From Isurus oxyrinchus (lineage: Eukaryota), in contig JANJGN010000075.1 of the NCBI GenBank assembly GCA_026770705.1, positions 1 through 64,000 on the forward strand: a DNA stretch of 64,000 bases. The letters are read 5' to 3'. This document shows positions 1 through 64,000 of this stretch, piece after piece. The position numbers were made by a program, and so were the translations under genes. Below the pieces are notes generated by a model that was not told the origin of the DNA, did not search any database, and was given only the letters and a program-made list of their open reading frames with translations. The stretch's first letter is position 1. Every line of letters begins with the position of its first letter.

Positions 1-56
1 ACAAGGAAATGACAAATTATTTGCGCAAGTTTTAAAACTTCTGTCTTCAAAGTAGT

Positions 57-98
57 CCACACACACACACACACACGCGCACGCACACATACACACAC
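57..98. repeat. (CA)n/(CG)n microsatellite
   Basis: Visible acacac...gcgcacgcacac tract. Confidence 0.9.
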
Positions 99-129
99 CA
101 TCCATGGCCTCGAAATAAAAAAGGGAGGG

Positions 130-1720
130 ACAAGCTAATACAAGCAGGGTCACTGGAGAAAAAGTACTGGGAAGGCAAATTGAATTAAAGGCTGAAATGG
201 CTCCGGGAATCCATGGCCTGCATCCTGGGGTCCTAATGGAAGGCGCAGCAGGAGTATTGGGTACATTGGTTGCAATCATCCAATATTCCCTGATTCTGGA
301 AAACTTCCATCTGCTTGGAAAATTGTTACTATAGCGCCTTAATTCTAGAAAAATACATTTCAAGAAAGAACAGTGAACCATATACCTGTTAGATAAGCAC
401 CTGACTTTGTGAAAATGGCACAATTCATTATGAAGAATGTAATAGCAGGGCACATATAAATTCATACTTTAATCAGGCAGAGTGAACATGTTACTGTGGA
501 ATTGAGATGGAGTTTAGTAAATGTATGTTTCCTTTGAGAATGTAACAAAGACGCTCGACAGTGGGGAGCCTGTAGATCTAGTGTAATTGGATTTACAAAT
601 GCTATTCGATAAGCTACCACGTTAAATGATAACGCAGCACTAAATGAGAGCTCATGGTATTATGGATGAAATAAGGGCAAGGGTAAAGGACTGGGAAACT
701 AACTGCAAATGGAGATGAGGGGGAAATGGAACACATTTAGTTTGGCACACTGTAACAAATGGACTGGCACAGGGATCAGCGCTGGAACTACAACCATTTA
801 TCAACAACATGAATGTTTGGATGAAGGGATTGGGCTGAATAGTAGCCACATTTGCAATTACACAAAAATGGGCAGGAAAGCAAGTTATGAGGAGGATACA
901 GCGAGTCTGCAAAGGATAAATCAAATGAATGATTGGCCAACAATTTGGTAGTTGGAATATAATCTTGGAAAATATGAACTTTTCCAAATGGCAGAAAAAA
1001 ATCGGATATTAATTACAATGGGGAGAGTCTGCAAAATGTTCTTCTAGAGAGGGCCCTGAGTGCCCTTGGACATGAATCACAGAGAAGTACAATGAAGGCA
1101 CAACAAAAATCGATGGAAAAAATAGAAATATGGACATTTTGTTGCAAAGGAATTTGACTTTAACTGTGGGGAACCTCACCGCATTTTTACAGAGCATTGG
1201 TGAGAATATAGCAGGAGTTGTGACTAAAACCTTGTTCTATAGGCACAAGGAAGGATATTCTTGCTTTAGGAGCAACTCACACAAGTTTCACTGAAAACTC
1301 GGATGAAGCGTTAGTCTTCAGGAAAGGCTGAGCAGATTGAGCCTGTGCACAATGGCGCTTAGAAATCTGAGAGTTGGGTTTAGAGAAGCAAACGAGGCTC
1401 TGAGCGTGTATCACAGACTCGATAATAGGCTAATTCTCTCCCCGTGGGTTGACTGAGAATTACGGCCGGCAGTTTACGAATAAGGATTCGCACAGATAAA
1501 TGGCGTTGAAAAGGCATTTGTTTTCCCTGGAGTTATCTCCACCAGGGAGCAGTGAAGGCTTGGAAATTTAGTATATTCAAGGGTGTGATACACAAGGACA
1601 GCCAGGTGCATGGGGGATGGCAAGAAACTGGAGTGAAGACCGCCATTTGATCAGCAATGATCGCATTGAACGGCGGAGTGGGCACGAGGGGTTGGATGGC
1701 CTACGCCAGCTCATATTTCG
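130..1720 (+). mobile_element. Degenerate CR1-clade LINE (RT region to 3' tail)
   Basis: Remnants of the CR1 ORF2 motifs GLHPxVL, SLxSG..P..WK and DxVxLDF..AFDK (gatctagtgtaattggatttacaaatgctattcgataag), followed by a CR1-type 3' tail; many stops and frameshifts. Confidence 0.8.
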
Positions 1721-4200
1721 ATTAAATTAACGAATGGATGATCTCACGTAAAGGCTTGAAATATAGGGAATAGTTAAGTTTGTCAGAGGGGCATGAAATT
1801 CTGGTGCAATATGAATCCATATGAAAATCGCAACAAATACTGTACATGTATCACAAAAGGATTAACTTGAATATTTAACAAAATTTAGTTGGTCCTTTTT
1901 ATCATATCTAGCCGCAAATAAATTATCCAGCACAGGAAGGACGGGACGAATGAACTCCTATATTTGTATCGGTAAATCTAATCATATTTGTTGTATTCGG
2001 TCTCCATTTGGAAACACTGTTAATAATCAATGGCTGTCATCAGTGTATGCCCTTTGTCTTAAGGACATAAGCCAATAGAAATAAGTTTAACCATTCACTA
2101 AAGATCCATTTACTGACCGAAGGAAAACTTCTTTGAATGTCAAAGGATAACAGCTGGGTGTCGTGTGTGTGCAAACACTGAGCATGTTTGCATAACCCCA
2201 AATGTGTCCAAACCAAGAAACATCATGTGAATGTGCCAGAGCTCCAATATGGAACAGTTGGAGGCATTGACAGTGGAATTGAAAAAAAATGAGTATGGTA
2301 ATTGAGAGCTGAATTCTCAACACAAAGATAGACTGCAGCATTTTTGTTCATTAGTCTCCGCCCACCTTGCAGCTCTCTCTCTCTCAGTGATGTGTTCAGC
2401 TCTCCCAGGCTGAATGAGCAAGTGGAGTTAACTCCAGATTCCAAATCGAAACGCTGCCTGAATTATTCACCAGAGCTGTTTAGTTTTACAGTTGGTAAAG
2501 ACACCAGCTTAAAGCTAACAGAAGGTATATTCAAAGCTGCTGAAGGCTGGGGACATGACTGAAAAATAAGCAGACGGAGCGAAAGTGGACATTATTAAGG
2601 ATGATAGGAATAGCACTTAAGCGTTAGAGCGGAAGGGAGCGTTTTCAACTTCATGGCGCTTTAGTGCAAACAAACAGGAACATTGCGTCTGTCAGTAACG
2701 ACATTGGGTTATATTTAATAGAATATCCGTAAATAAAATTTACTAGAATATTCCCTAATTGTGTTCAATGTTTTACTCCAATTTAACTTTCCAAATCTCC
2801 CAAAGGCGCTCGCTGATGAATGATCCCGTCAATGCTGGATTCCCCATCACATTATCGGACCCAGATTGAAATAAGATCTTGATGAGATCACGAGCCCCCC
2901 AGACAATTATGGTGTTAAAGGCCTATGAACTTTTTGAATTGTTTCTAACTTGTTTATGTTCATTCAGGGATGTGGGCATCGTTGGCTAGGCCGGCGTTTA
3001 TTGCCCATCCCTAATTCCCCTCATTGCAAGGACAATTTTAAGAGTCAACCACATTTCTGTGATCTGGACTCACATGTAGGACAGACCAGAGAACGACGGC
3101 AGATTTACTCCCTTAAGCGTATTTCACCCTCCTTCCGCCCATGCCCACTTCGCAGCACAGAACAAATATCACCGAATAATCAGCAGCTGTGTCACAACAC
3201 TTTTCCGATGTTCACTTTCTGTGGCTTTGGAGCACTGAGATGACTTGAAGTCAGACCGAACAACCAGGACTAAGCAGACAATCGGCCCTGCCGAGGTTTT
3301 GGGCAGAAAGACTCCTATTTCTAAAGGATAAATTCACTCTTCTCCAAATCACGTCACAGAACAATCATGTTACTATAAAACCGATCGTAGAATTTACTTC
3401 AACATGTGCAATGTGGAATTCGGGAGACAGCTCTTGACCCAGGGACAGGGCAGAATATGGGAAACTGCAACTCATGAGCAGATGAGGGCTGCAGGATTGA
3501 TGTTTTTCACGGGAAATATGTTCGGAAACATGTAGGCAATAAACATTATGAGGAAGTGATGATTACGTTGGATGAACCAGAGTGGATGGAGGATGGTGTG
3601 GAGCATCAATTGCAGCATAGGGCGAATAGGCCGAGTGAGGTATTTCTCTGCTTTGAAAACAAACAATTTCAATGGATATTAGGCACGAAGCGACAAAAAA
3701 GGCACTAACTGAAAATGACTGTGTTCAGCATCGAAGCCCTTCCCTTCTGATGTAGTGAAATTTAACCATCACAGCAAGAACAGAACATCAGAGTGAAGAT
3801 TTTGTTTGAACACACTGAATACAAACATATTTTGACAATATTTTCGACATGACCTCAGCCTTAAATAGTATTAAGCCTTAATAAATGCAGCAGTACTGTG
3901 AGAGGAACAGTAGCAGCTGACGGCTCTCAGGTATTCATTGATCATCAAAACTGAATTCAAGACTGATAACTACAGTAACCCATTTAATATTTCAGCAGCA
4001 TTTCTTAGCATCTCAATACCTGGATACATTTGGGTGCATCACACAAATTAAATGGGTTAAAATGAAGGGTACTGTCAGTGTTTGACTATTTTTTTAAGGC
4101 AGAGGTGTGTAGATTCTTGGTAAGCAAGTGGTTACCGGGGATATGAGAGATTCAGATGACGTAACCAACAGATCAGCCATGATTTTATTAAATGGCAGAA
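1266..4200 (+). repeat. Direct (tandem) duplication unit 1, ~2.9 kb
   Basis: Starts ttaggagcaactcacacaagtttcactgaaa and ends gattttattaaatggca; both ends recur at 4384 and ~7788 with collinear interiors. Confidence 0.85.
2960..3120 (-). mobile_element. HE1-like SINE fragment
   Basis: gggatgtgggcatcg..ggctaggcc..tttattgcccatccctaatt..tttaagagtcaaccacatt, typical of the elasmobranch SINE body/tail in reverse; paralogous copy at ~6240-6395. Confidence 0.7.
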
Positions 4201-4383
4201 CAGGCTGAAGGGGCCGAATGGCCTTCTCCTACTCCTGTCTGTGTGTCTGTATCTGCGTGTGTCTCTCCCCCTGTATGTGTGTCTTTGTATCTGTCAGTGT
4301 TTCTGACTCTATGTGCCTATCTCCTTCTATGTGCCTGATTCTGTGTATGATCTGCCTATGTCTGCGCGTGTGTTACTCTCTAG

Positions 4384-7300
4384 TTAGGAGCAGTTCACAC
4401 AAGTTTCACTGAAAGCTTGTCTGAATAGTTCAGGAAAGGCTAAGAAGATTGGACCTATACTCAATCGCACTTGAAACCTGAGTGTTGGACTTATAGAATT
4501 ATATATGGTAACCAGGGTCTTTTGCAGACTGGACACTAGAAGAATGTTCACCCCGTTAGGTGACTGAGAACTAGGAGGCAGAGTTTAGTAAGAACGATTC
4601 AACCAGTGGAATGGAGCCGAAGAGGAATTTGTTTCCACGGGAGCTTTCCTCGTCAGGGAGCAGTGGAGGCTGGGACATTTAATATATCCACGGTTGTGAT
4701 CTACGAGGATGTCAAGGTGCATGCGGGCCAGAAAAGGAAGGCCACAATTACAACAGTCTCGATCTCATTGAATGGCAGTGCAGGATCGAGGTTCTGAATC
4801 GCCTACATCTACTCCCATTTCTAATGAACTAATGATCGTATGATCTTATATATGGGTTTAAAAATGAATGGAATGTTTAACTTTTTAAGGGGAGCATTGA
4901 AACTATAGTGCAAATTGATTCCATTTGAACTATCCAAAGACCACTGCACATACAATTCAACAGCAGGGGTGCTTTATCGACCCCATTTAATCACATTTTG
5001 GTTTAAAGTTTGTAAGGTTCCTTTAAACTTTGTCCTTAGTTTTACAACTGACCTGAATTAGGGGCTGTGCTTGATTTATCCCTAATTTTGTTAATTTGGA
5101 TTAATTGTTTTAACTCTAAAAGAGTTACAATTCAACAGCAATAATTTGTGTTTGTGCGAAATTAAAAACTCGGGTATTGTACCACATTAATCAGCACTTT
5201 AAAAATCCAACACAGAAAGGACGGGCCTAATGACCTCCTCTGGTATAAGATATCAATACTTCTTGTTATAGTTGTTGTACTGGGTTTCCATTTGCAACCA
5301 TTATCAACAATTAATGGAATTCGTCAATATATACACTTTTCCTTCAGGGCAGAAATCAATTGAAATAAATTAAAACATTCACTAAAGGTTCATTCACTGA
5401 ACGCTTGGAAGCATCAGTGAAAGTAAAAGGAGAACTGCTGGGTGCCGTGTGTCTGCAAACACAGAGCATCTTTGCAGATCCCCACATGTGTACTGACCAA
5501 GGAAGATAATGTGAATGTGTCAGAGCTCCAACTTGCAACAGGTGGAGGCATTGACAGTGGAATTGAAACAATGGATTGTAGTAATTCAGAGCTCAATGCT
5601 GAACACAAAGTTAGTCTGCAGCATTGTTGGTCATTAGTCTCCGCCCACCCTGCAGATCTATATCTCAGTGATGTGCTCAGCTCTAGCAGCTGAAAGAGAA
5701 AGTGGAGTTAATTGAAATTTCCAAATTTAAACACTGCCCGAATTATTAAATAGAACAGTTTAGTTGCACAGTTCGTAAATACACCCGCTCAAAGCTAACA
5801 GAAGGCATATTGAAAGCAGCTGAAGTCTGGGAAAATGACTGAAACATAAGCAAACATAGTGAACTTTGTTATTATTAAAGATGATTGTGATAGAACTTAG
5901 GCGTTAGAGCGGAAGGGAATGGTTTGAACCTGATGGGGCCTCAGTTCAACGAAACAGAAACTCAGCTTCTGTCAGTAAGGACATTGAATTAGAATTAAGA
6001 GGATTGCTGAAAATAAATTCATCAAAATGTTCCCTAATTGTGTTCAAGTTTTTTCCTCAATTTAACTTTCCAAATCTCCCGATGACTCTCGCTGATGAAC
6101 GATCCCGTCCACGGAGAATAACCCATCACATTATCTGATCCAGACTGAAAGCATATATTGATTTGATCATGAGCCCCCCCAGATAATAGCGGAGTTAAAG
6201 GCCTATAAGCCTTTGAAACGTTTCTAACATTGTTTTTGTTTGTTCAGAGGATGTGTGCATGGCTAGCTAGGCCGCCATTATTTGCCCATCCATAAGTCCC
6301 ATCACTGGGGCGACATTTTTAGGAGTCAAGTACATTGTTGTGTGCCTGGAGTCACATGTCGACCAGCCAACGAAAGGTGGCCATATTTTCCTTCACCCTC
6401 GTTCCGCGCATGCCCGCTTAGCAGCACGGAACAAATTTCAAAATAATCGGCTGCTGTGTCACAAAATTTGACCATTGCTCCCTTTCTTTGGCTTTGGAGC
6501 ACTGAGCTAACTGGTAGTCACATAAGGCAGCAGAACTAGGTAGATTATCAATATAAAAACAAAAAAATTGTGGATGCTGGAAATCCGAAACAAAAACAGA
6601 ATTAACTGGAAAAACTCAGCAGGTCTGGCAGCATCGGCGGAGAAAAGCAAAATTGACGTTTCGAGTCCTCATGACCCTTCAACAGAACTAATTAGAAGTA
6701 GGAAAAGGGTGAAATATAAGCTGGTTTAAGGGGTGTGCGTGTGTTTGGGTGGGGGTGGGGGGTGGGGGGCTGGAGGCGGGGAGAAGCCTTGTTCTTCTCA
6801 GCCGATGCTGCCAGACTGCTGAGTTTTTCCAGATATTTCTGTTTTTGTTAAGCAGATTATCGGCTCTGCCGAGATCATGGGCAGTCAAACAGGCTCCCAT
6901 TGCGAAAATTACATTTACTATCCTTCAAGTCATATCACAGAGCCAACATCTAGCGTTAAAACCGTGAGATCAGAATCTACTTCAACATGTGCAATGTGGT
7001 ATCTATGAGATATCTCTTGACCCATGCAGTGGGCAGAATATGAGACATTGCAGCTCGTGGATTAGTTGAGGACTATGTAATTGATATATAGCAGAGGAAA
7101 TATGTTTGGAAACTTGTGGGTGATAAACATTATGAGGAAGTGGTGATTACATTGCATAAACCAGGGTGGCAGGAGGATGGTGTAGAGCATCAATAACAGC
7201 ATAGAGCTCTTGGACCGAATGATGTCTTTCTCTGCTTTCAATGCAAATAATTTCAATGGACATTAGGCATGAAGCGACAAAAAATGCACTAACTGAAAAT

Positions 7301-7788
7301 GACTGTGTTCAGCATCGAAGCCCTTCACCCCTGATCAAGTGAAATTTAACTCTCACAGCAAGAGCAGTACATCAGAGTGAAGATTCTGTTTGAACACACT
7401 GAATACAAAGATGTTGTGACAATATTTTTCACAAGACTTCAGCCTTAAATACTATTCTGCCTTTCTAAGACCATCAGAACTGTGAGAACAACAGCAGCCA
7501 CTGCTCGTTCTCAAGCATTCATTCATCATCAAAACTCAATTCAAGACTGTTAATTACAGAAACTAATTTAATATTGCGCCAGTATCTTCAAACATCTCAA
7601 TGTCTGGATGCATTTGGGCGCATCACGCAAACTGAATGGGTTGAAATGAAGGGTAATGTCAGTGCTTGAATATTTTTAAGGCAGAGGTGGATCGATTCTT
7701 GGTAAGCAAGGGGCTGATAGGATATCGGGTTAGGAGAGATTCACATGACGTAACCATCTAGTCAGCCATGATTTTATTAAATGGCACA
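4384..7788 (+). repeat. Direct duplication unit 2, ~3.4 kb (includes Penelope insertion)
   Basis: Collinear diverged copy of 1266-4200. Confidence 0.85.
6550..6848 (-). mobile_element. Penelope-like element terminal fragment with internal inversion; hammerhead motif at 6651-6689
   Basis: Same terminal sequence as the GIY-YIG-bearing element at 36.3 kb. 6790-6848 is an inverted copy of part of 6590-6650. Flanked by an imperfect TSD taggtagattatc/taagcagattatc; empty site in the paralog at ~3270-3285. Confidence 0.8.
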
Positions 7789-7994
7789 GCATTCCGTTGC
7801 AACGCATGTTGGTTTGTGTGAAGGACACAGAATGAAGGTGATCTTTGCCACCAGATTCAGCCCCGTCTCTATTTCTCGGTTCTCATCATTTAGCATTTAC
7901 CCTCAGGATTCAGCTGTCACAGGAGACGGTGGAACTCACAGAGAAGAAACAGTGAATGAGGACCTGGAGAATCTTATCATTTTCTCTGTGGTTA

Positions 7995-8430
7995 AGCAAT
8001 GTTTGTATACATGTCTCTTTCTGAGTATCTGTCATTTTCTGTATCTGTATCTTACTCTCTGTGTGCCTATGAGTCTTTCTGTGTGCATGTCTCTGTGTGT
8101 CTGCCTCTCTGTGTCGGTCTCTGTCTGTCTATCTGTCGCTGCTTGCATCTGTGTGTATGCCTCTTTGCGTGCGTATGATTCCCTATTTCTCTTTCTGTCT
8201 GTGTGTCTGCCCCTGTCCGAGAGTTCGTCTCCCTGTATGCCTGTGCATTTGATTGTCTCTCTAAATTTCCTTCTTTCTGTCTGTGTGGCAGTCTCTAGCT
8301 GTGTGTCTGTATCTGCATGTGCCTCTCTCCCTGTCTGTGTCTCTGTGTGTTTCTGACTCGATGCGACGATCTCTGTCTATGTGTCTGACTCTGTGTATGT
8401 CTCTGCCTATGTCTGCAAGTCTGCCTCCGT
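7995..8430. repeat. Degenerate (TG/TC)n low-complexity tract
   Basis: tgtgtctctg-type repeats; source of the spurious V/C/S/L-rich ORFs. Confidence 0.85.
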
Positions 8431-9319
8431 CTAAAGTCTTTCTCCGTCGGCGAGCCCCATTAAGAAATTAATTCATACATTAGCAGCAGCATTTGAAGTT
8501 GAAGAAAAACGCCTCAGTAGGTGTATGATAAAATTTGATGAGAAAGAGCAGCTGCTGTAAGGTGTATATTTAAGGACATTAGTCTCCACCCCTGTACAGA
8601 TCTATATCTAAATGATGTGACCAACTCCAGACCTGTAAAGGAGAAGGTGCTGACTAAATAATAAGAACCAAGCAGTGTTTCAAATCACCATAACAAGAGC
8701 AGTTTATTAACTGTCACATGCATGATACCTCGCATATCAACTAAATGGATAGTGAAAGAAAAACAAAATATTAATAGGTGAAATTTCTGGAAATGTAACT
8801 GTCTGAATTTTACAGAGTCAGTGAATGTTTGTAACAGAAAGCTGTGGTTTCACAGCAGAAACATTTCATCTCAGGCACAAAACAATTTATCCCTTGACAG
8901 TAGAAACAATGACCCAGAGACAGGCGTGTGTTAAATCACATTGAAAGAAAATACATGGTGACAATTCCTTCTATCTACTTTGAATAGCTTAAACAACTAA
9001 TTCCACGTTACAAAACCGCCAGTGGTGCAGACAAACAGACTGATTCACCCTGCACTTAATTATTCACACTATTAAATGCAAGCTGCTTCAAATACAAAGC
9101 AGCCATTAAACATTCCACAAAGCAGCTCAGAAGTTATTAATAAGCAGAGACGGTGCATTATGCCAACATGTTGAGATTGGAGCGCCATTTAATCATCTAT
9201 TTACAGACTGAAAAAAAAGTTTCATCAAGTACCTGAAAAGGAAGCCAGAAGCCAAAATGTGCATTGGCCTCTGAGAGGTGGAGACTGGCGAGTTAATGAT
9301 GGGAATCAAGTACCTGGTG

Positions 9320-9735
9320 AATGGATATTAGGCGTGAAGTGACAGAAAATGTAATAATTCGAAATCTGTGTGTTCAACGTCGGAACCCTTCAATTCTGCT
9401 CAAGTGAAATTTAAACCTCATAGCATGAACAGTGCATCAGAGTGAATAGTCTGTTCGAACACGCTGAGAACAAGCATATGTTTCAATTTTTTTACATGAC
9501 TTCAGGCATAAATAATATTAAGTTGTTCTATGAAGATGGCCACTGTGAGAGCAATAGCAGCAGCTTCTGCTTCTCAGGCATTCATTTATCTCAAAACTGA
9601 ATTCAGCCTGCTAAATATAGGAACAAATAGAGAAACAAATTTGATATTGTACAAGCATTTTCTAACATCTCAATTACTGGATGCAATTTGGCGCAACAAA
9701 TAGATTAAATTGGTTAAATTGAAGGGTCCTGTCAG
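9320..9735 (+). repeat. Partial third copy of the duplication unit
   Basis: Matches ~3672-4078 and ~7254-7665 (aatggatattaggc ... gaagggt..tgtcag). Confidence 0.8.
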
Positions 9736-10589
9736 GCACAAAGCAATTCTGTAAGGTATAAGAACAGACTGGCAAGTCATTATTTCAGCTGCTTCAACCT
9801 CTAAGAGACAGTGCAGATTGCCAGTTGTTCACTGAGAATGAGGGCAAGGAATGAGGTGATGGTTATCACTGGAAAACTACACCCACGATGGGCATGTGTG
9901 TGAGGGCATTGGGTTATACCTTCAAGTCTGAACATCAGATTTCAGAGAGGAGAGAGCCCCAAGGAGGCTAAAAGTGGGGAGCAGGGGAATAGTGGAAAGC
10001 AGCAAATGCAACTGAATGGATGTCATTAATCATCATTTCTTCAGCTCTGTGGAGAAACTAAAGAAGTCGGGGGTGTTCTCCAGATAAAACAGAATTTAAG
10101 TGGACGTTTAGGGAATATGACCAGGTATTAGAGACTTCATTCCTGTGTAGGGACTGGAGAAGGTGGCATGATTCCCCTTAGATATGAGGAGTTTAGCACA
10201 TTTTTCCCAAGGTGGCAGTGAGGATTGGGAATTATTTTATCAGAAGAGATGTGACAAGTTGGGAGTGTTGGTGAGAAATCAGAATGGGAGGAACAAATGT
10301 GTTGAATACAAAAAATACCCGAGCAAAACAAAGAGGCTGAGAATGTGTCAGGCTGAGGCTCACGGTTTCAGAAAAATCTTTAAGCAGAAATCTGTGATAT
10401 CAGCTCAGAGACACTTCATCTCGGACATATGTGATTTCAACCCCTGACAGGATGAACAGGGCATCACAGCCAAGTCTGGAGCCAAACATATAAAAATAAC
10501 ATTTATTGCTGTAACCTTTTGGTACGTTTTAAGCCTTGTTATTCATGAATTTCTCTAACACCACGAGAGTTAGAATAAAAACGTTAAAG

Positions 10590-11875
10590 ACCCATTGTTG
10601 AGTGACGCCAAGATGGATTTATGAAAGGGAAATGATGTTTGACAAAACCATGAGTGAATATGAGGGATGCAAATAGCGCAATGGATAAAGGTTAAACCAA
10701 TGGATGCAGTTTATTTGAATGCTTCGATAAGGCCCGAAACAAGAGATTAGAAAACAGAACCAGTCATTGGGGTTAATAAACTAGCATGGATTGAACAATG
10801 TTTTCAGATGGAAAATAGAAAGTAGCTATAAAAGGGTCATTCCCAGTTTCTCAGGCAGTCATTAAAATGAGGTGCTGCAACGATCAGTGCTTGGTCCAAC
10901 TGTTCACAATCTACAACAATAAACTGGGTTTAGGGGCAAAGGTAACATTTCCATATTTGCTGTTGACACACAATTTGTTGGGAATACGAGTTCTGAGGAC
11001 GGTCCAATGAGGCTTCAAGGGGATGTAGACAGGCTAAGCAGGTGTGGATGAGTATGGCAGATGGAATGTAATGAGGTCAAAAGTAATGGAATACACTTTG
11101 GAAGAAAAAACAGAAAGGCAGAGTATTCCATAAATGCTGAGGGATTGGGAAGTCTGGGGACTGAGGTGTACCTGTTCATATATCACTAAATGTTAACATG
11201 TGGATTCAGCAATCAATTAGTAAAGGAAATGGAAAGTTGGCCTTCATTGCAAAATGATTTTTGCACAGGAATTAAAATAAAATGTGATACTGCATCTGTT
11301 TAGAGCCGTGGCAAGGCCGAAGCTGCAGCGTTATGTACAGTCCTGGCCATCTTATCTGAGTAAGAATATAATTGTCATCGAGCGAGTGCAGCGAATGTTC
11401 ACTAACGTGATCCCTGAAATGGAAGTAGTATCGCCTGAGGAGACATTGAGGAGACTGTGTTTGTGTTCTAGAAAATTCTGAGCCTAAGAGGTGATCCCTT
11501 TCAAAGGTACAACATCCTTAAGGGGCTTGACAGGACAAATGCAGGGAGGAAGTTTCCGCTAATTGGATGGTCTGGAACCAGGGAACAGCGTCCCAGAATT
11601 AGAGGTTTGGGGGGTGGGTGGCTACTTAGGACGGGGTTAAGAAGGACATTCTTCACTCAAAGGATGGTGGATCTTTAAAATTCTCTACCCTAGATGGTTG
11701 TGGAAGCTCTTTCATTGAGCATCTTCAAGGCAGACATCGATAGATTAACTGATTCAGAAGATATCAAGGGTTATGGGGGCAGTGCGGGAAATGGCGCTGA
11801 GGTGGAGGTTCAACCAGTATCTAATTGAAGGGCAGAGCAGCTCCAGGAGCTGAATGGCCTCCTCCTGCTTCTCTG
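10590..11875 (+). mobile_element. Degenerate CR1-clade LINE
   Basis: GFMKG.., FAxDT remnant (tttgctgttgacaca), ORF 11284 'LFRAVARPKL..VQSW..YL.K.I..IERVQRMFT' and a CR1 3' tail. Confidence 0.85.
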
Positions 11876-14209
11876 TCGCTTTGAAATTCAGACAATCCAT
11901 GTCTGGAGTGAGTCTTTGAAATAGCAATCCAATTATTCACTCTGAGATTTTATTTACACAAGCCCTGCAGTTAAAAAGAAAAGTTAAAAATAAAACATCA
12001 GTTTTGTGACTCAGTGAATCGTTGACTGAAAGTCACGTGAAAGCAGCTGGGTGGAATTTGTATTCAAATATGAAAATTCATTAGAGAATACCAAACAGAA
12101 TGTCCAGTGGAAGTGCGGAGGTCCATTATGGAACGGATTGAGCTGTTGATGGTGGCAATTTGCACGTGAGATGTGGAGATTGTGAGTTGGATGCTGAGAA
12201 CATGGGAAAGCTGAAGCTCTGTTTTTGCTGATGGACATTAGTATCCGCCCACCCTACAGCTGCATATCTCAGTGACGTGTTCATTCGTAGCTGGGTGAAT
12301 GACGAAGCAAAGTTAAATCAACATCCCTGATCTGGAGGCTGACTGAATTATCCGCCAGAGATGGACCAACAACATACACACGCTGAAAAATATCACAAAG
12401 CGCCTGGAATTCGAGGACAAATGGGAACAAGATAGAAAACTCAGCGAACATTCTGAAAATAATCAGTGTTGCAGAGGATAGAAATAGCCCTTACCATCAT
12501 AGCGGAAGGCAGCGGTTTCAACTCGAAGGAGCTTCAATAGAAAGGAAGAGGATCTGAGCAACTGTCAATTACGACGGTGACTCAGAAACAAACGAATGGT
12601 TCAAAATAAATTGATTAGAATGTTGTGTAATTGCTTGAAAGTATTCTCCCAACAGTTTGTTCCATTCTCCCGAGGGCACTGATTCCCAAATGCAAACCCG
12701 CGCTTGTTCAAACTACTCTTCTAGTCATCTGTTCATTTACGTTTTCAGAAACAGTGTGGGTTTCTTGACCTGACGTCAGTGGTGACACTGGAGGAACTTT
12801 TCCCTCCTACAGCGCATGCTCGTTCCCCTGCGTGGAGCAGGCTCTATCATCATATTTGTCTTCCTTCAGTGGATTGGGAGCTACGCGCTGATTGGTCGCG
12901 CCAGCATCTCCTCTCCATGGAGATCGGGAAACTAAGAAGAACTTGCATGAGAACGACGGACGCGCACAAATGGATTGATTTAAAATGTACTGTAAGAATA
13001 ACACTGCTTTTCTTTCAATCGAAGCTCACAACAGTTAATTATTTTGGGCCACACCACTTGTGGCAGAAGCCATGGAATTTCTTCACCTTTTCTCAGAAAA
13101 ATTATGGATTGTCGAAATGTTCCAAGAGTTGAAATATCTAATATCACCCCCCCCACCCCCCCACCCCGCCCCATGCCTCCTAACCTCTAAAAAAGAAGTA
13201 TGAACAATTCGGATGAATAATGAATAGATAATGGAGTTTATAAACATAGACCCTTCAGTATTTCAAATAGAGTTTGGAATGAGGGGATTCAGAGATTAAC
13301 TCTGAGCCCCCAAAGCAGTTGGAACAGAGTTTTCAGGACATTAGTGCTCATTCACAGTAAAGATTTATATCTAAACAATATGCTCAACTCCAGAAAACTG
13401 GATGGAGAAGCTGAGAGAAGACAATTTATGAGAAATATGCCCAGCCTGAATCATGCTTCTGCTTCGGCTTTTCTTGTGTTAACATCACAGAATAATATCC
13501 CTATTCCACCAACAGTCATAGAGCTAGAACTAGCAAAAACAGGCATGCCCTACCGAAATAGCAGTCCTGGTAATGAAAACATCACAATGAAAATATTATA
13601 AAGATAGATCTTGAAATTTTAAAGTGACGGGGCTGTTACTCTTTACTTTGATTGTTTATTCCATTGTGGGATTGTCCCTGGGATGAAAAATATCTAACAC
13701 AATGTCTCTGAAAGACATGCCCTTTCCTGTTTAATTTTAAGAAATGTTGTGGTGTCCAGACATTAACCCACAGGCAATCACAAATGTCATAAAGCGCCTG
13801 AAATTCAGCTTCGATGTTGAAGAGGAAAGAGAAATATCGAAAATGGATATCACAAGAGGAACAGGAATATTCAAAGTTGGTACTGCAGAAGTCAGTCTTT
13901 TTAGCTTGGAGAAGCGCAGGTTGAAATAAGGTGGGACATAGCGTCCAATTGGGGCGCAGTTGGGGCGGGGAGCGTCGGGCTGTGCTAACAAAGTGCCAGA
14001 AGACATTTACTAAATATTCACTTTTACACGTGCCTTCTCCCATTTGTTTCTCTATATCTCCTGTAGATGCACATTCCCGACAGGGGATGTACCCCACGGT
14101 CGCCACCAGCAACTCACAGCATTACTTGCTGATGATTTGAGTGCAGACACCGAAAGGGCTGCTTGAACTGAGATGAGCAGAGATGACAGAGCCAGGCCTT
14201 CGCCCTCCT

Positions 14210-14227
14210 ACTGCGCATGCGCGCATC
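14210..14227. promoter_or_regulatory. NRF1-type GCGCATGCGC motif, identical in both inverted arms
   Basis: ACTGCGCATGCGCGCATC is an 18/18 match to the reverse complement of 44885-44902. Confidence 0.4.
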
Positions 14228-15879
14228 TAAACAGAAAACAAACTGAAAGGATAACAGAGTGAATATCGGCCCAGATTCTCGTCAGTGACTCCGGGGAATC
14301 GGCCCAAGAGTAGGGTCAGCATGTCCCCTGGATGGAGATCTCAAACACAGCCCAAAGTAAATGTTGAATCTTGAATCTTTAATGTACAGCAGAGGAGTTT
14401 GACACATTACAGGGTAGATGGAGGCCATTCACCATCCTAAATATTCTGGATCTGAAACTTTCCCCACATAACCCAACTTCATGTCCGTAAATAATCCGTT
14501 CCATTCAAATAGATTCTCAAAGTTCTGGTCGAATCTGCTTGCACCATTCTTACAGGAGATCATTCCAGATCAATCCAACCCTCAATGTGATAATCTCCAT
14601 GCTAATTTTCACTCACTTAGACATGTTAAATCATTCATTGATAATTACAGATCAATTTGCGAAATGAAACAGGTTCGCCCTATTCTGTCTATGAAATATA
14701 AATAGGATTATGAATACATCTGCAAGGTCCCTCCTGAACCTTTTCTGCTCTAAAAAGAAGGAAAAACAACAAAACAAGTTTCTCTCGCCTCCCAACTTCT
14801 CTGAATTGCTTCAACTCCGGAAAAAAAAAATCACCGTTTCTATAATTGCGGATCGGACATTAATCAACTCAACTCAAGGCCTCTGGGGATCCTGCAAGTT
14901 AATCAGCCGATCTCGAGGTCGGACTCAATCGGACACAAATAGCAGTGTTACTGTTTGATTTTTCCATCATGTCCTCTCCCTTAACTGAAAGAGGTGACTT
15001 ACCCTTGAGCACAGTTCTAGGGCAAATCTCTCTCTGCCTTGTCCTTCGGTGGTAAGGGTATGGTTGGAGTCTGAGCTCGGCGGCTGTTTTCCATTGAAAC
15101 GAGTTGATGACAGAAGGTGTAAAACAGGGCGCTGACAGTATCCTCAGCGGACATCCACTTATCGACACATTGAAACGGGGCCAGTACATGCCTATTAAAA
15201 GCAGACTCTGCTCTAAATCGCTAACATCCCCCGTAAAGTAAAACCAGATTCACTCCCACCCCATTCTTCGCAAAATAGTCAAGTTTCGACACGGGCAATC
15301 CAACCTGATATGATGTACAGCAAACCAGTTGTTGTTTTTATTCTGTTAGCTACCAGATATCGGACACCTCATGCCTCAGTCCCACTCTCAAAGTTCGAGT
15401 TACCCACTGACACAACACAGACCAGAAACCCAGTGGCTTCTACACAAGATTGTTTCAAGACTCACCAAAGAGCAGTAACGAGACGTCTCTCTCCATGTTC
15501 CAGTACGAGCTACTTCGAGACATGAGAGCTGGAAGGAACTGCGGCTGATTCCCTTCACCCAGGGCTCAGAATTTCAAACCAGGAAGCGTTGAATGAGAGA
15601 GGAAACAGAGGCTGGGAGGAAGTGAGGTGGTCACCACAGTTAAAGCAACAGAACTAATTTTTGTACAACATGTAATGAGATATGAATGTGATTGCTGCAT
15701 GATTGAAAATGTTAACCTTTGTAAGTTAAACAATGATCACGTGTTAACTGGGCCACAATGGGTTATCCAGAAGGAAGAACGACCTGAAATATTTGGCTGT
15801 TTTTGTGAGTTTGTCTTTCATCATGGTCAGGAGCACTTAATCTGGGAGGAATCGTTCCTCACATCCATCTCCCGGCCTT

Positions 15880-16645
15880 CGATTTAAAACTCTCTATAGT
15901 TAACCTCATGACATCCAAAAATAACAAAATAAACAATCAAAAACGGAACCGAAGGCCTCAACAGGAACATCAGTTGAGCAGCCCCTGCTGTTTTGTGCAG
16001 CGAATGTACACCAGAGTGTCAGTTGTCACGGAGAGATTGAGCTGTATAACAGTTGTTAATCATTCATTTGGGGTTCCTCCCATCTTGCTCCAACACTCCT
16101 TCATCCATAATCAGAAACGAAGGCTACAGCAATATCGGTGACGTTAATTAGCGGCGTCCCTGCTTCCCTCAGTTGAACAGAACTAAACTGAAACCCCTTC
16201 CCGCCTAATGGACTTTCTTCAATTCATATTGGGTTTTTTTTTCAATTTCGAACCGAAACTAATCGATCGGCGCAGGCTTGGAGGGCCGAAGGGCCTATTC
16301 CTGTGCTGTACTTTTCTTTGTTCTTTGAAATAAGGGGATGAGGCCTAAAAAAAATCAGTTAGCAGTTTAATCTCTTTCCCAACATTTTCCAGTTCTCTCA
16401 TTCAGCGCCCTCTCATTCGAACTCGTGGGTACACAGGATTGACAAGGTGCTATAATTACATAAATAAATGATTAACGACTGTAACACAACCCAATCTCTA
16501 CGTCACCATCCACACTCTCGTGTATATTCACTGCACAAAACAGCAGGGGGAGCTCATGTTAAGGCCCTCAGTTCTGTACTTGATTGTTTGTTTTGTTACT
16601 TTTGGAAGTCCTGAGGTTGACTCTAGAGTGTTTTAAATCGGCCAG
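15880..16645. repeat. Local inverted repeat (arms ~15880-16070 and ~16460-16645)
   Basis: cccctgctgttttgtgcag at ~15982 vs ctgcacaaaacagcagggg at ~16531; the arms align over ~190 bp. Confidence 0.85.
16262..16327 (+). mobile_element. Short CR1/HE1-type 3' tail insertion
   Basis: atcggcgcaggcttggagggccgaagggcctattcctgtgctgtac(ttctttg)n; absent from the paralogous position near 42810. Confidence 0.7.
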
Positions 16646-19600
16646 CTAACGATGATTGATGGCGTCAATGATTGGTCGACACACGTCTCCCTCTCTCTCT
16701 CTTTAATTCTCAGACTCTGTATTTCTGTGTGTGTCTCTCCCTCCCTCGCTCCCTTTACTGCATTTTTTTTTCCGGATTTTGAGTGTTTTTCCCTTAAAGT
16801 GCTGAACGATTCTGCAGCGTGCACTTTGTGGGAAGCGAAAACACACTATCCGAAGTCCTTCCATCGAACTCTTTTTGGCAGTTTTGCAGATCTGAAACGT
16901 GAGTGAATCGCTTGTTGGCTAGTCATTAGTTGTGCTTATCAAGTTTCATGGATCATAACTGACACAGGTCTGGTTTTGAAGATTTTCAACGTTTTTGTTT
17001 CAGACGTATAATCAAGCACGGACGCCCTTTGCATGTCACAACTACAAGTGAAATGATGTTTTGGAATGATTTCGAAATATTATCCTGAAACACCCAGTGA
17101 ACTGCATTGACGCAGTTATAGATAGGAGCTAAACCGATCATGTTTATTTCCGAGCAGTTGAATGAAGATGTGGCGAAAAATCTGTACTGTTCTGTCCCTC
17201 ATTCTCGTTCCACTCCCCAGAGCCATGCATAACCGTGCCAGCCATTGACAGAGTGCTCAGATCTCCGGCAGAGAAGGACTGGAGTTTTGGAGTTTGATTA
17301 AAGAAATTCGGTCATAAATTTCACTTAGATACAAGACAAACTGATCTCAGAGCCAAAAGCTCCGTGGTCGATTTGGCATTTTCACTGGAGATGAACATTT
17401 ATTGAAGATAAGTGGAAGAGAACTTGGTGGAAGAAATGCAGGAGTTTGACACGGTTTCCATTTCATTTCCAGTATTGGATCTAACAGTACTGAACGACTG
17501 AACATCTATTGCTTTGTGTAGAAGAATACCTGTCCGAGAGCGACACTTTGCCTTCATCAAACATCCTAATGAAGCAGATCATTCCAAAAAGCTTCCCGGG
17601 CCACACTTCCTTTGCAATTTAAGACCTATCGTGCTGACCAAATAGTTTTTATCTAATGTTCAGGCAATCAGCAACGGCTGAAATGATGATAATGTTGTGG
17701 TGCAAAGAGGTTCATGATGTCGGATCCGGAGCTTAGAATCCGAGGATAACAGGCAGTAAGGCTACCAATGATGCCCCAATTCAAATGTGTGTTTCAATTC
17801 TGAATGTTAGAGGATTAGAATATTTTAGGATTGTAGTTTTCAATTAGGGTAAGTGATGGGGCTCGTTTGACCTGTTCTGCAGATTGCCTGCCATTAAGCC
17901 GGGCTGGTTTGATGTTTACCGATGAAAATGAGGCTTGGATTATTTTCCTGGAAAGAAGTCACAAGGTATTTACGCTCAGAGACAATGACAGCAACATATG
18001 AGTTAACAATGAGTAGATTGAAAGTCACCCAAACTCGGAGAAATGTGTTGAAGTTACAGAGTTGTGAATAATAATGCTTTAAACTGTCCATTTACTTCGA
18101 AGATGAAAGAAAGTTGAGGTCAAGAAAAGATCATTATCATGATGTGAAATTTAATATATTTGGCTTCGCAGCTGGGAAGAGAGATAAACTATTATTTTAA
18201 GATTAGATTACAGGCTTCCCTATAAAGCAATGAATATCGCAGAGATGCAGCAGCTCAGTGAGATTAGCAGGGACAAAAGATCATTTGGCTTTCAGAGATA
18301 GCACAGCCGGAAGCGGAAGGGAGACAGCACCCAGCTGAAGAGATGCGTCCTGCAGCTTTCTATTGATTCCGGGAGAATATCCTGTCATGGCTGCGTATAA
18401 TCAGAATCTTTGGAATAGCCTTTCCTGCTGGTGCTGTATTTAAGTGCATCTCCGAGAATTGCGGAAAATGCCGTCGCACTCAGTTACTGCTCTGTGAAGT
18501 GAGAATACGGGACCCCATTGGAGGCTGGGGGCATTCGTGGATTGTTGTAAGGACCGAAATTCGTTCGGGGTCCGACGTATAATTAGCATAAAAGTGGGTG
18601 TAGCCATCTCTACAGGTTAAAGTATAAGAGGCCTCTATAAAGAAAATGTTGTTTGCTCTTAGTAATTTGCTATTGTAAGAACATGTATAACGTGAAACCC
18701 GACCTGTTCATTCTTGCAGCGAGAACCTGGAAATTCAAATTTCTTTGTGAAAGTTATCGAAGAAATGGAGATCGTGAAAAATGAGCGACACTAAGATCAG
18801 AGGAGCACCGAGATCTGGGAGTTTGGTGGGGCTGGCGGTGGTTATAGATACAGATAAAGCAGGAGTCATATCATCGCTGTGGTTTTTTATGTACAAGGAT
18901 GAGAATCCCAAGATGCAGGTCGCTGGGCTGATGAACTAATAGTGACCCTATTCCTGTTGAATCCATCACCATCTTTAATCCACATGTTTGTGAGATGATG
19001 ATTTAACTCAGGAATCGCTTTGCCATTGGCGGATGTCAGCCTTCATCACAGGGCTGCCTCTCGGCATCCCAATTGGGCTGTGAAACATGTGCCCGATTCT
19101 GAGAGCTGTTTTTCGCTTCTCCACAAGTGGAAATTGAATTCAAGCTGAGCCGAGTTAATAGGTGTAAATTCAAATGGGTCTGAGGATAAGTGACGACTTT
19201 GGTAATGGGGCTGAGGATGTCAGAGTATTTTGGAACGGATCGTTGTTTGAGGCTCCTCTGCTCCGCGTGTACTTTGCAAACGGCCGCCCCTCTATATGGG
19301 CTGCAGTGTTGTTAAAAGCGTTTCGGAGTGAACAACGAAACAAAGCTTTTAATGTTGAAATGGAGCATCTTGCGACCAAGACTAGCAATATTTCTCTCAG
19401 TGATTCAAAGTGGCATCTCTTCGGTTCAGTTTCGGCGTTTCCGCTTAGCCTGATTGGATAAAGTCATTGCAATTCAACTTCAAAATTGTTCCAAGAATAA
19501 TTGAACAGGAGCAATTGTTGCAACTGATCAATCGTCTGAACTAAGATTACGTGGAACGGATAACGGAGTGAAAACTATTGCGTGAGTTGGTGTTGGTTTC

Positions 19601-19711
19601 TGCGGGTTCTGATCCACAATTTTTTTTTTTGCGGTGGTGCTTGTAAAATTTCATGTGACATATTTAATGAGGCAAAACCCCGAAAAAAGCGTGCAAGTTT
19701 TTAATCTCAGA

Positions 19712-19945
19712 TATGGTGACCCTGATGCAATTGCCGATTGTTGGAAAAAACCCATCTGGTTCGCTAATGCCCTTCAGTGAAGGAAATCTGCCGCCCTTAC
19801 CCGGTCTGGCCTGCATGTGACTGCAGACCCACCGCAATGTTGTGAAAGGCCCTCCGAAAGGCTCTGGGAATCCATTCGGTTCAAAGACAATTAGGGATGG
19901 GCAACAAACTCTGGCCTGGCTCGCGGCGGCCACATCCCATGAGAC
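19712..19945 (+). mobile_element. HE1-like SINE (5'-truncated)
   Basis: aaaaacccatctggttcgctaatgcccttcagtgaaggaaatctgcc..ggtctggcctgcatgtgact..ttagggatgggcaa..cacatcccatga. Confidence 0.8.
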
Positions 19946-21080
19946 AGAAAATAAAAAGGTGGGAAATAGAATTTTTAAAAATGTGTATATTGTGGATGTT
20001 GGAGTTTGGTTTTGAGGCTTCTGAACCTCCAATTTTTTGGGATCGTACATGCAAAACGTTCAGTCATCCGACACATGTAATTGCAGTAAGTTAGGAAAAG
20101 GTTTACCAGCTGTTCAGGTCACTTATATCTATAAAGGCCGGCAGCGAGTTACAATCCAACGTGCGCTGTATCGTTACTGTTTTATGTCTGAATGGGGAGC
20201 GCACAATGAGATCTCCGGTTGCAGCTCTTGATCTTCGGGCAGATCTTCACATTTCGCCTCTCTCTCCCTCTCCTTTATCTCTTGCCTGATTTGTTCTTGT
20301 CTCGCTATCTAGATTTCTCCACCGCACAGAGACAAAGTCCGGGTTTCCTTTATTCTGGCTCTAATCCAGTTAACTCCACCCTCTCCCCAGTCATTGTTAT
20401 CCCCGTGTTTGAACGTAGTTTCCTGGGCCACCCAGACGTCTCACATGTGAGCAGCACAGCATTGCATCCTGTTTCTCACATCCATCTTTGTTTGAGTGTC
20501 TCTTCCCTCAAGGTCCCAAGTTCTCATATCCCGAGGGGCTGAGAAACTCTAATAGTATTTACACACACACGCAACTGCGACAGGCAGCCTCAACGTTTTG
20601 CTTTTTTGTGCGATTAAACATTTTATTTCCAAAACTTGATATAATTTTCTGCCCTCCATTACCTTGGCATTATTTTTCTGCACTCTGCACACTAATTCTT
20701 ACGTTTCCCACTATAGTAAAAAAACAGAAACGAATTCAAAGAGAAGCTTGATGTTAGGTACCAGAGTTGGGTTTTAAGAATTATTTGTTGGTTCGCACTC
20801 TGACAATCTTACACATGGAAGAGGAAATCAAAACCTACAAGGCTGGGAATACTCAGCAGATCAGGTAGCATCTGTATGTAGCAACTTGTATTTGCTCAGA
20901 TCTGGGAGATGTTAGAGAGTTATACATTTACAAACAATTATCCCTCCAATTTGTCTGCAAGTACAACAATGTTCATTTTATTCTGCACAGAACCCGTTTA
21001 TTCCTTAACTGCTGCAATTCCTGATGTACATTCACCGAACTGAGTTGTTAACTTTTTCCTCAATTAGCATAGGGTTAAAC

Positions 21081-21442
21081 CACAGTTATGTTAGGGAGGG
21101 AGTTCCAGTATATTGTCCGTTTGGTGTAGGTACACCCATGGCGCTGTTAGGGAGGGAGTTCCAGGATTTTGTCCTTGTGGTGCAGGTACACCCATGGCGC
21201 TGTTAGGGAGGGAGTTCCAGGATTTTGTCCCTGTGGTGTAGGTACACCCACGGCGCTGTTAGGGAGGGAGTTCCGGGATTTTGTCCGTGTGGTGTAGGTA
21301 CACCCACAGTGCTGTTAGGGAGGGAGTTCCGGGATTTTGTCCGTGTGGTGTAGGTACACCCACAGTGCTGTTAGGGAGGGAGTTCCGGGATTTTGTCTGT
21401 GTGGTGTAGGTACACCCACAGTGCTGTTAGGGAGGGAGTTCC
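21081..21442. repeat. 56-bp minisatellite, ~6.4 copies
   Basis: Unit tgttagggagggagttccRggattttgtccgtgtggtgtaggtacacccacagtgc starts at 21089, 21145, 21201, 21257, 21313, 21369, 21425. Confidence 0.95.
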
Positions 21443-22826
21443 ATGTGTGGAGGCGGGGCATTTGCACTTCGAAACTACCCGCCTTGCTGTATTACTGTAA
21501 TCCATTGGATTCCAGGGCAAGAGGTGCAAAACGGGGAAGGTCTGAATAAATCGTCTCTCCTGGTCCGGAACAGACACAGAGTGAATAAAGGCATACAAGA
21601 TGTAAAAAATTAATTCCGCCCAATAAAATTTGGGTGTTTCCAATGTTTTTTTTTGCCTGGGATAATGAGTCAGATGCACCAGCCTAGCGCCCGCCGCAAA
21701 TTTCAATCCCCGTTGCAGCGTTCACCCTCGATCAGCCCGTGCCCAGATGCAGCCACCCAGTGACTGAACCTCCTCGAGACTGGCAAATAGCAGAGCCTGC
21801 ACTGGCTATGAGGCGCCAGCAGATGGCAGCAATGGAACACTTTAATCTCAGGGAAGTTTCTCCAACCTGTGGAGAGTTAAACTTTAATTTTCCATCTCCC
21901 CAATTTAGGCATATACTGGGCGAATATGTGGAGATTATAACTGTGGTTTAAATTCAACATTTACAGTGGGGGTTGGGGGTGGGGGAGTTTGAACGTGTGG
22001 AGATTACATTTGCGTCTTCAAATAAAAATTACCAGTGTGTTGTGGGGTGAAGGTGTGGAATTATATTTGAGCCTTTAACAGCTCCAAAACTAATGGAGTT
22101 ATGGGTGACACGCTTTGTGTTAATTCTGGGGAGGGGAAGATTCACCTGTTTCACCAGAATCGACGCCGGGTTTTAGAAAGTGAGACTTTCGCTGACAATT
22201 CTGTTGGAGACATTGGATGAGGTTTAGAACTGGTGGGGCAAATAGATTGGGGTGGGGGAGGGGCTGCGTGGCGGGGGGTGGGGTGGGGGCTGGCGCTGCA
22301 AAAGTGCAGGTGGGGCATTTGTATTTCGACTTTACCCGTCTGGCTGTATCACTGTAACCCACGGGGTCACAGGACAAGAGCTGCAAATTGGGAAAGATCT
22401 GTATAAATCTTCTCCCCTTGTCTGGCATAGACACAAGGTGTGTTTGTTCCTGTGATAATGAATCGGCATGAGAAATGTTGTAAATTATCCTGCGAATATA
22501 TTCATTAGAAACCATTAGCAAGATGAAGTGTTTGGGTTTAAACATTGACAATGTCTTGCAGGGGATTTACAGAGCCCAGCAAAGTTATCCTGACACTGAC
22601 AGCAGTGTGTGAAACCTACAGCAAACGTCCACATTCAGCCTGGAATAATCCTCCAAACACCATCTCCAGACAACGTCTCCAATGGGGAAAGCAGCAGATC
22701 TCATGGGCAGTGCCTGCTACTAAAGAGGCGAATGCGCCAGTCGAGCGGCGACTGCAAATTTCAATTCCCTTTGCTGCATTCCCGCCCCATCAGCCTGTGC
22801 CCAAACCAAGCCAGCCAGTGATTGAA

Positions 22827-22865
22827 AGTTCTGTCGAAGGGTCATGAGGACTCGAAACGTCAACT
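22827..22865 (+). ncRNA. Minimal type I hammerhead ribozyme motif (variant core CUGUCGA)
   Basis: AGUU-CUGUCGA-A-GGGUC(AUGAG)GACUC-GAAACGUC-AACU: helix I AGUU/AACU, 5-bp helix II, palindromic ACGU helix III, GUC triplet. Confidence 0.65.
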
Positions 22866-22928
22866 CTTTTCTTCTCCGCCGATGCTGCCAGACCTGCTGA
22901 GTTTTTCCAGGTAATTCTGTTTTTGTTT
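22827..22928 (+). mobile_element. 102-bp Penelope-derived insertion containing a minimal hammerhead motif
   Basis: 11-bp TSD cagtgattgaa (22816-22826 / 22929-22939); absent from the other array units. Confidence 0.9.
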
Positions 22929-23095
22929 CAGTGATTGAACCTCTCTGAGACAGGTAAAGAGCAGTGCCTGCAGTAGCTGTGAGCCGCCAGCAGATGATAG
23001 TATTTGATCACTTACTAATCAGGAAAGTTGCTCCAACTTGTGGAGAGTTAAACTCTCACTTCCCATCTTCCCCATTATCAATTTACTCATTTACT

Positions 23096-23130
<35 letters not shown>

Positions 23131-26100
23131 GGGGGAGAAGGGGGAAGGTGAATTTGTGGAGATTATATTTGGGATATTAATAAAACATTTATTTGTGTGT
23201 GGGGGGGAGGGGCTAAGGTGTGGGGATAATATTTGGGGCTTCAACTGCTCCAAAAATAATAAGGGGAATCATTGAGACTCTGTGTGTTTATTGTGCATTT
23301 GGGAAGATTCACGGCTTTCACCAGAGTCAACGCCGCGGTTTGGAAACGGGGACTATCGCAGACAACTCTGCTGGAGACTTTGGGTGAGGTTGGAACTGGT
23401 GGGGTAAAATGTTTGGCAGGTGCCAACAGTGGAGGTGGGGCATTTGTATTTCGATTCTGCCCGTCTGGCTGCATCGCTGTAATCCACAGGTTCACAGGAC
23501 AGGAGGCGCAAAATGGGAAAGGTCTGTTTAAATGTTCTCTCCAGGTCAGGCACAGACACAGGGTGAATAAAGGCGGTAAAAATTAAATTCTGCCCCATTA
23601 AATCTGGGTGTTTCCAATGTTTTTTCCTGGGGTAAAGAACCAGTGTGAGAAATGGAGAAAATTATTCTGGGAATGTAGTCATTGGAAAGCTTTAACAAGA
23701 TGCAGTGTGTGTCAGTGGAGCAGGGGAGAGGGAGGAGGTGCGGGCGTGGTGGTTAAACAATTACAATTTCTTTCAAGGGATTTAGAGATCTCAGCCTAAC
23801 ACTGGGAGCAGTGTTTGTAATCTGCACCAACCGTCCACATTGCAGCCTGGAATAATCCCCCCAAACACCATCTCTAGACAATAACTCCAATGGGGAAAGA
23901 GGAGCAGAGCTCATGGGCAGTGTCCGCTGCTAAAGGTTCGAATGCAACAGGCGAGTGCCCGGTGCAAATTTCAATCTCCTTTGCAGCATTCACCCTCCAT
24001 CAGCCTGTGCCTAGATCCAGCCACCCAGTGACTGAACCTGTCTGAGACTGTCAAAGAGCAGCGCCTGCAGTAGCTGTGAGCCGCCAGCAGAGGATGGCAT
24101 TCGATCACTTTCATCCCAGGAAAGTTTCTCCAACCTGTGGAGAGTTAAATTTTCACTTTCTGTCTCCCTAATTTATTCATTTACTGTGAGAGGGTGAATG
24201 TGTGGAGCTTATAATTGTGGCTTAATAAAATATTTACTGGAGGCTTGAATGTGTGGAGATTGCATTTTAGGTTTATTAAAACAATTACGGTGGGGTGGAG
24301 GTGAATGTTTGGAGATTATATTTGCGTCTTCATAAAACATTTACTGGTGGGTGGGGTGAAGGTGTGGAATTATATTTGTGGCTTTTACAGCTCCTGAAGT
24401 AATAGAGATATCATCTAGAAACTGTGTGTTTATTGTGCGGTGGGGAAGATTCACATCTTTCACCAGAGTCAACGCTGGATTTTCGAAAGGAAGACTCTCG
24501 CTGAAAATTCCTTTAGAGATTATGGGTGAGGAATAGAACTGGAAGGGTGAATATGTTGAGGCGGGGTGGGCGGGAAGTGGAGGTGGGGCATTTGTATTTC
24601 GACTGGCTGTATCACTATAATCTGCAGGTTCACAGGGCCAGAGCTGCAAAATCAGAAAGGCCTGTATTATTCCTCTCTACTGGTCTGGCACAGACACAGG
24701 GTGAATAAAGGTGGTAAAATGTAAAAATTACATCCCGTTCCATTCAATGTGGTTGTTTCGACTGCTTGTTTCTGTGATAAGAAATGGGGTGAAAATTTGA
24801 GAAAAATTTCCTGGAAATGTATTCATCAGAAACTTTTACCAAGATGAAGTGTATGGGGTTAAACATTGACAATGTCTTTCTGAGGATTTACAGAGCACAG
24901 CAAAGTTATCCTGACACTGGGACCAGTGTCTGTAATCGGTACCAAATGGCCACATTCCAGCCTGGAAGAATCTCCCAAACACCATCTCCAGACAATATCT
25001 GCAATGGGGGAAGAAGAGCTGATCTCATGGGCAGTGTTCGCTGCTAAAGGGGCGAATGCAGCAGTCGATCGTCCGCTAGAAATTCCAATTCCCTTTGCAG
25101 CGTTCACACCCCATCAGCCTGTTCCCAGACGCAGCCAACCAATGACTGAACCTCTCTGAGATTGGCAAAGAGCAACGCCTGCAGTAGCTGTGCTCGGCCG
25201 GCAGATGGTGGCATTGGATCACTATCATCTCCAGAAAGTTTCTCCAACCTGTCGAGAGTTAAACTTTCACATTCCATCTCCCCAATTATCGGTTTCTTCA
25301 TCTAATGGGGGAGGATGCATGTGTGGAGATTATATTTGAGGTGTTAATACATCATTTACTTGGCGGGCGGGTGAATGTGTGGAGATTTTATTTGGGATTT
25401 TGATAAAAAAAAACATTTACTGGGCCCTGGATGAATGTGTGGAGATTATATTTGGGGATGTAACACCTCCAAAGATAATGGAGGTATCTTTGTGACTCTG
25501 TGTGTTTATTGTGCGTTGGGGAAGATTCACCTGCTTCACCAGAGTCGACGCTAGTTTTGCAAAGGGAGATTCTCATTGACAATTTCGTTAGCGGCTCTGG
25601 GTGAGGTTTAGAACTGGCGGGGTAAATGGGCGGGGGCAGGGTGTCAGGAGTTGGGGTGGGACATTTGTACTGCAACTCCGCCCGCCTGCCAGTATCACTG
25701 TAACCCGCAGTATGAAAGGGCAAGAGCTGTAAAATGGGAAAGGTCTGTTTAAATCTTCTATCCTTGTCCTGCACAGACACAGGGTGAATTAAGGTGATAA
25801 CAATGAAAAAAATTAAATTCCGCCCCATAAAATATGGGTGTTTCCAATGATTGTTGCTGGGATAATGAGTCGTTGCACCTGCCGCGCGCCCGCTGCAAAT
25901 TTCAATGCCCTTTACAGCGCTCACACCCCCATCAGCCTGTGTCCAGATCCAGCCACACAATGACTGAACCTCTCCGAGAATGGCAAAGAGCAACCCCTGC
26001 AGTAGCCATGAACCGCCAGCAGATGGTGGCATTGGATCACTTTCATCCCAGGAAAGTTTCTCCAACCTGTGGAGAATTAAATTTTCACTTTCCATCTCCC

Positions 26101-27350
26101 CCATAATCAATGTATTCATTTACAAGGGACGGGTGAATGTGTGGCGATTATATTTGGGTTTTTAATAATCCATTTATTGGTTGGGGAAGGGGGCGGGTGG
26201 TGAAGATGTGAGGATAATATTTGGTGCTTTAACAGCTCCAAAAATAATGAGGGGAATCAATGAGACTCTGTGTGTTTATTGTGCGGTGGGGGATGATTTG
26301 CCTGTTTCACCCGAGTCGACATCAGTGTTCGAAAGGGAGACTCGCTGACAACTCTGTTAGAGAATTTTGGTGAGGTTTAGAACCGGCGGTGTAATATGTA
26401 TAGGGGTGCGGCGGTCAAGAGTGGAGGTGGGGCATTTTCACTTCAAATCTGCCCGCCTGGCTGTATCACTGTAACCCACAGGATCACAGGACAAGAGCTG
26501 CAAAATGGGAAAGGTCAGTATAAATCTTCTCTCCTTACTCGGCACAGAGACAAGGTGAATAAAGGCGGTAAAGATGTAAAAAGTAAATTGCGCTCGATTA
26601 AATGTGGTTGTTTCCAATGTTTGTTCCTGGAGTAAAGAATCAGTGTGAGAAATGGAGAAAATTATCCTGGGATTGTATTCATTAGAAACATTTATCAAGA
26701 TGCAGTGTGTGTCGGTGGAGGGGGGCGGCTGGAGAGAGGGTGGGGGTGGGGTCGGGGGGTATTATGGCGGGGTGAAGGGGGTGGGGATTAACATTAACAG
26801 TGTCATGCAGAGGATTTTCTGGGTACAGCAAAGTTATTCTGACACTGGGAGCAGTGCAATCTGCACCAAAAGCCCACATTGCGCCCGGAATAATCCCCCA
26901 AACATCATCTCCAGACAATGTATCCAACGGGGAAAGTGGAGCAGAGCTCATGGGCAGTGTCCGCTGCTAAAGGGGCGAATTCACGAGCCGAGAGCCCGCT
27001 GAAAAATTCAATCTCGTTTGCAGCGTTCAAACCCCATCAGCCTGTGCCCAGACCCAGCCACCCAATGACTGAACCTCTCTGAGACTGGCAAAAAGCAGCG
27101 CCTGCAGTAGCTGTGCTCGGCCAGCAGATGATGGTATTGGATCATTTATATTCCAGGAAAGTTACTCCAACCTGTGGAGAGTTAAACTTTCACTTTCCAT
27201 CTCCGTCATTATTTGTTTATTTACTGGGGGAGGGTGAATGCGTGGAGATTATATTTGGTATTTCGATAAAACATTTACGGGGGGGAGGGTAAAAGTGTGG
27301 AGATTATATTTGGGATTTATCACCTCCAAAGGTAATGTAGGCATCATTGA

Positions 27351-27445
27351 AGGGTCATGAGGACTCGAAACGTCAACTCTTTTCTTCTCCGCCGATGCTG
27401 CCAGACCTGCTGAGTTTTTCCAGGTAATTCTGTTTTTGTTTTGTT
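27351..27445 (+). mobile_element. 95-bp Penelope-derived insertion (hammerhead truncated at its 5' core)
   Basis: Near-identical to 22838-22928; 8-bp TSD atcattga (27343-27350 / 27446-27453). Confidence 0.9.
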
Positions 27446-28244
27446 ATCATTGAGACACTGTTTGTTTATTGTGTGGTGGGGAAGATTCACCTGTTTCACC
27501 AGAGTCCATACCAGTTTTCGAAAGGGAGACTCTCACTGACAAATCTGTTAAGGGTTTTTGGTCAGGTTTGAACTGGCGAGGTAAACGGGGGTTTTTTGGA
27601 GGGGGCGGGGTATGGTGGGCGGGAGGAGGGATTTGGGGTGTCAGGAGTGGAGGTGTGGAATTTTCACTTCAACCCTGCCCGTCTGGCTGTTTCACTGTAA
27701 CTCACAGGATCACAGGACAAGAGCTGCAAATGGGAAATTTCTGTACAAATCGTCTCTCCTGGTCCGGCACAGAGACAGGGTGATTAAAGGTGGTAAAGGT
27801 GTAAAAAGTCAATTCCTCCGCATTAAAATTGGGTATTTCCAATGTTTGTTCCAGGGATAAAGAGTCGAATGCACCAGCCGAGCGACCGCTGCAAATTTCA
27901 ATCCCCTTTGCAGCGTTCACTCCCCATCAGCCTGTGCCCAGACCCAGCCACTCAGTTACTGAACCTCTCTGAAACTGCTAACGCCAGACCTGTGGTTAGG
28001 ACACAGAGCAGCCATTTCATGGTCGGCAAGGTTCGAAAGGCTGAATGGCCTCCTCTTCACATTGTCATACACTTCAACAGGTGTTTATTACTAAAGTAAG
28101 CGGCAGGATCATCTGGGGTGTGGTTCTGTGGTAGGGAGCATGATTTTGTCATGTGTGAGAACAGAGTAGAAGAGTTAATATGAGCAGGAGAAGGTCATTT
28201 GGCAAACAAGCCTGTTGCACTATCAAATAAATCGCACGATCATA

Positions 28245-29290
28245 CGAAATAAGAGCAGAAGCAGGCCATTCGGCCCCTGGATAAAATTAAATAAGGCTCT
28301 GACTGATATGTTTGTGCTTCGAATTTCAAATTCGCATGTACGTCAGAAAACCTTTGACTCCCTTGCTAATTAGATTCTATCTACCTCCGCCTTAAAAGTA
28401 TGTAGTGCCCCCCATCTCGGCCTCCATCAGAGGCAGAGAGTCCCAACCATCTCGCAGCCCTCTGAGAGAAAAAGATAATCTCCACATCTCTGCCCTAATA
28501 GGACGACTTTGAACTTTAAAACAGGGCCCCCTGGTTCTAGACTCGCTCACCAGCAGAAGCATTACTTCCACATTAAACATTTGCAGACAATTCAGGATCT
28601 GATGCACTTAAATCAAGCAACCCCCGACTCTTCTAAACTCCAGTGGAAACAAGCCCAGTGTGTCCAATCTTCCCTCATATGACAACCCGCTCATTCCAGC
28701 TCAAAATCTAATAAATCTCCTCTGAACCGCCTCCAACTCATGGCTGATCTTATACCCCAACACGATTTCGCTGCACTATCCGCATGTCCTCTGATGTTTT
28801 TAATATCTTGAAATCTGTTTAGAAAACACGCAATAACTGAGCCTCTGCATCCCTCTGGGAGAGAGATTGTAAATATTCATCACCCTCTGAGTGAGGGAAT
28901 CCCTCCACATCTCAGTCCTTAATGGCGTGTCCCTTATTCTGAGGCGGTGTCTCCTGGTTCCAGACCCACCAACCAGAGGAAACGTCCTTCCTGCATCGAA
29001 CTTGTTGAGCCCGGTAAGAATGTTCTGTGCACCAATGAAATCACTCGAGAGAATACAGGCCCACTCCCCTCCATCTCTCTTCATACGACAAACAGCCGTT
29101 TTCGTTGCTCTGCCTCTGTGTCACGTAAACCCTCACATCGGTCGTGAGAGCAAAACTTTACCAAAATCCCATGTTTCCAAGAATTGATGCAATTCCCATT
29201 AGTCTTATCTACTCCAGTAAAAAAACTTCTCTGCCACTCAAGCCCAACATACCATTTGCCTCGCTAAGTACTCGCTGTGCTGTTATGACA
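28245..29290 (-). mobile_element. CR1-clade LINE 3' fragments (two pieces)
   Basis: Minus-strand ORFs 28392 and 28800 give CR1 C-terminal motifs (ESRTRG..FK...RP.RAEM; GTRRHRLRIR..PLRTEM..SLTQRV). Confidence 0.8.
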
Positions 29291-29683
29291 GCAAAATGTA
29301 GGCAGCCACAGGCTGCCAATTGGAAAAAAACCGTGTACGGGTTATCTTAAATCTCCTCAGCTTCAGACCCAAAGGCATTGGCCACAGATCCCATTGTCAG
29401 ATCAAGATCCAGAGATCCTGGATTTTTTTTGCACAGTCTCCTTGAGTTCCGGACATCCAGCCAATGTTTTCAAATGGCCCATATCTCAGTCAGAAATGTC
29501 ACGCCACTGAGACAAAGGTAAACTTACCCTGCCTGTTTGTCCAGCAAAATGATACAATGGTGGTTGAATGCATTCAGATTGCAAATCATTCATGGTCTAA
29601 TTTGAAGAAGAAACAAGACTGGAGCTATAAAGGGGCCCTCTCTCCGTACCTACATTCGTTGTTTTAACGTATATCTGGTAAGT

Positions 29684-29741
29684 GCGGATTTAGCTCAGTG
29701 GTAGAGCACATCCTTAACATGTAGGAGGCCCGCCATCTCCA
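29684..29741 (+). pseudogene. tRNA-Ala-derived pseudogene lacking the T-arm
   Basis: GCGGATTTAGCTCAGTGGTAGAGCACATCCTTAACATGTAGGAGGCCC[gap]GCCATCTCCA followed by TTTT. Resembles vertebrate tRNA-Ala with the anticodon altered to AAC and the B-box deleted. Confidence 0.75.
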
Positions 29742-29754
29742 CGCTTTTGTCACT

Positions 29755-30665
29755 CATCTGGGCGTCGCTGACTCTGCCCAGCATTTATTGCCCAATCTTA
29801 TTTCCCTTGGGAAGCTGGTGGTGAGCTGCCTCCTTGGACAGCTGCAGTCCATGTGGTGTAGGGACACCCAGAGTGCTGTTCGGGAGGGAGTTCCTGGATT
29901 TTGACACAGCGACAGGGAAGGAACTGCCAATCTATTTCCAAGTCAGAACGGTGAGTGTTTTGAAGGGGAGCTTCCAGGTGGTGGTGTCTGCTGCTCTTGT
30001 CCTTCTAGATGGTGGTGGTCGTGGGTTTGCTGTATACGGAGCCTTGGTGTGTTTCTGTGGATCATTTTGTAGGTGGTACACATTGTTGCCAGTATTCGGT
30101 GGTGTTGGAGCAAGTGAATGATTCTGGATGTGGTGCCAAACTAGCGGGCTGCTTTGACATGGATGTTGTCAAGCTGCTTCAGTGTATTTGGAGCTGCACT
30201 CACCCAGGCAATTGGGAAGTACTCCAACACTCTTTGCTTGTGCCTTACAGATAGTGGACAGGCTTTGTAGTGTCAGGAGGTGAGTTACTCGCCGCTGGAT
30301 TTTCAACATCTGACCTGAGCTTTTATGGCTACTTCATCTCAGTTTCTGGTCAACTGTTACCCCCAGGGTGTTGATAGTGGGGGAGTCATTAATGCTAATG
30401 CTATTGCACGTCAAGGGACGATGTTTATATTCTCTTTTATTGCAGATGGTCACTGCCTGGCACTTCTGTGGGTTGAATCTTACTTGCCACTTGTCAACTC
30501 AAGCCTTGATATTGCCCAGGTCTTGCTGCATTTGTACATGGACTGCTCAGTGCCTGAGGATTCATGAATGGTGCTGTACATTGTGCAATCGTAAGCGAAC
30601 ATCCCCAATCCTGACCTTAAGATGGAAGGAAGGTCATTTATGAAGCAGCGCAAGGTGTTTCGGCT
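29755..30665 (-). mobile_element. CR1-clade LINE (RT C-terminus and 3' tail)
   Basis: Minus ORF 30480-30797 'CFINDLPSILRSGLGMFAYDCTMYSTI' is a degenerate FADD motif; HE1-like tail at ~29760. Confidence 0.85.
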
Positions 30666-30829
30666 GAAGGCTTTCCAAATGCCATCCAAATTGTTGATAG
30701 AACACAGGACGTGTTTCATTCCATGAACCTTAAAATGCAGGAAGACACAAAATATAGGAAATAAACAGTGGTTACAGAACAGGAAGAGGCCATTCATCGC
30801 ATCATATCTGTTTTGACTCTCATTTGATT

Positions 30830-31710
30830 ACTCAAAAGAGAGAAAAAAGGAACAGCTGGGATTAAAGGACCGAAGGAATGGTTGCTAAACTTGCTGTTGG
30901 CACAAAAGTAGGTTGGGAAAGTAAGTGATGATAAGGACATAAGGAGGCAACAAAGGGTTATGGATAGGACAGGTGAGTGGGCAAAGATCGAGGAAATGAT
31001 GAGAGATGCAGAGAGATCCGGATGTTCTAGTGCATGAGTCACACACAAAAAAAATATTTATGCAGGTACAGCAAGTGTTTAGGAAAGCGAATAAAATGTT
31101 AGAATTTATTGCGATGGGATTTGAGTACAAACATAGTTGAACAGGGCATTGGTGAGACTATGTGTGAAGTACTGTGCGCAGTACTGGTCTCCATATTTAT
31201 GGAAGTGTGTAAATATGTTGGAAGAAGTTCAGAGGTGGTTTACGAGACAAATGCCAGGAATGAGTGGGTTGTCTTATGAGGAAAGGCTGGACAGGCTTGG
31301 CATGCATCCACTGGAGTTTAGAAGACTAAGAGGGGACTTGATTGAAACATAAGAGGTCCTGAGGCGTGTAGACAGGGCGGATGTGGAAAGGGTGTTTCCT
31401 CTTGAGGGAGAATCTAGAACTATGGGTCAAAATAAGGGGTCGCCCATTTAAGACAAAGGTGGGGAGAAATGTTTTTTTTTATCGGGGAGCCGTGAGACTT
31501 TGGAACTCTCTTCCTCAAAAGGCAGTGGAGGCAGAGACTTTGAATAATTTTTAAGGCAGACGTGGATAGTTTCTTGATTAACAAAGGGGCGAAAGGTTTT
31601 ATCGGGCGTTGGCGGGAATCTGGGGTTTAGGTTATCAATCAGGTCATCCGTGATCTGATTTAATTGCAGAGCCGGCTCGACATAACTAGTGGTTTACTCC
31701 GGCTCCTAAT
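30830..31710 (+). mobile_element. CR1-clade LINE 3' part
   Basis: ORF 31137 'RALVR..YCAQYWSPYL..LEEVQRWFTR.MPGMSGLSYEERLDRLG..LEFRRLRGDLIET'. Confidence 0.9.
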
Positions 31711-33099
31711 TGGGTTCCCTAATTACCCCGGGAGGATTAAGAGCAAGAGTAGGACGTTCTGTCCTAACACCTGTTCCTCCATTCCATAAGAACATGGCTG
31801 ACCTGATTTGGGTCTCAAATCCACTTCCCTGTCTGAGCCCCACCCCACCCACCCGAACCCACCCCACCCCACTCCACCCTTCTCCAACCGCACACATGCC
31901 CCTCGAATCCATTGCCTATAAACAACACAGGCTCTCTTAATCAGCTTTGAACATATTCAACGTCCACTGCTCTCTGGGGAAGAGGATTCCACAGACTAAC
32001 GGCCTGTCAGTGAAAATAAAATGGAGTTTTTTCACAAACAGTGACTCAGTGCCTGAAGCATCTCCAATAACATCTCCGCCTCTGTGTAGACTTCGAAATT
32101 ACAGTGAAGTAAGCACGGAGATGTGGGATTGTAGGTCTATGGTAAAGCGAACGCTTCGCAGGCTTGGATCCTCGGCATCTCTATGTTACCAGCTGCAAAA
32201 ATTAAACGTGCATTAGATGTAAATTGAAGACAACAGCGGACAACCCGCTTCGGCGGGTTAAATGAGTCGATAGTCCAGGTTCATCTGCGTCCTTTTCCCT
32301 GGACACATTTCTCCCAAGCGCGTTCTCCAAAATGCTTCCATCATTTGATCTTTGATGCTCTCGAACCCAATAAACATACTCTCTCTTTCCGCTCTCTCTC
32401 AGCCTGGCCCTTCCGTCTTCTCCGCTTTCTCAATTCCTCAGGACACAGAGCTGAAAGGTTCGGGCGGGAAAGTGTTTGGTCAGAACTGGCTGGAGCCCTT
32501 GACCACACCATCAGGCCCTGTTCTGGCTTGCTCACTGATCAGGGGTCAACTTGGAATGGTATTCCTTAAAAATGACATTCTTATTTTGTTTCAGAGAGTA
32601 TACCCTTGTCACAGTCACGCTCTAGGGTGGTGGGTTATTAGACTCAGGGACTCCCGGGGAGGGGGTGGGGGAGCGGTTACGGGGTCTATGCATTAGATAA
32701 GCCCCACACTCCGAGGGGAGAGAGAAGTGTAGGTCCCCCAGGCCTTGGAGATGTCGGGGTGGGGGCGGGGGTGGGGGTGGTGGTTGTTTTCTGAGCCCTA
32801 AGCCCTGGGGGGATGGAGAGGGCTGGACATGAGCCCCAGGCCCCACTCTGCCAGTTATTTTATCTTTTGTGTAATGTGTTACGGTGCAAATCAGTGCGGG
32901 CCCTGCCCCCCTATTTCATGTCGCGTCAGTTAAGAAAAAAATATTAAAAACAAAAATATCTAATTCATTAATATAAACGCTAGTCTGAGAGCTGATCCGG
33001 ATGGAACCCCATTGCTCTCTTCCAGTGACAGGAGTAAAACCAGGACAAGGTCAGTCGTCAAATTTTAATACATTTATTGCGAAAATGAAAGCGCGCGAT

Positions 33100-33260
33100 T
33101 GCTTTATAACCAGACTGGGATAAAATTAAACTGGCTTCCAATGTATCTTTATTAACTATAGCAATAACAGAAATCGCTTCCCCAGCAACCAATATCAGTA
33201 AAACCCGGCTCTGAAATGGAAATGGATTTTGGCCTTTAGTTTCTGGGCGTGAAAACTTGT
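33100..33260 (-). mobile_element. Possible degenerate Gypsy-type protease remnant
   Basis: 'KDTLEASLILSQS' resembles the RDTGASQSLIL protease motif of fish Gypsy elements; weak. Confidence 0.25.
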
Positions 33261-34358
33261 CTAATCTTAGCACAGAGATGATAATCTGGCGGAGGTAGGG
33301 AGTAATCAGGCAGTTGGTAAAGGGCAGGTCATCATCGGTACCAATGGTTGAAATCTGTCCCATTCCATAAGCGTCTTCTGATCCATCTCTCCTCATCTTC
33401 ATTCTGGTACGTATCTCAGACGGGACTGGCGCCCAGGGACATATATTCAGTGAGTGGGCTAGAACATCACCTGAGCTTGGAGTTCTCGTTAAAACTACCT
33501 GTATATCAAGAGTTTCCTTGCATAATCGTGGAACAGGGTGACTCCTTCATGGTCATTAGGCAGATCGGGACTGGGCTTATCACTGGGGTCTCGGGAGCTC
33601 TGGGATTGTTCTACAGCTTCACCGCTGTATAGAGGGTGCACTCCTCACTCTGGGCATGGCTGGTATCTCGCTGACACTGATGATGAAAGGAATCATGCAA
33701 TTGGTCAAAAATTCAGCAATCGTCTTAACATCTGATAAAAATTCACGAAATTCTATCAGCAGATGAAGGGAGCAGAAAGAGGCAAAAACTCAGCAGCGCA
33801 TTTGGTCTTGTGAACAGATGCTAATATGGAGCAGACCTCAATGCTAAAGGGCATTGATTGTCTGCTTCCTATTCCTTTTCCCAGTGAAGTTATTAGAACA
33901 GAGGGAAGCTGTTTCTCGTACTAACAATTAGGGACTCGCCAGCAAAGGCAGGGAAACAGGAGATTCCAAAAAGTTGAGGAATTTACAATCTGAGCGATAA
34001 GTACCCCAACCTTACCAGTACGCCCCCCCCCCCCCCCACCCCCGCCACCATCTCGCCAACCCGCCCTCACCACTCCCCGCACAAGCTTTTTTCACTTCAA
34101 TGGGAAGGGATCCTTGCGGGATGTGCATTGTTTTGGCAAAATCCCAATCACCAGAATATTGAAACACAAGGAATTAGATTCGAAGTAGGCTATTCGGGCC
34201 CTCGATAATGTTCTGTCATTCGGAAAGGTCATAGATGATCTTATTGTGTCCTTAACTCCACATTCCTACCCCTCCCCATCACTCTTCACTTCCTTGTCAG
34301 TCTTAATGCTATCTAACTTAGCCGTTTACAATTGCTTTGAATGTACATTTTAAAACAG

Positions 34359-34620
34359 ATCCACAGGCAAAACCAAAATGAACAAACGACAGGCGTGTAT
34401 TTAATGGGAGAGCCGGCCACCATGACTGAAGCATATCGGGATAAAATTTTCCAATGATATAAAAAGACAATCAGCTGTCCTCCCTGCAAATTGACACATT
34501 GGGTCATTCCAGGTTACAGGCAGAAGAAGCCACGGCAATATCAGTGTCAGCATGGAATTTCCATTATGAGTTGGCTGCTAACATCGCCAGTGAGCAAATT
34601 TCTGTCACTGGCGATAGCAG
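34359..34620 (+). pseudogene. LRC/LILR-like Ig-domain pseudo-exon 1
   Basis: Acceptor aaacag|AT. Fragments DPQAKPK..TGVYLMGE..YQCQHGISIMSWLLTSPVSKFLSLAIA; 262 nt with frameshifts and stops; donor mutated (gcag|ttgact). Confidence 0.8.
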
Positions 34621-34919
34621 TTGACTGGCGAGGAACAGAAATTGTTAATATGTCTATTAAACGGTCTTGGCATATTCACAAATCCGTCTTTAATATCCTG
34701 CAAACAAATGAAATGTTCAGTATCAGGATAGAATGGCAAATCCAAATGGCCTTCATTTGATCGTTCAACTCTTGACAGAAGCTCTGAAAGAATGAGACTG
34801 TAATCACTAGCTGTAGATGAGCTGTCGCTACAGTGGCTGTGGTTGGCGGTAAGGAGTGAAGGGACAGTCAGCAGCTGAAGGGCTCTGTTACTGGGGGAAA
34901 TCTGGTGATCATTGGTGGA

Positions 34920-34927
34920 TGACGTCA
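34920..34927. promoter_or_regulatory. CRE palindrome TGACGTCA in intron after Ig exon
   Basis: The same palindrome lies at the same relative position (~300 nt after the exon) in the paralogous intron at 62056-62063. Confidence 0.35.
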
Positions 34928-35435
34928 CAGTCTATCCGGCGACTGGGTTAAGTCCAGTGTGACGTCGCAGGCTCACCCTGTGTCCTGTTTCAACCCCCAT
35001 TGACCAACTCCCCACACATGGGAGGTGGGGAATGCTGAACCTTTCCTTCATTATTACACATGAGACTTCAATTTCCACAAAGATGCAGGCATTATTTCAA
35101 AAGAGAGTCTCCTTAACTAATTTGGTAGCATTGACTGATTTCTCTTGATGTGATCTTACTTGGTACACGCATGATGCTGTGATACCTACAGTGCAACCAT
35201 CATTACAACTTGACTGTAAATCATTAGCTGTACAGTTTTTGCAGAGTCCAGAGGTCCTTCGATATTAAATGCCTTAGTCGCCTTTGTATTAGGACCACAG
35301 TCCTGGGTGCAATCACTTTCTCCCACACTGAGCGTTCGTTGTTGAGTTACCAAAATTTAACTTGTTACGACACATACGTTTCCTCTAGTCCTTATCTAAA
35401 CTTAATTCCTACCTATGTTTTTTTATCTACCGAAG

Positions 35436-35718
35436 AGTCATGAATAACGCCAGTCAAATCTCTTGATTAACCGACTGGGCTGTATGTAGTAAGAGAGAAG
35501 GTAAGCATTACTTGCACTATGACTGGAGATTATCGCTATTGAACCATTTCCCTATAGCGGAATGATGTTTACCTCTACGCCAGTAAAATCAGCACAGAAC
35601 GACACAGCGGCACCTACGCAGTTACAGGTGAAAACGCTGGAAGTCAGTATAATTGTGGATTTGGAACCAAGGCTGTTAGAGTCTAAACCCAGCAATGTTG
35701 TAACGGTCACAACTGCAG
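35436..35718 (+). pseudogene. LRC/LILR-like Ig-domain pseudo-exon 2
   Basis: gaag|AG ... SLD*PTGLYVVREKVSITCTMTGDY..GSQYNCGF / SKPSNVVTVTTA G|gtaagt; four stops plus a frameshift. Confidence 0.85.
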
Positions 35719-36314
35719 GTAAGTGGAAGAAAACTTGGATTTGTAGAAAGTTTCAGCAATCCTTTTGGTATTTTCAACAATTAATGTTCTTGTAACAAAA
35801 TGAATTATTTCTCATGGCGCCAGAGAAAACTATTGGGAGAGCCATTCACCTCAGAGTTAAACTCTTGGCATCACCTCTCTGACATTGGGCGCCTGAATTC
35901 ACCCGCTGAGATCCGTTTACCGTCAAGATTGCTACCGCAAACTATCAGAAACACGCAATGACTCTATGGTCAAATTAGTGTCCTTAATCCAAAAAATGAT
36001 CCAGTGGTATGAATGGTTTCAATTTACTCCTTCACCAGAACCTTCAACATAATCACAAGTTCGCACTCTGAAGAAAAAACAGAATATAAACCTGTCAATG
36101 TGTATAAACAGGCCCAGGAATACAAATGCAAATAGTGTCACCAGTCGAGCCTTCTGATTGGTTTCTGCTCACAGAATATGTCAGTGTTTGGGGAACGCTT
36201 TCCTCCTCAACTGAAAATTCAGCTTTACGTCTGATGGTCACAATTTATTTCGAGAAATCGGCACTCCATTTGCTTGATGCCTTCATGTTAGAATTTTATA
36301 ATTGGTCACCGAGT

Positions 36315-37074
36315 AAAACAAATACAGAATTACCTGGAAAAACTCAGCAGGTCTGGCAGCATCGGCGGAGAAGAAAAGAGTTGACGTTTCGAGTCCTCAT
36401 GACCCTTCGACAGAACTTGATTTCGAGTCCAAGAAAGAGTTGAAATATAAGCTGGTTTAAGGTGTGTGTGTGGGGGGCGGAGAGATAGAGAGAGAGAGAG
36501 GTGGTTGTGTAGACAAACAAGCAGTGATAGAAGCAGATCATCAAAAGATGTCAGTGACAATGGTACAAAAGAACACATAGGTATTAAAGTTAAAGTTGGT
36601 GATATTATCTAAACGAATGTGCTAATTAAGAATGGATGGTAGGGCACTCAAGGTACAGCTCTAGTGGGGGTGGGGGGAGCATAAAAGATTTTAAAATATT
36701 TAAAAATAATGGAAATAGGTGGGAAAAGAAAAATCTATGTAATTTATAGGGGAAAAAAAGGGAAAAAGGGGGAAACAGAAAGGGGGTGGGGATGGGGGAG
36801 GGAGCTCATGACCTAAAGTTGCTGAATTCAATATTCAGACCGGAAGGCTGTAAGGTGCCTAGTCGGAAGATGAGGTGTTGTTCCTCCAGTTTGCGTTGGG
36901 CTTCACTGGAACAATGCAGTAAGCCAAGGACAGACATGTGGGCAAGAGAGCAGGGTGGAGTGTTAAAATGGCAAGCGACAGGGAGGTTTGGGTCATTCTT
37001 GCGGACAGACCGCAGGTGTTCTGCAAAGTGGTCGCCCAGTTTACGTTTGGTCTCTCCAATGTAGAGGAGACCAC
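36315..37074 (-). mobile_element. 5'-truncated Penelope-like retroelement (GIY-YIG endonuclease C-terminus, 3' UTR, hammerhead at 36379-36417)
   Basis: Intact peptide LLYIGETKRKLGDHFAEHLRSVRKNDPNLPVACHFN...LGTLQPSGLNIEF; possible TSD aaaacaaat (36315-36323 / 37075-37083). Confidence 0.92.
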
Positions 37075-37139
37075 AAAACAAATTCCGTGTTCCCAAAGTC
37101 CTTCCATTCCAAAGTCTTTGTTTAGATTTCAATTTTACT

Positions 37140-37472
37140 AGTTGCAGTAATTCTCCAAGGCTCCTTAGACAGCACCTTCCAAAACCACGACTGCTACCAC
37201 CTAGAAGGACCAGGACAGAAGATACATGGGAATACCACCACATGGATGTTCCCCTCCAAGTTACTCACCATCCGCACCTGGAAATATATTGGTCATTCAT
37301 TCACTGCCGCTGGGTCAAATTCCTGGAACTCCCTCCCTATGTGTAGGTGTGCACCTACAGCACATTGATTGGAGCTGTTCAATAAGGCGGCTCACCAACA
37401 ACTTCTCAAGTGCAACTAAGGATGGGCAATAAATGCTGGCCAAGACAGCGAAGCCCACATTTCGTGAATGAA
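37140..37472 (+). mobile_element. CR1-clade LINE 3' end
   Basis: ctccttagacagcaccttccaaa..ctagaaggac..gggtcaaattcctggaactccctccc..gatgggcaataaatgctggc tail. Confidence 0.75.
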
Positions 37473-37773
37473 TTTAATATAGTAGAGTATAATTGCTTAT
37501 TTCGTGATCCTCCATTTTTGTGGTGGAATATGTATTGGAGTTAGACAGTGTCTGAACTCTGGCACATATAGTCTGTTATCATACTCATCTGTTGACTTAA
37601 TTTTAATTCAACTGAGACCATTTCGCGTCCAAACAATATGAAGTCTGAATGGCATTTGTCCCACAACAGTTCGGAATTCTGGGACTTTTAACAACGATGA
37701 GAATCATGAACTCACAAGCCACCTGCTGCCTATAACCAAAACCTCCAAACGGGGAAAAAGAGCATTCAGTGCC

Positions 37774-38672
37774 TGTTATGGCAACTGGATTTTAAATTGC
37801 AAACTGCCAAATCCCATGGTGAAACTTGAAACGACGACACAACGTTATGCAATTTGTATTTATTACAAGGTGCGGGCTTTGAAGTCATTTGAAAAAAAAA
37901 ACACCAACTCTTACAGGTTTCTTAAACATCTGAATTACACCGTTATCAAGAGAGAAATTATTTTTGAACACATACTTAGTTCTACAAATTACTACTAGGA
38001 TAACTTCTAAAACCCGTAATTAACCTGAGCCCCAGTCACACATCTGTTTAGGAAAGAGTGAGTACATTTTAAAAGACCAATGTAAAGAAACATACAGTAC
38101 TCTTAACAGTCGAATTCAAAGTGTTTTTTTCTTCTCAGGTTGAATTCCTTGTAGACAAAAGCTTGAGTCCCCAATACTGGAGTCTTTTCAGATCTGTGTT
38201 AGATTTTAGAATGTCTTCCCTTACACACAACCTTGTCTCCTTTATACATGTGCTCCTCTCTGAATGCAAATTCTCAATCTTTCGCTATGTCATGGGCCTT
38301 ACTTCTCTCAAGTAATAAAATTTATCACAGTCCCAATTTTACCCGAAATCTTTGGGAAAAATAAACACACTGCTTCCTAATTTCACATTCCTAGGTGAAA
38401 CATTTTACCGTCTCTTTTTAATCCAAGCTAGTTTCGTTTATTTTAAAATGCAAATGTTCCCTTTACGCCTATGTTTATCCACTTAACGTTTGAAACCTCG
38501 CTCATCTTCTCTTGCGTAAAAGCCTTCAGACCAGCGGCCTTTTATTCAATTAAGTTCCCCCTCCTACTCCCGCCCACGCCCCTCCCCGTCACACACACCA
38601 TAGACAGACAACTTTACTGCACTTTACAATAAATTTCAATAACCTTTTGAAAGTTATTATATCTTGCTGACA
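37774..38672. mobile_element. Candidate solo LTR
   Basis: TGTTA...TGACA termini; imperfect flanks gtgcc/atgcc; non-coding. Confidence 0.45.
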
Positions 38673-39166
38673 ATGCCCAGAAACTCTTGCTGCATTAGTA
38701 GTGCATACTACGAATTGAACTGAAAATCCCCACTGTTCATGCGAATTGTTCAGTCATTTCAATCAGGTTATGTCTTAACTAAATTAGTGAAATAAGAATT
38801 GCAAAATACTCAATCCCCTTCTACCCCTGATAATCCAGAGTGATTTTTTTTTAGCGCTAATGCCTGGGGTTTTGAAATGCATTCCCCTTTAATTTAATCG
38901 CTTTCGCACTGCTACTTGATTCTGCTAATGATTCATTGGAATGGCGAGCAAGCTGGAGTGCCGAATGGTCTACCCCTGCTCATATGTCTTATGTTCTTAT
39001 GTTCAATTGAAAGAAGAAAAACTGCACGTTGTCTCCAATCTCAACAGTCTCTGCAAACATTTCCCTTTATTATATCTCAATTCTTAGTGAGTTTCAATAG
39101 TTTCACTGCACAAGAAAAACTGAAAATCCATTTATGCTGTTTTTCATTCCAAGCATTTCACCACAG

Positions 39167-39433
39167 AACGGCTAACACGGCCCACTTGATGAGCCGACTG
39201 GGGTGTATTTAGAAGGCGAGACCATCGTCTCACAGTGAACAGAAAGAATCCCGCAAAAATCAACTTTTACACAGATTCTTAACTGTTTCCCTCTGAACAA
39301 ATCGTCACGAAGGACACCATTGGCTAATTCGGGTTGACAGATAGAAGCCAAGGAGGGCGGTACCAGTGCAAATAAAGAACCTCCGTCTAAAGGAGATGGT
39401 CGGAATCTGAGCCCAGTGACCCTATGAGAGCAG
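39167..39433 (+). pseudogene. LRC/LILR-like Ig-domain pseudo-exon 3
   Basis: ccacag|AA; LDEPTGVYLEGETI.. and ..DRSQGGRYQCK*..RRWSESEPSDPMRA G|gtgtgt; several stops and frameshifts. Confidence 0.85.
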
Positions 39434-40338
39434 GTGTGTGAAAGCACCATTGAATGTTAATTTGATTGTTCAATTGCTCCAGTCTTGACTCACAGAGAGG
39501 GGCTTTGTGATCACCTTTTATTTGTAACGAAACATCCTGACTACGTGGGATGACCCGTTTCCGTCAGAGTTACCAGTAATCACAGACTAAGAAATCCAAC
39601 AGAACACGCGAAGACCGCTCGGCCCGCCCGGGCTATGGCGCCTCTTTGAAAGAGTTAGACACGCTTTCCTTTTTCGCTCTTGGGAGCTGTGGGTAACTGG
39701 CAAGAGCAGAATTTAATTGCCATCTCTAATTCCTCTTGCGAAGTTAAATCAGCTCCACACCCAAGTCATTAACCACTATATCTGCAATTTTTCCCACACC
39801 AGTGATTATCCAATTCCTTGTGAAAGACACTGATTATTCTGATTCCTTCACACTGTCAGAGAGAACATTTCAATTCCCCACAAATTGCTGCGTCAGTATA
39901 ATTTTCCTGATCTCTCTTCTGGTGCCGTTGGCAAACAAATAAAAGCCATGTTATCCGATTACTCAAAATCTACCACCGAAAGCCATTGTTCCTTATTTAC
40001 TTTAAAAAATCTTTCATGATTTCGAATATCGCTATGAAATTTCCTCTTAAACTTCCCTGAACTGACGAGAAAATTTCCGGTTGGATTCATTCTCCATATA
40101 ACGGAAAGCCTCATGGCTGGAACCATCCCAGTGGGCGCCCTCCTAATTCATTGCAAAGCATTGTCATCCTTCCCAAGGTGTGGTGTGCAGAATTGGACAC
40201 AATAGTCCAACTGCTTGCTAAAAAGTGTTTAATGAAATTTTAGCATTTTTTGACTATATTCACCAAGTGAAAAGGTTAATATTTCCTTTCGGATTTTTCC
40301 TTTTACTCATGCTGCAATATTTTTCCTTTCTAATTCAG

Positions 40339-40629
40339 GTCTGCCAAAACCAAATATATCAGTGGATACTGACGTTGTTGTTAAGGGTGGTGAAGTCACG
40401 TTTAACTGCACAGGCCCCCGGGGTTTTCAGTTCATCAAATTGTACTTATACAAGCGAGGGAAAGAGAATTATTCAGATATCTAATATACCTGGTGGCCGG
40501 TACAAACCTTTACCATGGCGAAAGTGGGTTACGCTAAAGGAGGGATTTTCTTCTTCCTGTATGACATGGACGTAAATGAAAGGCTGATAACTTTGGCTCT
40601 GAGTGGCTCTGTGTATTTCAGTCCAAGAG
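40339..40629 (+). pseudogene. LRC/LILR-like Ig-domain pseudo-exon 4
   Basis: ttcag|GT, 291 nt, phase 1/1: GLPKPNISVDTDVVVKGGEVTFNCTGPRGFQFIKLYLYKRGKENYSDI*...GGIFFFLY.. G|gtgaat. One stop; second Cys replaced by Phe. Confidence 0.85.
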
Positions 40630-40851
40630 GTGAATGAGATTCATGCAGTCACTGTGTTTATTCAAGTCCCGCTCCTTTTCTGTTTCAATATCGAGCTGCA
40701 TCAGGTGTCGTACCAATATATTATCTGTGTTTGACAATATTATGCAGGAATAAAACAACAGAACCTGGCCTCATTAACTTTGCAGTTAGAATGAAACAAA
40801 CGTTCAATAACCGATTGCACAATGGATCAAATCATAAATGAAGGTATTAAT

Positions 40852-42028
40852 TGTTACAACCACGGGAGCACGGGTAAAAGTGACATCTTTATTCCCCCGT
40901 TCGAGGTTTGACTGTAACAATATTTGTAAATTTAGTGAAGATATGCTTTGCCAATAAATTAGGATCTCACTTAATATGCTTTCGAATTATAAAATGTTAC
41001 CTCAACATGCTTTCTGAGGTTAAACAAACACAAGGTTTATATATTTAAATAATCCCCGTTTTTGCAACACACTAGCAAAATTGCAAACTCTATTCATACG
41101 TCAAACACACCCGTGGCACACACAGAGTCCAGAGACCGACGCACACTCCACAGGCTCACACACATTCCCGAGACCGGCACGCACTCCAGAGGTCCCCCTA
41201 CACACACACCCGAGCCGGATCACCACCCACCACCCCTCACCCCCATCACCCCACCCCCCCCCCCCCCCCCCCCCCCCCAGCCCCCGCCCCAGACACACAG
41301 ACGCACTAGTATAATTGCTGGTATAAAAGCAGTGTTTTAAGGCATGTTTCTCAGTTCGTGAAGTAGGTAAAAATAATGTCTATAATGTTAAGTGTGCTTT
41401 AGCTGGCCTCGATGATGTGATTCCACTTGAGGCCGTCTTGTTCGATTGTCGTCCTGGATGTAGTTCTATGGAGCAGATTTCAACGTATTATTTAATAGGA
41501 GTCTCTGTTTGCAGTAGATTTCCCTTCTCCGCATGGTTATTTTGCTAATTTTGGTACATTAATTGCAAGAGAAAGAAAGCGGCAGACAGAGATAAAGCAA
41601 ACAGGTATTCCAGACTGTTTCAGTTTCGCATTCCATTCTCCCAACTCATCTTCCTGGCTTGGTAATCAGTTCTTAAAGTCCTCCTGATTGTCCATTTCAC
41701 AGGAATACGGTGAATCCATGTCTACTGTGGTCATTGTGTTTCACGCAGGCAACTGAATTTTGATGCATGATCTCAGAAACATTTGAAAATTTTAAAGAGA
41801 GTGTGAATGTCAATGGTAGATTGGGTCTTTCGCAATCGCCCGATGTTCTGGGTGCCTGTTCCTGCTTCATGTCACTTGAGTAAATTGCAAGCTTGAATAA
41901 TCTAGCCGGCTGGCGTTCCACCATTGTCTTACTGGCATTGCAGTGTATTGGGATTAAAAATGAGGCCAGAAAAAAAGAGTAAAATATAAATTATGTATTA
42001 ACCAAATATAAAAAACTTCTTCGTAACG
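40852..42028. mobile_element. Candidate solo LTR (Gypsy-like)
   Basis: Termini TGTTAC...GTAACG (inverted; terminal CA altered to CG) with a perfect 4-bp TSD taat on both sides. Confidence 0.65.
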
Positions 42029-45000
42029 TAATGAATAATTCAATGAAGTAAATAACCAATGAGGAAATGTGACAAGGAGAACATGACGGAATCAATCATT
42101 CAATCTATGGAAGAGTGTGGAACATTGTTAATTAACCAATGGCTCAATAAAATAACGTATCAGTGACACATCACTTGGATGGCACTACCTTTAGCCGCAC
42201 TTAATGATTTGGTTTGTTGCATGATTGCAAGATGTGCTCCAATTCCGTTGTTATTTATTTGCCAGGAACAAAGGGGGCTGTTTTCTGTCATATGGTTTGT
42301 TTATTCTTCGTATTACGTTGTTGATGAATGACTGTCTCTTTAATAAAACCCTATACCAGATACATTCTCCTTAAAACAAACAGACATCGGATACATTTAA
42401 AAATATTTCTTAAAATATTCTGCTTATTACAATTTTCCTTGATTTTTTTTCAAAGTTGACAAGGCATTCGCTATCCAGTGCACCTGGAAATCTTTGATCA
42501 AACAAGTGCAGCAGAATCAAAGGGTATGTAAGTTACAGAATTATTTCCATAAAACTGCACTAAACAGAGAGAAAGAGTGAGTAAGGGAGATAGAGAGAGA
42601 GAGAGAGAGAGAGAAATAGAGGTGATCTGGTCAATCATTGAAGACTGCATTCATCTCAAACTGATGATTTGTTGGTGTTGTGCACCCACTCTGTCCTATT
42701 ATTATGCGTCCTAAAGCTCAAAGAGCAGGGCGCTGTGTGAAAGAATTTGAAAAGTGTAGGGGAAGGTTTAAATTGGTAACTGGTCCTTTTAAGCATAATC
42801 ACCTTATTTTTTCTAAATTTCGGCTCGGAATCCTAAAACCTGAGAGAAGTGAAAAAAAGACTTTCAGGCGGAATGGATTCAGTTCAGTGCTGTTTTGCTG
42901 AGGAGAGCAAGGATGCCCCAGCTTAATGTCACGATTATTGCTGTCGCCTCCATTTCTGATGATGGATGAGAGAGTCTTGGAGCAAGATGGGGGAGAACTC
43001 AGTTTAATGATTACCAGCTGTAATGCAACTCTAATTCTCCATCACAAAAAACACTACCGTGTTCACTTGCTGCACAAAACAACAGGGTGCGCTCATCTGA
43101 GGTTCCTGCTGAAGTCCTCTATTTTGATTTTATTTGCTATGTTTTTATTGTGGAAGTCATGAGGTTGATTCTAGAGTGTTTTAAATGGATGCCTGGAGAT
43201 GGAATTGAGGAACGATCCCCCACCACCCCACCCCCCCATCCTCCCCAACCCCCACCCCCAGATTGTGATTACCTGACCACAATGAATGACAAACTCCCAA
43301 CGACAAAAATATTTCAGGTTGTTCTTCCTGCTTTATAGGCTATTGTAGGCTATTAAACACGTGATCATTGTTTAACTTACAAAGGTTAACATTTTCTACT
43401 ATGCAGCAACCACATCCATATCTCACTACATGTTGTACAAAACTCAGAGCTGTTGCTTTAACTGTGGTGACCTCTTCACTGCCTCCCAGCCTCTGCTTCC
43501 TCTCTCATTCAATGCTTCCTGGTTTGAAGTTCTGAGCCTTGAAGGAAGGAAGGCAGCCACCTTTCTTTCCAACTCTCATCTCTCGAAGCAGCTGGGACAG
43601 GAGCATGGAGATAAGCATTTCGATAATGTTCTTTGGTGAGTCTTCAAGCATTATTGCACCGGCTGTACTGGGTTTCTGGTCTGTATGGTGGCTGAGTGGG
43701 TAACTAGCGCAGGGAGAATGGGACTGAGGGCAACAACTGGTTTGATGTGCATTGTATCAGGTTTCATTAGCGGAGCAGAAATTGACTGTGTTGAATTCAC
43801 CGTGAGGAACGGTGTAGGAGGTGAATTTGTTTTTACTTTTTGGGAGATGTGAGCGATTTAGATCGGAGCAGAGAACAGAAAGCGTGTCTGCTGCTGAGGG
43901 TTACCTCCTGGCCCCGTTTCCAGGCGTCGCTAAGTGGATGACTGCTGAGGATACTGTCAGCGTCTTGTTTCATAACTTCTGTAATCAGCCTGTTTGACTG
44001 GAAAATAGGGACCGAGCTCAGAAACCAAACAATGTCATACCACCGAAGGACAAGGCAGAGAGGCATTTGCCCTAGAACTGTGTTGAAGGCAAAGCTTCCT
44101 CTTTCGGTTAAGGGAGAGGACATGATGCAGAACCAAACACTAACGCTGCTGTTTGTGTCGGATTGTGTCGGTCACTAGTTCAGCCGGTTAACTGGAATGA
44201 TCCCCAGTGGCCCTGAATTGAATTGAATATAGGCCTATCCGTATTGGAGAAACGGTGATTGTTACCAGAAATGAAACTCTTCAATGAAGTTGGGAGACTA
44301 GAGAAATGTGTTTTTCTTTTCTTTCTGTTCTCCTCTCGTTTTAGGACAGTGAAGGTTAAGGAGGAACCTGACAGGTGTATTCATAAATCTATTGATATTT
44401 GATAAACTGCACAGGGAGATATTATATCATTTCGCAAACAGGTCTGTAATTATCAATGAATGAGTTAAAACTTCTGGGTGAAGGGCAATTAGCAGTGACA
44501 TTCTCATATTGAGGATTAAATTGATCAGGAATGGTCTAACTGTAGGAATGCGGAAAGCAGATTCGACCAGAACATTGAGAAAGTATTTAAACAGTAGTTT
44601 TTAATTACGGACATTAAGTTCGGATATGTGGGGGAATTTGGACAACTGTTTAAGAAAGCAAGAATAAGTAGGATGGACGAATGGCCTCCTTCTGTCATGT
44701 AATATGTCAAAATCCTCTTCTACGTTAAAGCAATATTTGAGGTTCAACATTCACCTTTCACTGTGTTACTGATCTCCAACAAGCGGACATACCGCCCCTA
44801 CCATTGGGCATAATTTCCCTGATTCACTTACAGGATCTCGGTCAATATTCACTCCGTTATCCTTTCTCTTTGCTGTTCCACTTGGATGCGCGCATGCGCA
44901 GTTCGAAGGTGAAGCTCTGCCTTGAACCCTTTCAGTGCCTGCACTGAAACATGAGCACATAATGCTGTGGGTTCCTGCAGGGCGGCCCACGTATATCGCC

Positions 45001-47479
45001 TCTTGGGAGTAAGCACCTTCAGGAGACATAGAGACAAATGGGAGAAGGGATGTCGTTAAAGTCCGTGAGAACACCCCGCCGCTCCCCGTCCTAACCGCGC
45101 CCAAGGGAAAAGCATGTCCCGCTTTCTTTGAACCTGCACTTCTGCAAGTTAGAAATACTGATTTCGACAATACAGCCTTTGTTGTTGGCACTGTTGCTGC
45201 ATCGCTGACCATTTTCCACTTTTCTGATTCCTTTTCAAAACTGAAACTGAATTTGAGGCGCTTTTCGATATTTGTGGTTGAATTTGAGACTAAAGCCTGG
45301 ACGCCTCAACATTGCTGGAGAGCACACATCTTAAAATTATACAGCAAATGGCATGTTTTTCAAAGACAGTGTGTCAGATATCTTTCATCCCAGGGGCAAT
45401 CCCACACTGGAATAAACTGTCAAAGGAAATAGTCACAGCTCCCCCACTTGGAAACCTCAAGATCTATCTTCAGTAAATTTTCAGTGTAAAATTTTCATTA
45501 TCAGTATTACCATTTCAGAAAGACATGCCTTCTTTTGCTACTTCTATCTGTACAAATGTTGGGGGACTATGGAACTTTTCCATTACTCTGTGATGTGAGC
45601 GCACGTAAAGCAGAAACATGATTCAGGCTGAGTGGAATTTTCAGAAATTCTGTGCACTCCACTACCCCTTTCAGTCTGCTGGAGTTCAACCTTTTACTGA
45701 AATCTAGATCTGCACTGTGGATGGACGTTAATGTCCTCAAACTGTGTTCCAGCTCCCTTGATGCTCAGAGTTAATCTCTGAATCTCCCCATTTCCAACCA
45801 TCCGTTTGCAAAAATGAAGCGTGGTGTGCTTGGAAACTCCATTCTCTATTCAATTTTTGCCCGAATTGTTCATCGTTCTTTATAGCTTAGGAGGCCATGA
45901 GGGGAATTATAAAATATTTCAACTGATGCCACATGTCTAGTAAACGAGAAGAAATTCTATTGATTCTACTTCAATGTTGTGGCCTAATAGTAATTAACTT
46001 GTGAGCGTCGATTGGTGTCATAGCTGAAGGACTCTTGCAGTATATTTTAATTCAATTTGGTTATGCACGTCCATGGTTCTCATGCACTGTTCTTCTCACT
46101 TGCCCGATTTCCATTAAGAGGAGATGCTGCCGAGACCAATCAGCCCACATCTCCGAGACAACTGATGGAAGCCAAATGTTGTGACACAACCACTGAATAT
46201 TTCCTCCAAGCAAGGGAGCGAGCATGCTCTGTTGGAATGTGAAGTTCCTCCAGAATCACCACTGACTTCAGGTCAAACAACCCACTCTGTGTCTGGAGAC
46301 AACAATGAACAAAAGGCTGGAGGAGTAGTTTGAGTAGGCGTGGGTTTGCATTTGTGAATCAGCGTCCTCGGGACGATAAGATCAAACTGAGGGGGAGAAT
46401 ATTTTCCATCAGCTGGAAGCATTGTAATACATTTATTTTGAGAGATCCGTTTGCTTCTGAGTCACTGACCTTACTGCCAGTAGCTCATTTCCTCTTTCTT
46501 TGTAGTGAAGCTCCCTCGAGTTGAAACCACTGACTTCCTCTATGATGCTAAGTGCTGTTACTATCCCCTGTAACACAGATCATTATCAGCATCTTTGCTG
46601 ATTTGTCTATCTCGTTGCCTTCCTGTCATCGAATTCTAGGTGTTTTGTGATATTCTGCAGCGTGTGTATGTTGTTGGTATGTCTCTAGTGGAGTAGTCAG
46701 CCTTCAGGTCTGGGTCTTTCCATTAACTCCACTTCCTCGTTCACCCAGCTACGTAGGAGCATAACACTGAGATATGGATCTGCAGAATGAGCGGAGACTA
46801 ATATCGCTCAAGGAAAGCAGGACTTCAGCTTTCTCCTATCCTTAGAATCCATCTCTCAATCTCCATCTTTAAAAACCCAAAATGCCACCATCAACAGCTC
46901 ATCCATTCCAGAATGGAACTCCAGCACTTGCAGTAGAAAATCTGTTTCGTGATTTCAAAAGAAGTTCCATATATGAGCATATATTCCACCCAGCTGTTTT
47001 CAACCGTCCTTCAGTCAAGGGTTCACTCAGTCCAAAATGTATGTGATTTTTAAAAATTCGTTTTGTAAACTACGAATCTTCTGGAAATAACGTCTAAGAG
47101 TGAATAATTTGATTGGCCTTTCAAAGACACATTGATGGCTGGCTTATCTGTATTTCAAAGGAACATGGAAGCAGGAAGAGGCCATTCAGCTGCATTGCCT
47201 TTCAATTAGTTTATGGCTGATCCTCTACCACACCGCCATTTTCGTCCACTATCTACATAACGTTTGCATCTTCTGAACCACTCAAACTATCGATGTCTGT
47301 TTAAAGATGCTCAATGAATGAACCCCCTCAGCCGTCTGGGGTAGAGAATTACAAAGAGTCACCCTCCTCTGGGTGAATAAATTCCTCCTTATCCATGTCC
47401 AAAAGAACCCGCCACCCACCCCAACTTAGGGGGAGGGGTGCAGGCAATGAGGCCAGTGGCAAGCCATTTTAATATTCGT

Positions 47480-47790
47480 TTCCAGCTCGGTCAGCATTTA
47501 TAGCTCATCCTTATTTGCCCTTGTTCAGAGGGCATTTAAGAGTCAACTACACCATTACGGATCTGCAGTCTCATGTCGGCCGGACAAGGTGAGGACTACA
47601 GATTTCCGTCCCTGAATGACATTAATGTACCAGGTGTATTTTTCCTACATGGTTTCATTTTCATCATTACACTTCCAACTACCGATTTACAATGAATTGA
47701 AATTTCACAATTTGCCATGATGGGAATGGAACCAGGGTCCACAAAGCATTATCCTGGGTTTGTGCATTACTAGTCCAGTGACAATACAGC
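47480..47790 (-). mobile_element. HE1-like SINE with tRNA-derived head
   Basis: Reverse strand begins gtattgtcactggactagtaat..cccagg.taatgc, followed by the HE1 body and tail. Confidence 0.75.
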
Positions 47791-48994
47791 GCCCCCACTC
47801 CCCCCCACAAATCACTGCGTGAATAGCTGGAATGATCCGTTCATTTCTACTTTCTATTTTCTATCTGAAAACGTTTCTCAATTCATGCCAATTTATTAAC
47901 CCAATGCCATTCGCACTGTTTTTTGTCCAGAATATATTGTTTTGGAGCTTGTCAAAAGCCGTGTGAAAAATCAGATGCAACACACCCAGGGGTTCTCCTT
48001 TATCGATCCTTCAAGTTACACCACTTACTAATCTCCAGCAATTTTGTCAAACATGATTTCTCTTTCATAATTCCACCTTGGCTCCGCACAACATTGGAGG
48101 TCTGCAGAGAGGTCTCGAATTTTACGGCCCTATCTTTGTTGAAGTTAGAGAATTTCATTAATTAAAAAGGTTAACACATATCAAAAGATTATAACAATGC
48201 GTTTCCATTTCATACTTTAATGCCATTCGTTCAGTTGCATCTGCTGCATTCCACTGTTCCCTTGCTCCCCACTTTTAGTCTCCTGGGCGTTCTCTCTTCC
48301 CTTAAACCTGATGCTCAGGCTTGAGAATATGAGTCCCCTGTCCTGACATACATATCCATCGTGGGGTTAGTTTTGCAGCCTTCCATGCCTTCATTCTCAG
48401 TGAACAGCTGGCAAGCTCCACTGCCTCTCAGACGTTAAACCAGCTGAAATAATGACTTTCCAGTCGATTCTGGTGCGTTCATACCTTCACAGAACTGCAT
48501 TGTGCCTGACATTACCCTTCAATTTAACCAATTGTGTTAGTGCAATGTCCCCAAATGCATCCAGACATTGGGATGCTGGAAGTTGCTTGTAAAATATTGA
48601 ATAAATGTCTGTGTTTAACAGACTTGAAATCAGTTTTGATGATAATGGATGCCTGTGAATGAGCAGCTGCTGCTGTTGCCCTCAGGAAGGTGGCACTCTT
48701 GGAACGGATCAATTAAATTTAAGTTTGAATTCATCTCAAAATATGTTCACAATATATTTCTATTCAGTGTGTTCAAACAGGATCGTCACTCTGATGTACT
48801 GTTCTTGCTGTGAGGGTTAAATTTCACTTGATCAGAAGTGAAGGGCTCCGAAGCTGAAAGCAGAGGTTTCAAGTTTTCTGTCACTACACCCCTAACATCC
48901 ATTGAAATAATTTGCATTTACAGCAAAGAAACAAATCATGCAGCTCAAAAGTGGCATGTTGTTCATGATACTCCGCACCATCCTCTTACACTCA

Positions 48995-49125
48995 CCCAAT
49001 TGGTCTGAAGAAGGTTCATACGGACCCGAAACTTTAACTCTGTTTTACACTCCACAGGTCTGCTGAGTTTTTCCAGAATTTACTATTTTTGTTTCAGATT
49101 TCCAGCATCCACAGTATTTTGCTTT
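48995..49125 (+). mobile_element. Older Penelope-derived terminal fragment with canonical-core hammerhead remnant
   Basis: CTGAAGA-A-GGTTC(ATACG)GACCC-GAAAC at 49005-49032, followed by ctgctgagtttttccag..gatttccagcatcc. Confidence 0.7.
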
Positions 49126-50829
49126 AATCCTCCTCCCATCCTGGTTTTCCAACATTCTCACCACTTCCTCGTTATGTTTTTCTCCCACCTGTTTCCCAAC
49201 AACTTTCCCTTAAAAGGCATCAATTCTGTTGGCCTCAACAGCTCCATAATGTGCCATGTTCCCTATTCTGTCCACTCCCTGGTTCAAGAGATATCTCCTG
49301 AATTTCACATTGCATATGTTGAAGTACTTTCTGATCTTTCAGATTTATAGCGAGATGCTGGTGCGTCTGTGACATGACTTGGAAAATAGTGAATTTATCC
49401 TTTGGAAAAGGGAGTCAGTTGGTAGCCTGGTTAGCCCTGGATGTCCTGTGTGACTACCAATCAGTTCAATGCTCCAAAGACACAGAAACGGAACATCGGA
49501 CAGGTGTTAGGACACAGCTGCTGATTATTCTGTGATATTTGCTCCGTGCTGTGAAGTGGGAATGCACGGAAGGAGGGTGAGGATCAAAGAGTTAGGAAAC
49601 GTTCAAAAGGCCTGTAGGCCTCTGTCACCACTATGGTCCCCTGGCCAAGTCATCAAATCAATTTCTGCTTTCAATCTGGTTCAGATAACGTGGTGGGTAA
49701 TTCAGCGTGGGCGGATTTCATTCAGCAATGAGCATCATCGGATTATTTGGAAAGTTAAATTCGAGGAAAACAATTGATCACAAGTAGGGCATATTCTGAT
49801 AAATTTATTTTGAGGTATTCTGTCACTTTAAACTCATTGTCATCACCGACAGTGACTATGTTCCTGATTCTTTGAACTGAAGCTCCTCCAAGTTGAAACC
49901 ACTCCCTTCCACTCTAACGCCTCAGTGTTATTAGTATCATCTTAAATAATGAACACTTTCAGAATGTTTGCTCATTTTGCAGTCAAGTTCCCAGTTTTCA
50001 GCTTGTTTGAATATACTTTGGGTTAATAGTGAGCCGGTGTCTATACTGCCGGTACTACTAAAGACTTCCAATGAATAATTCAGGCAGCGTTTCCATTTGG
50101 AAACTTGAATTAACTCTACTTCCTCATTCAGTCTGCTGAGGCTGAGCACATCACTGAGACAGAGCTCTGCAGGGTGGGCGGAGGTTCATGACCAACAGTG
50201 CTTCGGTCTATTTTTGTGTGCAGAATTCAACTCTGAATCACCATATTCCATTGTTTCAATTCCACTGTCAATAGCTCAATCTGTTCAATATTGGAGCTCT
50301 GCCGCTGGAACTCGCAGGGCGTTTCTTGGTCTGGACGCATGTGGGGATCTGTAATGATGCTCAGTGTTTGCTCACATATACCACCCAGCAGCCCCCTTTG
50401 ACTGTCACTGAAGCTTTCATTCGGTCAGTAAATGAATATTTTGTCGATTGTTAAAACTTATTTCAATTGAGATCTGTCACTGGGCCAAAGGTGATACATT
50501 GGTGATCGCCATTGATTGTTGATCATATTTTCAAATGGACACCCAAAAAAGCAAATCTGATTTCCCTCATATAAACATTATACCAGAGGAGGTCATGAGG
50601 CCCATATTTTCGTTTCTGCATTTTTAAGTGCTGTCAAATACGGTCCAATATCCCAATTTTATTTTTGCAAAGATACAAATTAGTACTAGTGAAACACATG
50701 TGCATCTTAGTAAAGTTCATATGGAAATATCTTGCGACAGAATTCTTTTGTTCCTCTCACAACGTTAACCATTCCTTCCATTTCTAAGGCCAGATGTAAG
50801 TACATTAGATAAATAGCTCAATATAAATA

Positions 50830-52330
50830 GGAGCAGGAATAGTGCATTCAGCCTTCGAGCCTGCTCCACCATTCAGTGAGAAAGTGGCTGATCAAATTAT
50901 GGCCTTCAGTCTACTTCTCACATACATCATGATGTCCTGGGAGACCTCAGGCTTGAAGACATTAATTGCCCAAGCCTCCACTACTCTCTGATGAAGATAA
51001 CTCCAGGGGAAACAAATTCCTCATAGACTACGTTTAACTGGGAGAATCTTTCTTTGTAAACTGTACCCCCTAGCTCTCTGTCCCCCTACATATGAACGTT
51101 TTGTTAGTACCTCAGCTGTAAAACACACAGTGCCTTGTATGCTTCCATGCGATCATCCCCCATGTTTCTAAGCACGATAGAGAATAGGCCCATTCTACTC
51201 AGCTTTTGCTGAAGGAAATCTCCTTGGCCCAGCTATCAAGGGAAGTTGCGTGAGCTGCTCCTATGCAAGCAGATGCTTCCTTACATTAGGAGATCTATAT
51301 TGTAGACAATACTCTTGTTGTGGCCTCACGAATGCTCTGTACATTTGCAGCGAGATTCGCTACATTTCAAGTCAATCTACTTTGCCCAAAACTGTCCATA
51401 TTTCAAAGTCTTTCATCGGTCGTTTTGTACATTCATTATAATCCTCTGTGATTCATGTACAAGAGTACCCAGATCCCTCTCTACCAGGTTGTTTGCGGTC
51501 TTTCCTCATTGTAATCATTATTCTGTGTTTTTCAATTTTTTTCCACTAGGTGGAAAAGTTCACATTTTCCCAGGTCTTCTCCAAATGATATAATTGATGG
51601 CCAGTCACTCAGCTGCTTTTATGCTTTGCAGGCTCACTGCATCATCATCACAACGTGCTTTCCTGCCTACCTTTGCATCCTTACAGACTGGGTTACAGTG
51701 CAGCCCCGGTCCATCAGTCAAGCATTCATATTGTTGGTAAATGCCAATCCTCTACACTTGGCCATGTATCACTCAGAAGACCAAAAGCTCTTATTTTGTG
51801 CCACTTTTGTTAATGTAGCGAATTACGGTTTACAAATCCGAATGCACAACATCTACAGTTTCCCATTTTTCCAGTCTGCTTGTTTCATCCTCAAAGAGCA
51901 TCTACGTTTGCAAAACACGATCCCTCTTAAATCATCATGTTGACTCCTCCTGATTATCGTATCATTTTCTAAACACCCTGCTAGCAATTTCTTAATAATC
52001 AACTCTCCAAGGTTCCTTGATATTTCTTGTTTTCCTACTTTTTAGAATATGGTTTTTACAATTGCCATTTTCCAAGCAGCTGGGAACTTTCCAGAATCAA
52101 GGGGAGATTAGAGGATTTCAACCAATGCATCCACTATCACTGCTGTCCCAGCTTTTATGAGCCCAGGGTGCAGGCCATCAATTCGAGGAGACTTGTCAGT
52201 CTTTAGTTCCATCGGTGCTACCTATACTTATTCTCCAGTAATTGTGCTTGTTCTAGCTTCCTCCTTCTTGATTGCCTTCCATGACATTTCTTTGCCTTCT
52301 ACTGCGGATACAGATTTTAAAATATGTGTT
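50830..52330 (-). mobile_element. Degenerate CR1-clade LINE (paralog of 130-1720)
   Basis: Minus strand DKSP..DGLHP..SLDSGKFPAAWK remnants; 3' tail at ~50830. Confidence 0.75.
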
Positions 52331-53144
52331 CAAAATATTTGCCATTTCCTTATTTTCAATTAATAATTTTACAGCCTACCCATCTAAATGACCAATTCTC
52401 CCTTTGTATATTTAAAAATTCTCTTTTTAAAATTACCTTTGGAAGCCCTTTTTCCGTCTATTTCATACTGCTTTATGGGCCGTTAATCTTCAATCCGTTG
52501 GAATTATGTGCTATATCTCTGTGTTATGAGATTCAAAGACATTGTGTAGATTATGTGGTATTGGTATTGGGAGTGGCTTTCATGAAATGATACGAATAAA
52601 TGAGTGGAGGAAGATTCAGTATGTAACTCCACTAAATTTGGTGGCCTTTTATCAAATAATTAATCAAAGCATTTAATATCGATTTCCAAAATGTATTTTC
52701 CGTCAATGTGTTTAAGCATGTCTGTCTCTGATCCACTGCATTTCCAGTCAAGTGTTAAATTGCTATTTGTCTGAGATAATGTGTTTCTGATATGAAACCA
52801 TGTTTTCCGTTGCAAACACTTGCTGTCACTCTGATACTCAGCCGGGTACATTATCAAGCACTTCACCTATTGGGATTTAATTTCCTTCCACTCTCTATTA
52901 CGTTCATACAGAAAGTTTCATGTATATAACGGTTAGTAACCTGCTCTTTTCATCCTTTAGTGTCTTGACTTGGTCACATCCTTGATGCTGAGATATAGAT
53001 CTGTAAAGAGAGCGGTGTCTGCTGTACTTCAGTTCACATATTGCAACAGCTGCCATTTATGCTAAACATTTAGCGTGTTACGTTCATTTCTTCCAATATA
53101 AAAGTCCGCTGTCAGTGCAGCAAGAGATTTCATAATGTTTCAAA

Positions 53145-54140
53145 TGACTCAGACAGACAGAGAAGGACAGAAGTACAGACAGTGACAGACACACAATCAA
53201 AGACTGGCACACAGACAGAGACAGCACAAAGCCAGAGAGACGCACAGAGTCAGTTACACACATGCATAGACAGAGACAGAATCAGAAACAGAGGCGATGG
53301 CAGAGGCAAAGAGAGTGACTGGCAAAGAGTCAAGAAAGCTGCATCGACAGTTTCAGGCACACTGACGGAGACAGAGGCTCAGACCTAGACATACACAGAC
53401 AGAGACACACACACAGACAGTAACAGAAACACACATAGTGACAGGCAAACAGTTAGTGACAGAAAGACAAACAGTTTCACATGAACCCAGTCGCAGACAA
53501 GCAAACAGTAACATGACATTGGCAGAGTCAGAGTCATAGTCAGCAAGAGCCATATGGACTGTGAAAGGCACACGGAAAGAGGCATGCACTCAGGCAGGCA
53601 CATAGACAGAGACAACAACACAGGCAAGGTACACAGGAGCAATGACAGGGGCAGACAGACACAGACAAACACATAAAGACAAACACGGACAAACACAATG
53701 ACAGACACAGGTGCACAGACAGAGGTATAGAGACACAGACAGGGACAGGCACACAGACAGAGACAGCCACACAAACAGTGACACAAATGAACAGACAAAC
53801 ATACACGGAGACATTGTCACTTACAGAAATAGGCACACAGACAGAAGCCACTACACAGACATAGACAGATACAATGGCAGAGACAGACACAAAGATAGAG
53901 ACTGTGATACAGACAGAGACACCCAGAGAAAAAGAGAAAAATACACGATTTGAGGCAGACACAAGAGACAAAGAAATGGAGATGGCCAGAGTGCGAGGCA
54001 CACACAGACTGATGCAGATACAGAGGCAGAGGCAGACACACAGACAGAGAAACTGACAGAGACAGACACACAGACTGAGTCAGATGCATAGAGTGAGACA
54101 AGCACCCAGACAGAAACAGTCACAGATGCTGAGACAATTG
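53145..54140. repeat. Degenerate (CA/GA)n low-complexity tract
   Basis: acagacacagag-type repeats; a similar tract lies at 56090-56400. Confidence 0.9.
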
Positions 54141-55879
54141 CATACCCTTACCCACAGAGAAACATTTTTGACCTGGCCCTCGCTCATTGTTTAATTTCCC
54201 TCACATTTGCCGCTCTTTATACTGTGGGGTATCCATGGGAATGATGTGGCCTGAAGGTAAACGGCCGTTAATCAATCATGGAGAGATACAGGGAACTCTC
54301 CATGTTAAAACATCCGTCACACGCTACCTACGGAAGATCCACACTCCGAACCCCCGGATTGAGATTGTAAAAGCGAAGACCCTCATCTCGATTACAATTT
54401 TGGACAATCTCCTTTATAAACGTTTAAATGGCCCAGAAATCCTTTCTAAAGTGGTTTGCTTAAATATGCCCACCATGACTCAGCTGCGGTATAACCGCTG
54501 ATTCAATTATGCTTTTGAAATTCACCTCTTTCGTTTCTTCTCTTTGATATATATTTTTTTTAAAAGTACATAGCCAGTAAGTTTTTTTTTAAATTCTTTC
54601 ACTGATTCTTCAAATTCTCCTGCCCCTTGAAGGCTTCGTATTTGTGAACTCACTTCTCAGTGTAAAATGTTAGGTAGTTGGTCTCCAGTTCCCTGCTTAC
54701 TGTCTTCCTCCTCTCTGGAAAATAGAAGTTCCATTCCCAATTATCAAAGCAGCTGTTACATTTCAGAATCTAGGGAAATTTGCAAGATTCCAAGCAGTGC
54801 ATCCTTCACAGTCATTGGGTCAAAATCCTGGAATTCCCTCCTTACAGTACTGTGGGTGTACCGCCGGCACATGAACTACAGTGTTTCAAAAGGGCAGCTC
54901 ACTACCATCTGCTCAAGTGCAATTGGGGTTGGGCAATACATTCTGGACAAGCCCGCAACTTCAGCATACCATGAATCAATTAAAAATGTATATGTCGCAG
55001 CTGCTCCTTGTTTTAAGACACAAGGATGCAAGCCACAAGACTGCCGAAGCCTTGTCAGTCTTTTGCTGCACCAGCTTTTTCTCCACTGATTACGTTTGAT
55101 TTATTTTAGACTTTCTTGATGTTCTACCATTGTTTAGATATCTCTATGTCATCCACAGTAAATACAGATTTAAGCAAAGCTTATTCAAAAGTCAGTTAGT
55201 CATTTGATTCCCTTAATTAAATAGCCAGTCTCCCCCCACCCCCACCCCCCCCCCCCCCCACCCCCAACCCCCACTTCAGGGACGAATTATCACTTTGGCT
55301 GTTATCTTTCTTTTCGCATATTTAATGAAGGATTTTTGTCTGTCTGTGAATAGACTATGAAATGGCGCTCGAATCCTCAATTCGTTGCATAATGTAATTT
55401 GTCTGCGCTGCTTTGCGGAATGTTTAATAACTGATATGTATTTGAAGTACCTTACATTACATTGTTTCAATAATTGAGTGCAGAATGATTCCGTCTGTTT
55501 GTCTGCAACACTGGTGTTGTTTTATCACAGAAAAAAAAAATATTTAATCTGTCCAAAGAATTTAGCAAACTTACTTACAATTTATTTTCATTCCATGTGT
55601 TTCAAGACGTGTCTGTCCGTGATCTATTGTTCCTACTATCAAGGGTTAAATTGCTTTGTTTCTGAGATGATGCGATTCTGCTGTAAAAAAACAAATGTTT
55701 CTGTTATAAAAACCCACATTCTGCGTAAACTTCAGACAGTTACATATCCAAATGTTTAATCTATTGATATTTAATTTTCTTTCACTATCCATTTCGTTGA
55801 TATGCGAAATGCGATGCCTGTGACAGTCAGTAAACTTCTCTTGTTAACGTCAATTAAAACATTTCTCGGCTCCCCTCAT

Positions 55880-56400
55880 TCAGACGGCACCTTCTTTAGT
55901 CGGCTGGAGTTGGTCACATCATTGTAATAGAAGTCTGTATAGTGGCGGCGACTAACGTCCACATATAAATACATCGCAGCAGCTGCTATTTCTGCTCAAA
56001 TTTTATCATGTACCTTCCCAATTTTTTTTTTTTTTTAATTTGAGAGGCTACTGGTAATGCATTAATTCATTCCTTACCGGTGCTCGCAGAAAGGGACAGA
56101 GGCTCAGACAGAGACAACAGGTAGACAGGGATAGGCACATACACAAATTTAGTCACACAGATTCAGATACCACGATCAACATACAGGCATAAATACAGAA
56201 ATAGAGGCACGTGTAGAGACAGACACACCGTTAGAGCCTTTCACATGGACATAGACAAACATAGAGAGAGATTCAACCACAGACATACGGAGAGATAAAC
56301 TCTCACAGGCAGAGAAAGGCACAAAGAGACAGACATAGAGAGAGACGCATACGCACAAAGTGAGAGAGGCACACAGACACACAGTGTCTGATACACAGGC
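55880..56400 (-). repeat. Inverted paralog of ~8000-8655
   Basis: Reverse complement atgataaaatttga..gcagctgctg..aatgatgtgaccaactccag matches 8525-8630. Confidence 0.7.
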
Positions 56401-57109
56401 AAAGAAGGTTATACAAAGTTTATTTAACCGCAGAGAAAATGTTAAGATTCTCGAGGCCCTGGCGCACTGTTTCTTCAATGTGAGCTCAGTGGCATCTTGT
56501 GACAGCTGAATCTTGAATGTAAATGGCAAATGATGAGAATCGAGAGATAGAGACGGGACTGAATTTGAAGACATTGATCTCCCTGATCTTGCGTCCTTCT
56601 CCCAAGCCAGCCTGAGTGGGATCGGAATGCCAGAGAAATCAGGACCTCACTGCACATCCCCTCATCCCTCCAATGCCGCTTGTCAACATACACAGACAGC
56701 ACCATGTTCCCCCAGATCCCCATTTGCTTGATTTTCAAATCGTTCGAAATCTGGGGCATCTGCTTAACGACCCTCTCGCCAGTGGATACAATTTCCCCCT
56801 ATTTAACCGATCAAACCCCTCGACGATTTTGAAACATCCAGCATGTGATTCTCACGTGTCGGTGCAGAATCAATTGGCCGAAGGGCCGTTTCTGCACTGT
56901 GTGATTCTATTATTCTGTGATGTGCCCTCATAGCTTTCTCTGTTCTTTATCAGTCTGTGTGTCTGTTTCAGTCCGTGTGCCTGAGTCTATGTGTTCCGGT
57001 ATTGAATTTCGCGCAATTAGGAGAGCGATCCCATCTTTTTTTATCTCTCCATATAACTGATGCCCGTTATTTCCTGGAACAAATGTGTCCAATCAACTTT
57101 CCACACTTT

Positions 57110-57560
57110 CTAAGTCTTTGACATCCTCCCTAAAGTTCATGCCAGATTGGAGATAATATCCCAGATGAGGCCTAGCCGATGATTTATGTCTTTTTTGAGA
57201 ATCACTTCCTTCCTTTTGTATTTTTGGCGCTTATGTTTCAAACTACAATTCCTGTAAGTTTTTTTTTGCCGAGAGAGTTCCAAAGACTCACGACCCACTC
57301 AGAAGAAAAAAAAAATCGCCTCATCTCCGTTTTAAATGGGCTAACTCTTATTTTTAAACTTTGACCTCTAGTCCATGATTGTCTCACAAGGGGAATCATC
57401 CTCTCCACATCCATGCTTTCAAGAGTCCTCAGAATCTTATATGTTTCAATCAAGTCTTTCTAACTCTTCTGAAATCCTTTGGTTAAATGAATGGATTGTC
57501 CAACCTTTCCTGGTATCAGTCTGGTAATCCTTCTCTGAACTGCTTCCAACCTGTTTCCGC
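57110..57560 (-). mobile_element. CR1-clade LINE fragment
   Basis: ORF 57238 'IETYKILR.L..MDVERMIPLV..SWTRGQSLKIR..PFKTEMRR.FF'. Confidence 0.85.
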
Positions 57561-58384
57561 TGTCTTATAATATTGGAGCATGTGAACTCCATTCCTGCAC
57601 ACTTTGGAATACTTTCACAATTTTATTCAGCTTGTCTTTTCTCCTGTGTCCTCTCTAATGCAGCAACTCACACTTCTCTTAATGAAACCTCATCTGCATT
57701 TCATCAGGCCGCCCATGTCTCTTCAAATCTCCTTCTGTGGCCTTCACTGTTAACTAAAATTTCAATGTCACTACAATTTCAGTTGCGCCAGAAGTTGACA
57801 TGTTCAGCATCGAAAATACAGACCAGGAAACTGAATAGGATATAGGAAAATGATTAGGCCATTCAGCACTTAAAGCTTGTGACATAATTTAATTAGATCA
57901 TAGCAAAAGTCAGGTGGAAGCGTTGGTGTAATTACTTGATCCGTGATTCTGGTTGTTGTGTTCGGAAACAGGGGTTCAAATCACCATGCAGGCAGTGGTG
58001 CTGCTTTTTAATAAATCATTTACAATGACCAAGCAGATGTTGTCAAATCGGGAAAAAATCTGACCTGGGCCCAGGCACCCAACAATGTCTTTACTTTTTA
58101 AAAGTTTTCAAGCACAATTGGATCCTAAATAATTTTCCAGCCAATGATGTCCTCATTCCATTAACAAACGTAAAACAAGTAAGCCCCACATGTAGCCTTT
58201 GATCCATATCAAATTATATTAAAATTTGTAAAAAAAAAAGCATTGTCCTCACATATTACAGAAGATAGTTCCAACTTTATTCCGCCCTATATTCAAAGGT
58301 TTACTCCTGAAGGCTCTGGACCTATTGCCTTGCCTGTCCATTCCAGTCCCATGCTGCAGTTGAGTGGGTAGAGTGGAAATGCTA

Positions 58385-58770
58385 GGCTTGTTCTACTGAG
58401 AGCAGAAACAAAGTTTGAGGCGAGATTTGATGATGTTGAAAATTACAATTCTTTTTGACGGAATGCATAAGAAAAAATTGTTTCCAGTGGTGAAAGAGTC
58501 GGTAACCAGAGGGCACACAGTTGAACATGATTGGCAAAAGAACCAAAGGGGCCATGAGGGGGACAACATTCTGCACTAACAGCGATGTGTTATGATCTGG
58601 AATGCACCTACTGAAATGGAATTATGAACCTTTGAAAGATGATTGGACAATTGCCTGTGCAGAGGGCAGAAAACATGTATATTAGGAATAGGGATTAATT
58701 GCAAAGCTCTACAAACAGGCTGGAAAGTGTACAATAAGAGGAAGGGCCTTCTCTGTACTGCATTGCATCA
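58385..58770 (+). mobile_element. CR1-clade LINE 3' fragment
   Basis: Remnants LGLF.LxxR.LxGDL..; gtaaccagagggcacacag; gatctggaatgcac. Confidence 0.6.
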
Positions 58771-58838
58771 TTCTCTGATTCCAGGGTAAAGGAAAGGTAT
58801 TAGTCTGCATTTAATCAATTCATATTCTCTCATTTCAG

Positions 58839-58871
58839 TGGCTTTTGCTGTTCAGCGGAGCGCATCTCAAT
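58839..58871 (+). CDS. 33-nt signal-peptide mini-exon of an Ig-like receptor gene
   Basis: ctctcatttcag|TG GCT TTT GCT GTT CAG CGG AGC GCA TCT CAA T|gtaagt; phase 1/1, xAFAVQRSASQ, in frame with the exon at 61453. Confidence 0.65.
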
Positions 58872-60047
58872 GTAAGTATCAACATTTCTCTCTGAAGTCC
58901 TGACATTGAATAATTAATGCCTTTACTGTTCAATAAATAAGATTGATGTAATGGAAATGAGTTTGATTGCTCTAACCAATGGTGTTGTAACATTGATAAC
59001 TACAAAGCAACATGCATTCTAGCAGTTGCCAGTGCGATAACGCAATGGAAAAATGTGCTTTTTGACACCTTATCCCATTCCATTTCTGTGCCGAGGATGC
59101 CGAGGCAGCAATCCAGTTTTCCACATGGTCACAGATCAATGCTCCAATGAATGTTAAAATGATTTCAAAATGTATTTGAATGCCCCATTCAAAGTCCCCA
59201 CATTTGCTATAAGGACAGAGGAGGCCATTGTATCCTTTATGTCTGTTCTGTCTTTCTATGCCAGCGTGGCTGGACTATTGGTTCTCTCCTTTGATTAGTT
59301 TTGGTTACATTACCCTTAACTACATAAAGTAAACAGGAAACTATCAATTTACCTGGGCTCTGGAGCTATTCTGCATTAGTATGTTCAAATATTTCCTCCA
59401 CTCAGTGCTTTCTGTCAAAACCATCATTGGAAGGTGTTGTTTCACTTTGGCATTTATTTCTGCTAGTTCTGCACAAGGAACTATTGGACACAGAATCGCT
59501 CTATCCCGTCCAGGAAACAGCTAATTTACCTGAAACACTTCTATTTCGTCAATTTATCTTCTACGCTCAGCATTGTACATGTAGACTGCTGTCATAATTC
59601 ACACCAAGTAGTCTGGAACTTTTTCTCTAATTCTTCAGAGGTCTAATCTCACAAATGTCGCCCCTGTCCACTCAGCCAAGCCTGCGCCACCATCGAGAAT
59701 TTTTCAATGGATCAAATTGAGCAATTGTCGCTTTCCATCTCGAATCTTGGCTCACTCAGTTAAAATACAAGCGTTATTCATTTCTATGCACTCTCTTTTC
59801 CTACTAGCTTTGACTAAGACCTTGTTCAGTAAAGTCGCACCCCGTTCTCCTGGTGGCAACTTTTCCCTGACACACCGGATCTGTTTCTGTCGCACTGCAG
59901 TACTTATTCTGAGCGTTCAATACCCTTTAATGGTCCCTTGTCACCTTCCCCTCCATCCAACACCATTATTCACACTTTATTTTGTATAATCCGTAGTTGT
60001 CCACCCAACACCAATTCCCTCTGACAGACTCACAGCAACACCAGTTT

Positions 60048-60800
60048 GCTTTCATTTATATAGCGGCTTTAATGGAGTATCACGGCCCAAGGCGCTTCAC
60101 GTGAACCAGCATGAAACGATATTAGACACCATGTAACGGACGGAGATTTTAGGGCCGGAGGCCAAAATCTATGCCGAACAAGCAGGTATGAAGGTGTATC
60201 CTAAAGTAAGGCAGGGAAAGGTGACACAGTGCAGCGAGGAAAGCCCAAAGCTTCGGGCCCCCAGGCAGCTGAATACGCCAATTGTGGAGCAATGGAAATC
60301 TCAAGCGGCCGGAACAAGTGGAGCGCAGAGATGACGGAGTGCAGGGGTGTTTGGAGGAGATTACACAGAGAGGCTTCGAGGGCCATGGGGGGGATTTCAC
60401 AACAAGAATGAGCTTATTGTGAAATCTAGGCTTCCCTTCATGGGCTGGCGACGTGGGAAAATTTACTTCTCTTTGAACCGGTGTCATGTAACAATGGAGC
60501 TTATTGCGAATGGAAAGAGCGGACAGCTGATGTTTAGTTAATTTCAAGTTTACACCCGGTGGAATATGTGGGTTTCGTAAATGTGCAGGTGGAATAGACA
60601 TGGCTGCAGGTGACAAGAGCAGATCAAAGGACGCGGAGGTGGAATCAGGTGATGCCACTGAGGCAGATATGAGTTCATAGTGATGGAGCGTGCTAGGTCA
60701 ACTCAGGGTCAAAGGTGGCACTAAAGTTGTAAAGAGGCTCTCTCAAAGCCTGATTTTGTCCAGGGAGCGGGATGAAGTCGATGGCTTGGAATGGGGCCAC
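60048..60800 (-). mobile_element. L2-like LINE 3' fragment
   Basis: catttatatagcggctttaa..ccaaggcgcttcac is the reverse of a typical L2 3' terminus; degenerate coding upstream. Confidence 0.6.
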
Positions 60801-61452
60801 TGGGGTGAGGGCTAAGTGTCTGGGGGGTCTAATCCCACGGCCTGCTTCCCATCAGCATTTTTGGTTTAGCAACACAACACCTGCTGCATCGCCTCAGAGG
60901 CACTCAAAATCAGATTCTCAAAGGCAATGAGGGATGGGCAACAATTGTCAGCCTGGCCAAATGCAATCACTTCAGAATGATTGAATAATTCTTCTGTTTC
61001 ACAAGGGCAACTCCGTTGTTCGAATTCAAATCCACATGGTTTAAAGAAGAATTTCATTATCTTTAGTCACATTTTCTCCTCGGCCAAATTGACTATAAAT
61101 ATTGAAAGCTCATCAAACAAACTCTTCCATTCACTTCTATGCCAGGGTAACATTTCTGATCAAACGTCCAAATTGAAAGACAGCTCCAACTGATTTTGTT
61201 TCTTTGGCGTGACTATTTGATTTCCAATATCTCAAAAGTAGCTGCTTGCAACGCCCGGAGTTACTTAAACCCATCATGTTACTTCAAATATCACACTATT
61301 TCTCAGTTTACAAATCACTAAACATCATTTTGTTCCAACTCATTTCCGATGGAATCATCTTCCTTCAGCACGAACTGAGTCACTAAATTTCCACTGTTAC
61401 TGAAACCCTGGAGATCCATTCCTAACAGACCTTTATGTTATTTCTTCCATAG

Positions 61453-61749
61453 ATGCACGAAGAAATCCAAAGATATCACTTGACCAACCGACTGGTGTTT
61501 ACTTAGAAACAGAGGATGTCACCATTACGTGCACTGTGCAGGCAGTGATGATAAACTATTATAATAAAGCCTTCTGCATTTACAAGGATAATCAAGTACT
61601 CAGCCTTTCTCCTGTTTCCAAACAGGATGAACGTGCAATGTTCTCGATTCCTGCTTTTAACCATGGAGGGTGGTATCAATGTGGATATTGTTCTGGGATT
61701 TCACAGTACTTTTCCCCAATGAGCACAGCTGTGATGGTTACTGTAGCAG
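61453..61749 (+). CDS. Intact C2-type Ig-domain exon, LRC/LILR/IGSF1-like receptor
   Basis: ccatag|AT ... GCA G|gtgagt; 297 nt, phase 1/1, no stops: ARRNPKISLDQPTGVYLETEDVTITCTVQAVMINYYNKAFCIYKDNQVLSLSPVSKQDERAMFSIPAFNHGGWYQCGYCSGISQYFSPMSTAVMVTVA. Confidence 0.9.
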
Positions 61750-63364
61750 GTGAGTGACAAGGAACAGAGATTGTAAACAATGATTTTTTTCAAAGTCATT
61801 GCGACTTCCAAAACTCCATGTGCTAATTGCTTTCAGAAAATAGAACTGTAGATAATAGAAGTGAGGGGTAAGATGGAATGACCTTGGATTTCATTGCTTA
61901 GTTCCTGTCATATTCCATGAAAGCCAGAGGCCTGAGTGAGTCAGACCTGACTGTATTGCTGAGGTAACGAGAGGAGTTAAGGCAGCATGAGGAGCGTGTG
62001 AATGTACAAAATCAGCTGAAGTATTCTGGCATTGCGGAAATGGACCATTGTTGCGTGACGTCACAGTGTAACTACAAATCGAGTTGGGTCGCTTATCATG
62101 GCAAAGTGACAGCATTGAGGCAGCGCTACACTGTCGGAGTGACATTTATATACTCTAGGATTTGATCATTGTAATGCACACAGGCACTCCCCAGCAACGC
62201 CCCCCGGCCATGCATTCCAACCCCTCCCCGCCCTCTGCGTTCCCGGTGTAACTAATGAGGGAGTGCTGCATTGCCGGAGGTAAATTTATATCTCTAGGAC
62301 TTGAGCCCCATAATCCAGCACGACATTCCTCCAGCGACAGTAACTCCAGCATTGAAGTTCCCTGACACAGTTAGAGTAAAATGTGAGAGCTGCAATTTAG
62401 CAGGACCGTGCTTAAGATGAGACAGTGACAAACCTCTGGTGCATCGAATCTCAGGTGCCTGGACGTGGTCTCACTTGCCTTCACCTCACAGAACATTAAT
62501 CGGAAGTCCTGTCCTCTCCTGTCTCCTGTGTGGCAACATGAATCTATCAGAACACATCACTCAACATGTGCACGCAATTCGGTCATTGTCTCATTATTCT
62601 TTATATGAAAAGATAATCAACCTCTGACCTCTTATCAAATCGTCACAAAGGACAACATTAAAACATTCATAGTGCCCGATACAGAAAAAGGTGGGGGGTA
62701 CCGTTGTAAATATACAGCCCCCGTGTTGGGAAGGGAGTTGGAATTCCAGTTCAGTCAATCTGTGAATTTCACGAAAGCAGGTGAATGAGGAGGAACAGCG
62801 AATACTAATATGTCTATTCAATCAACCCTGGTAATTTAATAAGAAGCCAGTTTTCACATTCTCTAACACTCAGCGGGACATTATATTCATCTCTTGTCTA
62901 ATCCTGATCCGATACATTGACTCATCACTGCCAGTGTCACCATTAATCACAGAATGAGAAAATTCAACAGCACAGACCTGAGCACTCGGCCTCTCAACTA
63001 TTTTTTTCATTTGTTCACGGTTTGTGGCTAGAAATGAAAAGGCAGAGCTCGATTGCATCTTTTTAGTTGCCCTTTTAAAGCTGTTATATTCGCTCCGAAG
63101 TATATGTCTAAAACATCTGACAAATTATCCCTTAGCAATGTTTATCCAGTTCCGTTTGAAGGTTTGTGTTGAATTTAATATTAGCACGAGTTCCCAGAAT
63201 AGCTGCCCCTTTGAAGGTGGTGATGAGCCTACTCCTTGACCATCTGCAATCCTTCTGGTGCATTGAGGAACGCACGCACACGAAACGCCCGGGCACGCGC
63301 ACACTTGCACAAAGGCAGACAAACACGCGCACACGCACTCACAAAAACTCTCCAACACAGACTC

Positions 63365-63365
63365 T

Positions 63366-63404
<39 letters not shown>
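63365..63404. repeat. (CA)n microsatellite
   Basis: Near-perfect CA run. Confidence 0.95.
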
Positions 63405-63407
<3 letters not shown>

Positions 63408-63715
63408 ATGATTACACGCATACACACAGGAACATATAGCAATACACAGGTAATTAGAAAGGCTAAAAAGCAGCTGAAATTGTGTCGCAATATTGAAACA
63501 AGAATCTGCTTCTGAAATTGCGCTTTGAAATGTATTATTTATTTGGCCATTTCAATCAGCGCGCCGACTCACACTTGATCGAAAATTTTCCGTTGATGTA
63601 AACATCATCATTCGGCATGGTTAAGTTTACTTTATCGCACCAACAATTATTGTATAGTACTCTCGTTCGATTCATTAAAATAGTGTTGCCAATTTTATTT
63701 TAATTTTTATCACTG

Positions 63716-63991
63716 AGCCGCCAAGAAAACCACCGATAACACTTAATCAATCGAAAGGGCTATGTATAATAAAAAAGACTTTAACCATGACGTGCAATGT
63801 GACTGGCGATGATAGGGAGAAACCCGTCAATGTTTACAAAGATGAAGAATTCCTGGCAAATGCCAATACTGGGACTTTGCCGGCTGCTGGTAGAAGTAGC
63901 AAAGGGCGAGACCGATGTGCATACGGAATTTCCATTGGTGGTCGGCATCTGACATCCCCAAAGAGCAAGGCTGTGACCGTGACTACCACAG
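63716..63991 (+). CDS. Second Ig-domain exon (open frame, non-canonical acceptor)
   Basis: 276 nt: EPPRKPPITLNQSKGLCIIKKTLTMTCNVTGDDREKPVNVYKDEEF..GRDRCAYGISIGGRHLTSPKSKAVTVTTT G|gtgagt. The expected acceptor reads cactg| instead of ag|. Confidence 0.75.
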
Positions 63992-64000
63992 GTGAGTGAC

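Follow-up and report, generated by a model that had tools for sequence, protein, structure and literature searches.

The window, a 64-kb stretch of contig C75 (64,000 nt), holds the 5' half of an intact shark gene with eight exons on the forward strand, whose last coding exon ends at contig base 78021. The open reading frame (1416 nt in eight exons) contains one stop, and every internal splice site is AG/GT. From these exons, we predict a 471-residue type I membrane protein that consists of a split leader, four Ig domains, an Arg-bearing membrane segment, and a tyrosine-free tail.

The leader exon with the ATG (S1, 43605–43635; 31 coding nt, phase 1, GTGAGT donor) was chosen by its match to the first 10 residues of the C. 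carcharias protein P0003 (score 37 versus 21 for the next candidate). It sits 15 kb upstream of the leader mini-exon, inside the window, where a sequence-only reading of this DNA had not identified an ATG exon. The mini-exon S2 (58839–58871; 33 nt, phase 1/1) is preceded by a polypyrimidine tract and AG and followed by GTAAGT. Its length, phase, and position, first proposed from sequence, were upheld by these splice sites, by spliced contigs, by P0003, whose leader is the same as the S2-bearing leader here, and by 33-nt exons of the same kind before D1 in three paralogues (C75:164434, 184800, and 1611251). The spliced joints, the P0003 leader, and the paralogue exons rule out a chance mini-exon.

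The first Ig domain, D1 (61453–61749), is a C2-type exon of 297 nt, open throughout as previously described, with Ile at the usual Trp position and a Pfam Ig_2 score of 30.3 bits (cut-off 27); it is 91% identical in the orthologue P0003. The intron after D1 begins at 61750 and runs past the window end at 64000. Two further Ig exons within it had been taken as part of the gene but were rejected as coding domains, since both are decayed and are skipped by the D1–D2 joint. The exon at 62492–62780 (289 nt) carries a frameshift and a stop. That at 63716–63991 is a duplicate of the D2 exon, 18 nt shorter, that has lost its acceptor AG (CTG in place of CAG in its D2 twin); the surrounding region shares 78% nucleotide identity with the D2 region over 902 nt. 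The D2, D3, and D4 exons of the gene lie beyond the window, on the same strand and in the same numbering (C75:66104–66397, 67688–67981, and 68616–68912). Extension in the 3' direction, proposed earlier as the way to a charged membrane segment, located a TM exon with Arg at its outer and Glu at its inner end (C75:76646–76756) and a last coding exon for a tail without tyrosine (C75:77963–78021).

Both extra D1 cysteines noted in the sequence-only reading (AFCIYK and YQCGYCS) are present, at residues 41 and 79. Of 793 aligned domains, one has both (the first alone occurs in 9, the second alone in 4), and the pair is kept in P0001, P0003, and P0004 but absent from the nearest D1 paralogues. In the usual Ig strand register, they lie on the same face, diagonally rather than directly opposite, and an extra Cys41–Cys79 disulfide is putative.

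Transcripts and near-identical copies

Reads were drawn from four runs, all from one sample; no run is recorded as RNA, and we took the reads as RNA because their joints skip introns. The S2–D1 joint was present in spliced contigs of all four runs, with the S1 letters standing as a loose end before S2 in each. D1 joined D2 at C75:66104 in two runs (X2 and X3), skipping both decayed exons, D2 joined D3 in three of the four, and D4 letters followed D3 in every run. Transcripts in this sample thus join the mini-exon, D1, and later Ig exons, and splicing from leader to D4 is carried out by the C75 gene or its near-identical copies. Splicing of D4 to the TM and tail exons is predicted from splice sites and the proteins P0003 and P0004.

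Five copies of the gene are 99.5–99.8% alike over 10 kb. The variant letters of the spliced contigs fit near-identical copies better than the C75 gene in the window: contig variants at D2 match other copies, and in two runs D1 matches the C48 copy. The copy that begins in the window could therefore be silent, or an assembly duplicate, with only its twins expressed, a reading that concerns this copy and not the family. Its high similarity to the other copies and the presence of their letters at two distinguishing D2 sites in the X2 and X3 contigs are consistent with this. We nevertheless regard it as fairly unlikely, given that the copies are all mutually distinct (2–10 mismatches per 3.3 kb) and make up more versions than one diploid locus can hold, that the genes downstream differ between copies, that the frame of this copy is intact, and that the reads may come from another individual.

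The copies belong to a cluster that spans megabases and includes ITIM-tailed and Arg-TM siblings. On contigs C75, C48, C24, C129, C215, and C197, 142 of 150 scored exons matched, from 329 candidates, and 16 of 21 candidate TM exons were of the C75-gene type. C48 was sampled at 22 places, at its two ends and over 3.62–4.89 Mb, where all recognized genes were of the Ig family, with Pfam scanning there confined to Ig candidates. Some Ig exons change faster than their introns: paralogue D1 exons are 93.5% alike versus 98.4–99.3% for the surrounding introns, and one D3 pair has a dN of 0.24 versus a dS of 0.09. The earlier description of the cluster as polymorphic holds for copy-number expansion and paralogue divergence only, not for allelic variation.

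Fold and domain relationships

The D1 model (pLDDT 83.6) retrieved LRC receptors in all of the best 15 Foldseek rows. VIA Z scores were highest for CHIR-AB1 (13.4; rmsd 2.3, 91 aligned) and PirB (13.4), followed by LILRB4 (12.3) and KIR3DL1 (12.1), with PECAM-1 at 11.6 and the FcR side at 11.3 (FCRLA), 10.8 (FcgRI), and 10.4 (FCRL5). The predicted fold is thus nearest to LRC domains, with a margin over FcR/FCRL of about 2 Z units, which is small between Ig folds. The best 10 rows for a three-domain model were PirB, LILR, and KIR. A D4-type profile likewise scored PirB (3e-32) and LILRB1 (8e-25) ahead of FCRL5 (8e-17), and also retrieved IGSF1 and OSCAR. In contrast, the best sequence match of the whole orthologue was FCRL5 (3e-22 versus 2e-17 for PirB), as was that of a D1–D3-type profile (4e-19 versus 4e-13), both scores being sums over many domains.

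The C-strand Trp column separates the reference sets. Trp occurs in none of 16 family domains (I, F, L, or V instead), Leu occupies the column in 21 of 21 tetrapod LRC domains, and Trp in 15 of 15 LITR-like/CD22-like domains. Quick trees were built from 91–95 columns, without mammalian FCRL, XFL, or CHIR domains and with a LITR-like set of teleost proteins so labeled from sequence. In these, the Trp-less domains, tetrapod LRC among them, formed one side (SH-aLRT 98, or 95 with Trp columns dropped), and a topology joining the family with LITR-like domains was rejected (p-AU 0.03). The family domains do not fall inside the tetrapod LRC clade, whose fork (support 92) takes in IGSF1 domains and excludes D1–D4 of the C75 gene; D1–D3 form their own elasmobranch clade (97), whose weakly supported (82) partners are unassigned receptors from amphibians and turtles, not LILR or IGSF1. 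Fold, Trp-less C strand, and domain trees together favor the LRC side over LITR-like receptors. Automatic names pointing to PECAM, perlecan, or CEACAM were discarded on the basis of the Trp-less domains, the fold ranks, and the TM.

In LRC genes the second leader exon typically measures about 36 nt. We did not find this rule in the literature searched, and mini-exon length is a weak family marker. The 33-nt exon here nonetheless differs from the 21-bp second leader exon described for FcR/FCRL genes (PMC2413239). The same evidence bears on whether the family is a shark equivalent of FCRL/LITR, signaling like Xenopus XFL, a reading we consider very improbable: FCRL5 is the best whole-sequence match, most automatic annotations read "Fc receptor-like protein 5," and Xenopus FcR-like receptors share the TM type (PMC2413239), but the C strand without Trp, the rejected topology, the mini-exon length, and the fold ranks all speak against it.

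A paired receptor family with a candidate adaptor

The TM segment reads NSTPIRLG ... GIE. Its Arg and the acidic residue at its inner end are traits described for FcR-gamma-coupled LRC TMs (PMC6557307). The exact NxxR motif is absent, as Asn stands five rather than three residues before Arg (T-P-I-R here, L-S-I-R in paralogues), and so is the classical activating FcR TM motif (M/L)Fxx(D/N)TxL (PMC2413239). Activating KIRs have Lys instead, and in bifunctional CHIRs the position of the Arg is shifted (PMC6557307, PMC1458963); NxxR therefore marks a TM subtype and not the whole LRC family. Nor is TM type decisive for family, because FcR-like and SLAM-like receptors of Xenopus also have NxxR-type TMs (PMC2413239, PMC6557307).

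Among 21 elasmobranch proteins retrieved, nine have an uncharged TM with ITIM-like motifs, three an Arg TM with a short tail, and one fused model both types; four have an uncharged TM without motif, and four lack a TM. Because ITIM tails occur in some shark and ray relatives and the Arg segment in others, we view the family as paired, and the C75 gene is probably an activating member of this LRC-type family. An FcR-gamma-like TM exon is present in the genome on contigs of 114–120 kb. TM genes of the zeta family number two, on C18 and on C1723/C1648. When the receptor TM exon was modeled in a complex with two copies of the FcR-gamma-like one, the prediction gave no verdict (score 0.03) and was not counted as evidence. 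In the mechanism we propose, the receptor would be expressed on leukocytes and its TM Arg would pair with the Asp of an FcR-gamma-like dimer. The ITAM of that dimer would then bring in Syk-family kinases, and the signal would be opposed through SHP phosphatases by ITIM siblings whose ectodomains are similar. The ligand is the weakest step of this proposal. It may quite possibly be MHC class I, or else a microbial product that mimics the ligand of an inhibitory sibling; antibody Fc is a somewhat unlikely candidate, and other ligands, with collagen and further self proteins as examples, are rather unlikely.

The closest parallel is with LILRA/PIR-A, activating LRC receptors with four to six Ig domains that are paired with LILRB/PIR-B. 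Shared features are four C2-type Trp-less Ig domains, a TM Arg, a short tail, ITIM siblings, clustering with pseudogenes, and the top fold and D4-profile matches, a likeness known from sequence and models. The shark receptor differs in its low identity (about 20–26%), its Asn away from −3, an extra short tail exon, domains that are not orthologous to LILR D1–D4, and siblings with 3 to 10 Ig domains. The large, block-duplicated paired cluster resembles that of chicken CHIRs (103 loci, 41 pseudogenes; PMC1458963), which include the joint-best structural match of D1, CHIR-AB1, and some of which are, like ggFcR, IgY receptors (PMC6557307); CHIRs, however, have one or two Ig domains rather than four. 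XFL, FCRL, and LITR are likewise multi-Ig paired receptors with a two-exon leader, and XFL has an NxxR-type TM with FcR-gamma coupling (PMC2413239). Unlike the shark gene, XFL encodes TM1 and tail in one exon, and the LITR-like set has Trp-containing domains. Many tandem Trp-less Ig domains are also found in IGSF1, A1BG, OSCAR, and TARM1 (LRC group B), although IGSF1 domains fall within the tetrapod LRC fork.

A 2014 survey reported no LRC-type, FcRL, or FcR-gamma homologues in sharks and had them arise at the root of the bony fish (PMC4016189), and a 2019 study did not settle where the LRC arose, even among bony fish (PMC6557307). The literature we searched contained no earlier description of the shark family. 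A large, spliced, diversifying paired family plus adaptor in sharks and rays places such receptor logic already in early jawed vertebrates. The family also supplies expressible candidates for two roles yet to be assigned in sharks: reading MHC class I on cytotoxic cells, and binding the Fc of IgM, IgW, and IgNAR.

Genomic setting

We tentatively entertain the possibility that sharks and rays hold a true LRC of several Mb (all of C75 and most of C48), in which paired Ig receptors would stand beside SRCR-Ig mosaics and beside fast-evolving Arg/His-TM genes with an FcR-gamma chain as partner. If so, the LRC and its adaptor would already have been present in the last ancestor shared by all jawed vertebrates, and the shark NK receptors for MHC class I, or the antibody Fc receptors, that are still missing would be found in this cluster.

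The family lies on short contigs, and we could link the cluster to none of the LRC framework genes. CNOT3 is on C30, and TTYH1 lies on C39 and C56, in each case right at the beginning of the contig; family exons were found neither in 130 kb sampled near CNOT3 nor in 180 kb near TTYH1. In the surroundings of the C24 locus and of CNOT3, 98 candidate exons were scored, and none exceeded a Pfam cut-off. Searches for the TTYH1 3' exons and with PRPF31 and RPS9 profiles gave no match. A TTYH1 homologue search returned one protein, on a scaffold different from that species' family scaffold. SAC3_GANP matches at two loci (C12 and C14) were read as other members of the SAC3_GANP family, not LENG8.

These findings bear on a further alternative, in which the family branched off on its own within the FcR/LRC superfamily, either as a sister group of the LRC or before the FcR–LRC split, with unassigned Trp-less amphibian, turtle, and teleost receptors as its kin; it would use the same activating mechanism but would not belong to the LRC by locus descent. 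We judge this unlikely. The D1–D3 clade apart from tetrapod LRC, its weak grouping with P0064 and P0074, the mixed FCRL5/PirB scores, the variant TM motif, and the lack of LRC synteny near the sampled markers are in its favor, but all Trp-less domains, tetrapod LRC included, fall on one supported side, and the D4 type and fold are nearest to LILR, PIR, and CHIR. The preferred reading of a paired LRC-type family retains, from the sequence-only reading, a spliced, LRC-like, multigene, fast-diverging immune-receptor cluster, and does not extend to orthology to LILR or a location in an LRC-syntenic region. Separately, distant SRCR-Ig relatives were observed on C56, at 2.7 and 3.0 Mb.

An intact receptor gene and its near-identical copies

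The receptor gene that begins in the window is real and intact, and its sequence indicates that it is probably an activating receptor of a paired elasmobranch family, apparently undescribed in that group so far. Its eight predicted exons add up to 1416 nt encoding 471 residues with a single stop. The sequence-only reading had called a 33-nt phase-1 mini-exon, which we confirm as the second leader exon (58839–58871, AG/GTAAGT), and an intact first Ig exon, D1 (61453–61749), which likewise stands, with a Pfam Ig_2 match above cut-off. Its two later Ig exons in the window are decayed: one (62492–62780) carries a frameshift and a stop, and the other (63716–63991), a twin of D2, has lost its acceptor and is 18 nt short. 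The ATG leader exon, which that reading had not located, lies inside the window at 43605–43635. Extension 3′ along the contig (C75, numbered as the window) placed D2 (66104–66397), D3 (67688–67981), D4 (68616–68912), the predicted charged membrane-segment exon (TM, 76646–76756) and the predicted last exon (77963–78021), all outside the window. The TM carries Arg at its outer and Glu at its inner end; the final 35 residues hold no tyrosine. The predicted protein has five N-glycosylation motifs. Its closest named relatives over D1 come from Carcharodon carcharias (91%) and Cetorhinus maximus (85%), and the two extra D1 cysteines, confined to this gene and its orthologues, may form a disulfide.

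We aligned contigs from four sequencing runs (one sample of one study, whose RNA nature is an automated guess) to C75:58501–68500. The letters of the ATG exon stand before the mini-exon, the mini-exon is spliced to D1, and D3 is followed by D4 letters in contigs from all four runs; D2 is joined to D3 in three, and D1 to D2, skipping both decayed exons, in two. Five copies of the gene, 99.5–99.8% alike over 10 kb and all mutually distinct, are present, four on C75 and one on contig C48. At two D2 sites the contigs carry the letters of other copies, not those of the copy in the window, and a D1 letter of the C48 copy is present in contigs of two runs; because of these matches, we credit expression to the gene type. 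This type, the five copies taken together, is transcribed and spliced from leader to D4. A decayed paralogue 5′ of the gene (34380–40622 of the window) retains four or more Ig exons that contain stops, and its last exon recurs beside each of the five copies.

Placement relative to the leukocyte receptor complex

The predicted D1 model (pLDDT 83.6) retrieved LILRB1, LILRB4, CHIR-AB1, PirB, NKp46 and LAIR1 as the top Foldseek ranks. In a wide VIA search it gave Z values of 13.4 for CHIR-AB1 and PirB and 12.1–12.3 for KIR3DL1 and LILRB4, followed by PECAM-1 (11.6), FCRLA (11.3), FcgRI (10.8) and FCRL5 (10.4); the model of the C. carcharias orthologue ranked folds in agreement. Among sequence profiles, the D4 type preferred PirB/LILR, and the D1–D3 type and the whole protein preferred FCRL5 by summed score. 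The C-strand Trp is missing from all 16 family domains and all 21 tetrapod leukocyte receptor complex (LRC) domains; all 15 domains of the LITR-like and CD22-like sets have it.

One tree used 133 rows, with no more than five domains taken from each protein (202 had been cut) plus the gene's four; the other used 82 rows, limited to three domains for each protein, with long branches removed and three columns dropped. The names of twenty proteins were looked up, and group labels for P0097, P0023, P0146, P0163, P0115, P0158, P0148, P0153 and P0067 were assigned by us from sequence. All Trp-less domains fell on one side, with support of 98 and 95, respectively. Within that side D1–D3 form an elasmobranch clade, loosely associated with unassigned amphibian and turtle receptors. 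Of the FCRL/LITR placement that would have told against an LRC-like gene, the grouping of the family with LITR-like domains was rejected (p-AU 0.03, in a reference set without mammalian FCRL); placement of D1–D3 inside the tetrapod LRC clade was not recovered either. The family probably belongs to the broad LRC lineage and may or may not be an LRC member in the strict sense.

In the literature searched, with subscription journals and supplements outside its scope, no cartilaginous fish was described as having a family of this kind. According to a 2014 survey, sharks lack homologues of the LRC, FcRL and FcR-gamma (PMC4016189); fish counterparts are left uncertain (PMC6557307), chicken and pig clusters are described (PMC1458963, PMC6182393), and PMC4536121 and PMC5290243 yielded nothing on sharks. 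Database annotation already attaches LRC names to some members.

A candidate adaptor

Two zeta-family TM genes with Cys and Asp are present in the genome. An FcR-gamma-like TM exon lies at L108:1483–1578 (contig C1723) and at L109 (C1648), in a gene that we take to be FcR-gamma-like from its C-terminal motif, and a CD247-like one lies on C18. The receptor may function in the manner of LRC receptors: D1–D2 would bind ligand, the TM Arg would assemble with the Asp of an FcR-gamma-like dimer, known here from its TM exon, this dimer would signal through its ITAM, and ITIM siblings would counteract the activating receptor. Similar Arg-bearing TMs are described as pairing LILRA2, PIR-A, NCR1, GPVI and OSCAR, as well as Fc-alpha-R, with FcR-gamma, and that of Xenopus XFL is likewise coupled (PMC2413239, PMC6557307). 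The receptor gene's TM shares their Arg and inner acidic residue, whereas its Asn is displaced.

Family, cluster and divergence of Ig exons

As a query, D1 matched 142 exons (150 scored, 329 candidates) on six contigs, D4 matched 122 (150 scored, 392 candidates) and the TM matched 16 of 21 candidates. Over the first 254 kb of C75, the receptor gene is interspersed with ITIM-type genes, three-Ig His-TM genes and pseudogenes on both strands. Relatives occur in galeomorph sharks, squalomorph sharks and rays, where automatic annotation names them inconsistently (FCRL5, KIR3DL1, LILRA6, IGSF1-like, PECAM-like). Among 21 elasmobranch proteins, nine combine an uncharged TM with ITIM-like motifs, three have an Arg TM and short tail, one is a fused model with both types, four have an uncharged TM and no motif, and four lack a TM.

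Certain Ig exons change faster than the surrounding sequence: a neighbouring D1 pair is 93.5% alike within introns that are 98.4–99.3% alike, a pattern that could also arise by gene conversion. One D3 type compared with the other gave dN 0.24 and dS 0.09; D2 pairs showed no consistent excess, and D1, D3 and D4 of the receptor gene gave dN below dS against paralogues.

The three-Ig subfamily is numerous; the residue at the outer TM end is His or Arg (C75:164434–176266, with copies from 184800 and at 414271–426927 and 1004290–1014198); the copy at 427 kb has Arg in place of His. Short contigs that match the start of its D3 reach a word depth of 15,000–25,000 in runs X1–X3 and none in X4, against 4–20 for the receptor gene; although depth is a poor measure, this hints at a member that is very abundant and restricted by tissue. 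P0121 of Heterodontus francisci is a three-Ig protein with a YT motif ahead of its Arg TM, which is nearer the description of tetrapod LRC TMs than that of the receptor gene; exons on C75, C197 and C48 match the domains of P0121 at about 40%.

C48 (4.9 Mb), sampled to its end, holds more Trp-less Ig families and SRCR-Ig mosaics, which extend the cluster over 1.9–4.9 Mb (e.g., 2.97–3.03 and 3.49–3.53 Mb); teleosts also yielded SRCR-Ig proteins resembling these. An outlying family member of about eight Ig exons with an uncharged TM (C24:46357923–46421791), near where this 47.5 Mb contig ends, has counterparts on C129 and C215. TTYH1 is truncated at the start of two contigs (C39:1–78031 and C56:1–52884) alongside long satellite arrays, and C56 carries at 2.7–3.0 Mb two SRCR-Ig-type loci, the one at 3.0 Mb decayed, and a GPCR-like frame.
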